Origin: an uncultured Acidobacteriota bacterium
GTDB taxonomy: Bacteria; Acidobacteriota; UBA6911; RPQK01; JAPXNP01
DNA length: 64,000 nucleotides
Reading direction: 5' to 3'
Assembly (NCBI GenBank): GCA_963823995.1
Contig: CAWGNQ010000006.1
Location: forward strand, 173,610-237,609
This document shows, in pieces, positions 1 through 64,000 of this stretch (its first letter is position 1; every line of letters starts with the position of its first letter). Both the position numbers and the translations under genes were made by a program. The notes beneath the pieces were generated by a model, which worked only from the letters and a program-made list of their open reading frames with translations, did not search any database and had not been told where the DNA came from.

Positions 1-267
1 GCCTCCCGGCGAGCCCGCTTCGTCTGCAGTCTTTGTGCGATCCTGGATGAAAAGCAATCCGTCGAAGTCGAGGGCACCGTCGAAGGGCTGATCACGCCGT
101 TCCCTCGGGGTGACGAGGGCTTTGGTTACGATCCGATCTTTCTCTATGAGCCTCTCGGCCGGACGTTCGGCGAATTGTCCTCCGCCGCGAAGAACACCGT
201 ATCGCATCGTGCTGTCGCCCTGCAGAAGCTGAAAGCCCGACTGCGCGAACAACTGGGGCCCATTTAG
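1..267 (+). CDS. rdgB: dITP/XTP pyrophosphatase (RdgB/Ham1 family), C-terminal fragment; the 5' end lies outside the window
   Basis: In-frame from position 1 to TAG at 265-267. Contains the ...GFGYDPIF... motif and the C-terminal tail typical of non-canonical purine NTP pyrophosphatases. Confidence 0.7.
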   Translation, partial: ASRRARFVCSLCAILDEKQSVEVEGTVEGLITPFPRGDEGFGYDPIFLYEPLGRTFGELSSAAKNTVSHRAVALQKLKARLREQLGPI

Positions 268-300
268 ATCTCGCCCGACCGCGCGCTCCATTCGGCCACG

Positions 301-2388
301 TCACGGCGCATCGGCCTTCTGTCGCTCGTCGAGGGACAGCTGCCGTAGGAGTACTTCCGGGTTGGTCGTCGGTGCCTGGCAGGTGTACGACTGGCAGACG
401 TACGCCGTGGCCTTCCCCTGTTGGGGCGGGCGGTCTCGCAGCAGGGGAAGCGGCTCCTCGGCTGACAGATCCGAGGCGGATGCCAAGACGAGAACTTTGC
501 GCGGCAAGTAATGGTCCCGAAGTACCCGTGCGAGGGACTCCCTCTCCGACGGCTCTCCGACGATGACCACCTGCTGAACCGGTCCAACATGAAAGTCAGC
601 CGCACACAGCCAGTTACTGAATGCTTCGGGATAGCGAAGCAGAGCAGGCGCCATCCGTTCCACCATGCGATCCGCCATCTCCCGGAGGTGTTCCTCACCG
701 GTCAGTTCGGCAAGGACGAGAAGATTCCAAAGAGATGCGGAATTGCCGCTCGGCGTGGCGTTATCGAAATGCTCTCTGGGCCGAATCAGGAGCTCTTCGT
801 GATCCGTCGGAGTGAAGAAGAAATCGGCCGTCGAGTCGTCCCAGAACAGTTCCAACTGTGTCTGCGTCAGAGTCCGGGCCCGTTCGAGCCAGATGCGGTC
901 GCCCGTTGTCTGGAAGATCCTGAGCAGCCCCGCAGCCACATCGGCGTAGTCCTCGAGATAACCGTTCAGGCGGGCCTGGCCGTCTCGCCAGGTTCGCTTC
1001 AGTCGGCCGTCCTGAACCATTTCGTTCCAAAGAAATTCTGCCGATCGGAGAGCGACATTCAGATAGCGGGGTTCCTTCAATGCAAAGGCAGCCTCCGAGA
1101 AGGATTGAAGCATGAGGCCGTTCCATGAGGCGAGGATCTTGTCGTCCAGGCCGGGTCGAACCCGGCTCTCGCGCTCTGCCAGGAGCCTCCCGCGACATCG
1201 ATCGAGGACCCGGGTCAGTTCGTCGGCCGGAACTCCACGCTCCCGGGCCATTTCTTCGAGCTCACGGTTCTGGTGCAGGATGTTGGAGCCTTCCCAGTTT
1301 CCCGTCGCCGCGACGCCGTAATACTCATTGAAGAGGCCCGCTTGTTCGCTGCCGAGAATGCCTTCGACCTCGGCCGCGCTCCAGACATAGAATTTCCCCT
1401 CTTCCCCTTCACTGTCTGCATCTTCCGCCGTGTAGAAGCCACCCGACGCATGCGTCATCCGCCTGAGAACGTAATCGAGCGTCTCCCGTACGACCTGACG
1501 GTAGTGCTGGTTGCCGGTGACCTGATGGGCGGCGAGGTAGAGCCGGCTGAGCAGGGCATTGTCGTAGAGCATCTTCTCGAAGTGCGGGGCGAACCAGCGC
1601 TCATCAGTGGAATATCGATGAAAGCCCCCGCCGAGCTGATCGTAGATCCCACCGCGAGCCATCGCGTCGAGCGTTAGCGTCACCGCCTCCAGCGCTGAGC
1701 GATCGCCGGAACGGTAGTAGATACGCAGCAAGAACTCGAGCGACATGGCGGCGGGGAACTTGGGTGCTCCGCCGAAGCCACCATGTCTGGGGTCCAATCG
1801 CTGGATCAGGGTGCCGGCCGCAGACTCCAGGGAGGCTTCGTCGACGAGCCGGGTCCCACCGGTTCCGAGATAGCTGGTTTGCTCGAGCGCAGCAGCGATC
1901 TTGGATCGATCGGCGTCGATTTCATCGCGGCGATTCCGGTAGAAGTCGGAGACGCCCTGCAGGACCTTCGGAAAGCCGGGACGTCCCGGCAGGTCGTGGG
2001 GCGGAAAGTAGGTACCACCAAAAAAGGGGACGAGCCGGGGCGTCAGGAAGACGGTCAGAGGCCAGCCTCCCTGGCCCGTGCTCGCCTGGACATAACCCAT
2101 GTAGATGGAGTCGAGGTCGGGCCGTTCCTCGCGATCCACTTTGATGTTCACGAAACCCTTGTTCATGCGGGCAGCGATCTCATCGTCTTCGAACGACTCC
2201 CGCTCCATGACGTGGCACCAGTGACAGCTCGAATAGCCGATGCTGAGGAGGATCGGCTTGTCCTTGGTGCGCGCGCGCTCGAGGGCTTCATCGCCCCATG
2301 GAAACCAGTCCACAGGATTATGCGCATGCTGGCGCAGGTAAGGGCTGGACTCATGAATCAGACGGTTCGACGGGCGGGGGGACATGGA
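301..2388 (-). CDS. Thioredoxin-domain protein, YyaL/DUF255 family (N-acylglucosamine 2-epimerase-like C-terminal domain)
   Basis: ORF 301..2439. N-terminus ...[52 protein letters not shown]... is diagnostic of DUF255. I placed the start at MSPRPSNRL (internal Met) by family alignment. Confidence 0.8.
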
Positions 2389-2574
2389 TGCATTGTAGCA
2401 GACCGTTTTTGGCGCTTTCGGGCTCTCCGCTTTGGGCATTGGGATCCTGCGATGAAACGGATGCCGTCCCCTTGTCCAAAGGGCGCTCCCGGGCCGGCTC
2501 TTTGCATTGCATCGGACGCCACGCCACGCGATCCATCGCGAGAGCTCGTCGAAGAACCGGCGCTGTCCCCGAGC

Positions 2575-3906
2575 TCAGGTGACGTGGATTTCTCGGCGGT
2601 TCGAGAGGCGGTAGGCGCCTTCGACGAGGCCTGCGCCCCCAACCAGTCCGGCGACCACCCAGAGGTGACCCGGGTGGTCGGACAGGACCTGGAACAGGAG
2701 CGCAACCAGCGCCGCCAGACACGCCAGTACGCCCAGTCCTGAGAGCCAGCGACGGCTCCCGGTTTTCTTCGCCAGCGACCAGTTGGCGGCATTCACGGCC
2801 CCGAAGATGATGAGGAAACCGGTACTCCCGAGCGTCGAGATCGAGGAGAGGTTGGCAAGGTTGGCCAACAGCAATGATAGCGCCACCGTAATCAGGAGTC
2901 CCTCGATGTGGCGGTTCCAGACCTTTTTCTCGAGGAAGGCCGGTAGCTCGCCCTCCTTGGCGATCGTGAAGCTGAGGCGGGCCGAGCCGTAAAGGGTGGC
3001 ATTGATGGCCGAGAACGTCGAGAGCAACGCGGCGACGGCGATCAGCCGAAAACCGAATTCACCGAGAAAGGGCCGCGCGGCTGCTGCCAGCGCGTAGTCT
3101 TCTGCGCCGGCGATCTGGCTCAGGCTCAGGTTGCCCACGGTAACCATCGAAACGAGGACGTAAAGGATGATGACGAACCCCACCGCGCTGAAGTAGGCGC
3201 GGGGCAGGACCCGTTTGAAATTCCGGACATCTTGCGCCGTGTTGGCGATGAGTTCGAAGCCCTCATAGGCGACGAAGATGATCATCCCGCCTGCCAGGAG
3301 GTGCAGCGGCGGAGCCCAGGTCGGCGGAGCCAGTCGACCCGATTCGATGCCGAAGCAGCCGACACCGATGAAGAGCAGGAGGAGTGAGACCTTCGCGATC
3401 ACGACGTACGTTTCGGCCCGCCCAATGATCTCGGCGCTCAGGAGATTGAGCGAGGCTGGGAGCAGGATGGCCGCGCTGATCATGAGGTTCTGTCCCCAGG
3501 TCTGCCAGCTCTGAGGGAGGAAAGTTGCGCCGTACCCTCCGAATGCGTACGCGTAGAGTGCCACCATTACGATGTAGCTCAGCCAGAGAAGAGTATTGAG
3601 GCTGCCGGTAAAGAAATTTCCTCCGAAAGCCTGATCGAGGAAAACGACGGTGCCGCCCTGGCTCGGGTAGGTTACAGATAATCGGGCATAAGAATAGGTC
3701 GTCAGGAGGGCCACTCCGCCGGCAACCAGAAAGGCTACGGGAGTGCCCCCTCCGGCGAGCGCGACCGCGAGGCCGAGGACAGCGAAAATCCCTCCGCCGA
3801 CCATTCCTCCCACTCCGATCGCCGTCGTGGCGAGGAAGCCGATCTTTCCCTCAGCATCGCTCGTCTGTCCGCTCCAGGCGGGCCCGGCCTTCGTCTTTGC
3901 GGTCAA
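2575..3906 (-). CDS. Amino acid permease (APC superfamily)
   Basis: 443 aa with 12 predicted TM helices and the N-terminal G-rich motif (IGVGGMVGGGIFAVLG) typical of APC transporters. Confidence 0.8.
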   Translation of the reverse strand: MTAKTKAGPAWSGQTSDAEGKIGFLATTAIGVGGMVGGGIFAVLGLAVALAGGGTPVAFLVAGGVALLTTYSYARLSVTYPSQGGTVVFLDQAFGGNFFTGSLNTLLWLSYIVMVALYAYAFGGYGATFLPQSWQTWGQNLMISAAILLPASLNLLSAEIIGRAETYVVIAKVSLLLLFIGVGCFGIESGRLAPPTWAPPLHLLAGGMIIFVAYEGFELIANTAQDVRNFKRVLPRAYFSAVGFVIILYVLVSMVTVGNLSLSQIAGAEDYALAAAARPFLGEFGFRLIAVAALLSTFSAINATLYGSARLSFTIAKEGELPAFLEKKVWNRHIEGLLITVALSLLLANLANLSSISTLGSTGFLIIFGAVNAANWSLAKKTGSRRWLSGLGVLACLAALVALLFQVLSDHPGHLWVVAGLVGGAGLVEGAYRLSNRREIHVT

Positions 3907-3977
3907 CTCTCACGCTCCCCTCTGATTTCGGCCTTTCAAGGAGTGCACCCCTCACTTGGAGTTCACTCTCTTGTCGA

Positions 3978-4796
3978 CTAGAAGCCCACACTCGCCCCCC
4001 CATCGACCGGCAGGCAGGCTGCCGTGATGTAGCGGCCGGCGGGTGAACAAAGAAAGACGACGGCCCAGCCAACATCCTCCGGTTCTCCGAAACAGCCCAG
4101 CATTGTGCGGGAGAGAACCCTCTCCCTGCGTCCCGGGTCTCCCTCCATCGATTGGTCGAGCATCCTGCTCTGGATCCACCCTGGCGCCACCGCATTGAAG
4201 CGGACTCCGCTCCGGGAGTATTCGGCGGCCAGAGAGCGGACCATTCCGAGGACGCCGGTTTTGGCGGTGCTGTAGGTCAGTACCAACGGCAATCCCAGGA
4301 AGGAAGCCATAGAGGCGATGAAGACGACCGAACCGTTCCGGGCGGCGATCATATCGGGCAGGCAGGCCCGGGTCAGGGAAAAAGCCCCGGTAAGGTGAAC
4401 ATCGATCACTTGCTGAAGTTCACGTTCCGAGGTTTCGAGTGCCGGTTTTTTCAGGTGGACGCCTGCATTGTTGACCAGCATGCTGACGGGTCCCACCTGC
4501 TCGCGAATGCGCGTGATCAGTCCGTCAGCGGCATCGAAGTCCGTTACATCGTGGACGAAACAGAAGGCCCGCTTTCCAAGCGAATCCACGGCCGTACGGA
4601 GGATGCTTTCGCGCCGTCCGATCAAAACGACTCGGGCTCCGGCGGACCAGAGACATCGGGCGATCCCCCACCCGATGCCGGTTCCGCCGCCGGAGACCAA
4701 GGCCACACGCCCGGCGAGATCGAACGCATCTCCAAGGTGCGGTGTGTCTCGAGAGGAATCTCCGCTCGATCGCCCGGGCTTCGGTTCTTGGGTCAT
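3978..4796 (-). CDS. SDR-family oxidoreductase (short-chain dehydrogenase, gluconate 5-dehydrogenase-like)
   Basis: Rossmann motif VSGGGTGIGWGIA, NNAG motif and YxxxK catalytic region (YSTAKTG). Confidence 0.8.
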   Translation of the reverse strand: MTQEPKPGRSSGDSSRDTPHLGDAFDLAGRVALVSGGGTGIGWGIARCLWSAGARVVLIGRRESILRTAVDSLGKRAFCFVHDVTDFDAADGLITRIREQVGPVSMLVNNAGVHLKKPALETSERELQQVIDVHLTGAFSLTRACLPDMIAARNGSVVFIASMASFLGLPLVLTYSTAKTGVLGMVRSLAAEYSRSGVRFNAVAPGWIQSRMLDQSMEGDPGRRERVLSRTMLGCFGEPEDVGWAVVFLCSPAGRYITAACLPVDGGASVGF

Positions 4797-4881
4797 CGAT
4801 ACTCCCTGACTGCTTTACCTTAGCGTACCGGATGCGCACGGCAATTCCTATCCAGGAAGGGTTTCGAATGAGACGGTGAGT

Positions 4882-5008
4882 AGTCCGGGCATTTTGCCCG
4901 GAACGATTCAGCGGGCTTTCAGCCTATCGAGGCCCGACTCCGGGCCTGATTACAAACAGAGCCATAGCACGGCCTGCTCACCGGACGTTCCGGGCAGAAT
5001 GCCCGGAC
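4882..5008. repeat. About 127-bp element bounded by 24-bp inverted repeats, each arm itself a hairpin
   Basis: AGTCCGGGCATTTTGCCCGGAACG at 4882-4905 is the reverse complement of CGTTCCGGGCAGAATGCCCGGACT at 4985-5008 (1 mismatch). An internal palindrome GGCCCGACTCCGGGCC lies near 4929-4944. Confidence 0.45.
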
Positions 5009-5237
5009 TGCTCTCAGTCTCAGGATGTGCGGAAGATATTCGAGGGTTCTGAATGGGTTGCCAGACCCCCACCGTTCATTCCACATACAGGGATCCGACG
5101 GGAGTCGGAGCTTCCGGCTGGAGGCCTGGCAGACAGGTGTAAAGCGTTCGTCCTTGGGCACCTGAATTCTGCACACTGGTTGAGATTCGTAAGTATTGCA
5201 TGATCGTTTCCCGAAACGGACGAAATCGCCGGTTTGC

Positions 5238-5360
5238 TCAGATCACGTGGGGTCGATCGTCATCGTGCCTGCGGCCCACGAATGAACGGGTCATCGCTAC
5301 GATTGCAGCAAGACCAACAATCGAACCGGCCAGCGTCAGCAACAGCATTCCATCGCTCAT
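5238..5360 (-). CDS. Hypothetical 40-aa hydrophobic peptide (MSDGMLLLTLAGSIVGLAAIVAMTRSFVGRRHDDDRPHVI)
   Basis: Below the ORF-track size cut-off. AAAGGAGA Shine-Dalgarno about 10 nt upstream of ATG at 5360. One TM helix followed by a charged tail. GC3 about 65%. Confidence 0.3.
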   Translation of the reverse strand: MSDGMLLLTLAGSIVGLAAIVAMTRSFVGRRHDDDRPHVI

Positions 5361-5543
5361 GATGAGTATGTCTCCTTTCTCGTGTAGTCGAACACCTTCC
5401 TATACAAGCAATGCAGGTGCCAATGCGCGGAAAGCCCTGCCGATAAGCGTATTTCCGGGTCAAAACGTCGTGGATCGCTGAGCGTACGCCGTTCCTGCAG
5501 CACCGCAGAGTGGCTTATTGAGTTGGAGCGGCAAGGTCGGAGT

Positions 5544-5577
5544 GTGGCAATGTTGCCGAACGGTGCAAATCTGCCAC
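5544..5577. promoter_or_regulatory. Nested palindrome GTGGCAATGTTGCC...TGCCAC about 190 bp upstream of the small peptide ORF
   Basis: GGCAATGTTGCC is a 12-bp perfect palindrome. The outer GTGGCA / TGCCAC arms are also complementary. Confidence 0.2.
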
Positions 5578-5755
5578 AGGAACCGGTGGATGCGACCCTC
5601 GAACAGTGGATTGAGTCGCCAGGTCTCCGTCGAGGCTTCCAGCATCCACTCCCATTACCTTGACATCGCTGAATCGGGAAGAAATTCCTCGAAGCCCAGG
5701 CGCCGCCTGACCGATCGACTCTGCTCGCAGAGGGAGGGGTCAGGGCCGAGCAGGA

Positions 5756-6382
5756 TCAGGGGAGAAGTTGCCGGCGTCTCAGTGCCTGTCGGACTCCCTC
5801 CACGCCGGCCACGACCTCAGCTTGGAATCCGGCGGTTCTTGCGCTTTCGACGCACTCGGAGTTGTCGTCGAAGAAGAGGATTCGGTCGGCCGGACGTTTC
5901 AGATCGCTCAGGACGAACTCGAAGATCTCACGATCCGGTTTGGCGGCCCCGATCTCATGTGACAGGTAGCAGCGTTCGAAGAACGTGCTCAGGCCTCGCG
6001 CATCCCGGATTCGCGGCCAGGCGAGAGCATTGTTGTTGCTCAGACAGGCCAGCCGGAATCGCGGGCGGAGCTCGGCCAGGAGTTTCGGCGTCTCCGGGAA
6101 CGGTCCGCGGTCCCATTCGGCGAAGCGGGCGAGGAAATCGGAAGGTGTCATCTCCAGGTCGAGTTCGGCGATCGCGTCGGCGGCAAATTCGACCTCGCTG
6201 ATTTCTCCCCTCTCAAATCTTCGGACTGCGGGTGAGTCGAGCCAGAACTTGCGCGCTTCTTCCTTCGAAAGGCGGGCTCCGGTGAGTTCACGGAGGGATC
6301 CGACCCCATCCCAGTGGACGAGCACACCGCCCAGGTCGAACAGAAGGATCTCAACGGAATCTGCGAATGTCCGATGGCTCAA
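5756..6382 (-). CDS. HAD-IA family hydrolase (YihX-like phosphatase)
   Basis: Motif I LLFDLGGVL, motif II LSNN, C-terminal FFDD motif. I chose the TTG start at 6382 because it has AAGGAG 7 nt upstream; the ORF-track ATG at 6430 has no SD. Confidence 0.7.
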   Translation of the reverse strand: MSHRTFADSVEILLFDLGGVLVHWDGVGSLRELTGARLSKEEARKFWLDSPAVRRFERGEISEVEFAADAIAELDLEMTPSDFLARFAEWDRGPFPETPKLLAELRPRFRLACLSNNNALAWPRIRDARGLSTFFERCYLSHEIGAAKPDREIFEFVLSDLKRPADRILFFDDNSECVESARTAGFQAEVVAGVEGVRQALRRRQLLP

Positions 6383-6474
6383 GAGGCATCTCCTTGAGGG
6401 ATTTAGTAGAATCCGACCCACAGTGTACACGTTCGCCTTCGGCGAGGCGAAGGAACGAGGAGCGGACCGATGTC

Positions 6475-8745
6475 ATGAATCTGCAGCGCGGCGATCGTGT
6501 CTCGCATTATGAGCTGATCGATGAACTGGGTGTAGGCGGTATGGGTATCGTCTATCTGGCCCGCGACAGCCGACTCGACCGACGGGTCGCCCTGAAGTTC
6601 CTTCCGCCCGGCATGAACGTCGGTGACGAGACGACGGAGCGGTTCATCGCAGAGGCCAGACTGACCTCTGCACTCGATCACCCGAATATCTGCACGATTT
6701 ACGATATCGACTCGACGTCCGAGGGACAAACCTTCATCGTCATGGCCTACTATGAGGGCGAGACCCTTCGACAGCGCGTTGACAAGGGTGCCCTTTCGGT
6801 TCGTGAGGCAACCGGCCTGGCGATCCAGCTCTGCGAGGGGCTGGCCAAGGCACACCGCTGCGGAGTCGTCCACAGAGACATCAAGCCGGACAATCTGATC
6901 CTCACCGGGGACGGCGTCCTGAAGATCGTCGATTTCGGAATCGCCAAGCTGCTCGGCAGCAAGGGTCAAACGCAGCCGGGTCTCGTAGTCGGAACCCCCG
7001 CCTACATGGCACCCGAGCAGATCCAGGGCGCAGACGTGGACCAGCGTGCAGACATCTGGTCGGCTGGGGTCGCGCTCTTCTACATGCTCTGTGCCCAACT
7101 ACCGTTTCAGGGGGATTCCGATCTCAGTCTGATGTATTCGATCGTCCACGAGCCACCTCGAAAGATCCGGGATGTGCGTGGGGAAGTCCCGGAATTTCTC
7201 GATCAGGTTCTGGACCGGGCGCTGGCCAAGGACCCGGGTTCGCGTTATCCCTCGGCCGAAGACATGTTGGCCGGTCTCAGGTCGAGCCAGGGGACCGGCG
7301 AGTCTTCGGCGATCCGGGAGCCGGCATTCGAGTCGGCTGATCCCTCGATCGCGTCGCTCGCGGTGATGACGTTCCGGGACCTGAGCCCTGAACGTGATCA
7401 GGCGTCGCTCTGCGAAGGACTGGCGGAAGCCATCATCGCGGACTTGGGGCGCCTCGAAGGACTCAGGGTCATCTCGCCGACTTCGAGTTTCCGTCTCTCC
7501 GCCGAGGAAGCGACGCTTGCCACCATCGGCGAGAAACTCGACGTGCAGGCGGTTCTCGAGGGCAGCCTTCAGCGCAGCGGAAGCCGTCTGCGCGTACTCA
7601 TCCGTCTCGTCCGGGTCCAAACCGGAGAGATTCTCTGGACGCATGACTTTCGTGCCGAACTGTACGATATCTTCGAGATCCAGGACCAGATTTCCCGAAG
7701 CGTGGCCGAGGCCTTCGAGGTTCAGCTGGGTCGAACCCGGCCGCCGCAGGCCATGACGAAACCCAGGACCGCTCAGGTCGCTGCTTATTCCGCCTATCTT
7801 CGGGGGCGCTATTTCTGGAACCGGCGCAGCGTCGATGCCATCAAGCGGGGCATCGAGTCGTTTACGGAGGCCATCGACATCGACCCGAGGTTCGCTCCGG
7901 CTCTCGCTGGTCTGGCAGATTCCTACGCCATTCTCGGCATCTACGGAGCGTACCCTCCCAAAGAAGTGATGTCGAGAGCCAAGGATACGGCCCTGCGAGC
8001 TCTGGAAGCCGACGACACGGTTGCGGAAACACAGGTCTCCCTGGGGTGCGTCGAGTCCGTCTTCGAATGGAACTGGACAGCAGGCGAGCAGCGATTCCTG
8101 CGAGCGATCGAGCTCAACCCGAACTACGCCGCCGCCTATCACCGCTATGCCGTCGACAACCTGATTCCGCGGGGTAGGCTGGACGAGGCAATTGATCGGA
8201 CGCGTTTTGCCCTTGATTTGGACCCGGTGTCTCCGGCAATATCGACGTCAGTTGGGCTTCCATACTATTTCTCCGGCGATTTCGGAGCAGCGATCGGTCA
8301 CTTTCATGATGCCCTGGAAATAGACGGCGGGTTTGCACTCGCCCACGCGTTCCTGGGGCGGGCCTGTGTTCAGGCCGGCAGTGTCGACGAAGGAATGGAG
8401 CACCTCGAGACGGCCGTGAGACTCTACGATGGGAACACGAACATGCTCGCCATGTACGGATGTGCGGCGGCGGCTGCGGGCCGAGGTGATGTGGCCCGCG
8501 ACGTCAAGGAGCGTCTCGACAAGATCGGCCGGGACCGATATGTTTCGGCCTACGACGTCGCCAGTCTCGAGGCGGCATTGGGAAAATCGGACCAGTCGAT
8601 CGCAGCCTTGCGGTCTGCCGTGGAAGAACGATCCTGTCTGCTCATCTACCTCGCCTGTGATCCCACTTTCAGCGGGTTGAGAAGTTGTCCCGAGGTTTTG
8701 GCACTGCTCGCACAGGTACAGGGGGAGCACGACCATGTCACATGA
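6475..8745 (+). CDS. Ser/Thr protein kinase with TolB-N-like domain and C-terminal TPR repeats
   Basis: Hanks kinase motifs GVGGMGIVY, VALK, HRDIKPDN, DFG, APE. A TolB-like domain (ASLAVMTFRDLS...) and TPR repeats follow. Start taken at MNLQRGDRVSHYELIDELG. Confidence 0.85.
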   Translation: MNLQRGDRVSHYELIDELGVGGMGIVYLARDSRLDRRVALKFLPPGMNVGDETTERFIAEARLTSALDHPNICTIYDIDSTSEGQTFIVMAYYEGETLRQRVDKGALSVREATGLAIQLCEGLAKAHRCGVVHRDIKPDNLILTGDGVLKIVDFGIAKLLGSKGQTQPGLVVGTPAYMAPEQIQGADVDQRADIWSAGVALFYMLCAQLPFQGDSDLSLMYSIVHEPPRKIRDVRGEVPEFLDQVLDRALAKDPGSRYPSAEDMLAGLRSSQGTGESSAIREPAFESADPSIASLAVMTFRDLSPERDQASLCEGLAEAIIADLGRLEGLRVISPTSSFRLSAEEATLATIGEKLDVQAVLEGSLQRSGSRLRVLIRLVRVQTGEILWTHDFRAELYDIFEIQDQISRSVAEAFEVQLGRTRPPQAMTKPRTAQVAAYSAYLRGRYFWNRRSVDAIKRGIESFTEAIDIDPRFAPALAGLADSYAILGIYGAYPPKEVMSRAKDTALRALEADDTVAETQVSLGCVESVFEWNWTAGEQRFLRAIELNPNYAAAYHRYAVDNLIPRGRLDEAIDRTRFALDLDPVSPAISTSVGLPYYFSGDFGAAIGHFHDALEIDGGFALAHAFLGRACVQAGSVDEGMEHLETAVRLYDGNTNMLAMYGCAAAAAGRGDVARDVKERLDKIGRDRYVSAYDVASLEAALGKSDQSIAALRSAVEERSCLLIYLACDPTFSGLRSCPEVLALLAQVQGEHDHVT

Positions 8746-9502
8746 ACCGGCAGGCACCCGGACAGGGAAACGCGGCCGCGAGCCCGTCCTCCACGTCAAA
8801 GTCGAACGCGACGGTGTGGAGAGTTGCGATTTCACCTTTCGCCGGTCGTTTCGCATCGGTCGTGACGACGACTGCGAAATCCAGATACAGAGCCCCGGAA
8901 TCAGTCGGCGGCATGCCGAGGTCCAGTTGGAGGGAGGGTGCTGGCGCCTCAAAGACCTCGACAGTGCCAACGGCGTCTACTTTCAGGGGCGTCGGGTCAG
9001 CGATGTTCCACTGGAGGGCGTCGTGGCCGCCGAGCTGGGACTGAGGGATGCGGTTTTGACCTTCGCGGTGGTTGGGACGGAGCCGCCCGCTCCGGGTGAC
9101 GGTGCCACTGTCGTCGAGAGGCCGCCTTCCGTGACCGAGTATGTCCAGCGTTATTTCGACGGCAAGGCCGTGGGCCCCATGGGGCAGCGTACGAGGATGA
9201 TCCGGGAGGCCTTTAAGGTGGTCGACAGGAAGAAACGACTTCGCTACGGCGCCGCAATCCTCGGCATTCTCGCCGTCACAGCTTCGATCAGTATCTACAC
9301 CTACGTCCAGCACGAGGAGCTCCAGCGCCAGAAGAAGATCGCCGAGGAGATCTTCTACAATATGAAGTCCCTCGAGCTCGAAGATCTCCCGTCTGCAGGC
9401 ACGCGTGGAAGAGACCGGCGATCAGCAGTCACAGGAAGAGCTGTCCGGCTATCGGCGGCAGCAGGACGCGATGGTCCGCAATTACGACCGTTTCCTCGAT
9501 GA
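8735..9502 (+). CDS. FHA domain-containing membrane protein (N-terminal part; reading frame apparently disrupted near 9383)
   Basis: FHA core FRIGRDDDCEIQIQSPGISRRHAEVQLEGGCWRLKDLDSANGVYFQG. A TM helix and the start of a coiled coil follow. After about 9383 the frame turns into an Arg/Ala-rich tail typical of off-frame GC-rich sequence. The start overlaps the kinase stop, consistent with translational coupling. Confidence 0.6.
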   Translation: MSHEPAGTRTGKRGREPVLHVKVERDGVESCDFTFRRSFRIGRDDDCEIQIQSPGISRRHAEVQLEGGCWRLKDLDSANGVYFQGRRVSDVPLEGVVAAELGLRDAVLTFAVVGTEPPAPGDGATVVERPPSVTEYVQRYFDGKAVGPMGQRTRMIREAFKVVDRKKRLRYGAAILGILAVTASISIYTYVQHEELQRQKKIAEEIFYNMKSLELEDLPSAGTRGRDRRSAVTGRAVRLSAAAGRDGPQLRPFPR

Positions 9503-10286
9503 GATGGAGTTCTATCAGGACAGTCATTGGACACCTGAGGACCGTGTGATCCTCCGGGTCTCCCGGATCTTCGGCGAATGCGAGCTGACGATGCCGGCGG
9601 AGTTCCGTAAGAAGGTCTACGAGTACATCGAAAAGTGGAAGACCACACAGCGATTACGGCTGGCCATTCGGCGAGCGCGGGATAACGGCTGGGATACGGT
9701 CGTCGGCGACACGATGCTCAAATACCATTTGCCTCCCCAGTTCTTCTTCCTGGGTCTCCAGGAAAGCAGCTATGACCCGAAGACGATCGGTCCAAAGACT
9801 CGTTTCGGGATCGCCAAGGGAATCTGGCAATTCATCCCGGCCACGGCCCTTCGCTACAAACTGCAGGTGGGACCTCTCGTGGAGCTGCCGCGCTTCGACC
9901 CGAGAGATGAGCGCTTCACCTTCGAGAAGGCGACGGATGCTGCGGCGCGCTACATCCGCGACATTTACAATACCGAGGCGCAGGCGTCCGGACTGCTGGT
10001 CATCGCCTCCTACAACTGGGGCGAACAGAACGTCCGGAGCCTCGTCCGAAAGCTCCCGGAGAACCCCCGCGATCGGAACTTCTGGCAGCTGCTCGAGCAG
10101 TACGGCAGGAGGATTCCGACAGAGACGTATGACTACGTCTTCTACATCGTGTCGGCGGCCGTCATCGGCGAGAATCCCAAGCTGTTCGGATTCGATTTCG
10201 ACAATCCTCTCCAGACGGTCTCCAATCAGACGGACCGGCAACGCTCCGAAGTGCAGAGTCAGAAGATCCCCGACACGACCAACTGA
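9405..10286 (+). CDS. Lytic transglycosylase (SLT domain) protein; probably the C-terminal continuation of the FHA protein
   Basis: SLT motifs ESSYDP...GIAKGIWQFIPATA...ASYNWG. The coiled-coil sequence continues in this frame from about 9384 (ISRLQARVEETGDQQSQEEL), upstream of the GTG called at 9405. Confidence 0.6.
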   Translation: MEETGDQQSQEELSGYRRQQDAMVRNYDRFLDEMEFYQDSHWTPEDRVILRVSRIFGECELTMPAEFRKKVYEYIEKWKTTQRLRLAIRRARDNGWDTVVGDTMLKYHLPPQFFFLGLQESSYDPKTIGPKTRFGIAKGIWQFIPATALRYKLQVGPLVELPRFDPRDERFTFEKATDAAARYIRDIYNTEAQASGLLVIASYNWGEQNVRSLVRKLPENPRDRNFWQLLEQYGRRIPTETYDYVFYIVSAAVIGENPKLFGFDFDNPLQTVSNQTDRQRSEVQSQKIPDTTN

Positions 10287-10329
10287 TCGGTCGCCTGCGC
10301 GTTCACGACGACAACGCCGACAAGGATTT

Positions 10330-10361
10330 CAGGCACAGCTCCGAGTCGGATGCTGTGCCTG
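10330..10361. terminator. Strong hairpin (10-bp perfect stem CAGGCACAGC/GCTGTGCCTG, 12-nt loop) between the convergent SLT gene and blaI-like gene
   Basis: Perfect inverted repeat read directly from the sequence. It sits between two convergent stop codons. No T-tract follows, which is common in high-GC genomes. Confidence 0.4.
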
Positions 10362-10389
10362 ACGGACGTAGGGCTCACTTCGTTCCGCC

Positions 10390-10782
10390 CTATTTCTTCT
10401 TCTTGGCGTCTTTCGCTTCCGAAAGATCCCGTTCCAGCGTCTCGGCGACTTGCTTCTTCTCGAGCGGGGTCAGGTACTCTTCGCTCACCAGAGCCTGGAC
10501 GAGTGGTCCGGCGGCTCCGGAGAACGCCTTTTCGATGAGAGACTTGAGGGCAGAACGCTGGGCCTGCTGTCGGGTGATCAAGGCAGTGTACAGTCGGGTG
10601 TTTGCCCGCAGTCGGGAGCGGAGAGCCTTCTTTTGAGCCAGCCGAACCATGATGGTTTGTACCGTCTGGTAAGCCCAGCTCGTTTGAGGTTCCACAACTT
10701 CCAGCACATCGCGCACACTGCTTTCCACAGGACGGTCCCACACAGCGTTCATGACGATCCATTCCGCATCAGACAATCGCAT
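10390..10782 (-). CDS. BlaI/MecI/CopY-family transcriptional repressor
   Basis: N-terminal winged helix MRLSDAEWIVMNAVW...TVQTIMVRLAQKKAL and a C-terminal dimerisation helix. Start at 10782 has an AAGGAG SD 7 nt upstream. Confidence 0.8.
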   Translation of the reverse strand: MRLSDAEWIVMNAVWDRPVESSVRDVLEVVEPQTSWAYQTVQTIMVRLAQKKALRSRLRANTRLYTALITRQQAQRSALKSLIEKAFSGAAGPLVQALVSEEYLTPLEKKQVAETLERDLSEAKDAKKKK

Positions 10783-11032
10783 CTCCGAACTCCTTCTTTG
10801 TGCCATTCCTCGTTTGTCCCAGGCGCCATCGGGCCGCCGAACATCGGGCGACTCCAGGCTGACCCGGGTCTCCCCACAGTTAGCCTCGAGGTCCTTGAAG
10901 GAAGATGATCATGAGCCGTCCCAGCACTCCGGTCGGGTCTCGCGACCCACTTCCGTGTCTGCGTTCACAGAATTCCCGGAAACCGACGTGGCCATGCTCA
11001 GGTCCCCCACCAACCCAAGGTAGAACACATTT

Positions 11033-11049
11033 ACTACGAATCGTGTAGT
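11033..11049. promoter_or_regulatory. Candidate operator: ACTAC-N7-GTAGT inverted repeat carrying TAC/TGTA half-sites, next to an AT-rich stretch, upstream of the blaI-like gene
   Basis: Inverted repeat seen in the sequence. BlaI/CopY-family operators are TACA/TGTA dyads, but the spacing here is atypical. Confidence 0.25.
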
Positions 11050-11151
11050 GGGCACAAGACCCTCAGGCGAATATTCTTGTATTTTCCGTCAATAATTCTA
11101 GGAATTGACCCTGAACAGAAATCGGGAGGTCGGCCGGCGAGCTGCCGGGGA

Positions 11152-12486
11152 CTACTCCAGCTGATCGAGGAAGCGGGTCACCTCGATCCGGTCTTTTTGG
11201 GCAGCGAGCGCCCTTGCCGTCCAGCCCTGGGGTGTCGCCGCATCGGGGTCGGCACCCCCTTCCAGCAGCGCTTTGACCGTTTCCAGTTGACCCTCCCACG
11301 CTGCATACATGAGGGAAGTCATCCCCTGGCGGTCGGTGAGGTCGGTCCGAGCGCCGTGCTCGAGTAGGACCTTGACGGTTTCCGTGTGGCCTGCGCCGGC
11401 CGTGGTTGCCAGGAGCGGGACGCCCTCCTTGTCTTTCCGATTCGGGTTGGCTCCCGCTTCGAGAAGTGTGCGGGCGGCGTCGCTCTGACCTTTCGACGCG
11501 GCCCAGGCGAGGGCGGTCCAGCCGTCCCGGTCCTGAGCCTCGAGTTGGGCTCCCCGCTTCAGGAGAAGTCGAATCGCCTCCGAATGTCCTCCGAGCGCGG
11601 CCCACATGAGAGCCGTTCTCCCGTCGTTGGTCCAGACGTTGACCTCGGCCTTTCGCGAGATCAACAGGTCGAGCATTTCGGTTCGGCCGTTCGAGGCGGC
11701 CAGCATGAGCGCGGTCCGGCTCTCAGCGTCCTGGATCCGCGGGTCCGCACCGTGTCCGAGCAGGACCTCGGCCGCACCTGTGTGGCCTTCCGAGGCAGTC
11801 TGCATGAGCGGAGTCCTCCCATTGGTGTCGCGTGCGTCGGGGTCGGAGCCGCCTTCGAGCAGCCGCCGGACGGATGGAGCATCGCCGGTGAGGGCCGCCC
11901 ACATCAGAGCCGACCAGTTGGCCGAGTCGACCGGGGCGACGCTCGCCCCTCGCGCGAGAAGAAGATCGATGACCTCCGAGTGACCGTTCATCGCCGCAAA
12001 GATCAGGGGAGTGCGGCCCGACGGATCGATCTCCTCGAGGCCGGCGCCATGTTCGACCAGAACTCTCACGGCATCAGCGGAGCCTGCCTCGGCGGCCCTC
12101 ATCAGGGCCGTTCTGCCGGCGCTGTCGCGGGCCTCGAGAGCTGCCCCGCGATCGAGGAGCAGGGCGACGATGTCGCCTTTGCCCAGCTCGGAGGCAAGCA
12201 GAAGGGGAGTAGCACCGTCCTTGTCCAGGACGGTCGGATCTGCCCCGGCATCGAGGAGCGCTTCGACGAGCTCACGGCCCCCCTTTTCCACGCCGAGCAT
12301 CAAGATGGTCCTCCCCTTTCCGAGCTGGAGGTTGGCGTCGGCACCGTCTTCGAGCAGCGAGACGACGGCGGCCGAATCTCCTTCCTCGGTACGGGAAACC
12401 AACTCCCGATTGACATCGGCACAAGAAATCACAAGCAGGCCGGTAGCCAGTGACAGAAAGATCGAGGAGCAGCGCTTCGGATGCAC
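11152..12486 (-). CDS. Ankyrin-repeat lipoprotein (about 12 ANK repeats)
   Basis: Signal peptide with lipobox LLVISC. Repeated G-TPLM-A--GH motifs every 33 aa. AAAGGAGGTG SD upstream of ATG. Confidence 0.8.
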   Translation of the reverse strand: MHPKRCSSIFLSLATGLLVISCADVNRELVSRTEEGDSAAVVSLLEDGADANLQLGKGRTILMLGVEKGGRELVEALLDAGADPTVLDKDGATPLLLASELGKGDIVALLLDRGAALEARDSAGRTALMRAAEAGSADAVRVLVEHGAGLEEIDPSGRTPLIFAAMNGHSEVIDLLLARGASVAPVDSANWSALMWAALTGDAPSVRRLLEGGSDPDARDTNGRTPLMQTASEGHTGAAEVLLGHGADPRIQDAESRTALMLAASNGRTEMLDLLISRKAEVNVWTNDGRTALMWAALGGHSEAIRLLLKRGAQLEAQDRDGWTALAWAASKGQSDAARTLLEAGANPNRKDKEGVPLLATTAGAGHTETVKVLLEHGARTDLTDRQGMTSLMYAAWEGQLETVKALLEGGADPDAATPQGWTARALAAQKDRIEVTRFLDQLE

Positions 12487-12553
12487 GACAGCACCTCCTT
12501 TTCCGGCAGGGCTCGTGTTCAGGGACCCCTGCGAACATGTACGGACTTGGAAC

Positions 12554-14998
12554 CTAGAACGTCGTGAGGCTGAGCGACGCCTCCGGCAGGCCCTCAGCCG
12601 TCGCCGTTAGTCTGATAGTACCAGCGTTTTTCGTCGACTCAACCACGACGAGGCATTTGCCGTGAAAGGCCTTGCGATGGTCCGCCTGAAAAGACTGGTG
12701 ACTGATCTGGCTGCCGTTGTCGACGCCGATGATCCGGCCACCGCCTTCGATCTGGAAATCCACAAGGTTGTCAGCGAGAGGAACGACCGTTCCATTTTCA
12801 TCCACGACCCGCACAGTAACGAACGCAAGATCCCTTCCGTCGGCATGAATCCGGTCACGATCCGCTTCGAGTTGCAGCGCAGCCGGGAGCCCGGCCGTCC
12901 GGATCTCGCGGACCAGGGTTTCTTCGCCGGCGACCCGGCCGATCGCCTTCAGCGTTCCCGGCACATACTTCAATCGCCACATCAGATGGAGATTGTCGGG
13001 CCCCCGCTTGCGAACTCCCTGGGACTTTCCGTTGAGGAACAGTTCGACTTCCTCGCAGTTGGTATACGCCCAGACGTCGATCGTGTCGCCGTTCTCCCAG
13101 TTCCAGTGGGGAAAGACGTGAAGAACAGGCGTCTCGGTCCACTCGCTTCGAAACAGGTAATAGGAATCCTTGGGGAAACCTGCCAGGTCGACGATGCCGA
13201 AGTAGGAACTCCGTGCGGGCCACGAATAGGGGGTGGGTTCCCCGAGATAGTCGAAGCCGGTCCATATGAACTGTCCCGAAAGGAAGTCATGCTTTTGGAT
13301 CACCCTCCAGGTTGCTTCGAGCGTCGAACCCCATGGGACCCGGCAATTGTCGTACGCGGAGCAGGAGTAGTCGGGATTTCCCTTGAAGGGCCGGTTACCG
13401 CGGGCCGGCCAGATTCGAACCTCGTCGGAGGGCATGTCATAACTGCCGCGCGTGGCCAGAGCGGAACAGGTCTCCGTCGCGATGAATTTCTGATCGGGGA
13501 AATTCTCGAGGAATTTTGGATAGTCCTCGTGATGATAGTTGAGGCCGATGAGGTCCAGGGCGCCTGAGCGAACCAGTGAATTGCTCGGCTCAGGATTGTT
13601 CATCGCAGCCGTAATCGGCCGAGTCGTATCCAGTTCCCGAACGATCCCCGCCAACTCCCGAGCGATCGAAACACCGGATTCATCCCACTGCTCCCTCACC
13701 TCGTTGCCGATGCTCCAGATCGTCACACTTGGGTGATTTCGGTCGCGGAGGACCATATCCTCGAGGTCCCGCTTGTGCCATTCGTCCCAGTCCAGGTGGT
13801 AGTCGTACTCCGTTTTGCCCATCGCCCACATATCGAAGGCTTCGTCCATCACGATGAGTCCCATTCGATCGCAGAGTTCGAGCAACTCCGGTGCTGGAGG
13901 ATTATGGGATGTGCGAAGCGCATTGACTCCCATCCCCTTGAGGATTTCGATCTGCCGCTCCAGTGCCCGGGTGTGGATCGCAGCTCCCAGACAGCCGAGG
14001 TCATGGTGATCGCAGACTCCGTTGATCTTCATGTTCTTGCCGTTGAGGAAGAAGCCTTTGTCGCGATCGAATGAGAATTCCCGGATCCCGAACGGTGTTT
14101 GGTATTCGTCGCAGACCCGCTGGTCCCGGAGGCATGCCACCTGTGACACTGCTTTGTAGAGATTGGGCTCGTCGATCGACCAGAGGCTCGGTGACGCCAC
14201 GTGGAAATCCTGGGAGAACACGGCCGTCGAACCCGCTGTTATGTCCTTATCCGCGGAAACGCGAGTGACCTCCTTGCCGTTCGGGTCGTAGAGGATCGTG
14301 GTCAGCTGAACCCCTTGATCACTCTCCGCCGCGTTCTTCACCGTGGTCGCGACATGCACGGTTGCCGAGTCGGTTGCGATGGTCGGAGTCGTCACGAAGG
14401 TGCCCCAATGATCGACGTGGACCTTTTCGGTCACCTCGAGCCACACGTTGCGATAGATCCCGGAGCCTGAATACCAGCGGGAATTCGGCTGCTCGGAGTT
14501 GTCGACCCTGACCGCCAGCACGTTGGCCGTGCTGCCGAGGTGCAGATGGGGAGTCAATTCATAGCGAAACGAGCTGTATCCGTACGGGCGTTTGCCGAGA
14601 TAGGCTCCGTTGATCCAGACCTCGCTGTTGCGATAGACCCCGTCGAAGTCGATGAAGACGAGGCGGTTCGCATCGCTTTCCGGGAGCGTGAAGGTCTTCC
14701 GATACCATCCAATCCCCCCGGGCAGGGCCCCACCACCGGGAGTGGCAGGATTGCTCTCGCTGAATTCTCCCTCGATGCTCCAGTCATGAGGGACGTCGAG
14801 GGTTCTCCAGTTGGAATCATCGAAGTCCGACGCCTGGGCGTCCGTGACGTCTCCCAGATGGAATCTCCATCCGGCTCCGAAGTTGGTGATCTGGCGTGAA
14901 CTTTCGGTGGACGGCTTTCCTGGGGGCACACAGGAGCCGATGAGCAGCGAAATGAGGATGATCATCCCGCTCAATCCTGTTTTCTGTGTCATAACCAT
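12554..14998 (-). CDS. Glycoside hydrolase family 2 (beta-galactosidase/beta-mannosidase/beta-glucuronidase type), lipoprotein
   Basis: GH2 sugar-binding, Ig-like and TIM-barrel regions, including the catalytic NEV segment WSIGNEVRE. Start taken at MVMTQKTGLSGMIILISLLIGSC (lipoprotein signal). ORF track starts at a GTG at 15052. Confidence 0.85.
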   Translation of the reverse strand: MVMTQKTGLSGMIILISLLIGSCVPPGKPSTESSRQITNFGAGWRFHLGDVTDAQASDFDDSNWRTLDVPHDWSIEGEFSESNPATPGGGALPGGIGWYRKTFTLPESDANRLVFIDFDGVYRNSEVWINGAYLGKRPYGYSSFRYELTPHLHLGSTANVLAVRVDNSEQPNSRWYSGSGIYRNVWLEVTEKVHVDHWGTFVTTPTIATDSATVHVATTVKNAAESDQGVQLTTILYDPNGKEVTRVSADKDITAGSTAVFSQDFHVASPSLWSIDEPNLYKAVSQVACLRDQRVCDEYQTPFGIREFSFDRDKGFFLNGKNMKINGVCDHHDLGCLGAAIHTRALERQIEILKGMGVNALRTSHNPPAPELLELCDRMGLIVMDEAFDMWAMGKTEYDYHLDWDEWHKRDLEDMVLRDRNHPSVTIWSIGNEVREQWDESGVSIARELAGIVRELDTTRPITAAMNNPEPSNSLVRSGALDLIGLNYHHEDYPKFLENFPDQKFIATETCSALATRGSYDMPSDEVRIWPARGNRPFKGNPDYSCSAYDNCRVPWGSTLEATWRVIQKHDFLSGQFIWTGFDYLGEPTPYSWPARSSYFGIVDLAGFPKDSYYLFRSEWTETPVLHVFPHWNWENGDTIDVWAYTNCEEVELFLNGKSQGVRKRGPDNLHLMWRLKYVPGTLKAIGRVAGEETLVREIRTAGLPAALQLEADRDRIHADGRDLAFVTVRVVDENGTVVPLADNLVDFQIEGGGRIIGVDNGSQISHQSFQADHRKAFHGKCLVVVESTKNAGTIRLTATAEGLPEASLSLTTF

Positions 14999-15071
14999 AA
15001 CTCCTGGTTCCCACCGTCCGAGTGGCTGCCGAAAGCAGACCGCATCCGGCACCCGGGAGTAAGAACCGATT

Positions 15072-17507
15072 TCAGCCCAACACGACGTTCACCTCGCAAC
15101 GGGTCCCGGGTTCCTGGACGGGAACCAGGCTGCCTTCGATCTCCCGGCCGTTCGCCGTCAGACGGAGGATTCCCTTACTGACTCCCGACGGATTCGAGAC
15201 GCGGATTGAATACCGTGCTCCGCGATAGGTCCTTTCGGCGCTGAACGATGCCCAGCCGGGTGGAATGCAGGGATCGATTCGAAGGCCTTCGAGTTCGGCT
15301 CGAATACCCAGGATGAACTGTGTGATCGCCACATAATTCCAGGCCGCTGTGCCCGTCAGCCACGAGTTCTTGGCCTCTCCCGGAGTCCATGCGTCCTTTC
15401 CGGCGATCATCTGTGAATAGACATAGGGTTCCGTCTTGTGGAGATCGCTGATCTCCTCGAGATAGGCAGGACAGATCCGCCGATAGTAGTCGAAGGCCCG
15501 GGCCCCGTTGCCCACGACGGTCTCGGCGATCATGATCCAGGGGTTGTTGTGGCAGAAGACCCCCGCGTTCTCCTTGTATCCCTCCGGGTAGGATGAAATT
15601 TCGCCCAGCTCGACATGATATTTCGTGAAGGCGGGGTTGTGGAGCACGATACCATGCTCGCAGGCCAGATGCTTTCGGACCGAATCGAGCGCAGTATCTG
15701 CCTTCCCATCGTCGCGACCAATGCCGGCCATGATACTGAACCCCTGCGACTCGATGAAGATCCTGCCCTCGTCGCATTGCGAACTGCCGACCTTGTTTCC
15801 AAAGTGGTCATAGGCCCTGAGAAACCAGGCTCCATCCCAACCGTGCTCATGGATGGCCTGGACCATGGCGGCGATGTGCTGTTCGGCCCTGATGGCTTCC
15901 TCGTCGGCACCGCGGAAGCGGCACAGGTCGACATAGTCCTTTCCATAGAGGACGAACTGCCCGGCAATCATGACCGACTCGGCCCGACCGCCCTCGCGGT
16001 TCTCCGTCGTCTGGAAGGATTCGTCGGGATTGGTCGAAAAGCAGTTCAGATTGAGGCAGTCGTTCCAATCGGCTCGTCCGATCAGGGGGAGTCCATGTTC
16101 ACCGCGGTTGTTGACGACGTGGTCGAAGGATCGTCTGAGGTGTTCGAACAGGCCGGCCGAGTTCTCTTCATCGTTGTCGAAAGGAACCTGTACGTCCAGA
16201 ATCTCCGCGTCGCCCGTTTCCCGGATGTAGGCTGCGACACCCGCGATCAGCCAGAGGGGGTCGTCGTTGAAGTTGCCCCCGATCTCGTTGTTCCCCCGTT
16301 TGGTCAGCGGCTGGTACTGATGGTAGGCGCCGCCGTCCTCGAACTGTGTCGCGGCAATGTCGAGGATGCGCTCGCGGGCCCGCTCGGGGGCCATGTGAAC
16401 GAAACCGAGCAGATCCTGATTCGAGTCGCGGAAACCCATGCCGCGGCCGATTCCGGATTCGAAATAGGAGGAGCTCCGGGAGAAATTGTAGGTCACCATG
16501 CACTGGTACGGGTTCCAGATGTTCACCATCCGGTTTACCCGTTCATCGGGTGTCTCGACGGAACAGACCTCGAGCAGTCCGTCCCAATAAGACTGCAGGT
16601 CGTCCATGGCTCGGTCGACTTCCTCGGTGCCGGGGAAGCGCTCGATCATGGCATGGGCACGCCGCTTGTCGATGACCTGCGGCGAAGTGAACTTTTCTTC
16701 GTCTTCGTTCTCCACGAAGCCGAGAACGAAAACCAGATCCCGGATCTCTCCCGGTTGAAGGGGACATTCGATGCAGTGCGAAGCGATCGGAGACCAGCCG
16801 TGGGCGATCGAGTTTCGGGGCCGGCCTTCGACGACCGCATCGGGCGCCTCGAATCCGTTGTAGATGCCGAGGAAACGTTCGCGATCGGTATCGAAGCCGA
16901 CGATGGGGGAATTGACCGAGTAGAAGGCGAAATGATTCCGGCGCTCGCGATACTCCGTCTTGTGATAGAGCGCAGAGCCTTCCACCTCGACTTCGCCCGT
17001 CGACAGATTACGCTGGAAGTTCGTCATGTCGTCCAGGGCATTCCAGAGACACCACTCAACGAACGAGAAGAGTTGAATCCGCTTTGGTTCGGTCGTCAGG
17101 TTGCGAACTCGGACACGTTGAACTTCGCCCTGAAAGCGAAGCGGAACCAGGGAGAGGACCGTCACTTCGATTCCGTTTCGGGCGCCCGTCAGACGGGTAT
17201 AACCGAGTCCGTGACGGCACTCGTAGTGGTCGAGCGACCGCTTGACCGGCTTCCAGCCGGGTGACCAGAAATCCCCGTCATCGCGGACGTAGAAGTATTT
17301 GCCGCCGTTGTCGAGCGGGACACTGTTGTACCGGTAGCGTGTGATCCGACGCAAGCGCGCGTCCCGGAAAAAGCTGTACCCGCCACCGGTATTCGAGATC
17401 AGGGAGTAGAAATCATGATTGCCCAGGTAGTTGATCCAGGGATAGGGAGTCCTGGGATCCGTGATCACATATTCCCTGTTCCCGTCGTCGAAAAATCCAT
17501 ATTTCAT
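15072..17507 (-). CDS. GH94 glycoside phosphorylase (cellobiose/cellodextrin/chitobiose phosphorylase family)
   Basis: 811-aa protein with GH94 architecture (N-terminal beta-sandwich, (alpha/alpha)6 catalytic domain) and conserved segments such as GFRDSNQD and WLTGTAAW. Confidence 0.9.
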
Positions 17508-17523
17508 GCTGTCCCTCAGTCAC

Positions 17524-19356
17524 TCAATCATTCGGCAGGTGCTCCCACCAGGTCTTCTTGAGGATGAGCGTGGTCGTCACGATCAGAACAAGGGCAATGA
17601 CGATCCCCGTCGGTTGCATCAGGATGATGTAGATCGGAATCACCACGAGTGCGGTTTGCCAGATGATGCCTATGAAGACGTTGAACATGTCCCTCTTGAA
17701 GTTCTTGTTCTTCTCGAACTCCGGATCGAGAGCCACGACCTTCTCATAAACGGGTTTCCAGAATCCCCAGGGTCGCACGGACCGGTAGAAGGAGACCAGG
17801 GTCGTTTCGTCCGTAGGGGGGTACATGTAGGTTCCGACGAGGCATCCGACGATTGAGACGGCCAGAATCAGGGGGAAGTAGTAGAGCTCCAGGACCTGCT
17901 GGAAGATCAGCGGGAAGATGAGGGCCGGCAGGAGTCCGAAGACCATTCCCAGAAAATAGCCATGACCGTTGAACCGCCACCAGTACCATTTCAGACAGTT
18001 GGCCGCGATGTACCCTCCCCAGAGGGCCGAAACGATCCACTGAAGCAGACTGTTGACGTCCTGTGCATAGAATCCCAGCACGATGCTGATCGCCACGACC
18101 GCGACACCGACGATGTAATTGGCGTACTTGATCTGTACGTTCGAAGCGTCAGGTTTCGTTTTCAGATACATGTCGTTGATGACGTAGGCTTGCGCCGCAT
18201 TCAGGGTCCCGGCAAAGGTGGACATGAACGCCGCGAGCAGCCCGGCCAGCAGTAAGCCGGTCAAACCGATGGGCACGAACTGGTTGATGGCCGACGGGAG
18301 GATCTGTTCGAAATCGACACGCCCTCCCACGACCAAGTTGAGCTGGTCGTAGTAGAGGAGTCCCAGAACGACGAAGCCGGTAATCATGAAGTAACGGATC
18401 GGATTGAGGATCACCGAGACGAAGCCGCTCATCATGGCGCCTTCGCGAGGGCTCCGTGTGGACAGAATCTTCTGCATGTCATAGTTGGGCGCCGGGCCGG
18501 CTGCACTGACGAGAAACCCCTTGAACAACATCATCATGAAGAAGACCGAAAAGAGGGAGAAGCCGTCTTCGGCAATCTTGCGGTTCACCTCGGGAAGAAT
18601 CTGGCCCCAGTCGAGCCCGAGGTCCCACCCGAACCAGGGAGAAATCCAACCGGCGGGCACGACGAGCTGCGAATGGGACAACGCACTCATGGCGATGATC
18701 CCGATCAGCAAAGACGAAATGGTCATGATGATGTACTGGACGAGATCTGCCCAGACGATGCTGACCATCCCTCCGAGAACCGCGTAGAGCGTGGCAAAAA
18801 ACGTAAAGATGACTCCGTAGACGTGGGGAACGTATTCCGGAGGCACGATATCGGTGCTGACTCCGAGAGCCCCGCATACGGTCGGCCACGGAATGAAAAT
18901 CATGATGAACTTGCCGAGGCCGATGAAGCCGTAAGCCAGAAATCCGAGGCAACTGACGAGAGCGAACGCGACAACGATGTTGTGGGAGAGTCGAGCTCCG
19001 ATTCCTTTTCCGAACCGCGTTCCGATCCATTCGGCCCCGGTCGTGACGTTGGATCGGCGGAGCCAGATGGAGAGGAAGACCATGAGGAAGATCTGGTTGA
19101 AGGTCGGCCAGAGCCAGGGAATCCAGATCGACTTCAGACCATAGACGAAACCGATCGTCACGAGCCACATCGTGCCGGAAATGTCGAACATTCCCGAAGC
19201 GTTGGACAGGCCGAGCAGGTACCAGGGGAGCTCATTGCTGCCGAGCAGGTATGATTTCTTGCTTCGCTCGGCTTTCTTCTTGAGCACGAGTCCGATGACG
19301 ACCGTGGACGCCAGATAGGCGCAAATGATGAGAACGTCGAGTGCATTGAGTTTCAT
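17524..19356 (-). CDS. Sodium:solute symporter (SSF family)
   Basis: 610 aa with 13-14 TM helices and an SSF-like N-terminus. Its stop lies 17 nt upstream of the GH94 start, so the two are likely co-transcribed. Confidence 0.85.
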   Translation of the reverse strand: MKLNALDVLIICAYLASTVVIGLVLKKKAERSKKSYLLGSNELPWYLLGLSNASGMFDISGTMWLVTIGFVYGLKSIWIPWLWPTFNQIFLMVFLSIWLRRSNVTTGAEWIGTRFGKGIGARLSHNIVVAFALVSCLGFLAYGFIGLGKFIMIFIPWPTVCGALGVSTDIVPPEYVPHVYGVIFTFFATLYAVLGGMVSIVWADLVQYIIMTISSLLIGIIAMSALSHSQLVVPAGWISPWFGWDLGLDWGQILPEVNRKIAEDGFSLFSVFFMMMLFKGFLVSAAGPAPNYDMQKILSTRSPREGAMMSGFVSVILNPIRYFMITGFVVLGLLYYDQLNLVVGGRVDFEQILPSAINQFVPIGLTGLLLAGLLAAFMSTFAGTLNAAQAYVINDMYLKTKPDASNVQIKYANYIVGVAVVAISIVLGFYAQDVNSLLQWIVSALWGGYIAANCLKWYWWRFNGHGYFLGMVFGLLPALIFPLIFQQVLELYYFPLILAVSIVGCLVGTYMYPPTDETTLVSFYRSVRPWGFWKPVYEKVVALDPEFEKNKNFKRDMFNVFIGIIWQTALVVIPIYIILMQPTGIVIALVLIVTTTLILKKTWWEHLPND

Positions 19357-19613
19357 GGTGATTCGTCCCGCTAACCTCTGGGGCGGAGGACCCCGACGAC
19401 GAGGAGCACATTCGGGCGTACCGGCCTGCGTTGCTGAAGACGCATGCGGACGAGATGGTGTGACTCAGCCGTGGAGAGTGTTCCATTCAACAAGGGCCGA
19501 CGGTTCCAGGGCTCAAGGCGCCCCATCCACCCTTCCTGCAGATGGGGGATCGCGATCCGAGTGCGGATTGTAATGACACTACTGGATGCGGTCAAGAAGG
19601 CCATTGCCATCCA

Positions 19614-20918
19614 TCACTTACTTTCGATTGTGACATTCACGGTAAGGTTCATTGGATCGGGTTTAACTTCCATGCTCATCTTCGTTCCGGGGGTGGCCCG
19701 GAGCTTGAGTCTCGAGATCGTCTCGAGGAAAGTGTCCAGATAAGTGCTGTCGTAGACCTGCCCCGGTTCGAGTTTCCAGGCCGCTTTGAGCCTTCTTGCG
19801 TCCTCGTCGGGCCATCCCCTGATCACGAGTTTGCCCATCTGGTACGTCGGGCCTTCGCTCAGAGTGAACGAATAGCTCACCGTCGCATCGTCCTTCGAGA
19901 AACTTGCCTGTGCACGGGTCTGAAGCGCAAAGTGCCCCTTCCTCCCATAGGAGTCCCGGATTTTCTGGAGGCCCTCGTCGAGCTTGACTCCGTTGGCGAT
20001 CTCACCCTGTCGCATCCCCAGCAACTCGTCCAGTTCCGAAGACGAGAAGAGGGTGTTCCCCACCCAGTCGGCTCCGGCCCAGTGAAATTGAGTTCCTTCC
20101 GTTACCGGAACGCTCAGCGTGACGCCCGAGCCGTCATCGGCGGAGGCAGGCTCCGCTGTCGCGGTTCCGAACGAGGCCTGCAGGCATCCGCGTTCGCGGT
20201 AGATGGGAAGCAGGCTCAACCTGAAAAATCCTGCCGCGGAGGTGCGCGAGTACCGCCGACCGATCAGTTGTTCCGACGCCTTGACCAGCGTGTCCGGTTG
20301 GACCTGCTGCGCCCCGGGAAATTCGAAGCCTGCGATCTTGTAGACTTCGCTGGTGACTTCGAACAGAACGAGCACCTTCCCCGTGTTCGTGTCCACGAAG
20401 TCCGTGTGGGAGACTTCGGCCGTGATCCCGCGCACTTTCAGCAGTTCTTCGAGGGCGGCGGAAGCGGTGTCCAAGGCGGCTCCGGATGCGGGCAACTCCC
20501 CCGAGTACATGGGCAGCCGGGCGCGCAAGGCGGCGTTCAATTCGGACTCGGGGATACCGACGAAATTGTCAAAGACGCAGCGTCGGAACGGAGCGGCTTC
20601 CGTAACTTCGAAGGTGACGGCCATGCGTCCATCCCTCGTCTCGTAGTGGTAACGGAGGCTGCTGAAGAAGCCGCTCTCTCCGAGGCGTGCCGCGGCGGCC
20701 TCGACGTCTTCGGGGGTGATCGGTTCGGCAAGACGCAGGCCCGACGAGATTGCCACCTGGGTTTGTTCGAGCCGGTTCAGCCCGCTGATCTCGAGCCGAC
20801 CCAACACCACGGGCTCCCCGAGCAAGTGCATCGAGAGAAGACACCCGAGTCCGAAGATGTTGAGGAGAACTGGTTTCGTGAAGCTACGGGATCGCTTGCG
20901 CGTTTCACGAACTTTCAT
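19614..20918 (-). CDS. Secreted POTRA-domain repeat protein (BamA/TamA-like N-terminal region, no beta-barrel)
   Basis: Start at 20918 has AAGGAG 8 nt upstream and a signal peptide. About four beta-alpha-alpha-beta-beta POTRA-like modules. The C-terminus lacks the aromatic terminal motif of outer-membrane barrels. Confidence 0.55.
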   Translation of the reverse strand: MKVRETRKRSRSFTKPVLLNIFGLGCLLSMHLLGEPVVLGRLEISGLNRLEQTQVAISSGLRLAEPITPEDVEAAAARLGESGFFSSLRYHYETRDGRMAVTFEVTEAAPFRRCVFDNFVGIPESELNAALRARLPMYSGELPASGAALDTASAALEELLKVRGITAEVSHTDFVDTNTGKVLVLFEVTSEVYKIAGFEFPGAQQVQPDTLVKASEQLIGRRYSRTSAAGFFRLSLLPIYRERGCLQASFGTATAEPASADDGSGVTLSVPVTEGTQFHWAGADWVGNTLFSSSELDELLGMRQGEIANGVKLDEGLQKIRDSYGRKGHFALQTRAQASFSKDDATVSYSFTLSEGPTYQMGKLVIRGWPDEDARRLKAAWKLEPGQVYDSTYLDTFLETISRLKLRATPGTKMSMEVKPDPMNLTVNVTIESK

Positions 20919-21274
20919 CAACGGATTTCTCCTTAATCGGTCGGCCAGTGCCACTCCGTGGTCAGACGAACACCCTATTTTGACGTGAAGCCGTGACACG
21001 CACAAGACAGGAAGGGTGCTTGAAATCTTTAGCCCGGTCCAGGGCCATGGATAGCGGATTCAGTCGCATCGGGGCCGGCTGTCGTAATGGGTCGTCGAAG
21101 TCGCGAACATCCGTCTGCCATCCGGGACTCGGACGGTGTAGTGTGAGATGTGGTAGAAATGCTGCAGGTCCGGTAACCGCTGCGTCACCGATTGTTTGGC
21201 CGGTTCCGGGGAACTCCGTCGGTTCCTCCCGCCGGAGACCAACGGATGGCGCCGCCGCTCAGGAGAGAAGTTCA

Positions 21275-22582
21275 ATGAAGAGTCATGGGGTGATTTCAGT
21301 TGTTTTGTCCGTCTGGTTCCTGCCGGTCTGCCTGGCCGGATCCGGAGATTCATCATCGGACGGCCCGGTGAGCGTCAGGACGTCCCCCGTGGTCATCACG
21401 GTCGGTGGACCCGGGGCCGATCTTCCCGCCTACACTTCTCGGGCCATCCAGTTGGCCGTTGATGCCCTGGCCGTCCACGGGGGTGGGACAGTGCGGCTGG
21501 GAGCGGGAACCTTCGAGTTGAGCGGGCCGGTTCGTCTCGCCTCGAACGTCACCCTGGAAGGAGCCGGGGAGGATACGATCCTTCACAAAAGCGACGGCAA
21601 CAGGACGCGCTTCGTCGTCGATGCCGACTATGGGATGCTCGCGATCACGGTGGAGGATTCTTCCGGTTTCGGCGTCGGTACCGGTATCGAACTGTTCGAT
21701 GATCAGCACAATTCGGCTTGGGACGTCAGCACGGCGGTCATTACCGCCGTCGAGGGACGGCTGTTGTATCTGGACGCTCCGACAGTCCGGGATTATCTCG
21801 CCGAACAGAACGGGGTGGTGACCAATGCCTTCTCGCCGGTCGAGGCCGTCGGGGTGGAGAACGTCCGGATCGCGAATCTCGTGATCGACGGTAATCGGGC
21901 GACGAACGACTACATCAATGGCTGTCGAGGTGGTGGGATCTACCTCCACAAAGCCAGGAACTGCGTGGTCGAAGGCGTACGTGTCCAGAACTTCCACGGA
22001 GACTCGTTCAGCTGGCAGACGACGGAAGACATCACGATCCGAAACTGTGAGGCGTCCCATGGTGGAGGGTTGGGCTTCCATCCCGGGACCGGGTCGGACA
22101 GAACCGTCATGGAAGACTGTGTGAGCCACGATAACGACGAGGACGGGATCTTCCTGTGCTGGCGGGTGCAGAACGGGGTCTTCCGGCGCAACAAGAGCTA
22201 CCGGAACAAACGGTTCGGGATCTCCATCGGTCATCAGGACACCGACAACCTTTTCGTCGACAATGCGGTATTCGAGAACGGTCGCCACGGCGTTTTCTTT
22301 CGCGATGAGAGCGAGCAGAATGGAGGTCATCGCAACACGCTGCGCGGGAACGTGATCGAGAACAATGGAATGCTGGGAGATCCGGCCTATGGAGTCTTCA
22401 TCGGCGGGACGACCCACGATATCCGGCTCGACGGGAACACCATCCGTTCTGCCGGCACCGGACATCAGGTGGCCGGGGTGTACGTGGGGGCTCGGGCAGG
22501 TACGGTGGAGATGAAGGACAACCGGGTCGTCGGTCACCCGGAGGTGATCCGGGAGAATGCCTTAAAGCCGCTGACAGATTGA
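21275..22582 (+). CDS. Secreted right-handed parallel beta-helix repeat protein (pectate-lyase fold, possible polysaccharide hydrolase/lyase)
   Basis: Start at MKSHGVISVVLSVWFLPVCLAG has AGGAGAGAAG upstream and a signal peptide. PbH1-type repeats (NVRIANLVIDGNRATN, NCVVEGVRVQN, ...). The N-terminal extension in the ORF track is rejected. Confidence 0.7.
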   Translation: MKSHGVISVVLSVWFLPVCLAGSGDSSSDGPVSVRTSPVVITVGGPGADLPAYTSRAIQLAVDALAVHGGGTVRLGAGTFELSGPVRLASNVTLEGAGEDTILHKSDGNRTRFVVDADYGMLAITVEDSSGFGVGTGIELFDDQHNSAWDVSTAVITAVEGRLLYLDAPTVRDYLAEQNGVVTNAFSPVEAVGVENVRIANLVIDGNRATNDYINGCRGGGIYLHKARNCVVEGVRVQNFHGDSFSWQTTEDITIRNCEASHGGGLGFHPGTGSDRTVMEDCVSHDNDEDGIFLCWRVQNGVFRRNKSYRNKRFGISIGHQDTDNLFVDNAVFENGRHGVFFRDESEQNGGHRNTLRGNVIENNGMLGDPAYGVFIGGTTHDIRLDGNTIRSAGTGHQVAGVYVGARAGTVEMKDNRVVGHPEVIRENALKPLTD

Positions 22583-22645
22583 CCGGGAACACTCTGGTCA
22601 CACGACTGCGCTCAGATCGAGAGTTGACAATCCCGCATCGAGCGC

Positions 22646-22837
22646 CTACGACGGAAGCAACTCCTCGGGACGAAACCAGAGATTGCGGCCCTTCTCGGTC
22701 CGACATTGCACGTAGGCTTGCCGTAGGCCTTTGCAGGGCCAGGCAGTGATGATCAGGGGGCCCGGGTCGGGCTGAAAGGGGAGAGCCTTCGGATGTATGC
22801 GGACCCGCCGACCTCTGTTGATCTCCCATGTGTACAT
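22646..22837 (-). CDS. Hypothetical 63-aa protein
   Basis: ACGGAGG SD 8 nt upstream of ATG. GC3 about 75%. Lies directly downstream of the antiporter gene on the same strand. Confidence 0.35.
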   Translation of the reverse strand: MYTWEINRGRRVRIHPKALPFQPDPGPLIITAWPCKGLRQAYVQCRTEKGRNLWFRPEELLPS

Positions 22838-22968
22838 GGTGCGAACCTCCGTTCGAGATTCGGGCTGGAAACAGCGACTGGGGGAAGGATCTCACGGGAG
22901 GCCGACATATCCTGCCCGATGGGGGGTACATTGGCTTTCGCACTCGGCTGTGTCCGCGGCTTCTCGAG

Positions 22969-24537
22969 TCAATCCGAATCTTCGGTTTCCCCCGACTCGA
23001 GTTGGAGCAGGCGTGCGTCGATATCGGCCAGCAACTTCTCGTAGATGTCCTGTCCAAGGAGTCCCTGGTGGAAGGCGTCGATGACCCGCTTCTTCTCCGT
23101 GAGCAGCAAGTGACGGCGCGCCCACTCCAGTTCCTCCGTTTCGACCAACTCGCGATCGACGTGCAGATCCTCGATCTTCTCACGCGTGTCCCTTGCGACT
23201 TCTTCGTACTCATCGCGAAGGCGGGAGAGTACCTTTCGGTTCTCGAAATGGACGTGCTCCATCTCATTGAGTTCGGACAGGGCGGCATTGGCTGCCTGAA
23301 GCTTGCCCCGAGCCATCTCGTAGGCGTCCCGCTCCTCGCTTCGTTCAACGATTCCCAGGCGTCGCAGCAGCGAGGACATGGTCAGTCCCTGAGCCAGGAT
23401 CGAGAGCAAGACGACGCCGAAGGTCATGGTCACCAGCAGTTCCCGGTGGGGAAAATCGGGTGCAAGGCTGAGCACGAGCACCATGGGCAGGCCTCCCCGG
23501 AGTCCTCCCCAGGTCAGCACCACACTCCAGGAAAGGGGAATTCGCTCACGCGTCGATCGAAGCAGCCCTTGAGCTGCAAAAATGACGAGTCCACGACCGA
23601 CGATGACCACCAGGTATGCCAGCAGAATGACCTTCCACGAGGCGAGAAGGGTCTCGAGGCGGACTTCGAAGCCGATCATAAGAAAGACGATGGAGTTGAG
23701 AGCAAAAGCCACATACTCCCAGAACGTTTCGACGGCTACGCGCGTACTGGGAGACATTCCGACCCGCGTCGCGTAGTTCCCGCAGAGCATTCCGGCGCAG
23801 ACCGTGGCAATGACGCCCGAGAATTCGAAGTGCTCCGCAGCGACGAAGGAGCCGTAGGCGGCAATCGTCGTCAGTGTCGTCTCGATCATGGGATCGTCTA
23901 CGTGACGAATGACCTGTGAAACGGCCAGGCCGACGGCTGTCCCGATCAGAGCGCCGAAACCCACGATGGAAATGAAGTCGACGAAGAGACTCCCGGGGTG
24001 GAGGGCCGCGCCGGCGACGAGCGAAAGGCTGAGCGTGAAGAAGACGACCGCCGTACCGTCATTGAGAAGGCTCTCGCCGTCGAGCAGAACTCCCAGACGC
24101 TTGGGCACACCGAGAGTCTTGAAGATGCCCACGACGGCGATCGGATCAGTGGCGGAAATCAGCGCGCCGAAGACGAGAGCGTGGCGCCAGTTGAATCCGG
24201 ACACAAAATGCAGTGCATCGGCCGCCGGCGTCAGGATCAGGACCGTCAAGGCGATCGCCGCCGCGAGGCCGGGCACAGCGAGTGACGCGATGGTGGTCCT
24301 GTTTCGCCAGAACTGCGTGAACTCGATATGGAAGGCTGCTTCGAACAGCAGCCCCGGCAGGAAGATCGAAAACAGGATCTCTTTGGTCAGATGCGGGACA
24401 TTGATGGCATGGGTGAAGCCGAGAACAAGGCCCGCAAGGACGAGTGCCACCGTGTAGGGCATCTGGAGACGGCGGACGACGATGGCCACTGCAGAGGCGA
24501 CGATGAAGAGCAAAACGAGTGCGGTCTCAGCTTCCAT
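22969..24537 (-). CDS. Na+/H+ antiporter, CPA1 family (NhaP-type), with C-terminal cytoplasmic coiled-coil domain
   Basis: 12-13 TM helices, ATDP motif (ISATDPIAVVGIF), and a GESLLNDG segment typical of NhaP/NHE exchangers. Confidence 0.85.
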   Translation of the reverse strand: MEAETALVLLFIVASAVAIVVRRLQMPYTVALVLAGLVLGFTHAINVPHLTKEILFSIFLPGLLFEAAFHIEFTQFWRNRTTIASLAVPGLAAAIALTVLILTPAADALHFVSGFNWRHALVFGALISATDPIAVVGIFKTLGVPKRLGVLLDGESLLNDGTAVVFFTLSLSLVAGAALHPGSLFVDFISIVGFGALIGTAVGLAVSQVIRHVDDPMIETTLTTIAAYGSFVAAEHFEFSGVIATVCAGMLCGNYATRVGMSPSTRVAVETFWEYVAFALNSIVFLMIGFEVRLETLLASWKVILLAYLVVIVGRGLVIFAAQGLLRSTRERIPLSWSVVLTWGGLRGGLPMVLVLSLAPDFPHRELLVTMTFGVVLLSILAQGLTMSSLLRRLGIVERSEERDAYEMARGKLQAANAALSELNEMEHVHFENRKVLSRLRDEYEEVARDTREKIEDLHVDRELVETEELEWARRHLLLTEKKRVIDAFHQGLLGQDIYEKLLADIDARLLQLESGETEDSD

Positions 24538-24739
24538 CCTCTTCTGATCCTTGCATATCCGAAGCCCGCTTGCACTCCCGTTTCAGTTCGAATTCCTGCT
24601 CCATCGGGCTCCCGTAATGATTCGATGATGAGGATTCATTGCCGTCTCATGGAGGCGGCGTCGGACCTGGAGCAAACCACTGGCCAGAGGGGGACGGGCA
24701 GTTGCCATTTCGTTCAATAGCCGGGTGTATAGTGAAGTT

Positions 24740-25249
24740 ATGATGAAGAAATATACAGCCTTTGCTTTTAGTTTTCTGGTTGTCCTGGCCATCGGTGCCG
24801 TATCTTCAACGCAAGCCGGCACCATCACCAAGAAGAAGGCCGTCGGATCGTACGAATTCGAGCTCCAGGTCTTGCCCCCGGAGCCCTTCTACACCCAGTC
24901 ACAGGTGAAATCCGACAACGTCCAAAAGGGGATGGTCGTCGAGCGTGGGGCACAACCGGTCGAACCCAACGATTCTTCCAGGCCCAATCATCATCTGGTG
25001 GTGCACGTATTCCACAATGCGACCGGTAAGGCCGTGACCGACGCGGATGTCAAGTTGAGTTTTCAGAAGCTGGGTCCCGGGGGACAGCCGACAGGTAACC
25101 CGACGCAGGTTCCGGTCGTTGAAATGCAGGTGATCGGCAAAGGAGCCGCCACGACGCACTACGGGAACAACGTCAAGATGCCGTCGGGAACCTACCAGGT
25201 CAACGTCTCCGTCAACGGCGAAACCGCGGCCTTCCAGGTCCAGGTCTGA
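24740..25249 (+). CDS. Secreted hypothetical protein with a His cluster (HHLVVHVFH), possibly metal-binding beta-sandwich
   Basis: Signal peptide MMKKYTAFAFSFLVVLAIGAVSSTQA. No family recognised. Codon usage at the start is lower in GC than the neighbouring genes. Confidence 0.5.
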   Translation: MMKKYTAFAFSFLVVLAIGAVSSTQAGTITKKKAVGSYEFELQVLPPEPFYTQSQVKSDNVQKGMVVERGAQPVEPNDSSRPNHHLVVHVFHNATGKAVTDADVKLSFQKLGPGGQPTGNPTQVPVVEMQVIGKGAATTHYGNNVKMPSGTYQVNVSVNGETAAFQVQV

Positions 25250-25350
25250 CCGCCGGATCGTTCCGGGATTTTGCCGTCAACAGAGTCGAAGCGTACCGCA
25301 AGACTCGCAGGTCGCGAGGATCGACTCTGCGCCAAACGCAAGGTGCCTGG

Positions 25351-26496
25351 CTAAGATTCGAGCCTCAAGACGATCATCGTCAGGTCGTCGTGCTGGTGGG
25401 CTCCGGAAAAAGCGCGCACCTCCCGCAGGAGAGCATCCCGGACTTCCGCGGCCGTCCGGCCCTGCGGAGTCGGCACGAGCCGAATCAGGCGCTCCGAGCC
25501 GAATTCCTCGCCGTCGGGACTCGGTGCTTCGGTGAGACCATCGGTATAGAAGATCAGTGTGTCCCCGCCAACCAACTGCACTGAAGCCTCCTCATATGCC
25601 GCGTCCGGAAAGACCCCGAGAACGGGCCCACCCGGCATCAGCTTCGTGACCTCACCCGAGCGGAAGAGCAGCGGCGGCAGATGTCCCGCATTGGCGTACC
25701 TGAACAGACCGGTCCGTTCCTCGAAGACGCCGTAAATCATGGAAGCAAAGCGGCTTGATTCGGTCATCTGGAAGAAGTCACGATTGAGTTTCCGCAATAC
25801 TGCGGCCGGCTCCGCGCTCGATTTCACGATGGACTGAAGTCTTCCCTGGAGACTCGCCATCAGCAGGGCTGCGGCCACTCCCTTGCCGGAGACGTCAGCC
25901 AGTGCGATCGCCAGCTTGCCCGCACCCAGGTCGATGAAATCGAAGTAATCTCCACCGGCGTGGCGGGCCGGCTGACAGCAACCTGTATAGTCGAGCCCGC
26001 ATACCTTCGGCATCTGCTGGGGAAACAGGCGGAGTTGAACCTGCCGGGCGAGGAGCAGGTCCATCTCGATGGCGGAGTCGGGATGATTATCGACGGTCGG
26101 CGCATCGGGACCGCTTCGGCAGGCCGCCAGAAGCGTGCGCAGCAGCTTATCGTTGTCCCAGGGTTTCAGGACGAAATCACGCGCACCGCATCGGATCGCC
26201 TCCACGGCGGTTTCGACATCACCGTATCCGGTGAACAGCACCACGGGAAGGCCGGGGTCCAGGCGTCGAATCGTCTCCAGCCATCGGAATCCCTCCAGGC
26301 CGCTCGTGGTGTCCCGGGTGAAATTCATGTCGAGCAGGATGACATCGTACGGAATGCCCTGGAGGCGCTCCGGGATGAACTCGGGACTCAATTCAGTGTC
26401 GATGCGGCTGAAGTCCGGCTTCAACAGCATGACGAGACTCGTCAGGATGTCCGGATTGTCATCGACGATCAGCAGGGATCGGTTCGCGTGTGTCAC
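25351..26496 (-). CDS. Response-regulator receiver domain fused to a PP2C-type phosphatase (SpoIIE/RsbU-like)
   Basis: REC motifs LLIVDDNPD...ILLDMNF...VVLFTG and a PP2C domain (GGDYFDF...DVSGKGVAAALLM...TDGLTEA). GTG start at 26496 has a GGAG SD 7 nt upstream; the ORF track extends to 26559. Confidence 0.8.
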   Translation of the reverse strand: MTHANRSLLIVDDNPDILTSLVMLLKPDFSRIDTELSPEFIPERLQGIPYDVILLDMNFTRDTTSGLEGFRWLETIRRLDPGLPVVLFTGYGDVETAVEAIRCGARDFVLKPWDNDKLLRTLLAACRSGPDAPTVDNHPDSAIEMDLLLARQVQLRLFPQQMPKVCGLDYTGCCQPARHAGGDYFDFIDLGAGKLAIALADVSGKGVAAALLMASLQGRLQSIVKSSAEPAAVLRKLNRDFFQMTESSRFASMIYGVFEERTGLFRYANAGHLPPLLFRSGEVTKLMPGGPVLGVFPDAAYEEASVQLVGGDTLIFYTDGLTEAPSPDGEEFGSERLIRLVPTPQGRTAAEVRDALLREVRAFSGAHQHDDLTMIVLRLES

Positions 26497-26783
26497 GGTC
26501 CAACTCCAAGAGCCCCGCCATCGATTTGCCACCGAAGTGGCAGGATGCGGAAACTCCACGCAATCTTCCCTTACTCACTCCGCAATCAGTATGCCAAAGG
26601 AAACTATAGCTGATTTGGGCCATTCCGACCGGCGGTTCCAGGGCTTCACGTCTCCAAAATGGAACGCCTCGTCTCGAAATCGGACACTGATCCGGAACTG
26701 CACCGGATCGAGCCAATGTGTGACGCCTGCAACGACGGGACGGGTCTCAGGTCCCTCACGTCGCATCTGTGCGCCTTGGATCC

Positions 26784-27623
26784 CTACCTGAAGAAACCGA
26801 CCAGCCAGGGCGTCAACAGAGCCAGGTCTGCAAGTTCCCGGCGTACGGAGAGGCCCATCCTCGGACCGCGGAGGTCGAGGGCCCACAACAGAAGCGAACT
26901 GACCCCAATGCTGAGCCCGATCCGCCAGGGTCCCATTCCGAAAGCCGGCACCAGGAACGCCAGTACGGCCAGCCCTGCAAGATACGAGGGAAGCAGTCGC
27001 AGAAAACGCGGAAAGTCGAGGGCAATCGAGTTTTGGTACGAACGCCGGTCGAAAGCCTGCTCCCACTTTGAAATCGAACACGTGTTTCCGAAGAAGAGGA
27101 GGAGGGCTCCGGAGAACGGAATCAGAAGCATCGTCCAACGCGACGGTTGAGTCGACAGGACGAAAACCGCCGAGCCGGCGGCAAACAGAAAAGCGACGAG
27201 CAACTCCTTCGGAAACAGCATTCTCGCAGGGCGAATCCAGTGAACGACCGCGAAGTAGGTGGCAACGACCGTGGCGAGGCCGATCCAACTCAGAAGTGCA
27301 CGAAGTGGCAGCAGGAGGAAGGAGGAGACCACCATCAGGACGAAGGCGGCGGAACCAACGGCGAAGAGTCCTCCGAAGTGACGGTGTGCAAACGCGTGCC
27401 GTGGAACCGTCGGTGTGGCCGGCCGACTCCGGAGGGCGTCCAGGGCCCTGTCCAGAACGTAAAGGCACCAGACCGACCCGCCCAGGACGGCGTAGTACTT
27501 CCAGCCGAGGTGCGTTCCCGTGGAGTTCGCAAAGGCCCATTGCCAAGTCATGGCAACCAGTGGAGCGTCCAGACTGAGCTGGTTGATTGCCGTCAGCAGC
27601 CTGGAGACCTGCAGTCCGCTCAA
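26784..27623 (-). CDS. Polytopic membrane protein, function unknown (7-8 TM helices)
   Basis: Strongly hydrophobic periodicity. I preferred it over the overlapping frames (26575..27666, 27147..27812), which are Arg/Pro-rich. Confidence 0.5.
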   Translation of the reverse strand: MSGLQVSRLLTAINQLSLDAPLVAMTWQWAFANSTGTHLGWKYYAVLGGSVWCLYVLDRALDALRSRPATPTVPRHAFAHRHFGGLFAVGSAAFVLMVVSSFLLLPLRALLSWIGLATVVATYFAVVHWIRPARMLFPKELLVAFLFAAGSAVFVLSTQPSRWTMLLIPFSGALLLFFGNTCSISKWEQAFDRRSYQNSIALDFPRFLRLLPSYLAGLAVLAFLVPAFGMGPWRIGLSIGVSSLLLWALDLRGPRMGLSVRRELADLALLTPWLVGFFR

Positions 27624-27745
27624 TCTCCGCCCTCACCACGGAGGCTCCCGCCTTCGCCGCCTTCATGCACTTTCCTCCGCATCAGCTTCAGAATAGACTA
27701 CAGGTCGCGATCCCGATCCACCGAATCAGCCTGGAGAATTCACGT

Positions 27746-29578
27746 ATGCCCAGCTTGCGGCCGGTCGTTTGGCTCCTGGTTCTCATCATTGGCGCCGTTC
27801 CCGGAACCGTAACGGCCCAGAGTTTCCAGTACTTCATCACCCGGGACGGAGACCGTTTAATGGACGGTGACCAGGAATTCCGCTTCATTTCCTTCAACGT
27901 CCCGAATCTCTTCTACGTCGAGGATGCGATGGCCTTCGACAATCGAATGCCCTTTCGTTTCCCGGACGAGTTTGAAATGCGGGACGCTCTGGCCACGATT
28001 CGCCAGATGGGGGGCCTGGTTGCCCGAACCTACACACTCGCGGTTTTCCAGGAATCAGCTCCGCCCGGAACTCCGAAGTTCGTCGAAGGACCGGGAGAGT
28101 TCAATGAGGAGGCGTTCAAGACCCTCGACAGGGCCATCGCCCTGGCCAACGAGGAAGGGGTGAGGCTGATCATTCCGCTCGTCAACAACTTCCAGTGGTG
28201 GGGTGGCGTTGCGGACTATGCCGCCTTTCGCGACAAGCCGGGGAATGCCTTCTGGACCGATCCGCAGTTGATCGAAGACTTTGAAGAGACCGTGCGTTTC
28301 GTCCTGGCGCGGGTCAACAGCATCACCGGCGTGCCCTACCGGGAGGACAAGGCGATCCTGGCGTGGGAAACTGCCAACGAGAGCCAGTGCCCTCATTCCT
28401 GGACCCGTCAAATTGCCGCTTTTATGAAGTCGCTCGATCCCAACCACCTGGTCGTCGACGGCTTCCTGACGCCCGTGTTGCGGCAGGATTCGATTTCCGA
28501 CGAGAACGTCGACATCGTACAGACGCACCATTACGAGGGGGACCCACGGCTCATGGTGGAGCATATCCGCACGAGCGCGGCGATGGCGAAACATCGGAAA
28601 CCCTACATCGTCGGAGAGTTCGGTTTCGTAGGAACCGAGGCGACGCGGACGGTACTGAGTACGGCTATCGGAGAAGGGCTCGCCGGCGCTCTGATCTGGA
28701 GCCTCCGTTACCATCGTCGCGCAGGAGGGTTCTTCTGGCATTCCGAGCCATCCGGAGGAGACTTCTTCAAGTCCTATCACTGGCCGGGGTTCCCTTCCGG
28801 AGAGACCTATGACGAGTCCGGCCTGATGACGCTCATGCGGCAGAAGGCCTTCGAAATTCGGGGGCTTGCGGTCCCGCAGCAGGATCGTCCGATGCCTCCG
28901 CGGCTCCTGCCGATTCAGACCGTCTCAGCCATCAGTTGGCAGGGATCTACGGGTGCAGCCGGGTACGATGTCGAGCGCTCCGAGAGTGCCGGCGGGCCCT
29001 GGCACACAGTCGCATTCCAGCTTTCCGACGCGAGATTTCAGTACCGTCCCCTGTTCAGCGACGACTCGGCGAAGATCGGAAAGAGCTATTTCTACCGCAT
29101 CCGAGCGCGCAATGCGGCGGGGACGTCCGATCCCGGCAACGTCGTCGGACCGGTTCCCGTCACCGTGGCGGTCCTGGTCGACGAACTGGTCAATGAGGGA
29201 CAGATCTACTTCAAGGATGGGAATCTTTCCCTTCGCCAGAATCAAGCACGCCGATACAAGGAGGATGCCAGTCGCCTCGACGGCCGAATGGGAGCTTGGA
29301 TTCTCTATCGGGTCCCCGGACCCATCGCTTCCTTCAAGGTCTTCGCTTTCGGTGAAGGGGGAGAAGCAGGTCTGAGGTTTTCTCTCTCCTCCGACGGGAA
29401 GCAGTTCGAGCCGATCGAGACGGCGGTGACGAATTACAGTGCCGGGGAGGGGGAGTACGGGTACCTGAGCCCGATCCTCTACGCGGGCAACGTGTCCGGG
29501 AGTTCTTCTGTTTTCCTCAGAATCGAATTCGCAAGCGCCGTCGCCCTGTCGAGAGTTGAGATCCGGCATCGACCCTGA
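27746..29578 (+). CDS. Secreted glycoside hydrolase family 5 with C-terminal Fn3 and beta-sandwich (CBM-like) domains
   Basis: GGAGAA SD, then signal peptide MPSLRPVVWLLVLIIGAVPGTVTA. GH5 acid/base motif WETANES and nucleophile motif IVGEFGF. Fn3-like block (GYDVERSESAGGPWHTVAF). Confidence 0.8.
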   Translation: MPSLRPVVWLLVLIIGAVPGTVTAQSFQYFITRDGDRLMDGDQEFRFISFNVPNLFYVEDAMAFDNRMPFRFPDEFEMRDALATIRQMGGLVARTYTLAVFQESAPPGTPKFVEGPGEFNEEAFKTLDRAIALANEEGVRLIIPLVNNFQWWGGVADYAAFRDKPGNAFWTDPQLIEDFEETVRFVLARVNSITGVPYREDKAILAWETANESQCPHSWTRQIAAFMKSLDPNHLVVDGFLTPVLRQDSISDENVDIVQTHHYEGDPRLMVEHIRTSAAMAKHRKPYIVGEFGFVGTEATRTVLSTAIGEGLAGALIWSLRYHRRAGGFFWHSEPSGGDFFKSYHWPGFPSGETYDESGLMTLMRQKAFEIRGLAVPQQDRPMPPRLLPIQTVSAISWQGSTGAAGYDVERSESAGGPWHTVAFQLSDARFQYRPLFSDDSAKIGKSYFYRIRARNAAGTSDPGNVVGPVPVTVAVLVDELVNEGQIYFKDGNLSLRQNQARRYKEDASRLDGRMGAWILYRVPGPIASFKVFAFGEGGEAGLRFSLSSDGKQFEPIETAVTNYSAGEGEYGYLSPILYAGNVSGSSSVFLRIEFASAVALSRVEIRHRP

Positions 29579-29589
29579 CCCGAGTCCTA

Positions 29590-29604
29590 CCGGAGAATGT
29601 CCGG
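29590..29604. terminator. Small hairpin (CCGGA-N5-TCCGG) between the convergent GH5 and GT39 genes
   Basis: Inverted repeat lies in the 31-bp gap between two stop codons. The stem is short. Confidence 0.2.
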
Positions 29605-29609
29605 GTTCC

Positions 29610-31430
29610 TCAGCGAAGGACGGTCAGAAAGCCGCAGTGGCCGATAGCATGGTAGACGCGACCGCTCTGGTGGTCGGTGTAGATCTCGACGGGTCGGAAG
29701 ACGACGAGCGTGTCGGGAGCACGGTAACTTTGCTCCGCGGCCAGGGTCGGGTTCACGGAGACGAATGCCGGCTCGTACAGATTCCTGCGGACGAGCCGCA
29801 TCAAGGGGTATTCCCACGACCAGTCCCCTCGCGAGTCGATGCCGACCACGGTCGGATGGAAGGACCGGACGAACGCTGCAGCTTCCTCGTAGATTGGTCG
29901 CAAGTGCTGCCCCTCGGAGAACAGAAGAGCAGCACGAGGACGAGGTAATGGGTCGAAGACCAACCGTGCCGATGAGCTCAAGGATGGATAGAGTTGAAGG
30001 ACAAATAGTCCCGCCGCAAGGAGGACCAGGGCACTGGCCGCCTTCGGGGTGCGGCCGGCAGTCCACAGCCTGGAAACACTCTCGATCAGCACGCCCATGG
30101 CCGGTGCCGCAACCATGAACAGGAGAAGATGCAGGCGCGGATTCAGATAGGGTTCCCATTTCGAGACCAGGCAGAGCCACAAGAACATGGCCCAGGGAAC
30201 GAGCGCCGGCAGCCACCACTCCGGTGTCAGCCGATGGCGAAGGATCAAGCCGGCGACGAGTAAAAGCACAAGGCCGGCAAAGTGAAGAGGAGCGCCGGCC
30301 TGGTACTCGTTGTAGGGCAGGAAATTCACCTCGAATCGCCGATCCGGAAAGCTTGTCGAGGGGTCCAGGACGTCGACTCCCAGCCAGCCGTGCAGCCGGC
30401 GAATGGTTGCTTCGACCTCTCGGTTCACCGACGCGACGGGAGTCGCGATTTCGAGGCTGGCTTCGCGGGTAAATCGCGAGATAAATCTTGCTGGTGACAT
30501 GGCCTCATTCACGAATAGCCGGGTCAGCCGGACCGGACCGAGAGGGCTTCCAAAGGTCGCGACATTCCTTGACCAATGCGCGATGTTGACGCCGATGGCG
30601 GCGACGGCGATCAGCAGACCGCAGACAAGCCGGTGACGGAGCCTGGCCAGGAGAAAAGCGAGAATCGGCAGCACCGGTACCAGCAGCAGGTAGGCCGAGG
30701 ACTTCGTGAGCCCGGCCAGCCCAAGGGCAAGACCGATCATCAGGGCGTCTGTGCGGCTCATCCGTCTCGTCCTCCATGCCCGAACCAGGAGCCAGAGGAA
30801 GCCGAGCGACCAGGCGGCGACCACGACATCGTTCTTCGTCGCGGAAGCTTCCAGGAATGCGATCGGGACACAAAGGGCGATGAGTGAGCTCAGCAGGCGA
30901 CTGCGCCTCGAGGCCCCGATTTCCCCGGCCAACAGTCCGACATAGAGAAGGGCCAACAGCAGCGCTGCCCAAGAGACCAGTTGAACGGTCAGGTCGGTGC
31001 GTGTCAGAAGTTGAAGGCTCGCTTGCAGGGTTTCTGCAAGAGGCCCGCGAAACAACTGATAGGGGACATGTGCCGGAAAGAACTCGAGCGACCCTTGCTG
31101 AATCCATCGGACCTGCCGCGGCAGGTGGTACACCATTGAATCCCAGCTTCGGGGAGGAGACAGGAGGCCGACGATGAGTGCAAAGACCATCAAACCCGCA
31201 ATCAGAATGAGAACCAGCCGCTCATCGAGGCGAAGTTCCTTCAATCGAAGCGGGGAGAGTTTCTCGACATGCATCCATCTCGAGAGCGTCCGAAGGGAAA
31301 CGAATGCCACGAGCGTCCAGAGCAGGAGCACCGGCCAGAAAGAAAAGAGATGTAACAGACTCAGTAGCTCGCTGCCCAACGCAAGACAGCCGCCTGCGAC
31401 GATCATGAGCTTGCCAAGCCGCTGCCCCAC
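29610..31430 (-). CDS. GT-C membrane glycosyltransferase, family 39 (ArnT/PMT-like)
   Basis: Multi-TM N-terminal region of about 450 aa plus a C-terminal soluble domain. The overall pattern fits GT39/GT83 membrane transferases. The family assignment is only moderately secure. Confidence 0.6.
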   Translation of the reverse strand: MGQRLGKLMIVAGGCLALGSELLSLLHLFSFWPVLLLWTLVAFVSLRTLSRWMHVEKLSPLRLKELRLDERLVLILIAGLMVFALIVGLLSPPRSWDSMVYHLPRQVRWIQQGSLEFFPAHVPYQLFRGPLAETLQASLQLLTRTDLTVQLVSWAALLLALLYVGLLAGEIGASRRSRLLSSLIALCVPIAFLEASATKNDVVVAAWSLGFLWLLVRAWRTRRMSRTDALMIGLALGLAGLTKSSAYLLLVPVLPILAFLLARLRHRLVCGLLIAVAAIGVNIAHWSRNVATFGSPLGPVRLTRLFVNEAMSPARFISRFTREASLEIATPVASVNREVEATIRRLHGWLGVDVLDPSTSFPDRRFEVNFLPYNEYQAGAPLHFAGLVLLLVAGLILRHRLTPEWWLPALVPWAMFLWLCLVSKWEPYLNPRLHLLLFMVAAPAMGVLIESVSRLWTAGRTPKAASALVLLAAGLFVLQLYPSLSSSARLVFDPLPRPRAALLFSEGQHLRPIYEEAAAFVRSFHPTVVGIDSRGDWSWEYPLMRLVRRNLYEPAFVSVNPTLAAEQSYRAPDTLVVFRPVEIYTDHQSGRVYHAIGHCGFLTVLR

Positions 31431-31649
31431 GAGCGGCGATTATGACACGAGACAGGGGGTCGGGCTAAAACATCAGTTTCAACGGCACCTGCAACACTCC
31501 TGATGGAATGAAAGGGGTGTCATTGAGGGTGGAGAGAAAGTTGTAGAGAGCGACCTCAACGGTCAGATTCAGCGCGATCGGGCGATGGTGAGCATTGTGC
31601 GCGTCCCGGACCGGCACCGTTGATCGACAGTCCGGGACGGGGGACCCCG

Positions 31650-33122
31650 TCACAGCACGAGGGTGACGATCGAATGAGCGGGAAGGTTCGAGCGGGCTGC
31701 CCGGCCCGAAAGCCAGACCTGGAATTCGATCGCCCGATCGTGGAGGTTGAGCACGACGACCGCTACTCGTCCGTCCGGATTCAGGAAGGCCGTCGCCTGG
31801 AGCTCATCCGATGAAGACGTGCACGAGACCCGTTTGGCGCCGGGCCGGAGGAACTTCGAGAAGTGGCCGATGTAATAGTACGAATTCATGTAGTGCAGAG
31901 TGCCGTCCCGCGTGTCGCCATGAATCGGTGCGAAACAGTAGTTCCCGACGTGATTGGGACCCCCCTGCTCGTCCAAAAGCAGGTTCCAGTCGGTCCAGCC
32001 GCAGGATCCGTTGTTGAGGTCCTGAACCATGGATCGCCCATAGTTCTCGCCCCACTTCCACGCATCGATGGTTGCCGGGTCGAAGCCGCCGTTGCAGCCC
32101 TCCGAGAAGAGCAAATGCTTCTCAGGAAAGGCCTCGCTGACTAGGCGGACGTTGTCGAAATGGTCTCCCACATACCAGTGGAAGGCCGTCCCCCAAACGT
32201 ACTTGGCGGCCTCCGGGTCTTCTAGAACGGTCTGAGCCCGTTGGTACATCAGGCCCCGGTTGTGGTCCCAGATCATGAGCCGAACACGTCCGAGGCCGGC
32301 GTGGTCCAGTTCGGGTCCCAGGTACTTCTTCACGAAATCCCGCTCCTCTTCCGCCGTGTAAATGCAGGATTCCCAGGTCTGAACCGCCATCGGCTCGTTC
32401 TGAACCGTCAGGCCCCATACGTTCACGTCCTGTTTGGCGTATTCCTGGATGAACCGGACATAGTAGTCGGCCCATGTCCCGAAGTACTCCGGTTTCAGCT
32501 TGCCTCCGTGCAGCATGTCGTTATTGGTCTTCATCCAGGCCGGAGGACTCCAGGGAGATGCAAAGAGCTTGAGATCGGGAGCCCTTTCGAGAGCTCCCTT
32601 GATGAAGGGGACCTTGTACTTCAGATCGTGGGCAATCGAGAATGTGGAGAGAGTCTTGTCGCCCGGTTCCGCGTAGGCGTAACTGGCGCTGGAGAAGTCG
32701 CAGCTGTTGATATTCGTCCGACCGAGCGTGTACCCGATCCCTTTCTGCGGATCAAAATAGGCTGCGAGAACTTCGGCACGCCTCTCCTCGGGCAGTTTGT
32801 AGAAGGTCTCTGCGGCTGCATCCGTGAATGCTCCGCCGATCCCGACCATGGTCTGAAAGGTCTTCGTCGGATCGACCATGACCGTGGGAAAGTTCTCATC
32901 CGGCTGGAGCAGTTCGTGAAAGGACACGGTCCCCACGTCGGTCAGGCGATTCCGGGTGTCTCTGGCGGTCAGAACGACACGGGCCGATTCGGGTGGTCGA
33001 TAGGCGGGCGCCGTGGCCGCCTCTGCCTTCGGGACGGAGCCGGTGCCAGGTCCGACGAGCCAGGGATAGAGGAACCAGCCGATGGACACGAGAATCGCAA
33101 TTGCCAGAAGCTTGCTTTTCAT
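31650..33122 (-). CDS. Secreted glycoside hydrolase family 30 (glucosylceramidase / beta-1,6-glucanase type)
   Basis: Signal-anchor MKSKLLAIAILVSIGWF. GH30 blocks (GGAFTDAAA..., WSPPAWMK, acid/base LTVQNEP, nucleophile LLFSEGC). The ORF-track extension up to 34160 is rejected. Confidence 0.8.
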   Translation of the reverse strand: MKSKLLAIAILVSIGWFLYPWLVGPGTGSVPKAEAATAPAYRPPESARVVLTARDTRNRLTDVGTVSFHELLQPDENFPTVMVDPTKTFQTMVGIGGAFTDAAAETFYKLPEERRAEVLAAYFDPQKGIGYTLGRTNINSCDFSSASYAYAEPGDKTLSTFSIAHDLKYKVPFIKGALERAPDLKLFASPWSPPAWMKTNNDMLHGGKLKPEYFGTWADYYVRFIQEYAKQDVNVWGLTVQNEPMAVQTWESCIYTAEEERDFVKKYLGPELDHAGLGRVRLMIWDHNRGLMYQRAQTVLEDPEAAKYVWGTAFHWYVGDHFDNVRLVSEAFPEKHLLFSEGCNGGFDPATIDAWKWGENYGRSMVQDLNNGSCGWTDWNLLLDEQGGPNHVGNYCFAPIHGDTRDGTLHYMNSYYYIGHFSKFLRPGAKRVSCTSSSDELQATAFLNPDGRVAVVVLNLHDRAIEFQVWLSGRAARSNLPAHSIVTLVL

Positions 33123-33258
33123 TACCGGATAAGGTTTACAGGGAACTGATCGCTCGTCAATGGAAAGCTTTCGCAGCACCGAGCTTGGCCGATCGTCGTC
33201 AAAGTCCGTCTCGAACCACGAGAAGGTCTGGAAATCATCATTTAGGTTAACTATTATC

Positions 33259-33274
33259 TTGACTGAACTGTCAA
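33259..33274. promoter_or_regulatory. Palindrome TTGACT-GAAC-TGTCAA in an AT-rich divergent intergenic region (GH30 / secreted protein); possible operator and -35 element
   Basis: Near-perfect inverted repeat. On the minus strand it reads TTGACA, followed 15 nt later by TAGTTA. Confidence 0.25.
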
Positions 33275-33425
33275 TCCACGACGGGCCTTCGGTTGGGGTC
33301 ACGGGAATGCCGATCGTGCCGTTGTGCCGGCGGGATTCCGGCGCCTGTCTCAGGATGCAGCGGGCAGAGGTGTGGCCGGTGTTGCCGGGCGTTCTGCGTG
33401 GAAAACCGCTCGTTCGGAGGTGATC

Positions 33426-34208
33426 ATGAAACGCCTTTGGATTCTCTGCGTCCCTCTGATGATCGGGGCAACCCAGATCGTCTTTGGTGGCACCACCTTT
33501 CCGCAACTGGCGCTCGGAGGCCTCCCCGGAGCCGATGAGCACTACGAGTGCATCATCCTGATTTCCAACAAGACGGACCAGATCTGGTCCGGCCAGATGA
33601 CGGCGCGCACGGGCAACCATGAGCCTTGGACGATCCGCTGGGTTGCCGGCGGACAGAATCATGAGGTGCAGAGGGTTCTGTTCGATCTTCCCGCGGGCGG
33701 GACGATCAAAGTCGTGGCGCAAAGTATCTCCGGTGAGCTGGCGGCCGGCTACCTCGTATTGGAAGGGCAAAGCGGATTTTCCGAATCGAACGTGACAATC
33801 TCGTTCTTCTACAACCTGCTTGACGCGACCGGAGATCTCCTCGATTCCGTCTCCGTACCCAAGGCTTCCTACGCATCGGGTGCGGTCCTTCCCGTCGAGT
33901 TCGAGCGGAATCACATCGACACCGGCCTGGCCTGGGCTCCGCTGCTCCACTGGTCCAGTGACTTTGTACTGACGTTCGAGCTGCTCGATGGTTCCGGAGC
34001 CGTCCTGGAGACCAGAGACGTCCCGTATGAGGGCCAGACCGCGACCTTCATCAGCGAGCTTTTTCCCGATGCTGCCCAAAGTGGCCGCATCGTCGGGCGG
34101 GTGCGGATCAGCTGTGAAAAGGGGATGTACATAACGGCTCTTCGAATCCAGTATTGTCACAGCGGCTTTCAGCTGACGGGAACGCCTCCCGATCCGGTTT
34201 GGGACTGA
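33426..34208 (+). CDS. Secreted hypothetical protein (two tandem beta-rich modules)
   Basis: GGAGGTGA SD, then signal peptide MKRLWILCVPLMIGATQIVFG. No family recognised. Confidence 0.55.
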   Translation: MKRLWILCVPLMIGATQIVFGGTTFPQLALGGLPGADEHYECIILISNKTDQIWSGQMTARTGNHEPWTIRWVAGGQNHEVQRVLFDLPAGGTIKVVAQSISGELAAGYLVLEGQSGFSESNVTISFFYNLLDATGDLLDSVSVPKASYASGAVLPVEFERNHIDTGLAWAPLLHWSSDFVLTFELLDGSGAVLETRDVPYEGQTATFISELFPDAAQSGRIVGRVRISCEKGMYITALRIQYCHSGFQLTGTPPDPVWD

Positions 34209-34388
34209 TCGCGAGGTACCTGGAAGGAGTGGGGGAGGAGCGCCATGTGTCGACGAACGGACTGTTGTCTCTACAGCGTATTGATGCTCGCCGCACTGGT
34301 CGCAACACCCTTGGCCGCGTCATGGCCACGAGTACAATCGTCCGGGGAGTCTGCAGCTCGATGCCACCAAGAGTGAGAGAATGAACCC

Positions 34389-34862
34389 ATGAATGCAGAT
34401 AAGGACCTCAGAGAACAACTGCTGGCTCTGCTCAAGGGTGGACAAGCGCACCTCGGTCCTGGAGACATCCTGGAGAAGGTCCCCCCTGAACTGCAGGGCA
34501 AACGTCCGGACGGGGTGGCCCACACTCCGTGGCAGCTTCTGGAGCATCTTCGAATCGCGCAGTGGGACATCCTGGAGTTCAGCCGCAATCCGAAACACAA
34601 GTCGCCGAAATGGCCGGATGGGTACTGGCCGAAAACCGACGCGCCGCCCAACGACGCTGCGTGGGACGAAAGTGTGGCAGCGTTTCACGAGAACAACCAG
34701 GCCATGCAGGCCCTGGTATCCGATCCCTCGAGGGATCTCCATGCGCCATTCGCTCACGGCAAGGGGCAGACGCTGCTCCGGGAGGCCCTGCTCGTGGCCG
34801 ACCACAATGCCTACCACCTTGGACAGTTCGTTCAGCTGAGGCGGCTTCTGGGGTGCTTCTAG
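34389..34862 (+). CDS. DinB-family (DinB_2) four-helix-bundle protein
   Basis: 157 aa with a conserved His triad region (...HTPWQLLEHLRIAQWD...DHNAYHLGQ) typical of DinB/YfiT-like metal-dependent proteins. Confidence 0.75.
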   Translation: MNADKDLREQLLALLKGGQAHLGPGDILEKVPPELQGKRPDGVAHTPWQLLEHLRIAQWDILEFSRNPKHKSPKWPDGYWPKTDAPPNDAAWDESVAAFHENNQAMQALVSDPSRDLHAPFAHGKGQTLLREALLVADHNAYHLGQFVQLRRLLGCF

Positions 34863-34892
34863 GTTGTCGACGGCGTTCGCACGAACGGTGCT

Positions 34893-35816
34893 GTGGGTGC
34901 GAGGGACGAATGGACGGCCGTGCGGGGCAGCATCCGGGGGCGAAACCAGGGCTCGGGAACGATCGGATTCTATCGTCTGATGGATAACCTGGTACGAGCT
35001 CTTCCTCGAGAGTCCTGGGTCGTCGATATCGGTGCCGGACCGGGGAGTTTCGACTATGCCTCAACATCGGCTCACGTGCTGGCCGTTGACTTGGAGTTCG
35101 CGGATACTCGCCGACACAAGGACGGTTCGGTCCGGGCTCCCGCTAATTGGCTCCCGTTGGGGGATGCTGTCGCGGACGTCGTCGTCTGCAACCACAGTCT
35201 GGAGCACTTTCCCGAACCTGGAAGGGCACTGAATGAGATCGATCGAGTCCTGAAACCGGGCGGATTCTGCTGGATTGCTGTCCCCGATGGACGCTCGGTC
35301 GACGACCGGCTGTATCGTTTTCTCTTCGCCGGAGGAGGACACCTGAACCGCTTCAGCATCGATTCGTTCCTGCGGACGCTCAATTCGGCGACGGAGCTGA
35401 ATCTGGTTTCCTTCAAGGATCTGTACAGCGGTTTCGTTTTTCTGGTGCCCCCGACGAAACAGAGGCTGCAATACTTTCCGCAGCCTGCGCGAGCTATCTT
35501 CTCGATCGCACCCGCCCGGATGGTTCGCTTTTCCGCCCGCTGGTTCGCCTACCTCACCCGAAGAATCGATCGACTTCTGGGCTCGCACACGAGCCGTTAC
35601 GGATGGGGCTTCGTGCTGCAGAAGTCGACGGTCGGCGCAGCGGTTCGTCGGATGCCGGACTACGTCAATGTCTGCGTCGGCTGCGGAGCGGGGCATCCCG
35701 CCGAGTCGCTGATGCCCGACCGCGGGTACCTGGGTTTCGTCCGCTCCTATCGATGTCCGTCATGCGGAGCGAGGAACCTCTTTTCCGATGGCCCGGGTTG
35801 CCGGAAGGACGAGTGA
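34893..35816 (+). CDS. Class I SAM-dependent methyltransferase with C-terminal Cys4 zinc-ribbon
   Basis: Motif I VVDIGAGPGSF, post-I acidic residue, motif VVVCNHSLEHF (Methyltransf_11-like). C-terminal CxxC...CxxC. True start may be the internal Met at 34980. Confidence 0.7.
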   Translation: MGARDEWTAVRGSIRGRNQGSGTIGFYRLMDNLVRALPRESWVVDIGAGPGSFDYASTSAHVLAVDLEFADTRRHKDGSVRAPANWLPLGDAVADVVVCNHSLEHFPEPGRALNEIDRVLKPGGFCWIAVPDGRSVDDRLYRFLFAGGGHLNRFSIDSFLRTLNSATELNLVSFKDLYSGFVFLVPPTKQRLQYFPQPARAIFSIAPARMVRFSARWFAYLTRRIDRLLGSHTSRYGWGFVLQKSTVGAAVRRMPDYVNVCVGCGAGHPAESLMPDRGYLGFVRSYRCPSCGARNLFSDGPGCRKDE

Positions 35817-35824
35817 GGGGCTCT

Positions 35825-35864
35825 CACGGACGAACACGGGCGGACACGGACTCACACGGACGGC
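35825..35864. repeat. Four tandem 10-bp repeats CACGG(A/G)C-N3, immediately after the methyltransferase stop
   Basis: cacggacgaa / cacgggcgga / cacggactca / cacggacggc. The exact 10-bp period places the repeats on one helical face. Confidence 0.5.
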
Positions 35865-35886
35865 GTCCAAGTTCCAGATTCCCGCA

Positions 35887-35925
35887 AATCGAGAATCTCA
35901 AATCGAAATTCCCAAATTCTGTCAA
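35887..35925 (+). promoter_or_regulatory. AT-rich motif AAATCGAGAATCTCAAATCGAAATTCCCAAATTC upstream of pruA; same motif family as upstream of the second aldehyde dehydrogenase
   Basis: Aligns with the minus-strand sequence ATCGAAAATCTGAAATTTATCGAAAATCTCAAATATTTG at 63330-63368. The first 16-mer differs at 2 positions. Confidence 0.4.
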
Positions 35926-36007
35926 GTCCTGGTCAGAAGTTGTCACCCTGATGGTTTCGAGAACGCGAAGAATCGACGAACCCGGAACGTAGCAGATGTC
36001 AAGTCCG

Positions 36008-36057
36008 GTCCTCCCGTCCCCCCGTCCTCCTTCCAATCCTCCGGTCCCTTCCCTATA
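36008..36057 (+). promoter_or_regulatory. Pyrimidine-rich tract with repeated CCUCC (anti-Shine-Dalgarno-like) motifs in the pruA 5' leader
   Basis: gtcctcccgtccccccgtcctccttccaatcctccggtcccttccc lies 45-95 nt upstream of the AAGGAGAG SD. It could pair with and sequester the SD. Confidence 0.3.
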
Positions 36058-36103
36058 CTCGGCCTGAGGGAGATCCGAAGCATCCAAAGCAAGGAGAGAC
36101 GAA

Positions 36104-37738
36104 ATGAGAAACGGAATCGCTGCCGTTCCGATGGCTGCGAACGAACCGATTCGTGAGTACCGTCCCGGCACTGCGGAACGAGAAAGTCTGAAACGGACCA
36201 TCGCCCAGTTGAAGGGCAAGACGATCGAGATCCCTCTGATCATCGGGGGAAGGGAAGTCCGGACCGACAGAATCGCTGAGTGCCGGATTCCCCATAAACA
36301 CGGACATCTGCTGGCGACCTATCATCAGGCCGGCCCGGACGAAGTCGCACTTGCCATCGAAGAGAGCCGGCGGGCCTGGGAGAGCTGGTCCCAGGTAGCG
36401 TGGGAGGATCGCGTGGCCATTTTTCGCCGAATGGCCGTCCTCCTGGCCGGGCCCTATCGTGACCTGCTCAACGCTTCGACCATGCTCGGGCAGAGCAAAA
36501 CCGTGTTTCAGGCGGAAATCGACTCGGCCTGCGAGCTGATCGATTTCTTCAACTTCAACTGCAGCTATCTTGCGCAGATCTACGGAGATCAGCCCCCTTA
36601 CAGTTCGACGGGCACCTGGAATCAGCTTGAATATCGACCACTGGAAGGTTTTGTTTTTGCCGTGACTCCGTTCAATTTCACGTCGATTGCCGGGAACCTG
36701 CCGACGTCGCCCGCGCTCATGGGTAACGTCGTGCTCTGGAAACCGGCCTCCTCGGCTGTCTACTCGGCCTACTTTCTGGCCCAGCTCTTCCGGGAGGCGG
36801 GGATGCCCGACGGTGTCATCAACTTCATTCCCGGACCTGGATCCAAGGTCGGTCCGCCTGTCCTGGAAAGCCCGCAGCTCGCCGGCATCCATTTCACCGG
36901 TTCGACGGCTGTTTTTCAGCAGATGTGGACCACCGTCGGTCGCAATATCCGTCAGTACCGCGCCTACCCACGCATCGTGGGCGAAACGGGAGGCAAGGAC
37001 TATATCTTCGTGCACGAATCGGCGGACCCGGACGAGACGGTGACGGCTCTCGTGCGTGGTGCCTTCGAGTACCAGGGGCAGAAGTGCTCCGCCGCATCGC
37101 GCGCCTATGTTCCCGACTCGATCTGGCCTCGAATCAAGGAGAAATACCTGGCGGCGGTCGATTCCATCACGATGGGCGACATCGAGGATTTTACCCACCT
37201 TATGGGCGCCGTCATCGACGAAGAGGCATTCGGAAATATCACCGCCTACATCGATTTTGCAGCCCAAAGTCCGGAGGCGGAAATCATCACGGGCGGAAAG
37301 TACGATGATGCGGTCGGATACTTCATCGAACCCACGACGATCGTTACGACCAACCCACAGTTCAAAACGATGGTGGAGGAAATCTTCGGACCGGTCTTGA
37401 CGATCTTCGTCTACCAGGCCGATCAGTACGAAGCCGCGCTGCGAGTGTGCGACCGGACGAGTCCGTACGCCCTGACGGGCGCCATCTTTGCCCGAGACCG
37501 GTCGGCAATCGTTCTTGCGCGGGACATCCTGACTCACAACGCCGGCAATTTCTATATCAACGACAAGCCGACCGGTGCTGTGGTCGGCCAGCAGCCTTTC
37601 GGCGGGGCCAGAGCTTCCGGGACGAACGACAAGGCCGGCTCGGCCATGAACCTGCTTCGCTGGGCAAGCGTACGGACGATCAAGGAGAACTTTTTGCCTC
37701 CCAAGGATTACCGGTATCCGCACATGGGCGCGGAATGA
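36104..37738 (+). CDS. pruA: L-glutamate gamma-semialdehyde (1-pyrroline-5-carboxylate) dehydrogenase, ALDH superfamily
   Basis: 544 aa. ALDH motifs (FTGSTAVF, catalytic Cys in GQKCSAASR, ETGGKD). Length and N-terminal region match the P5CDH (RocA/PruA) group. AAGGAGAG SD present. Confidence 0.85.
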   Translation: MRNGIAAVPMAANEPIREYRPGTAERESLKRTIAQLKGKTIEIPLIIGGREVRTDRIAECRIPHKHGHLLATYHQAGPDEVALAIEESRRAWESWSQVAWEDRVAIFRRMAVLLAGPYRDLLNASTMLGQSKTVFQAEIDSACELIDFFNFNCSYLAQIYGDQPPYSSTGTWNQLEYRPLEGFVFAVTPFNFTSIAGNLPTSPALMGNVVLWKPASSAVYSAYFLAQLFREAGMPDGVINFIPGPGSKVGPPVLESPQLAGIHFTGSTAVFQQMWTTVGRNIRQYRAYPRIVGETGGKDYIFVHESADPDETVTALVRGAFEYQGQKCSAASRAYVPDSIWPRIKEKYLAAVDSITMGDIEDFTHLMGAVIDEEAFGNITAYIDFAAQSPEAEIITGGKYDDAVGYFIEPTTIVTTNPQFKTMVEEIFGPVLTIFVYQADQYEAALRVCDRTSPYALTGAIFARDRSAIVLARDILTHNAGNFYINDKPTGAVVGQQPFGGARASGTNDKAGSAMNLLRWASVRTIKENFLPPKDYRYPHMGAE

Positions 37739-37760
37739 CCCCGCAAGCAGCGGGATGTCG

Positions 37761-37815
37761 TATTCGATTCGGCGAACTCACAAATTGAAAATCCCAGACG
37801 CCCTCCGTCCTTGCC
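37761..37815 (+). promoter_or_regulatory. Third copy of the composite element (ATTCGATTCGG...CAAATTGAAAATCCC followed by CCCTCCGTCCTTGCC) between pruA and the ybaK-like gene
   Basis: Shares the AAAT(C/T)GAAAATCCC and CTCCGTCC motifs with the elements near 35900 and 63330-63620. Confidence 0.35.
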
Positions 37816-37881
37816 TGCCGGGCCCGAGAGGCGAATAATGGGTGCATCAATCTCCCGAATGCCCACGCAAAGGAGGTCTCT

Positions 37882-38358
37882 ATGCCTTGGACACAGGTCA
37901 AAGAGTTCCTTGACAAGCAGAGCATTCCCTACGTCACGATCTCACATTCTCCCGCCTACACCGCACAGGGAATTGCCGCTTCTGCCCATGTGAAGGGCAG
38001 GGAACTCGCAAAGACAGTCATCATCAAGGTGAACGGTAAGCTGGCCATGGCGGTCCTGCCGGCGCCCTTTAAGGTCAACTTCGACCGGCTCAAAGAGGCT
38101 CTCGGCGACCCCGGGGCCACGCTCGCTGCGGAACAGGAGTTCGAACATCTCTTTCCGGATTGCGAACTTGGGGCCATGCCTCCCTTCGGCAACCTTTACG
38201 GTATGGATGTCTACGTCGCCAAGAGCCTGACCGAGGACGAGGAGATCGCCTTCAATGCAGGATCCCATTCGGAGCTCGTCCGGATGGCCTATCGCGACTT
38301 CGAGCGCCTCGCAAAGCCGAAAGTGCTGAGCTTCACGACCCACCCGGGTTCCGGGTAG
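37882..38358 (+). CDS. YbaK/ProX-family aminoacyl-tRNA deacylase domain protein
   Basis: 158 aa with the conserved YbaK/EbsC fold signature (...KTVIIK...GAMPPFG...). Confidence 0.75.
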   Translation: MPWTQVKEFLDKQSIPYVTISHSPAYTAQGIAASAHVKGRELAKTVIIKVNGKLAMAVLPAPFKVNFDRLKEALGDPGATLAAEQEFEHLFPDCELGAMPPFGNLYGMDVYVAKSLTEDEEIAFNAGSHSELVRMAYRDFERLAKPKVLSFTTHPGSG

Positions 38359-38377
38359 GCGATGCGCGTTGCCGGGT

Positions 38378-38392
38378 CCGGTGAATCACCGG
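38378..38392. terminator. Hairpin CCGGTG-AAT-CACCGG between the convergent ybaK-like and GH51 genes
   Basis: 6-bp stem with a 3-nt loop, inside a 41-bp convergent intergenic gap. Confidence 0.25.
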
Positions 38393-38399
38393 CCAACAA

Positions 38400-40373
38400 C
38401 TAACGCACTTCGAGTCGAAACAGGCTCACACTGAGCGGAGGTACCACGAGCGGAACCGCATCGGTCAAATAGGACTGCTCCTGGATGTCGACCCCTCTCG
38501 ACTCACCGGGCCGGTTGCCCGCGAACCGATCCATTCCGGTGATGACCCAGCGCTGGCTCTTGCCGGTTGGCGTGGCTCCCAGGAAATCGACGGAAAAAGT
38601 CTGTTCTTCGGAGGCCGTGTTGACGATCCCGACGGTAATCGCCGTATGGTCATCCGTCCAGGCGGCAGAGACATCGACGGCATCCGATCCTCCGGTGACT
38701 GCGATCGGCACCGTACCGAAGTGGTGACGATAGAGCGCCAGAACGAGTCCGGTCGGCTCCATCTCTGCTGCGGTCCTGGTTGTCTTGATCGCGCCGATGA
38801 CGTTGACGGTCTGGGCATAATTTGCCATGTAGTAGATGTCGCTGTTGCGGAACAGCTCATGTAGACCTGCTGCTATCCCGAGTGCATCCTGCAGGAAATA
38901 GCGGACACCGAGCTCACCGAACTCGTTGGGCCCATACCAGTAGTTCCATTCGTCGAGAGCGATCCTGATGTTCTTCCCAGCCAGAGAATCAATCTCCTGG
39001 CGGTATTTGCGATGTGTCTCGGCGACACGTCGGATCCCCTCCGGTACCTGCCGCACGTGAGCCAGCAGGTCGTCTCGATCCTGCCAGTAGAGGTGCTCGC
39101 TGATCAGGTCCATGTGATCGGCACACGATTCAAGCATCCTGCGGCTCCATTCGCCGGCGGCTCCGACGCCGATCGGGGTAAACGAAGGATCGATGCGACG
39201 CATGGCATCGACGACCTGGTTGTGCTTCTCGAGGTACTTCTCGAGCGGCATGTGCCCCAGTTGCCAGTCACCGTACATCTCGTTGCCGATTGCCCAGAAT
39301 TTGGCCCCGAACGGCTCGGGATGTCCATTCTTGGCCCGAAGACTCCCCATCGGAGTGTCTGCCGCACCATTGACGTACTCGATCTCCCTGGCCGCTGTTT
39401 CGGCGTCTCCCAGTCCGGTATTGACGGCGATGTAGGGTTCGGTGTCGACCATTCGGCAGAAATCCATGAACTCGTGGATGCCCACGTCGTTCGACTCGAT
39501 GCCCTTCCAGGCAGGGTTCTTGCGAGGCGGTCGCTTGTCCCGGTCGCCGATGCCGTCTTTCCAGTCATAGCCGCTGACGAAGTTGCCGCCCGGCCATCGG
39601 TAGACGGGAGAATCGAGTTCCCTGATCAGCACCAGGGTGTCCTTGCGCCAGCCCAGGAGATTGTCCGCAGGCATCAGAGACACCGTGCCCACCAGGAAAC
39701 TCCCGGAGCCCTTGCTGACGACCTCGATGTGCCCGTTGTCGGTGGCCAGCTGCGCCCGGTACTTCAGCGGGTAGGTTCGATAGTCCCGCGAGAGCTCCTT
39801 GACCTGGATGGTCTGCCGATCACTGGCACCGGGGCCCCAGACCAGACTGACCTCGATCGGTGCTGCGGTCGGATCGCCCGCCACTACGACGCGGCCCACA
39901 TAGTCCCGGTCCTTCTCCAGCCCCAGACGCTCCTGGAAGATGCCTGCGCGAGTGCCGTCGCCCGGTGCCGTGATCTTCGGCGTCTGGTCACCGACGTAGC
40001 TGTCGTCCTTGACCATGGAGACGGCGTCATGGCTTCCGATGATCATCCAGGGGGATCGTTCCAGCAACTCGTACGGATGGCCCTCCCCGTCAAACGACCG
40101 CATACCGGGCGTAAACAGTTCCCAGGCGGGCGCCTCCCCGGTGACAGGGTAGTAGAATTTCCGATCCTCCAGCATCTCAGCCCAGAGACCGCCGTAGATA
40201 CAGCGGCCCAGGTGCTCGATGAACTGACCGTAGATGTAAGGTGAGATCGGCTCGGCCGTCCGGGTCGTGTCGATGTGGAGTACCTGTTGGGCCGCCGCCA
40301 TGATCGGAAGGGTCGTCACGAGGAGGACCAGGATCACTGTGCCGACGAAGACTCGAATGTTGACACTCTTCAT
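38400..40373 (-). CDS. Secreted alpha-L-arabinofuranosidase, GH51
   Basis: GH51 signature RWPGGNFVSGYDWKDGIG, catalytic WAIGNEMYG region and C-terminal beta-sandwich. Signal peptide from MKSVNIRVFVGTVILVLLV. The start could also be the ATG at 40388. Confidence 0.85.
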   Translation of the reverse strand: MKSVNIRVFVGTVILVLLVTTLPIMAAAQQVLHIDTTRTAEPISPYIYGQFIEHLGRCIYGGLWAEMLEDRKFYYPVTGEAPAWELFTPGMRSFDGEGHPYELLERSPWMIIGSHDAVSMVKDDSYVGDQTPKITAPGDGTRAGIFQERLGLEKDRDYVGRVVVAGDPTAAPIEVSLVWGPGASDRQTIQVKELSRDYRTYPLKYRAQLATDNGHIEVVSKGSGSFLVGTVSLMPADNLLGWRKDTLVLIRELDSPVYRWPGGNFVSGYDWKDGIGDRDKRPPRKNPAWKGIESNDVGIHEFMDFCRMVDTEPYIAVNTGLGDAETAAREIEYVNGAADTPMGSLRAKNGHPEPFGAKFWAIGNEMYGDWQLGHMPLEKYLEKHNQVVDAMRRIDPSFTPIGVGAAGEWSRRMLESCADHMDLISEHLYWQDRDDLLAHVRQVPEGIRRVAETHRKYRQEIDSLAGKNIRIALDEWNYWYGPNEFGELGVRYFLQDALGIAAGLHELFRNSDIYYMANYAQTVNVIGAIKTTRTAAEMEPTGLVLALYRHHFGTVPIAVTGGSDAVDVSAAWTDDHTAITVGIVNTASEEQTFSVDFLGATPTGKSQRWVITGMDRFAGNRPGESRGVDIQEQSYLTDAVPLVVPPLSVSLFRLEVR

Positions 40374-40578
40374 AGCTGTAAGTTCCATTGGCGGGAAATT
40401 CTAACCGACGGCGGAGGAGGAGTACAGAAGGTCCGAAGGGCGGAGACGTTTTCCGGTTTCGGGTCCATGGTTCGGGCGGTCACCGGGCGGACGCATGTTC
40501 GTCGGTGGAAGACCCGCGACCCATATCCATGACCGTGGAGCCGACCCCCGCCTTTCGCGATCCGTCACAGCCCATCGG

Positions 40579-41910
40579 CTACAGCACCACCCGGGCCGGA
40601 TCGTTGCCGGCCGCTTCCATCGTGCGGCGGACGTCCACCCGGCTGAGTAGCAGAAGGCCGACGACAAAGAAAGCGATGAGGCTCAGGATGGCGCTCCGTT
40701 GCGAGCCGGTCAGCTGGACGGCCACAGCAAAGACCAGCGGTCCCACCCAAGACGTGCCTCGATCGCTGATCTCGTAGAACGCGAAGTACTCGGCCTCGTG
40801 CTGGGCGGGGATCATCTGGGCGAACAGCGAGCGGCTGAGTGCCTGCGATCCACCGAGCACGATCGCGACCAGGAAGCCGAGGACAAAGAGCTGCAGTTCG
40901 CTCTGCAACAGCAGGTAGGCGAAGATGACGGCTCCGGACCAGATCACCAGGCTGAGCATGATCGAACGCCTCGCTCCCATCCAGCCGGCCAGTCGTCCGA
41001 ACAGGAGCGCACCGAGGAAAGCCACCGCCTGGATCATGAGGACCAGCAGGAGGAGGTGGCTCTGCTTGACACCGAGTTCTCCCGAGGCAAAGGATGTGGC
41101 GACGACGATCACCGTCTGGATCCCGTCGTTGTAGATGAGGTAGGCGACCAGATATTTGAGCGTACCCGTATAGTTCGAACGGAGTTCGCGAACCGTCTGA
41201 GCGATGCGCAAGAGACTGTGGCTGATCAACCCTCGGCCATGCGGGAGTTTTCGGCCCGACTGCCGCACACGAAGACGCCGTTGCGGAAAGAGCCAGGTGA
41301 ACAGCAGCCACCAGATCCCGGCACTGGCGAGGGAGAGGCGCACGGCCAGGGCCTTGTCCGCCATCAGCGCGATCAGTATGAAATTCAGTAACAGGAGCAG
41401 CCCACCTCCCAGGTATCCGACTGCAAATCCCTGAGAGCTCACCGCATCGCGTCGATCCGGAGAGGCGACTTCGGGGAGAAAGGCATTGTAGAAGACCAGA
41501 GACGCTCCGAAGCAGAGATTCGCGACGACCACGAGCAACCCTGCAATCAGGATCGCGCCGTTCGTCCCGACGACCAGCATGTCGCTCCGGATGAAAAAGA
41601 GGAGGCAGGTGCAAAGAGCCCCGGTGTAGGCAAAGGTCAGCAACATGCTTTTCTTGAGTCGCGTGTAGTCCGCAATCGTCCCGAGCACGGGAAGAAAGAA
41701 GACCTGCATCAGGACCGAAACGGAAACGGCCGCGGGGAAAACGGCTGCAGGCTGAATTCTCCAGCGACCGATTTCGAGCGGGCTCGGGCTCGCCTGAGCC
41801 AGGCTCAGGATGTAGGGGCCGAGAAGGGCCGTGATCACGGTCGTCACGAACGCCGAATTGGCCCAGTCGTACATGACCCAACCGAAAATCTCGTGACGAT
41901 CGTTGATCAT
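40579..41910 (-). CDS. MFS transporter (UMF1/Atg22-like family)
   Basis: 12 TM helices. Start taken at MINDRHEIFGWVMYDWANSAF, typical of UMF1-family N-termini. Confidence 0.7.
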   Translation of the reverse strand: MINDRHEIFGWVMYDWANSAFVTTVITALLGPYILSLAQASPSPLEIGRWRIQPAAVFPAAVSVSVLMQVFFLPVLGTIADYTRLKKSMLLTFAYTGALCTCLLFFIRSDMLVVGTNGAILIAGLLVVVANLCFGASLVFYNAFLPEVASPDRRDAVSSQGFAVGYLGGGLLLLLNFILIALMADKALAVRLSLASAGIWWLLFTWLFPQRRLRVRQSGRKLPHGRGLISHSLLRIAQTVRELRSNYTGTLKYLVAYLIYNDGIQTVIVVATSFASGELGVKQSHLLLLVLMIQAVAFLGALLFGRLAGWMGARRSIMLSLVIWSGAVIFAYLLLQSELQLFVLGFLVAIVLGGSQALSRSLFAQMIPAQHEAEYFAFYEISDRGTSWVGPLVFAVAVQLTGSQRSAILSLIAFFVVGLLLLSRVDVRRTMEAAGNDPARVVL

Positions 41911-41949
41911 TTCCCGCCCGAGACGAGATCCTTCAGTCCGTCCCATGGC

Positions 41950-43218
41950 TCAGCTTCGAAGGCTTCCCTGGCCGTAGACGACGAACTTCTTCGTCGTCAG
42001 TTCCTGGACGCCCATGGGACCGAACGCATGGAGCTTGTCGGTACTGATGCCGATCTCCGCCCCCAGGCCATAGACGCCGCCATCCGCGAGACGGGTGCTC
42101 GCGTTGACCATGACGCTCGACGAGTCCACGGCTCGGACGAATCGTCGGGCCACGTCGTAGGATCGGGTGACGATGGCATCCGTATGGTGTGAGCCGTAGG
42201 TCTCGATATGGGCGACCGCCTCGTCGAAGCCGGCTACGACTCGGATGTTGCAGGCCGCGGCCAGATACTCTGTGCGAAAATCGTCCTCGCCGGCCCGCTC
42301 GGCGTCAGGGATGAGCCGTAGCGTTTTTTCGCATCCATGGATCGTCACGCCCCGGCTCGAGAATTCCGCTGCGATCGAGGGCAGGAACTCATCGGCGACG
42401 GCACGGTCTACCAGCAGGGTCTCCATGGCATTGCAGGTGGCAGGCCGCTGTAATTTCGCGTTGGTCACGATCTCTCGTGCCATCTCGAGGTCCGCATCCT
42501 CATGGACGTAGATGTGACAGATCCCCTCGTAGTGCTTGATTACCGGGATCGTCGATTCCTGGACGACCCGGCGGATCAGACTCTTACCTCCTCGCGGGAT
42601 GATGAGGTCCACCAGATCGTTCTGTTTGAGGAGAGCCCCGACGGCAGCCCGGTCGGAGGTCTCGACGATCTGCAGGACGTCCGGTTCGATATCAGTGGAC
42701 TCGAGGGCCTTCCGCAGCACGGCGGCCAGCACGCTGTTAGTCCGGATCGCCTCGGAGCCTCCCCGCAGAATCGTGGCGTTTCCCGCTTTGAAACAAAGTC
42801 CGCCTGCATCGGTCGTAACATTCGGGCGGGATTCATAGATGATCCCGATCACTCCGAGCGGGATGCGCACCTGACCGACTTCGAGACCGCCGGGTCGTCG
42901 CCACTGGGCGACGATCTCACCGACCGGATCTCTCAGAGCGGCGATGTCCTCCAGCCCGTCCGCCATCCCTTCGATGCGGTCCCTTGTGAGTTGGAGTCGG
43001 TCGAGCAATGGTGCCGCCAGGCCCAGCCGTCGAGCCTTCTCCAGGTCCCCCTGATTGGCTTCGATGATCCGTGGGGCCTCGCTGCGGATGCCGGCGGCCA
43101 TTCTCCTCAGTGCCGCTTCCTTCGATTCCGGGCTGGTTCGGGCCAATCCCCGTCCGGCGGTCCTGGCTTTTCGACACAGGTCCCGGATGTACTCCGCGAC
43201 AGACTGGTTACCGATCAT
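41950..43218 (-). CDS. proA: Gamma-glutamyl phosphate reductase
   Basis: Collinear with E. coli ProA (IPLGVIGIIYESRPNVT..., ILRGGSEA, catalytic Cys in ATCNAMETLLV). 11-nt overlap with proB. Confidence 0.9.
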   Translation of the reverse strand: MIGNQSVAEYIRDLCRKARTAGRGLARTSPESKEAALRRMAAGIRSEAPRIIEANQGDLEKARRLGLAAPLLDRLQLTRDRIEGMADGLEDIAALRDPVGEIVAQWRRPGGLEVGQVRIPLGVIGIIYESRPNVTTDAGGLCFKAGNATILRGGSEAIRTNSVLAAVLRKALESTDIEPDVLQIVETSDRAAVGALLKQNDLVDLIIPRGGKSLIRRVVQESTIPVIKHYEGICHIYVHEDADLEMAREIVTNAKLQRPATCNAMETLLVDRAVADEFLPSIAAEFSSRGVTIHGCEKTLRLIPDAERAGEDDFRTEYLAAACNIRVVAGFDEAVAHIETYGSHHTDAIVTRSYDVARRFVRAVDSSSVMVNASTRLADGGVYGLGAEIGISTDKLHAFGPMGVQELTTKKFVVYGQGSLRS

Positions 43219-44371
43219 CGAAGACTCCTTCGTCCCTCACTACGACCATGTCGTCACGATGGACGACTTCAAAGCTCGGCCGATCTCCCAGCAGCTGCAG
43301 GACGTCCGAGGTCCTGCAGCCCCGGATCCTCTCCAGTTCCTCGGCCGAGTAACGGCTGAGACCAATCGCGATCTCGTTGGCTGAGGCGTCGAGTATGCGG
43401 ACCAGCTCTCCCGGTTCGAAACAACCTTCGATTTTCGACACCCCCGACGGAAGCAGACTCTTGCCGCCCATGCGCAGAGCCTGCTCAGCCCCCTGGTCGA
43501 CGAAGACGCGACCCTCGCCGATCCGCTTTCCGAGTGCGAGCCAGCGCTTGCGTGCCGAGATTCGGCGCCTCTGCGGGATGCACCAGGTTCCCAGGTCGTC
43601 TCCACGAAGAACCCGGTGAAGGATGTCATCGGTGCGCCCTGGACCGACGAAGGTCAGAATCCCGGCCCGAGTGGCCATTCTAGCCGCCTCGAGTTTGCTC
43701 TTCATTCCCCCCAACCCGAACGACCCCGCTCCGCCCGGACCGAGATCGAGCCGGGATTGCTGCCCGGGTGTGAGATAGGGGATTCGAACGGCGCCGGGCT
43801 CGGACGGTTGCCGGTCGAAGATCCCCTGGACGTCGGTGAGGATTACCAGGAGATCGGCGCCGATCTTGCCCGCAATGAGGGCCGAGAGCTGATCGTTGTC
43901 GCCGAATTTCAGCTCTTCGACGGCGGTCGTGTCATTCTCATTGACGATGGGGAGGATCTTCCAGTTCAGCAGTGTCTCGAACGTATTCCGTGCGTTCAGA
44001 TAGCGACTCCGATGATCCAGGCTGTCTCGGGTCAGCAGCACTTGGGCAACCTGGATCCCCATCGACTCGAAGATCGCCTTGTAGCTGTGCATCAGGCGCG
44101 ACTGGCCGATGGCGGCCAGGGCCTGGCGGAGGTGGGTTTCAGTCGGCGGCGCATCGAAGCCCAGGACGTGGCAGCCGGCTCCCACCGCGCCGGAGGAAAC
44201 GAGGATGATATCCCTGTGCTCGCGTTGGATCTCGACGATCTGGCGAGCCAGAGATCGCATGAAAGGATGGTTCATCCCTTCATCGGAGCCTCGCACGAGA
44301 TTGGTTCCCACCTTGACGACCATGCGGCGTGTGACCTGAAGGCACCGCTGCACCCATTCCCTGCTTTCCAC
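43208..44371 (-). CDS. proB: Glutamate 5-kinase with C-terminal PUA domain
   Basis: VVKVGTNLV N-terminal motif, amino-acid-kinase fold, PUA domain at the C-terminus. GTG start with a GGAGGA SD. Confidence 0.9.
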   Translation of the reverse strand: MESREWVQRCLQVTRRMVVKVGTNLVRGSDEGMNHPFMRSLARQIVEIQREHRDIILVSSGAVGAGCHVLGFDAPPTETHLRQALAAIGQSRLMHSYKAIFESMGIQVAQVLLTRDSLDHRSRYLNARNTFETLLNWKILPIVNENDTTAVEELKFGDNDQLSALIAGKIGADLLVILTDVQGIFDRQPSEPGAVRIPYLTPGQQSRLDLGPGGAGSFGLGGMKSKLEAARMATRAGILTFVGPGRTDDILHRVLRGDDLGTWCIPQRRRISARKRWLALGKRIGEGRVFVDQGAEQALRMGGKSLLPSGVSKIEGCFEPGELVRILDASANEIAIGLSRYSAEELERIRGCRTSDVLQLLGDRPSFEVVHRDDMVVVRDEGVFDDR

Positions 44372-44483
44372 GAAAGCCCGATCCTCCGGATGAAACCGAT
44401 GGCGCCTGCCGCCTTCGGTGAGTATTGAAGTATAGCGGAACCCGAAGCCCGGAAACCTCGGAACCGGTCGTACCTTTCGGTGA

Positions 44484-45350
44484 TTACCGTCCAGCTTTCA
44501 GTTTCGGCGGGGGCGGAAGCGCCTCGAGACGCTTTTGGATGTTCTTGAAACCGCCGACCGGTCGGGTTGTGCGAACGCCGCCCATGAGCCTGACCTCTTT
44601 CTCGACGCGGGCGACCCGCTCGACCGGGGCCGGATGATCGCTGAAGAATCGTTCCAAGCGGTTGGGATCATTGCCTGCCTCTTCCCGAAGCTTCTCGAAG
44701 AACTCGGCCATCGCCCGGGGATCGTAGCCGGCCCGGGCCATGATCTGGGCGCCCACGACATCGGCCTGTTCCTCCGCCGTCCGGCTGAACTTCAGAAAGA
44801 CGGCGTTCATCCCGAAACCTCCGATGGCCTGGATCATGTTGGTTGTCCCGCCTTTACCGAGCAGTCCTCCCAGCAGCCCCAGACCGGCCTGGGCGAGATA
44901 GGCCTTGGAGGCCTGGTTCGTACCGTGTCGGAGAGCGACATGGGCCATCTCGTGGGCCATGACTCCGGCCAGTTCGGCCTCGTTGTCGGCGGCTTCGATC
45001 AGGCCTCGATTCAGGAACATGAAGCCTCCGGGCAAGGCGAATGCGTTGACCTCTGCGGTGTTGACGACATGGAATTCATAGGGGAACTCAGGGCCCGGTG
45101 CCACGGCCGCAAGCCTCTTGCCGACTTTCCGGACGTAGTTGTCGACGGACCGGATCTGCAGGATCGGCATCTGCTTCTCGACTTCTGCGGCCGACTGACG
45201 CCCGATCTCGACGTCCTGTTGAGGCGAGAAGAGGTTGAATCCCGGCTCGACCCGGGTCTGAGCCTGGAGCGAGACTCCCCCGCAGACCAGAATCCAGAAC
45301 ATACCGACGCTACTCAACCGGCGAGGCCATTTGAGCGAGGGTGAATTCAT
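44484..45350 (-). CDS. M48-family Zn metalloprotease (HtpX/Ste24-like), secreted/periplasmic
   Basis: HEMAH zinc motif plus a downstream E ligand region. Signal peptide. AGGAGG SD 7 nt upstream of ATG at 45350. Confidence 0.8.
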   Translation of the reverse strand: MNSPSLKWPRRLSSVGMFWILVCGGVSLQAQTRVEPGFNLFSPQQDVEIGRQSAAEVEKQMPILQIRSVDNYVRKVGKRLAAVAPGPEFPYEFHVVNTAEVNAFALPGGFMFLNRGLIEAADNEAELAGVMAHEMAHVALRHGTNQASKAYLAQAGLGLLGGLLGKGGTTNMIQAIGGFGMNAVFLKFSRTAEEQADVVGAQIMARAGYDPRAMAEFFEKLREEAGNDPNRLERFFSDHPAPVERVARVEKEVRLMGGVRTTRPVGGFKNIQKRLEALPPPPKLKAGR

Positions 45351-45473
45351 GGTCGTCCTCCTGTTCTTTCGCATGGAAGGTTGCCAACATCATACGCTGA
45401 ACGAACACACCCGGAAGCCCCCGGGGCGCCGGCCTGATCACTTGCAGTCTGTTCCGACCTGAGTCGAGATGTC

Positions 45474-46478
45474 CTATTGGCCGTTCAGATGGGGTTTCCG
45501 GCCATTGAGCCGTGACCGGACGGCTTTGACGCCACGCCCCACCCTGTCCGAGGCCCGAAAAATGTGGCCGACTTTGAAGCTGCCGAATAAGGAGGTATCG
45601 GCGACAGCTTTGAGACCGACTGCCGCCAGGCAACCACAGTTCTCACAGTCCGGCGTTCCGCCCAATTGGCAGGGTTCGACGCGACTCTCGAGATCCGGGG
45701 AAAGGCAGTCGGTGACGCGGGCGAAGATGCACTGTTGCGGATTTTCCGGTGGATGGAGGTAAGCTTCAACCATGGCGGGCGTCAAGCGAAGTTTGGGATA
45801 GAGCGTATGGAGCCGCTCCAGTTCTCGAATGGTCGCCACCCGCATCTCGGGCGGCAGGATGTCTTCGCTCTCCTCGCCGATCTGGGGAGTGAAGAGACTG
45901 ACGCGAATTGCCTGTGTTTCCGGCCGTTCGTTCCAGAACTCCATGAAGCGTTCGAGGCGGCCTTCACCCTCCATCAACCGGCGCGTCACCGTGCAGTGGA
46001 CCGCGATCTCGTGTCCCGCGATGTGCTTGAGAATGCGGTCGTAGGTCGCGGGCTTTCGCCGCGCATCGTGTTCCTCGCGTGGACCGTCGATCGAAACGAC
46101 AATGGTGAGATTCGGGATCTCCGTCCAAGAGGGAGGAATGGGTCGAACGGCGCTCGTGACGATTTCTACGGAAATACCTCGGCCGCAGATCTGCGGGAGA
46201 AGTTCGTTCAGTTCCCGATAGCGGACCAGCGGTTCTCCACCAACGATGAACAGTCCCAAGGGGCGCCTGCGGTCAACGAGATCGACGACGGCTCGAACAA
46301 GCTTGTCGCCGACGAGTTCGGACATATCTTCGATGGACGCTCCATTCACATGGCCGGGGGCATAGGCGTAGCAGCCCGGGCAGGACAAAGGGCAACGGTT
46401 CGTGATTTCAATGGCCAGAACAGGGCTGTAGCCGAGTAGGATTCGACCCCAAGCCTGAAAGATGTCGGATCTTAGCAT
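45474..46478 (-). CDS. Radical SAM protein, HpnH-like (DUF3463-type C-terminal Cys cluster)
   Basis: CPLSCPGC (CxxxCxxC) 28 aa from the start. Blocks similar to adenosylhopane synthase HpnH (FIVGGEPLVRYRELNEL; VSIDGPREEHDARR..YDRI; C-terminal C..DCENCGC). The start is uncertain; the in-frame extension to 46691 is rejected. Confidence 0.65.
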   Translation of the reverse strand: MLRSDIFQAWGRILLGYSPVLAIEITNRCPLSCPGCYAYAPGHVNGASIEDMSELVGDKLVRAVVDLVDRRRPLGLFIVGGEPLVRYRELNELLPQICGRGISVEIVTSAVRPIPPSWTEIPNLTIVVSIDGPREEHDARRKPATYDRILKHIAGHEIAVHCTVTRRLMEGEGRLERFMEFWNERPETQAIRVSLFTPQIGEESEDILPPEMRVATIRELERLHTLYPKLRLTPAMVEAYLHPPENPQQCIFARVTDCLSPDLESRVEPCQLGGTPDCENCGCLAAVGLKAVADTSLFGSFKVGHIFRASDRVGRGVKAVRSRLNGRKPHLNGQ

Positions 46479-47117
46479 GCATGCATCCTGGCAAGCGAAG
46501 CAAAGAATCGCGCGCTCGTGTTCTCGTGCGGCGATTCTCAACCAGCTTGCGGCTGTTGCTTCTTCTTCAAATTCCTGTGCACCGTCCCGAATCGCACCGA
46601 CTATGCATCGACTGCGAGGAGACGTTACGATGGGAGCAGTCTGACGCTTTCCCCCCGGCTCCGCGAAGAGCATGGGCGGTATGTGATGCACGAGGAATTC
46701 CAGATTTGCCGTTACGATAGATATCGATCCGGAGTCTCCGCAATTGACTTCAGTATCTTCCGTTGCGTCCGCGAGTTCAAGGTGTCCAGCCGGCGGCGAT
46801 GAAACCCCAGAAGATGGAACGATTCGTGCTTGCTGTGGGGTGAAGGGAGGCGTCGGGAGAGAGATGCTCCATCCAGGTTTGATCTTCCTGTTACTGCTCG
46901 TGATCTTCTACGGCCTTCTGGGGGGAGCTTTGCTGGCGGATGTTCTGAGGCAGGCATTCAGGGTGAGGAGGAACACGCAATCACGGGGTGAGCGATGGAT
47001 GGAATTTGCGAGGAGGGGATGAGGAACCGGAGCCCCTGCATTTGGAGCCCGGTTCCCGAGGGATCCCGACTTGGCTGGGAACCTCTCCATAGAGATCCCT
47101 TACGCGAGATGGTCGTG

Positions 47118-47804
47118 TCAGAAAATGTCATCCAACTCTTCGGCGAACGGACGCGTCGAGCGGTTCGGAGCGACCTTCCCGTCCAACAAGATGTCCCTTC
47201 CGGTGAAGTTGCCGTTGTAGGCCTCCTGGTTGGCGCTGTTGTCGATGCTCAAGACGGCTCCATTGAGGGCAACGCCGGCAAAGATTCCCTTACTCCTCGA
47301 GTAGGAGTAGATCGCCGAATTCAGGGTCACGTCGGTACTGGCGTTTGCCGTCCGTCCTACGGGACCGGCTGCGACGGAGGCGTCGGCTCCAAGCGTCAGT
47401 TTGCCGGACAACAGAGGCTTCAGGCCTTCGCTGTTGGTGAAAACGAGGACATAGTCAGTAGCCGAAGCGCCGATCTGAAATCCGAAACTTCCGCCACCCA
47501 GGCTGATGTAGGCGGGTGCACTCCAGCCGGAGGCGGTCCGCTGCGCGATCAAGCCCTTACCATAGCTCCCGCCGACGACGAAGGCGCCCTTCAGCACATG
47601 CGGAATGACGGCAATGGCGGTTGCCTTATCCAGCAGGGCTTTCGGAATTCCATTGTCCGGGGCGTTCAGAATGTCGGTCAGCACGGCTGCCGCCTGTTCG
47701 GACCGGTCGCGCAATTTCGTTTCGCCTTGATCGGATGCTGTGCCGGCAACAGCGCTGGTACTGATCATGCTGAGCACAAGGATTATCATTGAAATGAGTC
47801 TCAT
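47118..47804 (-). CDS. Secreted Ysc84/SYLF (DUF500) lipid-binding domain protein
   Basis: AAGGAG SD, signal peptide MRLISMIILVLSMISTSAVAG, and a Gly-rich beta-repeat region (GGSYGKG...GGGSFGFQIGA) typical of the SYLF domain. Confidence 0.65.
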   Translation of the reverse strand: MRLISMIILVLSMISTSAVAGTASDQGETKLRDRSEQAAAVLTDILNAPDNGIPKALLDKATAIAVIPHVLKGAFVVGGSYGKGLIAQRTASGWSAPAYISLGGGSFGFQIGASATDYVLVFTNSEGLKPLLSGKLTLGADASVAAGPVGRTANASTDVTLNSAIYSYSRSKGIFAGVALNGAVLSIDNSANQEAYNGNFTGRDILLDGKVAPNRSTRPFAEELDDIF

Positions 47805-48038
47805 GTTTATTTCTCCTTTCACAATCGTCCGGAGCACCCCGCGAAATGCGATGCTGAGAGGGTGGGCGAGCTTGGCAGGGCGCCAGACAGATTCTTTCTC
47901 TTTCCATGACACCAAGATGCAAGTGTCGTTCCAGACTTACGAATCGAAGGTAGCGGGGGAGCTAGCCTCCAATCCCCCGGACTCAGACGATTTTGCGGTG
48001 GTGCGGCCGGTTCAGGAAAAATTTCCCGGGTTCACGTC

Positions 48039-49559
48039 ATGAGAATCACGACCAAGCTCGTCCTCGGCTTTTCTTTGCTGATCCTCATCTTCCTGGTCGT
48101 CCACCTCTACCAGGAGCGTCTCATCTATGAAATGCGGCAGGCTCAGGAGGATCTCTCGAAGCTGAGTCTGGAGGCCGGGCTGAAAGCGCTTTCGATTGTC
48201 GAGAATGTCCGGGATCTGGAGGAATTCACGAACAAGTTTCTCTCGAGTGGAGATCCCTTCTATCGCGATGAGTCCCGGGCCAACCGGGCAAGTCTGGAGC
48301 AGGAAATCTCTGAACTGAACGCGCTGAGCAGGGGCAGCGATATTCTCCAGGTCCAGGTCAGAGCACTGAACGGATTCTGGCTTGACCTCCAGAACGACCT
48401 TGTCGAGATCGAGAAGCTGACGCAGCGTACCGGACCTTCCGAACGGAACCGATGGTGGCAGGAGGTGTCTCCGAAGTTCGACCGGCTTCTTGTCGAAGCG
48501 AAGAATGCGGAACGCGCCAGCGACCGGATGATCGAGGTTGGGATCGCCCGGTCGCGCGCTACCGCGGAGCGGGTGAACTGGGTCTCCCGGATGGCCCTTT
48601 TCGTGGCGTTGGCGCTCGCCCTCTCGGTTACGGTTGTCGTGTTCCGCTCAATCAGGCGATCTCTGGTTCAACTGATCGTCGGCACGAGACGAATTGCGCG
48701 CGGCGACTTTACTTATAAGGTCGACGAGTCCCAAGGAGATGAACTGGCGGAGCTGGCTTCGTATTTCAATCAGATGGCGCGGCGTCTTGGAGAACTCGAT
48801 CAGCTCAAGCGCGACTTCGTCTCATGGGTTTCTCACGATTTGAGGGCACCGCTGGCGTCCATCCAGGAGACCACGAGTCTTCTGCTCGAGCAGTTTTCCG
48901 AAGACCTCAGGACACCACAGAGGCGACTGCTGGAGTTGAATCTCGCCAGCAGCCAAAGGCTCTCCCAGATGATTCGGAATCTGCTCGATCTGTCCTCGAT
49001 CGAAGCAGGCGCAGTGAAATACGAGTTCGAGCCGGTCGACGTCGGAGAGATCCTGGCAGGGGCTGCCGAAGACGTTCATGGACTCCTCCTCGACAAACGC
49101 CTGACGCTGTTCTCTCCCAACGGGTCGCCGGGTCGACAGGTCTGGGCCGACCCGTTCCGCTTGAGGCAAGTGTTGGGAAACCTGCTGTCCAATGCCATCA
49201 AATTCTCACCGGAAGGCGGAACCATCCAGTTTCATGTAGAGTCTTTCGAGCAGGTTCCGGCGGACGTGCCGAAGGATTGGGCCGAGCGTGTGCGGAAGTC
49301 GAGGGCGGGATATTGCAGGATCTCGGTATCGGATGAGGGGCCGGGAGTTCCTGAGGAAATCCGGCACAAGATCTTCGACCAGTACTATCAGGCCGCCCAG
49401 CGAACGGCACCGGGCCTTCAGGGGACCGGTCTGGGACTGGCCATTGCCCGGAGAATCGTGGAGGCGCATGATGGTGCCATCTGGGTCTCGGACAACCCGG
49501 GTCGTGGCAGCACCTTTTCGGTTCTCTTGAGACGCCCGGATGTCGAGCTTTCTAGATGA
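48039..49559 (+). CDS. Sensor histidine kinase (TM, HAMP, HisKA, HATPase_c)
   Basis: H-box SHDLRAPL, N-box [10 protein letters not shown]-boxes DEGPGV and GTGLGLAI. Two TM segments. Confidence 0.85.
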
Positions 49560-50592
49560 AGATGGCGATCGCGGCCTTCGATCTCAGCGCAGCCACCTCA
49601 TCCTGGACTGCCCTGCGCAGTGCCTCCTGCTGAAGGTACTGCTCGATACGCTCCTCGACCTCCTCGTAAGGGATCTTGCGCGACGGGACCCGTTCCAGGA
49701 GTTGGATAATGTGATAACCGAACCGGGTCTCGACGATTTCGCTGATGGCGCCAGGTTCGAGCTTGAACGCGGCTTCCTCGAATGGTGGAGCCGTCTGCCC
49801 CTCCATGACCGTCAGCTCACCACCCTGGTCGCGCGAGCCGGGGTCGTCCGAGTTCTCTTTAGCGAGGGCTGCAAAGTCCGCACCTTCCTCCGTAATCTGC
49901 TTTCTCAGTCCCTCGATTTTCTGGCGAGCTGCTTCCCGCTGCGCCACGCTTGAATCGTCGGGAACGCGCACCAGGATGTGGCGCAGCTTGAGGTGCTCGG
50001 GTTGTTCCATCTGTTCTTCGTTGTCGGTGTAGAATTGCCGCTTGGCGTCGTCGGTGATGACGACGTTCTTCGACAGCACGCCCTCGACCAGTTTCTGGAT
50101 GCTGATGTCCTTGGCCAGCATTGCCTTGACCGAGTCGAGCGAAATATCCTCCGATTCGAGTTGCTCCTTGAAGGCCTCTTCACTCGGATATGGCGCTTGC
50201 AGCTCGGCCAGGCTCTTGGCGATCTCGTCCGGGGTCGCCGTCAGATTGTTACTGCGGCTCGACTGGTAGAGGAGTTCGAGATCCACCATGTCGCTCAGCA
50301 CGGTCCGATAGATATCGATCGGCAGATCGCCCTGCGGAATGTGCATCTGATCGCGAACGGTCTCCACCCGGGTCAGCAGTTCCGACTTGCCGATCGGCTC
50401 TTCGTTGACGCGGGCGACCACTTCGGGAAAGTCCTCCGGATGGGCGGTCTCCATCTTCGGTTTGGTCGCAGGCGCAGCCGCGGCAGGGGCTGTCTCCTGG
50501 GGAGCAGCGATCAGCGTCCCCCAAGCCAGAAGCCCAGCGACGACGAGCACCGAAAACAGTCTTCTATGTATGCGATGATCTATCTCGTTCAA
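49552..50592 (-). CDS. Periplasmic peptidyl-prolyl isomerase, parvulin type (SurA/PpiD-like chaperone)
   Basis: Parvulin motif [11 protein letters not shown] start at 50592 has AAGGAG 6 nt upstream and is followed by a signal peptide. Confidence 0.7.
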
Positions 50593-50741
50593 GTCCGTCT
50601 CCTTTGGCTGCCCACGCCGTTCAGACGCCCGAGCCGGCAGCAGATTCCCGGGGAAATCGAAGCGCATGCAATCGCTACATCATACGCCGACTCAGAGCCT
50701 GGTGCGAACCGTCGGAAGGACGCCGGCGGCGTGCCCGTCGG

Positions 50742-52694
50742 CTACGCTTCCGGAGATCCCTCTCCAGATTGCCGGTCGGCCACCCAGTTGATGAGCCCGC
50801 CCTTCCGGAGGATCTCGATCTGTCTCTCGGACAGGCCATGTTCCGCCTCTATTGTTCGATGATCGTTCTCGCTCGAAAGGGTCAATCGACCGCCCGGTGC
50901 GAGTTGGTGCAGCCCCTGGACTCGGACCGTATCCCCCTGCTTCAGCGTCTCATAGTCGTCGGCCTCGACGAAGGTGAGTGGCAGGATTCCGAAGTTGACA
51001 AGGTTCTGGCGATGGATCCGCGCAAAGGAGAGGGCCAAAACGACCCGGAGGCCCAGAAAACGGGGCGCCAGGGCGGCGTGCTCCCGACTGGATCCCTGCC
51101 CGTAGTTGCGGCCTCCGACGATCATGTGCCCGGCCTTGGCATTCCGGGCTCGTTCAGGATATTCGGAATCGACGATATCGAAGACGAATTGGCTGATCTC
51201 CGGGATGTTGCTGCGGAACGGTAATACCCGGGATCCGGCCGGCATGATCTCGTCGGTCGAAATGTCGTCGGCGACCTTCAGGAGGATCGGCAGGGTCAGT
51301 TCCTCCGGAAGTTCGTCGAACTGCGGCAGACTCTTGATGTTCGGTCCCTTCCTGAGTTCGACGCGACGGGCCTCCTCGAGCGGGAGGGGCGCCACGAGCA
51401 GTTCGGAGTTCAGGATCGGTTCTGCGGGATCGTGGACCGCGGGGTACTCCATGTCGAGCGTGCGGGGATCCGTGATGACGCCCCTGAGGGCGGATGCCGC
51501 AGCCGTTTCCGGGCTGACCAGGCAGACTTGGTCCTCCCGTGAACCCGAGCGTCCCGGAAAATTGCGTGGAACCGTGCGCAGGCTGATCTGTCCCGTGGCA
51601 GGAGCCTGGCCCATCCCGATACAGCCGTTACAACCGGCCTGGTGGATCCGGGCGCCGGAGTGGATCAGACTCAGCAGGTGTCCGTCCGACACCAGGTTCT
51701 CCAGGATTTGCCTGGAAGTCGGATTGACGTCGAAAGAGACTCCTTCATGGATCCGTCGGCCCCGGACGATCTCGGCGGCCACCGCGAAATCCCGGTAGCC
51801 TGGATTGGCCGAGGAGCCGATGTAGGCCTGGTAGATTTCCTCGCCCGCCACCTCGGAGACCGGCCTGACATTGCCCGGACTCGAAGGCATCGCGATCAGG
51901 GGTTCCAGCGACGACAGGTCGATTTCCTCGTGGAGGTCGTAGGCTTCCTCGTCGTCCGCCACCAGTTCGGACCAGTCTTCCTCCCGGCCCTGAGATTTCA
52001 GGAAGGCACGGACCTCACCATCGGAAGGAAACACGGTGCTGGTCGCCCCGAGTTCCGTTCCCATGTTGGCGATCACATGACGGTCCATGGCGGAAAGGGA
52101 GGCGAGACCGGGACCGAAGTACTCGAGGACGCAGCCCACTCCGCCGTCCACATCGTGGCGTCGGAGCATCTCCAGAATGACATCCTTGGCGCTGACCCAG
52201 TTCGGAAGCTTGCCCGTCAATCGAATTCCCCAGACCTTGGGCATGCGGAACACGAACGGCTGGCCGGCCATGGCCATGGCCACCTCCAGGCCGCCGGCCC
52301 CGATAGCGAGCATCCCGATGGCCCCGGCGGCCGGTGTATGAGAGTCCGAACCCAGCAGCGTTCTACCCGGTTTGCCGAATCGCTCCTGGTGGACGGGATG
52401 ACTGACTCCGTTGCCCGCTCGGCTGTACCAGATGCCGAAGCGCCGGCAGGCAGACTGCAGGAACAGATGGTCGTCCGGGTTCTTGAAATCCTCCTGGAGA
52501 AGGTTGTGATCGACATACTGCGTCGAAAGCTCCGTCTGAACACGGTCGAGGCCGATGGCCTCCAGCTCGAGCATGACCAGCGTCCCTGTCGCGTCCTGCG
52601 TCAGAGTCTGGTCGATCCGCATCTGAATTTCGCTTCCCGGTGTCATCTCCCCCTTCAAAAGATGGGCATCGATGATCTTCTGAGTGACGTTCAT
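50742..52694 (-). CDS. Aconitate hydratase (aconitase family, about 650 aa)
   Basis: Start at MNVTQKIIDAHLL has a GGGAGGA SD. Fe-S ligand Cys region (CNGCIG) and a SDSHT-type substrate loop. The N-terminal extension in the ORF track is rejected. Confidence 0.8.
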   Translation of the reverse strand: MNVTQKIIDAHLLKGEMTPGSEIQMRIDQTLTQDATGTLVMLELEAIGLDRVQTELSTQYVDHNLLQEDFKNPDDHLFLQSACRRFGIWYSRAGNGVSHPVHQERFGKPGRTLLGSDSHTPAAGAIGMLAIGAGGLEVAMAMAGQPFVFRMPKVWGIRLTGKLPNWVSAKDVILEMLRRHDVDGGVGCVLEYFGPGLASLSAMDRHVIANMGTELGATSTVFPSDGEVRAFLKSQGREEDWSELVADDEEAYDLHEEIDLSSLEPLIAMPSSPGNVRPVSEVAGEEIYQAYIGSSANPGYRDFAVAAEIVRGRRIHEGVSFDVNPTSRQILENLVSDGHLLSLIHSGARIHQAGCNGCIGMGQAPATGQISLRTVPRNFPGRSGSREDQVCLVSPETAAASALRGVITDPRTLDMEYPAVHDPAEPILNSELLVAPLPLEEARRVELRKGPNIKSLPQFDELPEELTLPILLKVADDISTDEIMPAGSRVLPFRSNIPEISQFVFDIVDSEYPERARNAKAGHMIVGGRNYGQGSSREHAALAPRFLGLRVVLALSFARIHRQNLVNFGILPLTFVEADDYETLKQGDTVRVQGLHQLAPGGRLTLSSENDHRTIEAEHGLSERQIEILRKGGLINWVADRQSGEGSPEA

Positions 52695-52965
52695 GATTGG
52701 TCCTCCCGGCCTGTCGGTGTCGGTCGCCGGCCCCGCTGAAACGGAGAGCGCCAAGGTGGATATGCGGTCCCAGATCCAACATATCAGAAAGCGATCGAGC
52801 CATTGTGGGTCGGGGCTCGAGGTGAATCGGAACACTCTGACAATGCCGTCGCCCCCAGTGCCGGAGTCCCCGAAGCACCTCCGAACGGCGACCCATCGCA
52901 GGGCGGCGTCACGTCCGGTGATCACCCTCACCGGAGAGTCCGTCCGACGGATCCATAATCAGACC

Positions 52966-53334
52966 GTGAAGCGACAAAGGCATTCGGAGAGCGGTCTGAG
53001 CTTTCTCTCCATTCTCCTGGCGCTCCTGATCATCGGTCTGCTCTACTTCTGGATCGGCGGACCCGGATTGTCCTCCGTCGAGAATTCCGTCTCGGAAGCG
53101 AAGACGGTCAAGACGTCAGGCAACCTGCTTGCCTGTGAGATGAACCGAAAGGCGGTCGAGAAGGAGTTGATGACCTGGTCGGTGGCGCATCCGGGCGAGC
53201 GGGCGACGATCGAGAAGCTCCGGGCAGCCGGCGTTTACGTCCCGGCCTGTCCGGACGGCGGCAGGATCAGTATCGAGGGAAGATCGGTCATCTGTTCGAA
53301 GCACTCCCGTCCGCAGCAGTCGAGCGGTCGATGA
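52966..53334 (+). CDS. Small hypothetical membrane protein (start uncertain)
   Basis: One TM helix (LSFLSILLALLIIGLLYFWIG). No SD at the GTG. The 3' end overlaps the cyclophilin gene by 47 nt. Confidence 0.25.
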   Translation: MKRQRHSESGLSFLSILLALLIIGLLYFWIGGPGLSSVENSVSEAKTVKTSGNLLACEMNRKAVEKELMTWSVAHPGERATIEKLRAAGVYVPACPDGGRISIEGRSVICSKHSRPQQSSGR

Positions 53335-54031
53335 TCTTCGCCGATTCGATGTAGTCCATTTTGGGAAAGTGCATCCGCAAGTATGCATTCCCCTGCAGAT
53401 TCAGCAGCTGAAACCGGGGACCGTTGCCTTTCGGATGCAGTTCACCGTAGCCGGTATACAATCGATCCACGACATCCATGCCGTCGACAACTCGTGCGAT
53501 CGGTACGAAACCGGCGCTGTCGAGTTCGAGATTGTCCTTCAGATTGATGAAGATCTGCGTTGTTCGCGAGTTTGCAGCTCCCCTCGCGAAACTCAGGAGG
53601 CCACGCTCATTGCTCTTCTTCGGTGGATCGTCCGGAATCGTCGCGACGGACCAGACCTTGTTGACGTCAGGATCCCCATGAACGCCGAACTGGATGATGA
53701 AGTGGTCGACGGCTCGAAAAAACGCCACGTCATGAAAGAAACCGATCCGGACGAGGTTGTAGAAGCGGTCGACCCCCAGAGGTGCCCAGTCGCGGGTCGC
53801 CTCGACTACGAAAGGCCCTTTCGTGGTCTGGAAGCGGACGCGAAACCTGTCGGGTGCCCGATCACGTGCGATCTCGGGAAGCATCAGGGCCGGATTGCTC
53901 TTCGACGTCGTGGTCGCGGCCTTCGGGCTGTCGGCCGTCGCAGCTGAATCCTCGCTGCCCGACGGCGCACAGGCGGCCAAAACGACGGCTACGGCGAGAA
54001 GCGAAAACCCGATCCTGAAGTCATGCTTCAT
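53288..54031 (-). CDS. Peptidyl-prolyl cis-trans isomerase, cyclophilin type, lipoprotein
   Basis: Lipobox LAACAPS. Cyclophilin motifs (FFRAVDHFIIQFG, WSVATIPDDP, VDGMDVVDRL). Confidence 0.8.
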   Translation of the reverse strand: MKHDFRIGFSLLAVAVVLAACAPSGSEDSAATADSPKAATTTSKSNPALMLPEIARDRAPDRFRVRFQTTKGPFVVEATRDWAPLGVDRFYNLVRIGFFHDVAFFRAVDHFIIQFGVHGDPDVNKVWSVATIPDDPPKKSNERGLLSFARGAANSRTTQIFINLKDNLELDSAGFVPIARVVDGMDVVDRLYTGYGELHPKGNGPRFQLLNLQGNAYLRMHFPKMDYIESAKIIDRSTAADGSASNR

Positions 54032-54130
54032 GTCGAGACGTTTAACACGGATACCGGGAAATGTCGACCGCGCCGAACACCGCGCCGAACGCCCCTTCGT
54101 CGAGTGGGGCGGAACAAAAGCGGAACCAAC

Positions 54131-55396
54131 TCAGGAGGAGTGATTCCGTCCGGGCGGGGTGTAGATTTTGCGATACTCCTGGTCGCTGGCGTACTCGGTT
54201 TCGATTTTGAGGTCGAGTTGCTCCACCGTGGGCATCTTTGCGCGAATCCTGGCAGCCAAACGGTCGAGAACGTCCGGGAAGTCTTCCTGCATAACCTCCG
54301 CGCAGACGACGAGATCGACCGAGATATCGTGTGCTTCGCCCGTCCCGTCGACACGCAGGTCGTGGAAGCCGACGACATCCTGATGGGCACCTATGATGTC
54401 CCTGAGGGCTTCAGCGAACTGAATGTAGAGCGGATGACTGTGGTCGACCGGATCCACATGGACGATAACCTTGGCGCCCACGTCGTCGGCGACCGCCTGC
54501 TCGACATTCTCCGCCAGATGGTGGGCCTCCATGGCACTCTGGTTCGCGTCCACTTCGGCATGAAGAGAGATGAGCTGGCGATCTCCGTAGGAGTGGATGA
54601 TGATGTCGTGCACGCCGTAGATCTCGGGTACCGATGTGGCGATCTGATGGATTCTATGCAACTCCTCATGAGAGGGGGCCTCGCCGAGCAACGTGTGAAT
54701 AGCCTGGCGCACGAACACGATCCCGGTATAGACGATGAAGACCGAGACGCCCAGACCTGCCCAGCCATCTACGCTGTTCCATCCCCAGCGGGAACAGAAC
54801 AGGGCGACGAGGACGAGTGAAGTGGTCAGGATGTCGTACGTGTGATTCCAGGCTTCGGCCCGAATCGCGGGGGAGCGTGTCAAGCGTGCCAGTCGTCGGG
54901 CAAAACCGGCGAGCCACAATTTGACCACGATCGTCGCCACAACAACCAGCAGGATCCAAAAGGGCACAGTGAAGTCGACCGGTTGAAGAAGGCGGCGGAC
55001 ACCGGCGCGGGCAACCTCGATACCGACGCCTATCAGGATGACTGCGAGCACGAGCGTGGCAACGGGTTCCATTCGGCCATGCCCGTACGGATGCTCGCGG
55101 TCCCGAGGCTTCCGGACCACACGAAACCCGAGAACCACGATCAGGCTGCTGCCGACGTCGGCAAGGTTGTTCAGTGCGTCTGCCAGCAGGGAGATACTGG
55201 AGGTCAACCAAGCCAGAGACCCCTTCGTGGCGGCGAGGACGATGCTGATCAGTATGCTGATCAGGCCTTCCCATTCGCCGAGCCGGGAACGCCCTTCGAC
55301 AGAGTCCACAGAAGTGCCTGGGGTCAGGACCCGGCGCACGAGGCGGCCTGTCAGTCCCTTCGGTCGCTCCACCTGGTCGCTCTGTGCGTTGGTCAA
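54131..55396 (-). CDS. Cation diffusion facilitator (CDF) family metal efflux transporter
   Basis: 6 TM helices with the HxxxD/ D-containing metal-site helices and a cytoplasmic C-terminal domain (HVDP...). Confidence 0.85.
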   Translation of the reverse strand: MTNAQSDQVERPKGLTGRLVRRVLTPGTSVDSVEGRSRLGEWEGLISILISIVLAATKGSLAWLTSSISLLADALNNLADVGSSLIVVLGFRVVRKPRDREHPYGHGRMEPVATLVLAVILIGVGIEVARAGVRRLLQPVDFTVPFWILLVVVATIVVKLWLAGFARRLARLTRSPAIRAEAWNHTYDILTTSLVLVALFCSRWGWNSVDGWAGLGVSVFIVYTGIVFVRQAIHTLLGEAPSHEELHRIHQIATSVPEIYGVHDIIIHSYGDRQLISLHAEVDANQSAMEAHHLAENVEQAVADDVGAKVIVHVDPVDHSHPLYIQFAEALRDIIGAHQDVVGFHDLRVDGTGEAHDISVDLVVCAEVMQEDFPDVLDRLAARIRAKMPTVEQLDLKIETEYASDQEYRKIYTPPGRNHSS

Positions 55397-55559
55397 CGTT
55401 CCTGCCTCACCGGATCCGGGTAGCCCGCAATGTATGCTGCGACGCCGGTGAGGTCAAATGACCGGAATGCAAAAGCGGCCGGCTGGGGGCCGGCCGCTTC
55501 TGACTCAGCTTCGAAGGGCGATCTTCGAAGCCGCCTTGGGGGAGGATCGTGAAAAGCTG

Positions 55560-56603
55560 TTATCGAATTCCCGCATCCGCCGGCTGGGCATTCGCCGTCT
55601 TGACGGCCATGCGGGACTCTGACTGTGTGATACCAACATTCTGCAGGACTCTCACCTCAACCCGGCGATTCTGCTTGCGACCGGCCTGAGTGTCGTTGTC
55701 GGCGACCGGTCTGGTCTCACCAAAACCAAAGGGACGAACGATCCGTCGAATCGGTATGTCGTGATTCTCGGCGAGATAGTCCACGACGACCTGTGCGCGT
55801 CGTTCGCTGAGCCGCCGATTGTAGGCGGGATCACCGTCGGAAGAGGCAAACCCGGCGACCTCGACCAAGTATGCGTCCTGATTGACGAAGTGGTTGACCA
55901 GCGCATCGAGCTTGTCCTTCGCGTCCTGAGTGAGCTCAGAGCTGTTGAAGCCGAACGGAATCACGGCCGCGTCCAGCTCCTGGTACTGATCCAGGCTGGA
56001 AATCCGCTGGTTGGCCAAAGCGGCGTGCTGATCCGCCGTGTCAGCGGTCGTCTGGGCCTTCGCTGCTTCGTTTCGTGCGAGCCGAAATGCATCGTTGAGT
56101 TCGTCCACCTGGGAAGACAGTTGCCCCGTCTTCTCATCCAGCTCACTGGTGTTCTTGCGAAGCTCCTCCTGCGTCGCGACCAGCTCGTCATGCGTTTCGT
56201 TCAATTGGGCTTCGACTGGAGAAACCCGCGAAGTGATGGTCTGAGCGACTTTCAGTTCATCTTGGGTGAAGCGGATTTTGTCGGCCAGCAATGCGCCGCT
56301 GGTATCCCCATGTCCCTCCACGCGAACGTTGAGTCCGAGCAGGAAGTCCTCCGGGCTGTACTTCTCCGCCGAGCGAAATGGATTCGTTTTCTTCTCTTCG
56401 ATCTTGGTGGTCGGACCCCAGGTCACGCTGACCTCTGTCCCGTCGAAGGTACGGATGCGGAATTGGTCTGCAGCCTTCTGAACGATTACACCCTCCAGCG
56501 AGACTTCCTGTCCGATGGGAATCTTGGAGAGCTGGGCCCCAAGTACGGGTGCGCCGAGCAGCGCTGCGAGAGCCAAAAATGTCAATCGATATTTTATTCT
56601 CAT
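55560..56603 (-). CDS. OmpA-family protein (N-terminal beta region, coiled coil, C-terminal OmpA-like peptidoglycan-binding domain)
   Basis: AAGGAGG SD. Signal peptide. OmpA_C motifs (FGFNSSELT...NRRLSERRAQVVVDYL...NRRVEV). Confidence 0.75.
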   Translation of the reverse strand: MRIKYRLTFLALAALLGAPVLGAQLSKIPIGQEVSLEGVIVQKAADQFRIRTFDGTEVSVTWGPTTKIEEKKTNPFRSAEKYSPEDFLLGLNVRVEGHGDTSGALLADKIRFTQDELKVAQTITSRVSPVEAQLNETHDELVATQEELRKNTSELDEKTGQLSSQVDELNDAFRLARNEAAKAQTTADTADQHAALANQRISSLDQYQELDAAVIPFGFNSSELTQDAKDKLDALVNHFVNQDAYLVEVAGFASSDGDPAYNRRLSERRAQVVVDYLAENHDIPIRRIVRPFGFGETRPVADNDTQAGRKQNRRVEVRVLQNVGITQSESRMAVKTANAQPADAGIR

Positions 56604-56838
56604 TCGAGTCCTCCTTGGCACGACGTCCGGCACCACACTAGCAACCCCCGTGCCAGTTCCTGGAAAACCCGAGAATGCGGGGCTATTGGATCGGTCCCCA
56701 GGCCCCCGCGCGTGTTTCGCGTCTGCGGCCGTGGTCAGGGGAGCGGGAAAGTTTCCCTCTTTCCCGCATGTGCGAGCAGGGGGGGACCGATAAATCCCGG
56801 TCGAGGGGCCTCAGTTCGGGCACTGGTTCGGACCGTGG

Positions 56839-57342
56839 TCAAGGTTGACGGTCGCGTCGGCGGGCCCGGTCGATCTCTTTGATCTTCTCGAGCTCTTCGG
56901 AAACCCGGCGCAACTCGCTCTTCGTGGAGGCGTACTGACCTTCGATCTTCGTCAGCCTCGTGAGCAACAGCGCCAGAATGGAGGCCTGCGCCTGATATTT
57001 GCTGTCGGTCTCCTGGGCCAGAGGGGCCAGCAGTTCCCCCGCCTTGGCCGGATCCCAGAGGGCGGACTCCGGGTCCGCATGAAGCAGGGCGAGACGGAAA
57101 CGGATCCTGTCGAGTTCCGCCTGTGCCAGCTCGGGATGAGCGGTGAGCATGGGTTGATACAGATCGGCTGCGGCAGCCCAGTCGCCGGAATCAAAGCGCG
57201 CATCGGCTTCGACGAGTTCCTCGGGTTGGGCAGGCGCAAGCGGTGGGGGCGGCGGTGTTCGCTTCTTTGCGCAGCCGCCGGCAGCGACGAGCAGCAGAAG
57301 GAGCAGTACGCCCGGCAGGAGACGTTTGATCACCGGAGACAT
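56839..57342 (-). CDS. Hypothetical lipoprotein (Pro-rich linker plus helical/coiled-coil region)
   Basis: Lipobox LVAAGGCAKK. The long Arg/Ser-rich N-terminal extension in the ORF track is rejected. Confidence 0.5.
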   Translation of the reverse strand: MSPVIKRLLPGVLLLLLLVAAGGCAKKRTPPPPPLAPAQPEELVEADARFDSGDWAAAADLYQPMLTAHPELAQAELDRIRFRLALLHADPESALWDPAKAGELLAPLAQETDSKYQAQASILALLLTRLTKIEGQYASTKSELRRVSEELEKIKEIDRARRRDRQP

Positions 57343-57523
57343 TCTACCGCGATCTGTCCCGGTTCTGCCACATCTCCCCAAAGCCGGCGCCGGCGGTAAA
57401 AGACGGAAAAGAACGGCGTCATGGAGGAAGATTCGAGTCTTTCTGTTGATTCGAACACATGGAAACAGGGAGAATTTAACGTAGGTTCGTTCCGTCCGGT
57501 CTTTGGGAAGTGAGAAATCAGGC

Positions 57524-58873
57524 ATGTCGAAAGTCTTGATCGTCGATGATGACGCGGCGATGCGCGAGGTCCTCAGGATTCGTCTCGAGAAATGGGGACA
57601 TGAGGTGCAGGTTGCGGAGGACGGCCATGCAGGGGAGAAGCTGGCTGCGTCCTGGGGCCCGGACATCGTCGTATCCGATCTGGTGATGCCGGGACCGTCG
57701 GGCCTCGAGCTGCTCCAATCCCTCAAGTCGGGGGACCCACAGCGTCCGGTCGTCCTGATCACCGCGCACGGCGAGGTAGAGACCGCCGTGGAAGCGATGA
57801 AGCAGGGTGCTTCCGACTTCATTACGAAGCCCATCGACTACGACCACCTGCAGGTACTGCTGCACGAATTCGAGGATAAGGCGAGGTTGCGCGACCGGAC
57901 CCGGAAGTTGATGTCGAAGGCAGAGCGCGGCGGCGACTTCGGACCCTTCGTGGGGCGCAGCAAGGTGATGAAGCGGGTGTACGGTCTGATCCGCGAGGTC
58001 TCCGGGACACAGGCATCGGTCCTGATCACCGGACCCAGCGGTACCGGTAAGGAACTCGTGGCGAGAACGATCCACGAATTGAGCGCGCGGGCCGACGGTC
58101 CGTTTTTGGCTCTCAATGCCGCGGCGATCCCTTCGGAGTTGATCGAAAGCGAAGTCTTCGGGCATGAGAAGGGATCATTCACGGGCGCAACGACGAGCCG
58201 AAAGGGCTGCATCGAAATGGCCGATCAAGGAACCCTCTTCTTTGATGAGATTGGCGAGATGCCCGTCAAACTTCAGGCCAAGCTCCTGCGCGTCCTCGAG
58301 GATGGTCGGGTTCGACGCGTCGGCGGGCGAGAAGAGCTGCAGTTCGATGTGCGCGTGCTGGCTGCGACCAACCGCGATCCACGCAAGGCGATCGAGTCCG
58401 GGGACCTGCGGGAGGATCTCTTCTTTCGACTGAGCGTCTTTACGATCGAGTTGCCGCCCCTCAAGGACCGAAAAGGGGATATTCCGGCGCTGGTACACTA
58501 CTTCATCAATCTCTTCAACGAGCGTCACGGCACCTGTGTCGAAGGCGTCAGCGACGATGTCGAGCACCTGTTGAATACGTACCTCTGGCCGGGCAACGTG
58601 CGCGAACTGCGTAACGTGATCGAGCGGGCCACGGTCCTTGCCAAAGAGGGGTGGATCGAGATCGCGCACCTCCCACCGTTTCTCAAGCAGAGCAGCGATC
58701 GCGAGGACATGCAGGTCATCGTCTCTGCCGGCACACCGCTCGCCGAGGCCGAAAAGCGGTTGATTCTGAAGACGCTGGAACTCACCGGTGAAAACAAGGC
58801 CGAGACCGCTCGGAGGCTCGGTGTGGACGTCAAGACGATCCGCAACAAGCTCAGGGAATACGGGCTCTCCTGA
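57524..58873 (+). CDS. Sigma-54-dependent response regulator (NtrC family: REC, AAA+ sigma-54 activator, Fis-type HTH)
   Basis: REC (VLIVDDD...D), Walker A GPSGTGKE, GAFTGA motif, C-terminal HTH. Confidence 0.85.
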   Translation: MSKVLIVDDDAAMREVLRIRLEKWGHEVQVAEDGHAGEKLAASWGPDIVVSDLVMPGPSGLELLQSLKSGDPQRPVVLITAHGEVETAVEAMKQGASDFITKPIDYDHLQVLLHEFEDKARLRDRTRKLMSKAERGGDFGPFVGRSKVMKRVYGLIREVSGTQASVLITGPSGTGKELVARTIHELSARADGPFLALNAAAIPSELIESEVFGHEKGSFTGATTSRKGCIEMADQGTLFFDEIGEMPVKLQAKLLRVLEDGRVRRVGGREELQFDVRVLAATNRDPRKAIESGDLREDLFFRLSVFTIELPPLKDRKGDIPALVHYFINLFNERHGTCVEGVSDDVEHLLNTYLWPGNVRELRNVIERATVLAKEGWIEIAHLPPFLKQSSDREDMQVIVSAGTPLAEAEKRLILKTLELTGENKAETARRLGVDVKTIRNKLREYGLS

Positions 58874-58887
58874 AACGCGGGCGCCGT

Positions 58888-59913
58888 TCAACCTGTGACC
58901 GGCTGGCTGATCGGGACACCGAACGGCCCGGTGGCTGCCGCCGGTTCCCTGGAAGGGTTCGAGAATACCGGAGCCTTTCCGTGACGTCTCAGGCACTCGT
59001 CGATGCGCGCAGGTCGCCCCCAGTCGCTCCATTCCACGTCTTCGAGCGGGAGCAGGAGCAATCTCTCGGGAATGCGCTGGAGCAGATCCCTCGACAGATC
59101 GGTTTCCTCAATCGATTCGTAGACATGGTGCAGCGCCACCTGTTCCATCGAGGGTGCCACCCTGCCCATCCTGACGGCCTTCAGCACCCTTCGGAGTAGA
59201 TCGAACCTCTGGGCGGATTCCGGATAGAACTCTCCGACGAAGTTCCAGAGGGATCTCGCCTTTGCAGCGAAGACCAGGGTATTCCAAAAACAGCCGTTCT
59301 TGAACAGCTGACGGGCCTTCCTTCGACTCGGCTTCTCGAAGAAGCTTTGGATCCTTCGGACCCGGTTGCTTCCGTCGGCGGCAGGCGTGCCCTCGATCCA
59401 ACCGTAGTCGGACTCTGCTCCGTCCGGAACGGCTCCGAGAAGGACCAGGCGATCGGGACGGCAGGAGGCGATGAGCCCTGCGGCACGTACGAAGCGCAGA
59501 AAGCGTGCTTCGGGATAGACGAAATGGTCGGAAGGGAAGACATAAACAATGGCCCTCGGATTGGCCGCCATCAGATAGGTAAGCGGCAGGAGGAGACCCG
59601 GAAGGGTCCCCTTGGCTTCCGGTTGTTCGATGACCATACCCGGGATCTTTGGGGACTTGAACTGCTCTATGAACTGACGGTGTCCCGCACCGATGATGCT
59701 GATGATCCGGTGGGGCGACGTCAGAAGTCGGCAGCGATCCCAGGTGTGCTCCAGCATGGACCGGGTTCCAATGAACGTGCAGTACTGTTTCGGGCGGTGA
59801 CCTCCGAGCCAGCGGCACACGGCCGGCTTCAGTCTCTCTCCCTCTCCGCCGGCCAGCACGATGGCCCAGGCCTGAGTGTTTTCGAAGTCATACTTTGCGC
59901 TTGCTGCTTCCAT
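58888..59913 (-). CDS. Sugar-phosphate nucleotidyltransferase (mannose-1-phosphate guanylyltransferase-like)
   Basis: Start at MEAASAKYDFENTQAWAIVLAGGEGERLKP (LAGGxGxRL motif) has a GGAGG SD. The N-terminal extension is rejected. Confidence 0.7.
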   Translation of the reverse strand: MEAASAKYDFENTQAWAIVLAGGEGERLKPAVCRWLGGHRPKQYCTFIGTRSMLEHTWDRCRLLTSPHRIISIIGAGHRQFIEQFKSPKIPGMVIEQPEAKGTLPGLLLPLTYLMAANPRAIVYVFPSDHFVYPEARFLRFVRAAGLIASCRPDRLVLLGAVPDGAESDYGWIEGTPAADGSNRVRRIQSFFEKPSRRKARQLFKNGCFWNTLVFAAKARSLWNFVGEFYPESAQRFDLLRRVLKAVRMGRVAPSMEQVALHHVYESIEETDLSRDLLQRIPERLLLLPLEDVEWSDWGRPARIDECLRRHGKAPVFSNPSREPAAATGPFGVPISQPVTG

Positions 59914-60262
59914 CGCTAGGAGCCTCCGTTGATCGAGGGTTCGCACATATCCGTAGATCGTTTCATCGTGAGTTGGGCGGGGGCCGCGCGAGAAATTGGG
60001 TCGACGGTCCAACCGCTGGTACCCATGCACACAAGCACGTGTCATTCCATTTACAGACGAACGGACGGATGCCCGGGAGTCCCTTAAACACTGGCGTCCG
60101 AATTCGCGTACCTGCGACGCGTGGCAGAAATGTTGTGGCAGGAATGGTCGCCTGGGACAGAATGCCACAGGGAATCTGTCCGGACAGGTGCTCCGGCCCT
60201 TCCTGTACAAGTGCCCGGGCTCCCACTATCATTCCGTGAGACTCGAAACAGGAGGTGAAGGA

Positions 60263-61708
60263 ATGTGTTCGTCCAGACTGTTGCTGTCGATGCTGTTCGT
60301 TGCGATCTCCCTTTGGGGCTGCACGTCCGAAACGGAGTGGCACTCACTTTTCAACGGAAGGAATCTGGAAGGTTGGCGAGCCTCCGAAGACGAATCGACG
60401 TTTCGAGTCGAGGACGGAGCGATCGTCTGTAACGGACCTCGAGCCCACCTCTTCTACGTCGGTGACGTCAATCAGGGGAATTTCAAGAACTTCGAATTCG
60501 AAGCCGAAGTCAAGACCACACCCGGCTCGAACTCGGGCATCTATTTTCACACCGACTTCCAGGAGACCGGCTGGCCCTCGAAGGGCTATGAATGCCAGGT
60601 GTTGAATTCGAATCGGGTGGAGCCGAACAGTGACTACGTCGAGCACAAGATGACCGGGAGCCTGTACGCAATCCGCAACCTGTGGAAGGCGCCGGCCCGT
60701 GACAACGAGTGGTTCATCTACCGGATCCTCGTTCAAGGGCGCACGATTCGCATCTGGATCGATGACGAACTGGTGGTGGACTACACGGAGCCTGCCCGAC
60801 CGTTTCGTCCTCAAGGGATGGAGGAGCGACTGCTCTCTGACGGGACCTTTGCCCTCCAGGGCCACGATCCCGGAAGCACGGTTTCCTACCGGAACATCCG
60901 CGTGCGGATCCTGCCCGACGACGTGGAGACTCCCGGAACTCCTGCTCCCGATCAGGATCTGGCCCGGCGATACGTCGAGCTCTCTGCGCGAAACTTTCCG
61001 CTGATGGACCTGCATGTCCATCTCAAACAGTCGCTGACGCTGGAGCAGGCACTTGCCGAGGCTCGGATCTATGGCGAAACCTACGGAATCGCGGTGAACT
61101 GCGGACTGGGAATGCCGATCCGGGACGAGGCCGGGCTTCGGGATTTTCTGGCCAACTATCCTCGACCGCCGGAGGCGTACATGGCGATGCAGGCGGAGGG
61201 ACGGGAGTGGCTGGATCTGTTCTCAGAGGAGTCGATCGATCAGTTCGATCACGTCTTTACGGACTCGATGACCTGGACGAACGACGACGGCAAGCGGATG
61301 CGCTTGTGGATTCCAGAGGAGACCGAGGTCGGCGATCCGCAGCACTTCATGGCGATGCTGGTCGATCGGATCGAGAATATCCTGAATAACGAGCCTATTG
61401 ACATCTACGTGAATCCCACCTATCTACCGGATGAAATCAGCGACCAGTACGACGAACTGTGGACCGAACAGAGGATGGATCGGGTGATCGCGGCGCTGGC
61501 CAAGAACCAGATCGCTCTCGAGATCAACGACCGGTACCATCTGCCCAGCGTCGTTTTCATTCGTCGGGCCAAGGCGGCGGGAGTCAAATTCACCTTCGGG
61601 ACGAACAATGCGGGAGAGGCAGACCTCGAACATCTCCGTTACTGTCTCGACATGATCGATCAGTGCGGACTCGAGCCGAGCGATATGTGGATTCCACCTT
61701 CGAGATAG
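60263..61708 (+). CDS. Lipoprotein with N-terminal DUF1080 (3-keto-disaccharide hydrolase, LamG-like) domain fused to a C-terminal PHP-like metal-dependent phosphoesterase domain
   Basis: AGGAGGTGAAGGA SD, lipobox LWGCTSE. DUF1080 blocks (WHSLFNGRNLEGW; YECQVLNS; RIWIDDELVVD). C-terminal DLHVHL ... LEIND ... FGTNN pattern resembles the PHP fold. Confidence 0.55.
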   Translation: MCSSRLLLSMLFVAISLWGCTSETEWHSLFNGRNLEGWRASEDESTFRVEDGAIVCNGPRAHLFYVGDVNQGNFKNFEFEAEVKTTPGSNSGIYFHTDFQETGWPSKGYECQVLNSNRVEPNSDYVEHKMTGSLYAIRNLWKAPARDNEWFIYRILVQGRTIRIWIDDELVVDYTEPARPFRPQGMEERLLSDGTFALQGHDPGSTVSYRNIRVRILPDDVETPGTPAPDQDLARRYVELSARNFPLMDLHVHLKQSLTLEQALAEARIYGETYGIAVNCGLGMPIRDEAGLRDFLANYPRPPEAYMAMQAEGREWLDLFSEESIDQFDHVFTDSMTWTNDDGKRMRLWIPEETEVGDPQHFMAMLVDRIENILNNEPIDIYVNPTYLPDEISDQYDELWTEQRMDRVIAALAKNQIALEINDRYHLPSVVFIRRAKAAGVKFTFGTNNAGEADLEHLRYCLDMIDQCGLEPSDMWIPPSR

Positions 61709-61729
61709 GAGTAGCGGGACGCCCAGGTC

Positions 61730-63317
61730 TTAGGACCTCGTCCAGGCTCCGTCGACCAAGCGCCAGATGCCGCGCTCATTCTCGTCGCGCAGCTCAACGG
61801 GCAGGAGGCCGACCGGGCAGTCCTGGTAACAGACAGGCCTCAGAAACCGGAAGACGGCCGCGGTGCCGACGGATGTTTGTTTGGAGTCGGTGGTTGCCGG
61901 GTAAGGTCCGCCGTGCTGCATGGCGTGACCCACCTCGACGCCGGTCGGGAAGCCGTTGAAGATCAGGCGTCCGACCTTTTCGCGCAGGATACGGACCAGG
62001 TCGGAATAGGTCTGGAGTTCCTCGCCGGTCGCGTGGACCGTGGCGGTCAGGTTGCCCTCGAGAGATTCGGCCACCTCGAGCATTTCGTTCCTGTCCTCGC
62101 AGGTTACGAGAAGTGACGACGGCCCGAACACCTCTCCGGACAGCACGGAGTCCTCACGGAACGTACCGGCATCGGTCATCATCAGAATCGATGCGGCTTC
62201 GGTCTTCTCCGCGTCCGGTTTTCCCGGCGATTGCCCGACGATCCTCACGCCGGCCCGCGAGCAGAAGCTCGAAGACTCCCCGTTCGAAGGCCTCCCGGAT
62301 GCCCGAGTGCAGCATCGTTCCAGGGTTGGAGCCGTCCAGTGCGGAGCGGAGCGCCTCGAGGAAGAGGTCGAGGGAAGGACCCTTCAGTGCGACTACGAGA
62401 CCAGGGTTGGTGCAGAACTGACCGACGCCGAGTGTCACGGACTGGACCAAACCCCTGGCGATACGTTCGGCGTCCGTCTTCAGAACGGCCGGAAGCAGGA
62501 ACACCGGATTGATGCTCCCCATTTCCGCGTACACGGGAATCGGCTCGGAGCGCTGGGCGGCGGCGTCGAACAGCGCCCGGCCGCCGGCTTGAGAACCGGT
62601 GAAGGCCACGGCCTTCACAGCAAAATGGGATGCTAGTCGGAGGCCCACTTCATGGGACGCACCGTGCAGCATGGAGAAGGTCCCCTCCGGCATGCCGTGT
62701 CGGTGCCCGGCCTCGGCGATGGCTTTGGCCACCAGTTCCGAAGTTCCCGGGTGTGCGGGGTGCGCCTTGCAGACGACCGGGTTTCCCGCGGCCAGGGCCG
62801 ACGCCGTATCACCGCCGGCCACGGAGAAGGCGAGTGGGAAATTGCTGGCACCGAAGACCGCCACGGGGCCGATCGGGATCAGCATGCGGCGGAGATCCGG
62901 TTTGGGGATGGGCTTGCGCGCGGGGTCTCCGTGATCGATGCGGGCGCCCACCATCGATCCTTCATCGATAAGATCGGCGAACATACGGATCTGATTCACC
63001 GTCCGGGTCCGCTCACCCTGGAGGCGGCCTGCAGGAAGACCGCTCTCTTCCGAGGCTCGCTGGATCAGCGCCTCTCCGAGTCCTTCGATCTCCGAGGCCA
63101 TCTGCCGCAGGAACGCGCTGCGGATTCCAGGATCGGCGAGTTTCGGACTGGCGAAGGCCGACCCGGCGAGCTCGAGTGCGCGATCGGTCTCGGCTTCCGT
63201 GGCCTCGATGAAGGCCGGTTCAAGTTCTCGGCCGTTCGACGGGTTCACGGCACGGATCGTCTTGGATCCTTCTCCGCTCCATTGATGACCGATGAGGTTC
63301 TTTCCCGTAAGCGTCAT
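61730..63317 (-). pseudogene. NAD(P)-dependent aldehyde dehydrogenase of the alpha-ketoglutarate semialdehyde dehydrogenase (KGSADH) type, interrupted by a frameshift near 62238-62246
   Basis: N-terminal two-thirds in ORF 62154..63317 (catalytic FTGSQAGG..., EMGSINP). The C-terminal third (EVFGPSSLLVTCED...LEGNLTATVH) continues in ORF 61730..62248 in a different frame. Confidence 0.6.
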
Positions 63318-63336
63318 GACAGCTCTCCAAATATTT

Positions 63337-63366
63337 GAGATTTTCGATAAATTTCAGATTTTCGAT
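63337..63366 (-). promoter_or_regulatory. AT-rich motif (ATCGAAAATCTGAAATTTATCGAAAATCTC on the minus strand) immediately upstream of the KGSADH gene
   Basis: Direct repeat ATTTTCGAT x2 on the plus strand. Shares the motif family with the pruA upstream region. Confidence 0.4.
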
Positions 63367-63457
63367 CCGGAGTGAAAGCCTCAGAAATCCCGAATCCCAT
63401 ATGAGAACTGAGCCACCCCCGACCGCGGCGAGACCGCAACCAGCACTCCGGAATCCC

Positions 63458-63625
63458 GGTCCTCCTACTCCCGTCCTTCCGTTCTCCCGTCCCATCGGTT
63501 ACGGCGAACCAGCAAAGAACAAGCAGGATGCATATCCCACCCGTTCTCCCGTCCTCACGTCCTCCGGTTCTCCCGTCCTCCGGCCCACCCGTTCTCCGGT
63601 CCTCTGTTTCCCCCGTTCCCCCTCG
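63458..63625. repeat. Array of C-rich repeats GTTCTCC(C/G)GTCC (4 or more copies) in the FAH-KGSADH intergenic region
   Basis: Copies at about 63481, 63543, 63567 and 63590. Related to the CTCCCGTCC repeats at 36008-36057 and 37801-37815. Confidence 0.45.
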
Positions 63626-63653
63626 TGACCCAAGTCGAAAATCGAAGATTCTC

Positions 63654-64000
63654 CTACGTTCCTACCACATTGATGAGCGTGCCGATCGGTTCGATCCTGA
63701 TGCGAATTTCGTCGTCGACCCGGAGGCTGAAATCGGAGGGCGGCACGATCCCGGTGCCCGTCATGAGAAGACAACCCCTGGGAAATTCCAGCTCCCGATA
63801 GAGATACTCGACCAGTTCCGTCGGCGTGCGCTTCATCTGAGACAGCTGGGTGGAATCCTGAAAGGCCATCTGATCCCCGCGCCGGATCTCCAAGACGATC
63901 TCGGTCTCCGGAGGCAGCTCCTCTTCGGCCAACAGTATCCCCGGCCCCAGTGCGCTACTACCATCGTATATCTTGGCCTGGGGTAAATACAGGGGATTGT
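63654..64000 (-). CDS. Fumarylacetoacetate hydrolase (FAH) family protein, C-terminal fragment; the 5' end lies outside the window
   Basis: The frame stays open to the window edge (...KIYDGSSALGPGILLAEEELPPETEIVLEIRRGDQ...GTGIVPP...IEPIGTLINVV), matching the FAH-family C-terminus. Confidence 0.65.
   Translation of the reverse strand, partial: NPLYLPQAKIYDGSSALGPGILLAEEELPPETEIVLEIRRGDQMAFQDSTQLSQMKRTPTELVEYLYRELEFPRGCLLMTGTGIVPPSDFSLRVDDEIRIRIEPIGTLINVVGT

Follow-up and report, generated by a model that had tools for sequence, protein, structure and literature searches.

Several described systems bring together Ser/Thr kinases, FHA proteins and peptidoglycan. In mycobacteria, the PknB-FhaA-MviN and FhaB/FipA systems (Rv0020c, Rv0019c) control the cell wall; their FHA proteins are adaptors without an enzymatic domain, and the target is precursor flipping or divisome proteins. 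The T6SS threonine-phosphorylation pathway (PpkA/TagE, PppA, Fha1/TagH) co-encodes a Hanks kinase, a PP2C and an FHA protein, and this envelope machine requires a lytic transglycosylase (MltE) to breach peptidoglycan (PMC13584744). TCA-cycle enzymes are regulated by GarA and OdhI, two small soluble proteins that combine an FHA domain with a TxxI/V-type motif on a flexible stretch of their own chain, kinase-dependent binding in cis acting as an on/off switch. The T3SS inner-ring proteins YscD/PrgH consist of a cytoplasmic FHA(-like) domain, a single transmembrane (TM) helix and a periplasmic domain; their FHA-like domains are generally described as being without phospho-threonine-binding residues, the periplasmic part of YscD is made of ring-building motifs and holds no enzyme, and the T3SS transglycosylases (EtgA, IpgF) are separate proteins. 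Finally, the outer-membrane lipoprotein MltD (P. aeruginosa structure 8rhe), which belongs to the family 1D lytic transglycosylases, bears LysM repeats at its C terminus and has no portion in the cytoplasm. How lytic transglycosylases are restrained so that the wall survives is poorly understood, and the list of their known direct regulatory inputs is short.

Here, we analyse a 64-kb stretch of DNA from an uncultured Acidobacteriota bacterium (hereafter the window), in which a kinase gene is followed by a gene for an FHA-TM-stalk-SLT protein (hereafter FHA-SLT) that appears frameshifted as assembled (Table 1). We put at about 80% the probability that this locus is an intact two-gene kinase/FHA-TM-SLT module with a frameshift due to a technical consensus error, its function being read from sequence. 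So read, the module is a variant of Ser/Thr-kinase/FHA control of the cell wall. Unlike in mycobacteria, the FHA domain forms one polypeptide with a lytic transglycosylase on the other side of the membrane, PASTA domains are absent from the kinase, which is soluble, and the hosts belong to diderm phyla. The co-encoding of kinase, PP2C and FHA protein in FHA-SLT loci recalls the T6SS pathway, in which, however, FHA protein and transglycosylase are two distinct proteins, MltE being a housekeeping enzyme encoded elsewhere, whereas the two are fused here. FHA-SLT shares with GarA and OdhI an FHA domain and a TxxI/V-type motif in one polypeptide, but is membrane-bound, and its motif, for which phosphorylation is predicted, lies C-terminal to the FHA domain, beside the TM helix. 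The topology is that of YscD/PrgH, but the phospho-threonine-binding residues are conserved; in contrast to MltD, the protein is predicted to be anchored in the inner membrane, has an FHA domain and gives no Pfam LysM match. Two candidate identities of FHA-SLT were rejected, namely FhaB (NCBIfam FhaB_Rv0019c, 34.8 bits vs. a cut-off of 125) and an MltD orthologue (NCBIfam NF008050, 38 bits vs. a cut-off of 508, the catalytic domain alone aligning).

Table 1. Coordinates of the features discussed, counted from the first nucleotide of the window.
Feature	Position	Strand	Details
Kinase ORF	6367..8745	+	792 aa from first in-frame ATG at 6367
Soluble Hanks-type Ser/Thr kinase (probable start)	6475..8745	+	756 aa; kinase domain, FlgO/CsgG-like alpha/beta domain, TPR repeats
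FlgO/CsgG-like ("TolB-N-like") alpha/beta domain in kinase, residues 331-428	7357..7650	+	Pfam FlgO, weak
Junction of kinase and FHA-SLT genes	8724..8745	+	GGAG 8724-8727, ATG 8735-8737, kinase TGA 8743-8745
FHA-TM-stalk-SLT gene	8735..10286	+	516 codons after removal of the extra A at 9381
FHA domain, predicted cytoplasmic, aa 18-113	8786..9073	+	G42 R43, S57 R58 H60, N79 G80 all present
Predicted cytoplasmic linker with two TxxI/V motifs	9134..9202	+	T134-E-Y-V137, T153-R-M-I156; conservation in 119 sequences
Single predicted TM helix, aa 169-191	9239..9307	+	hydropathy 1.68-1.85; KKRLR before helix
Extra A, almost certainly spurious (GCTCG-A-AGATC), +1 shift	9381 (9381/9382)	+	GAG to GAAG, just after FYxMKSLELE
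MltD-like SLT (family 1 lytic transglycosylase), predicted periplasmic, aa 267-508	9534..10259	+	catalytic Glu343 at 9762-9764
Second extra A, apparently spurious	62272	+	contig-strand 10-mer AGCTCGA[A]GA; breaks 528-aa aldehyde dehydrogenase gene on - strand

The kinase probably starts at the ATG at 6475, which gives the length called in relatives, and gene calls on two other contigs yield the identical protein of 756 aa. It matches Pfam Pkinase (PF00069) at 171 bits and has the catalytic motifs VALK at 6586 (VALK38), HRD at 6871 (HRD133), DFG at 6931 (DFG153) and APE at 7009 (APE179); the Lys, HRD, DFG and APE motifs are kept in the orthologous kinases, as befits Hanks-type Ser/Thr kinases, and no other kinase domain occurs in the window. 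Pfam TPR matches (TPR_19 and others) fall at residues 576-697. The kinase-TolB-TPR layout proposed in a first-pass annotation is borne out, with the qualification that its "TolB-like" domain is a weak FlgO/CsgG-like match (E 7e-4, 19.9 bits, below the Pfam cut-off of 22.6), conserved among the orthologous kinases. Together with the TPR repeats, this domain forms a module that is found as secreted lipoproteins in other phyla, including the separate TPR-CsgG-like lipoproteins of Ignavibacteria-type operons, and that is cytoplasmic in this kinase. The maximal 19-residue Kyte-Doolittle hydropathy is only 1.32, and hence the kinase has no TM segment. Identity with the PknB/Stk1 PASTA kinases (NF033483) was rejected, since the score is 294.5 bits vs. 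a cut-off of 450, the kinase domain alone aligns and there is no TM helix.

The stop codon of the kinase gene does overlap the start of the FHA-SLT gene, as had been pointed out, by 11 nt, and the GGAG lies 7 nt upstream of the FHA-SLT ATG. Translational coupling, which was suggested on this basis, is plausible because the 11-nt overlap is kept in the three closest relatives (L002, L004, L005); however, it is not a family-wide feature, as gaps of ~70-270 nt separate the two genes in more distant orthologues.

As assembled, the second gene yields ORF A (8735..9502, 255 aa), which comprises the FHA domain and the TM helix followed by an Arg-rich, out-of-frame tail; the remainder of the protein, to 10286, lies in the +1 frame, which is open from 9366. 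The position assigned to the slip by the first-pass annotation (9381-9384, after KSLELE, into the +1 frame) is correct. Of the two options it offered, an indel error or a recent pseudogene, the evidence favors the former: the sequence AGCTCGAGA reads AGCTCGAAGA in the window, with one A more, and this A is almost certainly an error of the assembly consensus, as judged from near-identical assemblies. An alignment of 1,850 nt with L001, a relative of 95% identity, has no other gap; L088 (99.9% identity over 18.7 kb) lacks the A; and L089 differs from positions 3262-11099 of the window in nothing else, 7837 of 7838 aligned columns being identical. In L088 and L089, two sister assemblies from this population, the FHA-SLT gene is called intact, with 516 codons.

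The same lesion occurs once more in the window. The 10-mer AGCTCGAAGA is found at the 9381 and 62272 sites only, and its correct form, AGCTCGAGA, has no occurrence on the + strand of the window. At 62272, it splits an aldehyde dehydrogenase gene into two pieces on the - strand (62154..63317 and 61730..62383), the first of which covers just profile positions 4-294 of 461 of Pfam Aldedh. When repaired, residues 22-524 align to PDB 1eyy (E 2e-138), and in L090 the gene is intact (528 aa) and free of the extra A. The same A in the same 10-mer, in a gene on the opposite strand that is intact elsewhere, points to a context-specific consensus error and not to a pseudogene. In L088, a GH2 gene that is intact in the window is broken by 1-nt indels of its own, which indicates that indel errors are scattered through these assemblies. 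The extra A at 9381 would thus have arisen in base-calling or polishing at AGCTCGAGA, and the organism itself would not carry it. The Flye-style contig names and ENA accessions of sister assemblies, and the presence of MFD MAGs among the relatives, suggest that the window may come from nanopore reads polished with Medaka.

That the extra A is instead a real mutation of this strain, a recent pseudogenization which inactivates the gene by detaching the FHA-TM part and leaving the SLT part without a route of export, is very unlikely. The frameshift does stand in the window as assembled, and some SNPs and an IS4 insertion separate the window from L088/L090, so that distinct genotypes exist in the population. 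However, the L089 gene is intact though all the other 7,837 positions match the window; a second change of this kind lies in the same 10-mer on the same contig strand, in an unrelated gene of opposite coding strand, and real mutations that arose independently should not share a 10-nt context; and no further decay is seen, the repaired protein retaining every invariant residue of the family.

It is scarcely credible that the two reading frames are independent genes, one for the 255-aa FHA-TM protein and one for an SLT protein of 293 aa initiated at GTG 9405, even though both ORFs are mechanically present and the GTG is at hand. No Shine-Dalgarno-like sequence lies upstream of 9405, and the SLT piece has neither a signal peptide nor a TM helix, and therefore could not reach the peptidoglycan. 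In addition, the last 39 residues of ORF A, Arg-rich and out of frame, have no homologue, while the +1 frame carries on the family consensus ...KSLELEISRLQ... exactly. None of the best 120 homologues is split at the break point; the lone SLT-only match among them (P0115, 412 aa, on a contig of 1.3 kb) aligns to 76% of the query, and thus reaches well upstream of the break. A programmed +1 ribosomal frameshift or transcriptional slippage giving the full-length protein could be imagined, as the break sits in an otherwise perfectly conserved gene, but it is effectively refuted. The context CUC GAA GAU CUC contains no slippery heptamer, homopolymer run, stop or rare codon, no slippery or stimulatory site lies at 9370-9390, and no relative, near-identical assemblies included, has the shift. 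Moreover, this base is also inserted in an unrelated gene of the opposite strand, which places the cause at the level of DNA or sequencing, not of translation.

With the extra A removed, the translation shows 24 differences from P0001 (516 aa), an identity of 95%, and the FHA and SLT domain calls made at first pass are both confirmed. The FHA match (PF00498) scores 60 bits vs. a cut-off of 20.7 over residues 40-93, the domain has the beta-sandwich fold, and GarA and OdhI are among its best structural matches. G42, H60 and G80 are invariant, and R43, S57, R58 and N79 are found in at least 90% of 119 homologues; with every phospho-threonine-binding residue in place in the window gene, the domain is a predicted phospho-threonine reader inside the cell. 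FHA domains prefer pT-x-x-I/L/V. This preference fits T153 with its hydrophobic residue at +3: T153 is kept in 118 of the 119 sequences and I/V/M/L at +3 in all of them, while T134 is kept in 88, with mostly I/V/M at +3. Both motifs are candidate phospho-acceptor and FHA-docking sites, and the almost invariant TxxI motif is a candidate internal ligand of the FHA domain. T153 lies at the start of a long helix, and its conservation might be structural instead.

Where the first-pass annotation proposed a coiled coil, the AF2 model shows this long helix, which spans residues 151-227 with the TM helix within it, followed by a helix at 230-256; the juxtamembrane motif FYxMKSLELE, on the periplasmic side, is nearly invariant in the family. 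The predicted topology is N-terminus in and C-terminus out, and export of the SLT domain is predicted because it lies C-terminal to the one TM helix, which KKRLR precedes. The SLT match (PF01464) scores 52 bits, above the cut-off, and the domain has the goose-lysozyme-like helical fold and the motifs LQES (with the catalytic Glu343), GIAKGIWQF and SYNWG, including the GxxQ and YNxG signatures; E343 and S344 are invariant in the 119 sequences, and GIAKGIWQF and SYNWG are conserved.

The fusion, which had been considered unusual in itself, turned out to be common: relatives occur in at least 526 species-level genomes, and the carriers include Acidobacteriota, Ignavibacteria, Calditrichota, Nitrospirota and Desulfobacterota. 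All but one (P0115) of the best 120 homologues are proteins of 477-649 aa with both FHA and SLT domains, so that the absence of fused orthologues, on which the proposal of a fusion gene could have foundered, is decisively contradicted. We found no curated family model and no paper describing the fusion; judged by its sequences, the family is large, strongly conserved and widespread, and is uncharacterized rather than rare.

In L002 and L004-L013, the gene directly preceding FHA-SLT, in the same orientation, encodes the orthologous kinase. Within 6 kb of the FHA-SLT gene, a kinase domain is encoded in 48 of 80 loci, a PP2C in 25 and either in 52, and a kinase or PP2C is found in 41 of the 55 loci whose flanks both extend to 3 kb or more. 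Approximately 20 Ignavibacteria-type loci share a fixed order, FHA-SLT, PP2C (starting within ~70 nt) and kinase. Neither gene is present within 6 kb in 28 of the 80 loci, many of which are short contigs; the pairing is hence frequent and not obligatory. These neighborhoods, in which the genes are often adjacent and in a fixed order, support phospho-threonine control of a periplasmic lytic transglycosylase, and they back the earlier idea of a kinase-controlled peptidoglycan-cleaving module, of which the control itself is what we infer.

In such a module, the first gene would supply a soluble cytoplasmic Hanks-type kinase with a C-terminal FlgO/CsgG-like and TPR module, and the second a bitopic inner-membrane protein with the FHA domain and a linker of ~55 residues in the cytoplasm, the TM helix of which would run on into a periplasmic helical stalk bearing an MltD-like SLT domain with its catalytic Glu intact. 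The kinase may phosphorylate a threonine on itself or on the linker (candidates T153-x-x-I and T134-x-x-V), and the FHA domain may bind it in cis, in a switch like that of GarA/OdhI, or in trans, through oligomerization or docking on the kinase. An altered oligomeric state, position or stalk geometry, transmitted via the TM helix, would then switch or localize peptidoglycan cleavage, and the PP2C phosphatase whose gene follows directly in other phyla would reset the switch.

Alternatively, FHA-SLT might be no general wall-remodeling switch, and instead the structural, peptidoglycan-opening part of a trans-envelope machine, as YscD/PrgH in the T3SS or TagH together with MltE in the T6SS. The YscD-like topology, a Pfam Yop-YscD_cpl match (37.7 bits vs. 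a cut-off of 33.2), and distant loci with recurring CsgG-like TPR lipoproteins, PEGA-domain proteins and kinases, PG_binding_1, DcrB and ExbB/ExbD point in this direction, as does a VipA/VipB fusion gene directly downstream in one Nitrospirota locus. Nevertheless, we regard this alternative as unlikely. The Yop-YscD_cpl match overlaps the FHA match, which outscores it on the same residues; identity with TagH/Fha1 was rejected (TIGR03354, 28.6 bits vs. 120); and only metabolic or housekeeping genes, with no secretion-system core gene, lie within ~10 kb on either side in the window and close relatives, T6SS genes being absent from this range in the window and L088.

A single 10-mer gave rise to the same false frameshift twice in 64 kb. 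Long-read metagenome assemblies can thus contain context-specific consensus errors that look like pseudogenes; such false frameshifts are recognizable by their common sequence context. As to the family, we propose tentatively, and at somewhat less than even odds, that FHA-TM-stalk-SLT proteins are an unrecognized, widespread group of "inside-out" regulated lytic transglycosylases of diderms, in which a Hanks kinase and a PP2C would write and erase phospho-threonine, possibly at T153-x-x-I, and the fused FHA domain would read it, gating or positioning cleavage. If this is true, the family, which is present in several poorly studied phyla, would offer direct phospho-control of an autolysin through a reader domain built into the enzyme, and a simple, testable case of cytoplasmic signaling that governs wall cleavage in the periplasm.

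The gene anatomy described in the first-pass annotation, a Ser/Thr kinase gene overlapping the start of a gene for a membrane protein with an FHA domain and a terminal SLT lytic-transglycosylase domain, is borne out by the ORF listing and translation. The kinase start used in relatives is the ATG at 6475, which gives a protein of 756 aa, and the kinase TGA (8743-8745) overlaps the ATG of the FHA-SLT gene (8735-8737) by 11 nt, with a GGAG at 8724-8727, 7 nt upstream of that ATG. In the Pfam search, the kinase matched Pkinase (171 bits) and TPR families, together with a FlgO/CsgG-like domain that scored weakly, below its cut-off. Hydropathy gave no TM segment in this protein, which carries the only kinase domain in the 64-kb window. 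The frame break near 9381 was also found as described: the frame of the FHA-SLT gene holds as far as ...FYNMKSLELE and from there gives an Arg-rich tail that ends at 9502, and the +1 frame, open from 9366, continues with ISRLQARVEE... up to 10286. The repaired protein is 95% identical to the 516-aa relative P0001, and nucleotide alignment with the contig of P0001 is interrupted only once over 1,850 nt, at a gap where the window has CTCGAAGATC and the relative CTCG-AGATC. KSLELEISRLQ spans the break in all homologues. A reading as two separate genes was rejected, because the downstream part has neither a start signal nor an export signal and the upstream part ends in an out-of-frame tail.

Near-identical assemblies of the same population bear directly on the break. 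A protein look-up found the kinase, residue for residue, on two further contigs: L088, of 911 kb and from an ENA assembly, and L089, a Logan contig of 7.8 kb. On each of them the FHA-SLT gene is intact, with 516 codons. The only difference between L089 and window 3262-11099 is the additional A at 9381. Between L088 and window 1-18745 there are 11 substitutions and 5 single-base indels, some of which break a GH2 gene in L088, the window copy being intact (832 aa). Eleven of these 16 differences, including the three 1-nt indels that break GH2 in L088 and not in the window, are bunched in about 430 nt of the GH2 gene (window 13081-13514; whole gene 12554-15052, minus strand), a cluster that could reflect a mixture of strains at this place or poor polishing of L088 there.

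A same-strand frame-transition scan on third-position GC, which might overlook short or subtle breaks, was run over the whole window and found no frameshift beyond the two reported here; other overlapping ORF pairs that it flagged proved to be shadow ORFs or adjacent genes with an ordinary short overlap. The second break splits an aldehyde dehydrogenase gene, whose first piece matches the Pfam profile only up to position 294 of 461. The alignment of the repaired protein with PDB 1eyy runs from end to end (E 2e-138), and the gene is intact in L090, another locus of the 911-kb contig, from which the window differs here by the one extra A. Both insertions lie in the contig-strand 10-mer AGCTCGA[A]GA, for a true sequence AGCTCGAGA; the 10-mer occurs in the window at these two sites only, and nowhere does the plus strand of the window have the correct 9-mer. 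Since the two broken genes are read from opposite strands, the cause acts on DNA or sequencing, not on translation. Programmed frameshifting was likewise rejected, as there is no slippery site, the shift is not conserved, and the same insertion occurs in an opposite-strand gene. Because the 10-mer is shared by opposite-strand genes and the near-identical assemblies lack the extra base, a context-specific consensus error is by far the best explanation of the frameshift at 9381. Of the two readings first proposed, the evidence favours a sequencing or assembly indel, and a recent pseudogene is very unlikely in view of the intact copies in L088 and L089 and the recurring 10-mer. The sister contigs bear Flye-style names, and the Microflora Danica assemblies, nanopore-only and polished with Medaka, are the source of many relatives. 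We infer the same nanopore/Medaka origin for the window, and membership of that nanopore project for the sister assemblies ERZ25039500 and ERR11594398. The frameshift that drove the finding is almost certainly an artefact, of technical interest only.

Features of the window and of one comparison locus
Feature	Sequence	Position	Strand	Remark
Kinase ORF	window	6367..8745	+	from ORF listing and translation
BlaI/Penicillinase_R-family repressor	window	10390-10806	-	convergent with FHA-SLT gene
444-aa protein, almost all ankyrin repeats, lipoprotein-like N-terminus	window	11152-12486	-	upstream of BlaI-family repressor, same strand
Aldehyde dehydrogenase, 528 aa, split	window	61730-63317; pieces 62154..63317 and 61730..62383	-	extra A at 62272
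Recurring operon of Ignavibacteria/Bacteroidota loci, example	L030	5364-13228		ends in two TPR-CsgG-like lipoproteins

Several other loci differ, or are kept, among these sequences. At window 54048/54049, the sister 911-kb assembly has a 1,373-bp insertion (L090 1153-2525) with a transposase gene of the IS4 family (Nterm_IS4, DDE_Tnp_1) inside; because the window is without it, the insertion is polymorphic between sequences otherwise 99.8% identical. The 81%-identity relatives have an extra 1,183-aa gene, with only a faint DUF5719 match, between the FHA-SLT gene and the BlaI-like gene (L002 9218-12769; window site 10287-10389). Its start is present in the related locus L003 (3166-5247), and it is absent from the window, from the 95% relative locus L001 and from L088. 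The BlaI-family repressor, which has no adjoining BlaR1-type sensor, keeps its arrangement with the ankyrin-repeat protein in L001, L002 and L088. Between the SDR and HAD genes, about 950 nt (window 4797-5755) hold no convincing ORF, the gene callers giving only a conserved 40-aa ORF (L088 8764-8886, L002 3908-4030); no Rfam family reached its gathering score there, and Rfam and tRNA scans of the whole window found nothing.

After frame repair, the FHA-SLT protein matches Pfam FHA (60 bits) and SLT (52 bits), and no NCBIfam model reaches its cut-off. Hydropathy places a single TM helix at 169-191, with KKRLR before it, so the FHA domain is predicted to face the cytoplasm and the SLT domain the periplasm. 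The AF2 model (mean pLDDT 82) has an FHA sandwich at 18-113, a disordered linker, one long helix (151-227) with the TM segment inside, a second helix (230-256) and a helical catalytic domain. The fusion had been thought unusual, a view that the family does not support: a pattern scan with one genome per species found a relative encoded in at least 526 genomes. The best 80 of these are all metagenome-assembled and come from Acidobacteriota, Calditrichota, Ignavibacteria/Bacteroidota, Nitrospirota, Desulfobacterota and KSB1. Among the 120 best protein matches, 119 combine FHA with SLT in 477-649 aa; the exception (P0115), from a contig of 1.3 kb, has 412 aa and SLT only. The alignment of the 119 members shows conservation of the phospho-threonine-binding residues of FHA, the linker motifs S132-V-T134-x-Y-I/V and G150-x-H-T153-x-M/L-I/V-R (T153 in 118 members, its +3 position hydrophobic in all), the juxtamembrane motif FYxMKxxEL, a GECE motif, and E343-S344 (catalytic), GIAKGxWQF and SYNWG in SLT.

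Ser/Thr signalling genes recur around the family. In the genome-scan loci closest to the query (L002 and L004-L013, 53-81% identity), the next gene upstream, in the same orientation, encodes the orthologous kinase with the C-terminal module of the window kinase, and the three closest keep the 11-nt overlap. Within a 6 kb radius in 80 genome loci, a kinase domain was found in 48, a PP2C phosphatase in 25, and at least one of them in 52 (41 of the 55 loci having at least 3 kb on both flanks). About 20 Ignavibacteria-type loci share a fixed order of FHA-SLT, PP2C-TM-TPR (starting within ~70 nt of FHA-SLT), Pkinase-PEGA and TPR-CsgG-like lipoproteins; a subset also has a DcrB-like gene, directly upstream of FHA-SLT in about 10. 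The CsgG/FlgO-like and TPR module is fused to a soluble kinase in the clade of the window, where the genes neighbouring the window pair and its close relatives are metabolic, and forms separate lipoproteins in Ignavibacteria-type loci. Neighbours in other distant loci include PEGA, CsgG-like, PG_binding_1 and ExbB/ExbD. In a Nitrospirota MAG (L087), the gene at 9583-11499, directly downstream of the FHA-SLT homologue, encodes 638 aa in which the T6SS_VipA and VipB sheath domains are fused; upstream of the homologue lie a PG_binding_1 protein and several unannotated genes. This context may connect the family of that clade with a contractile machine. That the protein would be the wall-opening part of an envelope machine is a live alternative for some clades.

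The analysis establishes the domain content and predicted topology, the conserved catalytic and ligand-binding residues, and the conserved genomic association with kinase and phosphatase genes. In the proposed mechanism, the kinase would make phospho-threonine, on itself or on linker T153/T134, and the FHA domain would bind it in cis or in trans. FHA domains prefer pT-x-x-I/L/V, a preference that T153 and T134 fit. The change would reach the transglycosylase by way of TM helix and stalk, and PP2C would reverse the phosphorylation. This logic resembles that of the mycobacterial PknB-FhaA-MviN and FhaB proteins, the T6SS PpkA-PppA-Fha1 pathway and GarA-type switches, and the catalytic domain is similar to that of MltD; the FHA-SLT protein lies outside all these families: equivalog models score far below cut-off, and LysM repeats, PASTA domains and a T6SS context are lacking. 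In the full-text literature covered, with few subscription journals, no paper on a fusion of FHA with a lytic transglycosylase/SLT domain was found. The module would be a widespread and uncharacterised variant of the kinase-FHA type of control over the metabolism of the cell wall, not surprising in kind and worth an experiment.

Follow-up and report, generated by a model that had tools for sequence, protein, structure and literature searches.

The window, a stretch of 64,000 nt from an uncultured Acidobacteriota bacterium, carries pruA, a ybaK-like gene (hereafter ybaK) and, on the minus strand, a gene of a KGSADH-type aldehyde dehydrogenase (ALDH), which is present as a 387-aa fragment. Arrays of short tandem repeats occupy the spacers upstream of these genes, that is, only 3 of the approximately 25 intergenic regions of the window, and none lies in coding sequence. 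About 74 kb of the source genome was read, and the array numbers refer to that stretch. The GC content of the window is approximately 60%, and not 65% as had been given for the genome. The features of the three spacers are as follows:

35825..35863, plus strand: tandem array of about four 10-nt units CACGGAC+NNN (TRF, period 10, 3.8 copies)
35885..35919, plus strand: AT-rich heptad array CAAATCG AGAATCT CAAATCG AAATTCC CAAATTC (TRF at 35885-35917, period 14, 2.4 copies)
35920..36006, plus strand: stretch between 10-nt direct repeats TGTCAAGTCC (35920-35929 and 35997-36006), from the sequence and the alignment with relatives
36007..36030, plus strand: C-rich 8-nt array GGTCCTCC CGTCCCCC CGTCCTCC (TRF, period 8)
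36031..36059, plus strand: predicted pruA core promoter, with -35 box TTCCAA (36031-36036), 17-nt spacer and -10 box TATACT (36054-36059), from conservation and consensus
37777..37810, plus strand: weak AT-rich unit variant CTCACAAATTGAAAATCCCA (37777-37796) and one CCCTCCGTCC unit (37801-37810), from the sequence
63329..63368, minus strand: AT-rich heptad array GGATCGA AAATCTG AAATTTA TCGA AAATCTC AAATATT, from the sequence
63384..63398, minus strand: two G-rich heptads GGGATTC GGGATTTC, from the sequence
63455..63493, minus strand: proximal G-rich 8-nt array GGGACGGG AGAACGGA AGGACGGG AGTAGGAGGACCGGG on the ALDH sense strand (TRF at 63468-63492, period 8, 3.1 copies)
63514..63549, minus strand: local hairpin with 15 pairs, including many G-U pairs, on the ALDH sense strand at the 3' edge of the distal array (centroid structure; weak terminator-like match)
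63536..63622, minus strand: distal G-rich 8-nt array of about 8-10 units (AGGACGGG / AGAACCGG / AGGACGTG and others; TRF, period 8, 8.1 copies, and period 24, 3.6 copies)
63634..63653, minus strand: inverted partial AT-rich unit GAGAATCTTCGATTTTCGAC, immediately past the stop codon of the FAA-hydrolase gene (63654-63656)

In the pruA spacer, the decamer array begins 9 nt past the stop codon of an upstream methyltransferase gene; the preliminary description had omitted this array of CACGGAC-N3 x4 (35825-35863), although it lay within its own interval. The same methyltransferase neighbor of pruA is found in the related contig L145. The heptad array lies about 112-146 nt upstream of the -35 box, or about 140-170 nt upstream of the promoter, and 186 nt separate the end of the motif from the pruA ATG. 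In the alignment, the 35920..36006 stretch had no counterpart in the relatives; it may be an insertion or a duplication. The C-rich array adjoins the -35 box, where the relatives have a shorter, non-repetitive C-rich stretch. The pair of boxes is predicted to be a promoter on the basis of its conservation and consensus. The promoter itself stands outside the repeat family and fixes the position of the family relative to transcription. In the ybaK spacer, the AT-rich variant and the CCCTCCGTCC unit are located directly upstream of the -35 box of the predicted promoter TTGCCY-17-AATAAT (37811-37839), which is kept in the relatives, whereas the AT-rich variant is not kept in L082 and L144. Thus, at both pruA and ybaK the motif is upstream of conserved -35/-10 boxes and probably not in the leaders, where it had been placed.

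The spacer between the FAA-hydrolase and ALDH genes is 336 nt long in the window. Its heptad array ends at the Shine-Dalgarno sequence GGAGAG (63323-63328), 5 nt ahead of the ATG at 63317; the motif end is 11 nt before the ATG, and the motif is probably intercistronic. A sigma-70 scan of this spacer found no promoter. On the plus strand, the proximal G-rich array reads as C-rich CTCCCGTC; the distal array shows super-periods of 16 and 24 nt, and only a weak U-tract comes after the hairpin. The AT array on the ALDH side and the proximal 8-nt array recur unchanged in L094, a short-read contig with 99.86% identity to the window, and these two arrays are therefore not an artefact of long-read assembly. 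Over the ALDH-side arrays, unit number is identical in the two assemblies of the population, compared at the level of assemblies. A search with the DUF1080 neighbor returned one short-read contig of 4.9 kb.

The AT-rich motif reported at pruA and the KGSADH-type ALDH was confirmed, with exact or near copies in tandem and in the orientation of the downstream gene at both loci. The 16-mer ATCGARAATCTSAAAT has exact copies at 35888-35903 (plus strand), 63351-63366 and 63333-63348 (both minus strand), and a copy with two mismatches at 35902-35917 (plus strand), which gives two tandem units per locus (pruA, 35888-35917; ALDH, 63333-63366, minus strand). With up to three mismatches allowed, the window contains five matches against 1.58 expected, a number reached in 1 of 100 shuffles; the five occurrences of the 14-mer core were reached in none of 100. 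The motif is a heptad array of the form AAATC+NN. The third copy, reported at ybaK (37777-37796), held in part: it agrees with the second pruA unit in 14 of 16 positions, but it is weak against the consensus 16-mer, with four mismatches, and matches of that grade occur inside coding sequence too. C-rich repeats do lie beside the motif, as period-8 arrays at 36008-36027, 63468-63492, and 63540-63604 (TRF); however, a C-rich partner at every copy had been claimed, and while there are arrays at pruA and ALDH, ybaK has a single CCCTCCGTCC.

Overall, TRF detected periods of 7/14, 8, and 10 at 35825-35863, 35885-35917, 36008-36027, 63468-63492, and 63536-63622. The 8-nt arrays consist of CCCGTCCT and its variants and form mosaics with the heptads, the 10-nt CACGGAC+NNN array and the GGGATT units. 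The words YCCCGTCC and CACGGAC were not over-represented in the window, and the signal consists in their clustering only. The arrays did not stand out from ordinary sequence in a scan for tracts rich in C or G on a single strand, and a literature search for the motif strings matched only unrelated primers and sequences.

Closer relatives were obtained by protein search and contig look-ups. The pruA footprinting set comprised L082, L083, L144 (86% PruA identity), L145 (87%), and L084 (77%). The arrays upstream of pruA are gone in all five, whereas the core promoter is retained, as CTTCCA(A/T)TCC...TATACTCG in the relatives of 86-87% identity and as TTGAAC-17-TATACT in L084. Upstream of ybaK, the arrays are gone in the three relatives that carry the gene (3/3), and the promoter is kept in these. 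The preliminary description had itself named loss of the motif from orthologous upstream regions as evidence against regulation, and such loss is what was seen at pruA (5/5) and ybaK (3/3). None of the more distant pruA relatives, with identities of 68% or less and from many phyla, had the 16-mer; these are too remote for footprinting.

The ALDH gave a mixed picture, with the array kept upstream in one of two lineages. In L092/L093 (78% ALDH identity), only 57 nt without an array separate the FAA-hydrolase and ALDH genes. In L090/L091 (81%), AAATCGA AAATCGT AAATCGG abuts the ALDH ribosome-binding site (TRF), and the order before the gene is GGGATT units, GTCCGTG-N3 x3, and AAATCGA x3. Compared with the pruA copy of the window, the decamer array of these contigs runs in the opposite direction and stands at a different gene; the two share a 19-nt exact match in reverse orientation. 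L090 has GGGATTGGGGATTTT at the site of the G-rich heptads, together with (CCCAATC)x4.3 in inverted orientation; TRF gives (GGGGATT)x4-4.3 in this contig. Thus, the presence, unit number and orientation of the arrays differ among close relatives: they are absent from L082, L083, L144, L145, L084, and L092/L093 and rearranged in L090/L091.

These comparisons bear on the earlier proposal that a shared transcription-factor site co-regulates the oxidation of proline- and pentose-derived semialdehydes. The motif does precede two catabolic ALDH genes in gene orientation, a related array is retained before the ALDH in L090, and in L025, a distant member of the Acidobacteriota, AT-rich heptad arrays flank pruA on both sides. 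We nevertheless consider such a site quite improbable. The conservation of an operator was not observed (pruA 0/5, ybaK 0/3, ALDH mixed, with loss in L092/L093), nor was its fixed geometry: the unit step is 14 nt at pruA and 18 nt at ALDH, and the pruA copy lies about 112-146 nt upstream of the -35 box, while at ALDH the copy directly adjoins the ribosome-binding site within an operon spacer. In other organisms, the identical array occurs beside unrelated genes, including at their 3' ends, and the pruA flanks of L025 are not special because arrays are found in many L025 spacers. The sites of CodY, Fur, IHF, PhoB, and MraZ and integrase arm sites were also considered and set aside, since their spacing, symmetry or taxon did not fit.

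The other form of the proposal, a structured leader RNA or riboswitch common to the genes, is largely refuted and has in our view next to no probability. The G-rich and C-rich arrays within the pruA spacer are complementary and the ALDH spacer has its local hairpin; however, folding of the whole spacers was the same as for shuffles (z = -0.34 and +0.06), and Rfam returned no family at the gathering threshold and only noise at E<=5. In addition, the motif is not kept in relatives and, being upstream of the conserved pruA and ybaK promoters, is probably outside those mRNAs. Neither version of ALDH co-regulation thus agreed with the loss in relatives, the differing geometry and the absence of an Rfam or folding signal.

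The fallback of the preliminary description, a dispersed repeat family, came nearer the truth, although the elements are short head-to-tail arrays and are not REP- or MITE-like. REP/BIME elements and MITEs resemble the window arrays in being short, dispersed, intergenic, mosaic, and able to lengthen operon spacers. A REP unit is an imperfect palindrome of about 20-40 nt that can form a hairpin, and a MITE is bounded by terminal inverted repeats and duplicates its target site. The window units, in contrast, are 7-10-nt direct repeats with no palindromic unit common to the copies, and MITE terminal repeats or target duplications are lacking. Insertion of a non-autonomous, MITE-like mobile element in the three spacers would account for the difference in ALDH spacer length between the window (336 nt) and L092 (57 nt), for the inverted partial AT unit on the far side of the ALDH element (63634-63653 vs 63329-63368), and for the approximately 67 nt absent from relatives that the direct repeat TGTCAAGTCC brackets; L094 ends inside the ALDH-spacer element, as is frequent for assemblies at repeats. 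However, the inverted unit is confined to one copy and the direct repeat to another, with no clear terminal inverted repeats or target duplications in common. The copies are not collinear, since modules are permuted and differ in order, orientation and number; no pair is near-identical over more than about 35 nt, and the IS3 element of L090 is an insertion within the arrays and does not belong to them. We therefore regard a mobile element as improbable.

The same units were found in other DNA. A strict tandem heptad pattern with 30 specified bases matched four metagenome contigs of 48-59% GC, where the copies lie up- or downstream of unrelated genes (ECF sigma/kinase, GFO_IDH oxidoreductase, histidine kinase, and TPR protein). 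TRF analysis of L086-L088 revealed further 7-8-nt arrays beside the heptad array in L087 and L088, and L089 has an inverted AT-rich partner. Among other loci of Acidobacteriota with dispersed arrays of their own, L025 contains six heptad arrays in four spacers over 21 kb (AAATCCG, AATTTCG, GAATTCG, and others), L076 likewise has six, and L084 carries one composite repeat in two spacers. Among 86 pruA-centred loci, seven had arrays within 200 nt past the stop codon, against about 3-4 expected per spacer by our estimate. A pruA-specific link was considered and rejected, as this enrichment is mild and explicable by the known preference of repeats for gene ends.

In viral contigs, CACGGAC-N3 x3 was found at 37 loci, compared with 6 and 6 for two permuted 7-mers, i.e., it was about sixfold commoner; the spacers are unequal in 23 of 35 arrays, and about one third of the arrays sit in short spacers, 10-50 nt upstream of a same-strand ORF start. 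By inspection, the genes downstream had no family in common. The window's AT-rich 24-mer had no match in viral contigs, and for AAATC-N2 x4 at least 120 matches were obtained there, as they were for each of the two permuted controls, so that no enrichment was shown.

This distribution raises the alternative that an abundant nucleic-acid-binding protein (nucleoid-associated, of the omega type with a ribbon-helix-helix fold, or RNA-binding near start codons) recognises the arrays as rows of sites, which we judge unlikely. Its corollary, that the cores AAATC, CACGGAC/GGAC, and CCGTCC are under selection as a diffuse global layer not specific to ALDH genes, we hold to be unlikely as well. Every array type does combine a conserved core with variable spacer letters, the 14-nt AT unit is found in identical form in unrelated lineages, and the viral excess with unequal spacers before ORF starts points the same way. 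The omega repressor of inc18 plasmids of Firmicutes binds contiguous 7-bp WATCACW units, in direct or inverted order, upstream of promoters; AATCTCA and AATCGAA differ from this unit by one to two letters, which may serve as a lead only. The omega array would be a model for heptad function if the heptads are protein-bound; no omega-like gene or partition system was seen in the window. The genes downstream of the viral arrays are unrelated, and the AAATC-N2 scan gave at least 120 matches for the pattern and for each control alike. The orientation of the arrays to genes is not fixed, and they are dispensable in close relatives. In addition, in the flanking units not forced by the viral search, conservation of the core exceeds that of the spacers only modestly. 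For similar arrays, IHF/HU-type or RNA-binding partners have been proposed by the respective authors (PMC2700814, PMC4679880). Rather unlikely is the wider version, in which the arrays form conserved protein-binding rows common to Acidobacteriota, other phyla and phages, with the spacings AAATC/7 nt, CACGGAC/10 nt, and GGACG or CCGTCC/8 nt. It would explain both the identical units in unrelated genomes and the enrichment of CACGGAC-N3 just upstream of phage genes. If true, seeming junk repeats would be a portable global layer of transcriptional or translational control.

The arrays have their closest counterparts among known bacterial repeats. Heptamers of the STRR type were reportedly described in cyanobacteria by Mazel et al. 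in 1990; the units of the window are different from the classic STRR1-3. Mrazek and co-workers (2007) treated long simple sequence repeats in which the unit measures 5-11 nt. As they are summarised in PMC4679880, they share with the window arrays the head-to-tail 7-10-nt units, the mostly intergenic location, several units per spacer and a patchy phylogeny; heptamers are their commonest class, and slippage is the proposed origin. They are known mainly from Cyanobacteria, Burkholderia, Xanthomonas, and Actinobacteria, whereas the window belongs to Acidobacteriota, a phylum for which our literature search found no description of such arrays.

Rehm et al. (2015) reported the G-rich heptamers GGGAATC in Xanthomonas and GGGGA(C/T)T in Nostoc (PMC4692102). 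Like the arrays studied here, these are scattered, non-coding, located within about 50 nt of starts or stops, often arranged in inverted pairs and highly variable in length and sequence between close relatives, and the adjoining genes have no common functional class (PMC4692102). The (GGGGATT)x4 of L090 is the Nostoc unit, and the window has GGGATTC GGGATTTC. Repeats of this type are characterised by four or more G3+ tracts at heptamer spacing and by G4 formation in CD spectroscopy. In the window, there are just two such GGGATT units, and the G-tracts of the 8-nt arrays are irregular, with few canonical G-quadruplex motifs of four tracts; G4 formation is not open to the AT-rich heptads. In marine Beggiatoaceae, Cyanobacteria, and Bacteroidetes, MacGregor (2015) described intergenic TAACTGA heptamers, in arrays of 2-6 heptads in gene orientation a few nucleotides upstream of start codons (PMC4679880). 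Their unit is common to distant lineages, with a transfer mechanism that is not known and with unrelated neighbors (PMC4679880). The ALDH copy in the window and in L090 abuts the ribosome-binding site as TAACTGA arrays do; however, the unit differs, a normal Shine-Dalgarno sequence is present here, and only one of the three copies is at a start codon.

In Geobacter metallireducens, Aklujkar et al. (2009) found TCTCCGTS[Y] x3 in inverted pairs, MTYCTGA x5, and GGACCGG x4 (PMC2700814). These tandem 7-9-nt repeats of spacers are species-specific (absent from G. sulfurreducens), form pairs of opposite orientation at variable distance and have IS elements inserted nearby (PMC2700814). The authors interpreted them, without a test, as sites of global regulators (IHF/HU) (PMC2700814). 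In sequence, TCTCCGTSY closely resembles the (T)CTCCCGTCC unit of the window. Phase-variable simple sequence repeats of host-adapted pathogens (PMC12721329), such as the AGAT repeat of Moraxella uspA2 as cited in PMC4679880, lie in promoters and 5' leaders, where unit number can tune expression, and in position they resemble the window arrays. They differ in having 1-5-nt units at surface-antigen genes, whereas here the genes are housekeeping catabolic ones and the unit number is the same in both assemblies.

The three spacers thus probably contain lineage-specific mosaics of short head-to-tail repeat arrays, that is, simple sequence repeats, and no ALDH co-regulation site or leader RNA. The units seen are the heptads AAATC+NN and GGGATT(C/G), octamers of the type (C/T)CCGTCCT, and the decamers CACGGAC+NNN. 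Head-to-tail units of 5-11 nt were found beyond chance, in non-coding DNA, at several unlinked sites, and with variation among relatives. Comparison of the related sequences showed that the arrays are gained, lost, expanded, and re-oriented among close relatives and land beside unrelated genes. Published intergenic heptamer and octamer families are likewise scattered, near stops and starts, variable among close relatives and without a functional class among their neighbors (PMC4692102, PMC4679880, PMC2700814), and this fit was counted in favor of simple sequence repeats. Such arrays may have arisen through slippage during replication and through recombination of one array with another, as published work has proposed for bacterial repeats of 5-11 nt. 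Their effect on the adjoining genes is probably incidental and local. At the ALDH, this would be an A/U-rich unstructured stretch at the ribosome-binding site within a former 57-nt operon spacer; at pruA and ybaK, it would amount to repeat DNA upstream of conserved sigma-70-type promoters.

Several observations do not sit easily with simple sequence repeats. Two of the three array-bearing spacers precede ALDH-superfamily genes, for which the chance is roughly 1% by our own post hoc estimate, made with no tool. The AAATCGA array is retained at the ALDH ribosome-binding site in L090/L091, and because of this the array may have a local effect at the ALDH. That the two assemblies of the population have the same unit number is a further point against this reading. 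Both the identical 14-nt unit in unrelated lineages and the approximately sixfold viral excess of CACGGAC-N3 arrays, mostly with unequal spacers, suggest selection on the core words, in the former case beyond slippage alone.

These results call for caution, as in repeat-rich genomes a motif common to functionally similar genes can be simple-sequence-repeat DNA and not the signal of a regulon; comparison with close relatives settles this question fast. They also add uncultivated Acidobacteriota to the bacteria with intergenic arrays of heptamers, octamers, and decamers. Arrays of this kind were first described in cyanobacteria more than 30 years ago, and the present analysis offers two handles on their function, namely the AAATCGA/AAATCTC unit recurring in unrelated lineages and the CACGGAC-N3 arrays over-represented in viral contigs. 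If a binding protein is found for either, array function would become testable.

The window (GC content ~60%) is part of a metagenome contig of 911 kb (ENA ERZ25039500 contig_15880). Its gene assignments were backed by Pfam, and the nearest named homologues of its proteins carry Acidobacteriota MAG labels. The relevant genes and repeats are as follows; arrays with a stated period were detected with Tandem Repeats Finder.

35825-35863: array of CACGGAC+NNN units, period 10
35885-35917: AT-rich array, period 14, equal to two heptads AAATC+NN
35888-35917, plus strand: AT-rich 16-mer ATCGARAATCTSAAAT, two tandem units
36008-36027, 63468-63492 and 63536-63622: 8-nt arrays, period 8
36104-37738, plus strand: pruA-type aldehyde dehydrogenase (ALDH) gene
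37882-38358, plus strand: YbaK/tRNA-editing gene
start 63317, minus strand: KGSADH-type ALDH gene
63333-63366, minus strand: AT-rich 16-mer ATCGARAATCTSAAAT, two tandem units
end 63654, minus strand: fumarylacetoacetate-hydrolase-family gene, preceding the KGSADH-type ALDH gene

The preliminary description had reported an AT-rich motif upstream of pruA and the KGSADH-type ALDH gene, in the orientation of the genes. This was confirmed: both ATCGARAATCTSAAAT pairs are oriented like their downstream gene, and the observed count of the 14-mer core was reached in none of 100 dinucleotide shuffles. The third copy proposed at ybaK was present as a variant (37777-37796) but is weak taken alone. The motif proved to belong with several other arrays of short head-to-tail repeats, and arrays of such kinds occurred in only three of the ~25 spacers of the window. 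The ALDH-side arrays were unaltered in L094, a short-read contig from a different run with 99.86% identity to the window; therefore, they are not a long-read artefact. The same contig differs from the window at 62272: one A more is present in the window (CTCGAAGAC versus CTCGAGAC in L094), so that the KGSADH-type ALDH is read there as an ORF of 387 aa and a C-terminal part in another frame. Because L094 encodes an intact protein of 528 aa, the most likely cause of the additional A is a homopolymer error of long-read sequencing, and not decay into a pseudogene.

Comparison with five genomes encoding 77–87% identical PruA (L082, L083, L144, L145, and L084) showed the local gene order of the window in four of them. 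All five retain, 5' of pruA, a core promoter of sigma-70-like type, predicted like the other promoters from conservation and consensus alone (TTGAAC-17-TATACT in L084; in the close relatives, CTTCCA(A/T)TCC, 17 nt, TATACTCG), and the AT-rich, decamer, and 8-nt arrays were found upstream of pruA in none. The predicted ybaK promoter TTGCCY-17-AATAAT (37811-37839) was likewise conserved in all three relatives having ybaK, and the variant-motif stretch just 5' of it was not conserved in these three. Since the promoters are conserved and the arrays missing, the comparison identifies the arrays at pruA and ybaK as species-specific additions located 5' of a conserved predicted promoter and probably outside the leader. 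A small gene-content difference was also observed among these close relatives: in the window and L145, the DinB-family gene and pruA are separated by a class I methyltransferase gene (34893-35816), which L082, L083, and L144 lack, their DinB gene being directly 5' of pruA.

At the ALDH gene, the spacer behind the hydrolase gene is 336 nt long in the window versus 57 nt, without arrays, in the relatives L092/L093 (78% identity). In L090/L091 (81% identity), the ALDH gene is preceded by a mosaic of GGGATT(G) heptads, GTCCGTG+NNN x3, and AAATCGA x3, the last reaching up to the ribosome-binding site. The decamer array of this mosaic has 19 exact nucleotides in common with that of the window, which sits at pruA, not at the ALDH gene, and in the opposite orientation. 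This relocation and reversal, together with the differing spacers, indicates that the modules move, flip, and change number independently of each other. Such behaviour is that of simple-sequence arrays, unlike that of a fixed operator, a structured RNA, or a collinear mobile element. At 1-1500 of L090 (GCA_037388625.1, JARRKA010000070.1), there is a transposase gene of the IS3 family whose inverted ends read TGAAGTTGCCCCG...GTGGACA. The element has inserted into the loop between inverted (CCCAATC)x4.3 and (GATTGGG)x2 heptad arrays, in place of the hydrolase gene that precedes the ALDH gene in other relatives.

A dispersed repeat family of the REP or MITE type had also been put forward. Insertion of a MITE would account for the greater length of the ALDH spacer, for the incomplete AT unit that lies inverted at the far end of this spacer, and for the direct repeat of 10 nt seen at pruA; however, the copies are not collinear and have no common ends. 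The notion of a dispersed family was thus essentially right, and the likeness to REP or MITE elements was set aside in favour of simple-sequence-repeat mosaics.

A shared site for co-regulation of the two ALDH genes was not supported. The step between AT units is 14 nt at pruA versus 18 nt at the ALDH gene; the pruA copy lies ~112-146 nt 5' of the -35 box, and the copy at the ALDH gene directly adjoins the Shine-Dalgarno sequence. The arrays are moreover lost from most orthologous upstream regions, an outcome named beforehand as refuting co-regulation. A common leader RNA structure fared no better, with no Rfam family match for the spacers and both of them folding no better than shuffles (z = -0.34 and +0.06).

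A strict pattern over both tandem units (30 specified bases) matched four contigs of the metagenome collection (48–59% GC), in which (CAAATCGAAAATCT)n arrays of up to 20 heptads occupy spacers on the 5' or the 3' side of unrelated genes. Other 7-8-nt arrays adjoin the array in two of these contigs (L087 and L088), and in L089 it has an AT-rich partner in inverted orientation. The same 14-nt AT unit thus recurs, identical, in unrelated lineages. Heptad arrays were absent from 68 of the 96 loci scanned; therefore, the trait is patchy. Among other Acidobacteriota loci retrieved for pruA, L076 contained six and L025 also six, spread over four spacers of 21 kb, two of them as inverted pairs (744-883, 3648-3799, 9673-9760, and 11633-11681). 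The latter locus, from a “Ca. Sulfomarinibacteraceae” MAG with 62% GC, is very rich in AT-rich heptad arrays on both sides of pruA (AGTTTTG, AACTCAA, the inverted pair ATTTCGG/AAATCCG, AATTTCG x7.6, and GAATTCG x5.6). L084 (CP070717.1), another of these loci, carries one composite repeat in inverted orientation in the spacers on either side of a mandelate-racemase-family gene (11636-11817 and 13380-13500). In this repeat, TGACTGAGCGGAACTGYCGCGC follows three copies of the 14-nt unit GTGAGGCTGCGCTG; the first spacer additionally contains the 8-nt unit CACCCGGT x8.5. Elsewhere, at 19730-19873, the locus has a 60-nt repeat x2.4 with 98% identity. Among 86 pruA-centred loci (L002-L084, L144, L145, and the window), arrays begin less than 200 nt past the pruA stop codon in seven, against a rough estimate of ~3-4 expected per spacer. 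These seven are from Acidobacteriota and Bacteroidota, with periods of 7-14 nt and array starts 3-35 nt past the stop. This mild enrichment may reflect the known preference of repeats of this kind for gene ends and not a link to pruA.

In viral contigs (IMG/VR, L095-L131, 38–73% GC), decamer arrays of at least three units were found. CACGGAC+NNN x3 occurred at 37 loci and each of two permuted 7-mers at 6, a ~6-fold excess. About one-third of the viral arrays sit in a short spacer, 10-50 nt ahead of an ORF on the same strand, and in flanking units outside the forced search pattern GGAC was kept best, but only modestly. The downstream genes are unrelated to one another, and 23 of the 35 distinct arrays have unequal spacers. 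This excess and the identical AT unit in unrelated lineages leave room, at a low probability, for cores that act as protein-binding words, the arrays forming a diffuse regulatory layer.

The simple-sequence arrays come closest to several known kinds, among them long simple sequence repeats and the STRR heptamers of cyanobacteria. Xanthomonas and Nostoc have the G-rich heptamers GGGAATC and GGGGA(C/T)T (PMC4692102), and L090 has the Nostoc unit itself (GGGGATT x4). TAACTGA heptamer repeats precede start codons in Beggiatoaceae, Cyanobacteria, and Bacteroidetes (PMC4679880), and the species-specific multicopy sequences of Geobacter metallireducens include TCTCCGTS[Y] x3 in inverted pairs, resembling the window unit CTCCCGTCC (PMC2700814). 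In all these cases, the neighbouring genes have no common class. The literature search found no description of such arrays in Acidobacteriota and no paper containing the motif strings; therefore, the arrays are a new example of known repeat kinds, to which their occurrence in Acidobacteriota is added.

A different element was noted at 4869-5022, within a stretch (4797-5755) lacking a convincing ORF. Its two 37-nt inverted arms, 89% complementary and 80 nt apart, are each a small hairpin (TCCGGGCAnnnTGCCCGGA). The RNA fold reaches -98 kcal/mol versus -59 for shuffles (z = -8.9), and Rfam gave no match at the gathering score. Possible identities are a non-coding RNA, a repeat of paired hairpins, and a mobile element of small size.

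In conclusion, the elements near pruA, ybaK, and the ALDH gene are modular tandem arrays, variable between close relatives and situated beside unrelated genes in several lineages. As ~74 kb of the source genome was covered (the window and 10 kb to its left), we infer dispersal there from three spacers and from other genomes. According to the literature, such arrays would arise and change by replication slippage and recombination between arrays, and would be retained wherever they are tolerated, which means in spacers close to gene ends (PMC4679880, summarising Mrazek et al., 2007; PMC4692102). Any effect at the genes of the window would be local and incidental. The ALDH copy, an unstructured A/U-rich stretch directly at the ribosome-binding site of a gene that follows its operon partner by 57 nt in a relative, may act in this way, and so may the C-rich array at pruA, which abuts the predicted -35 box.
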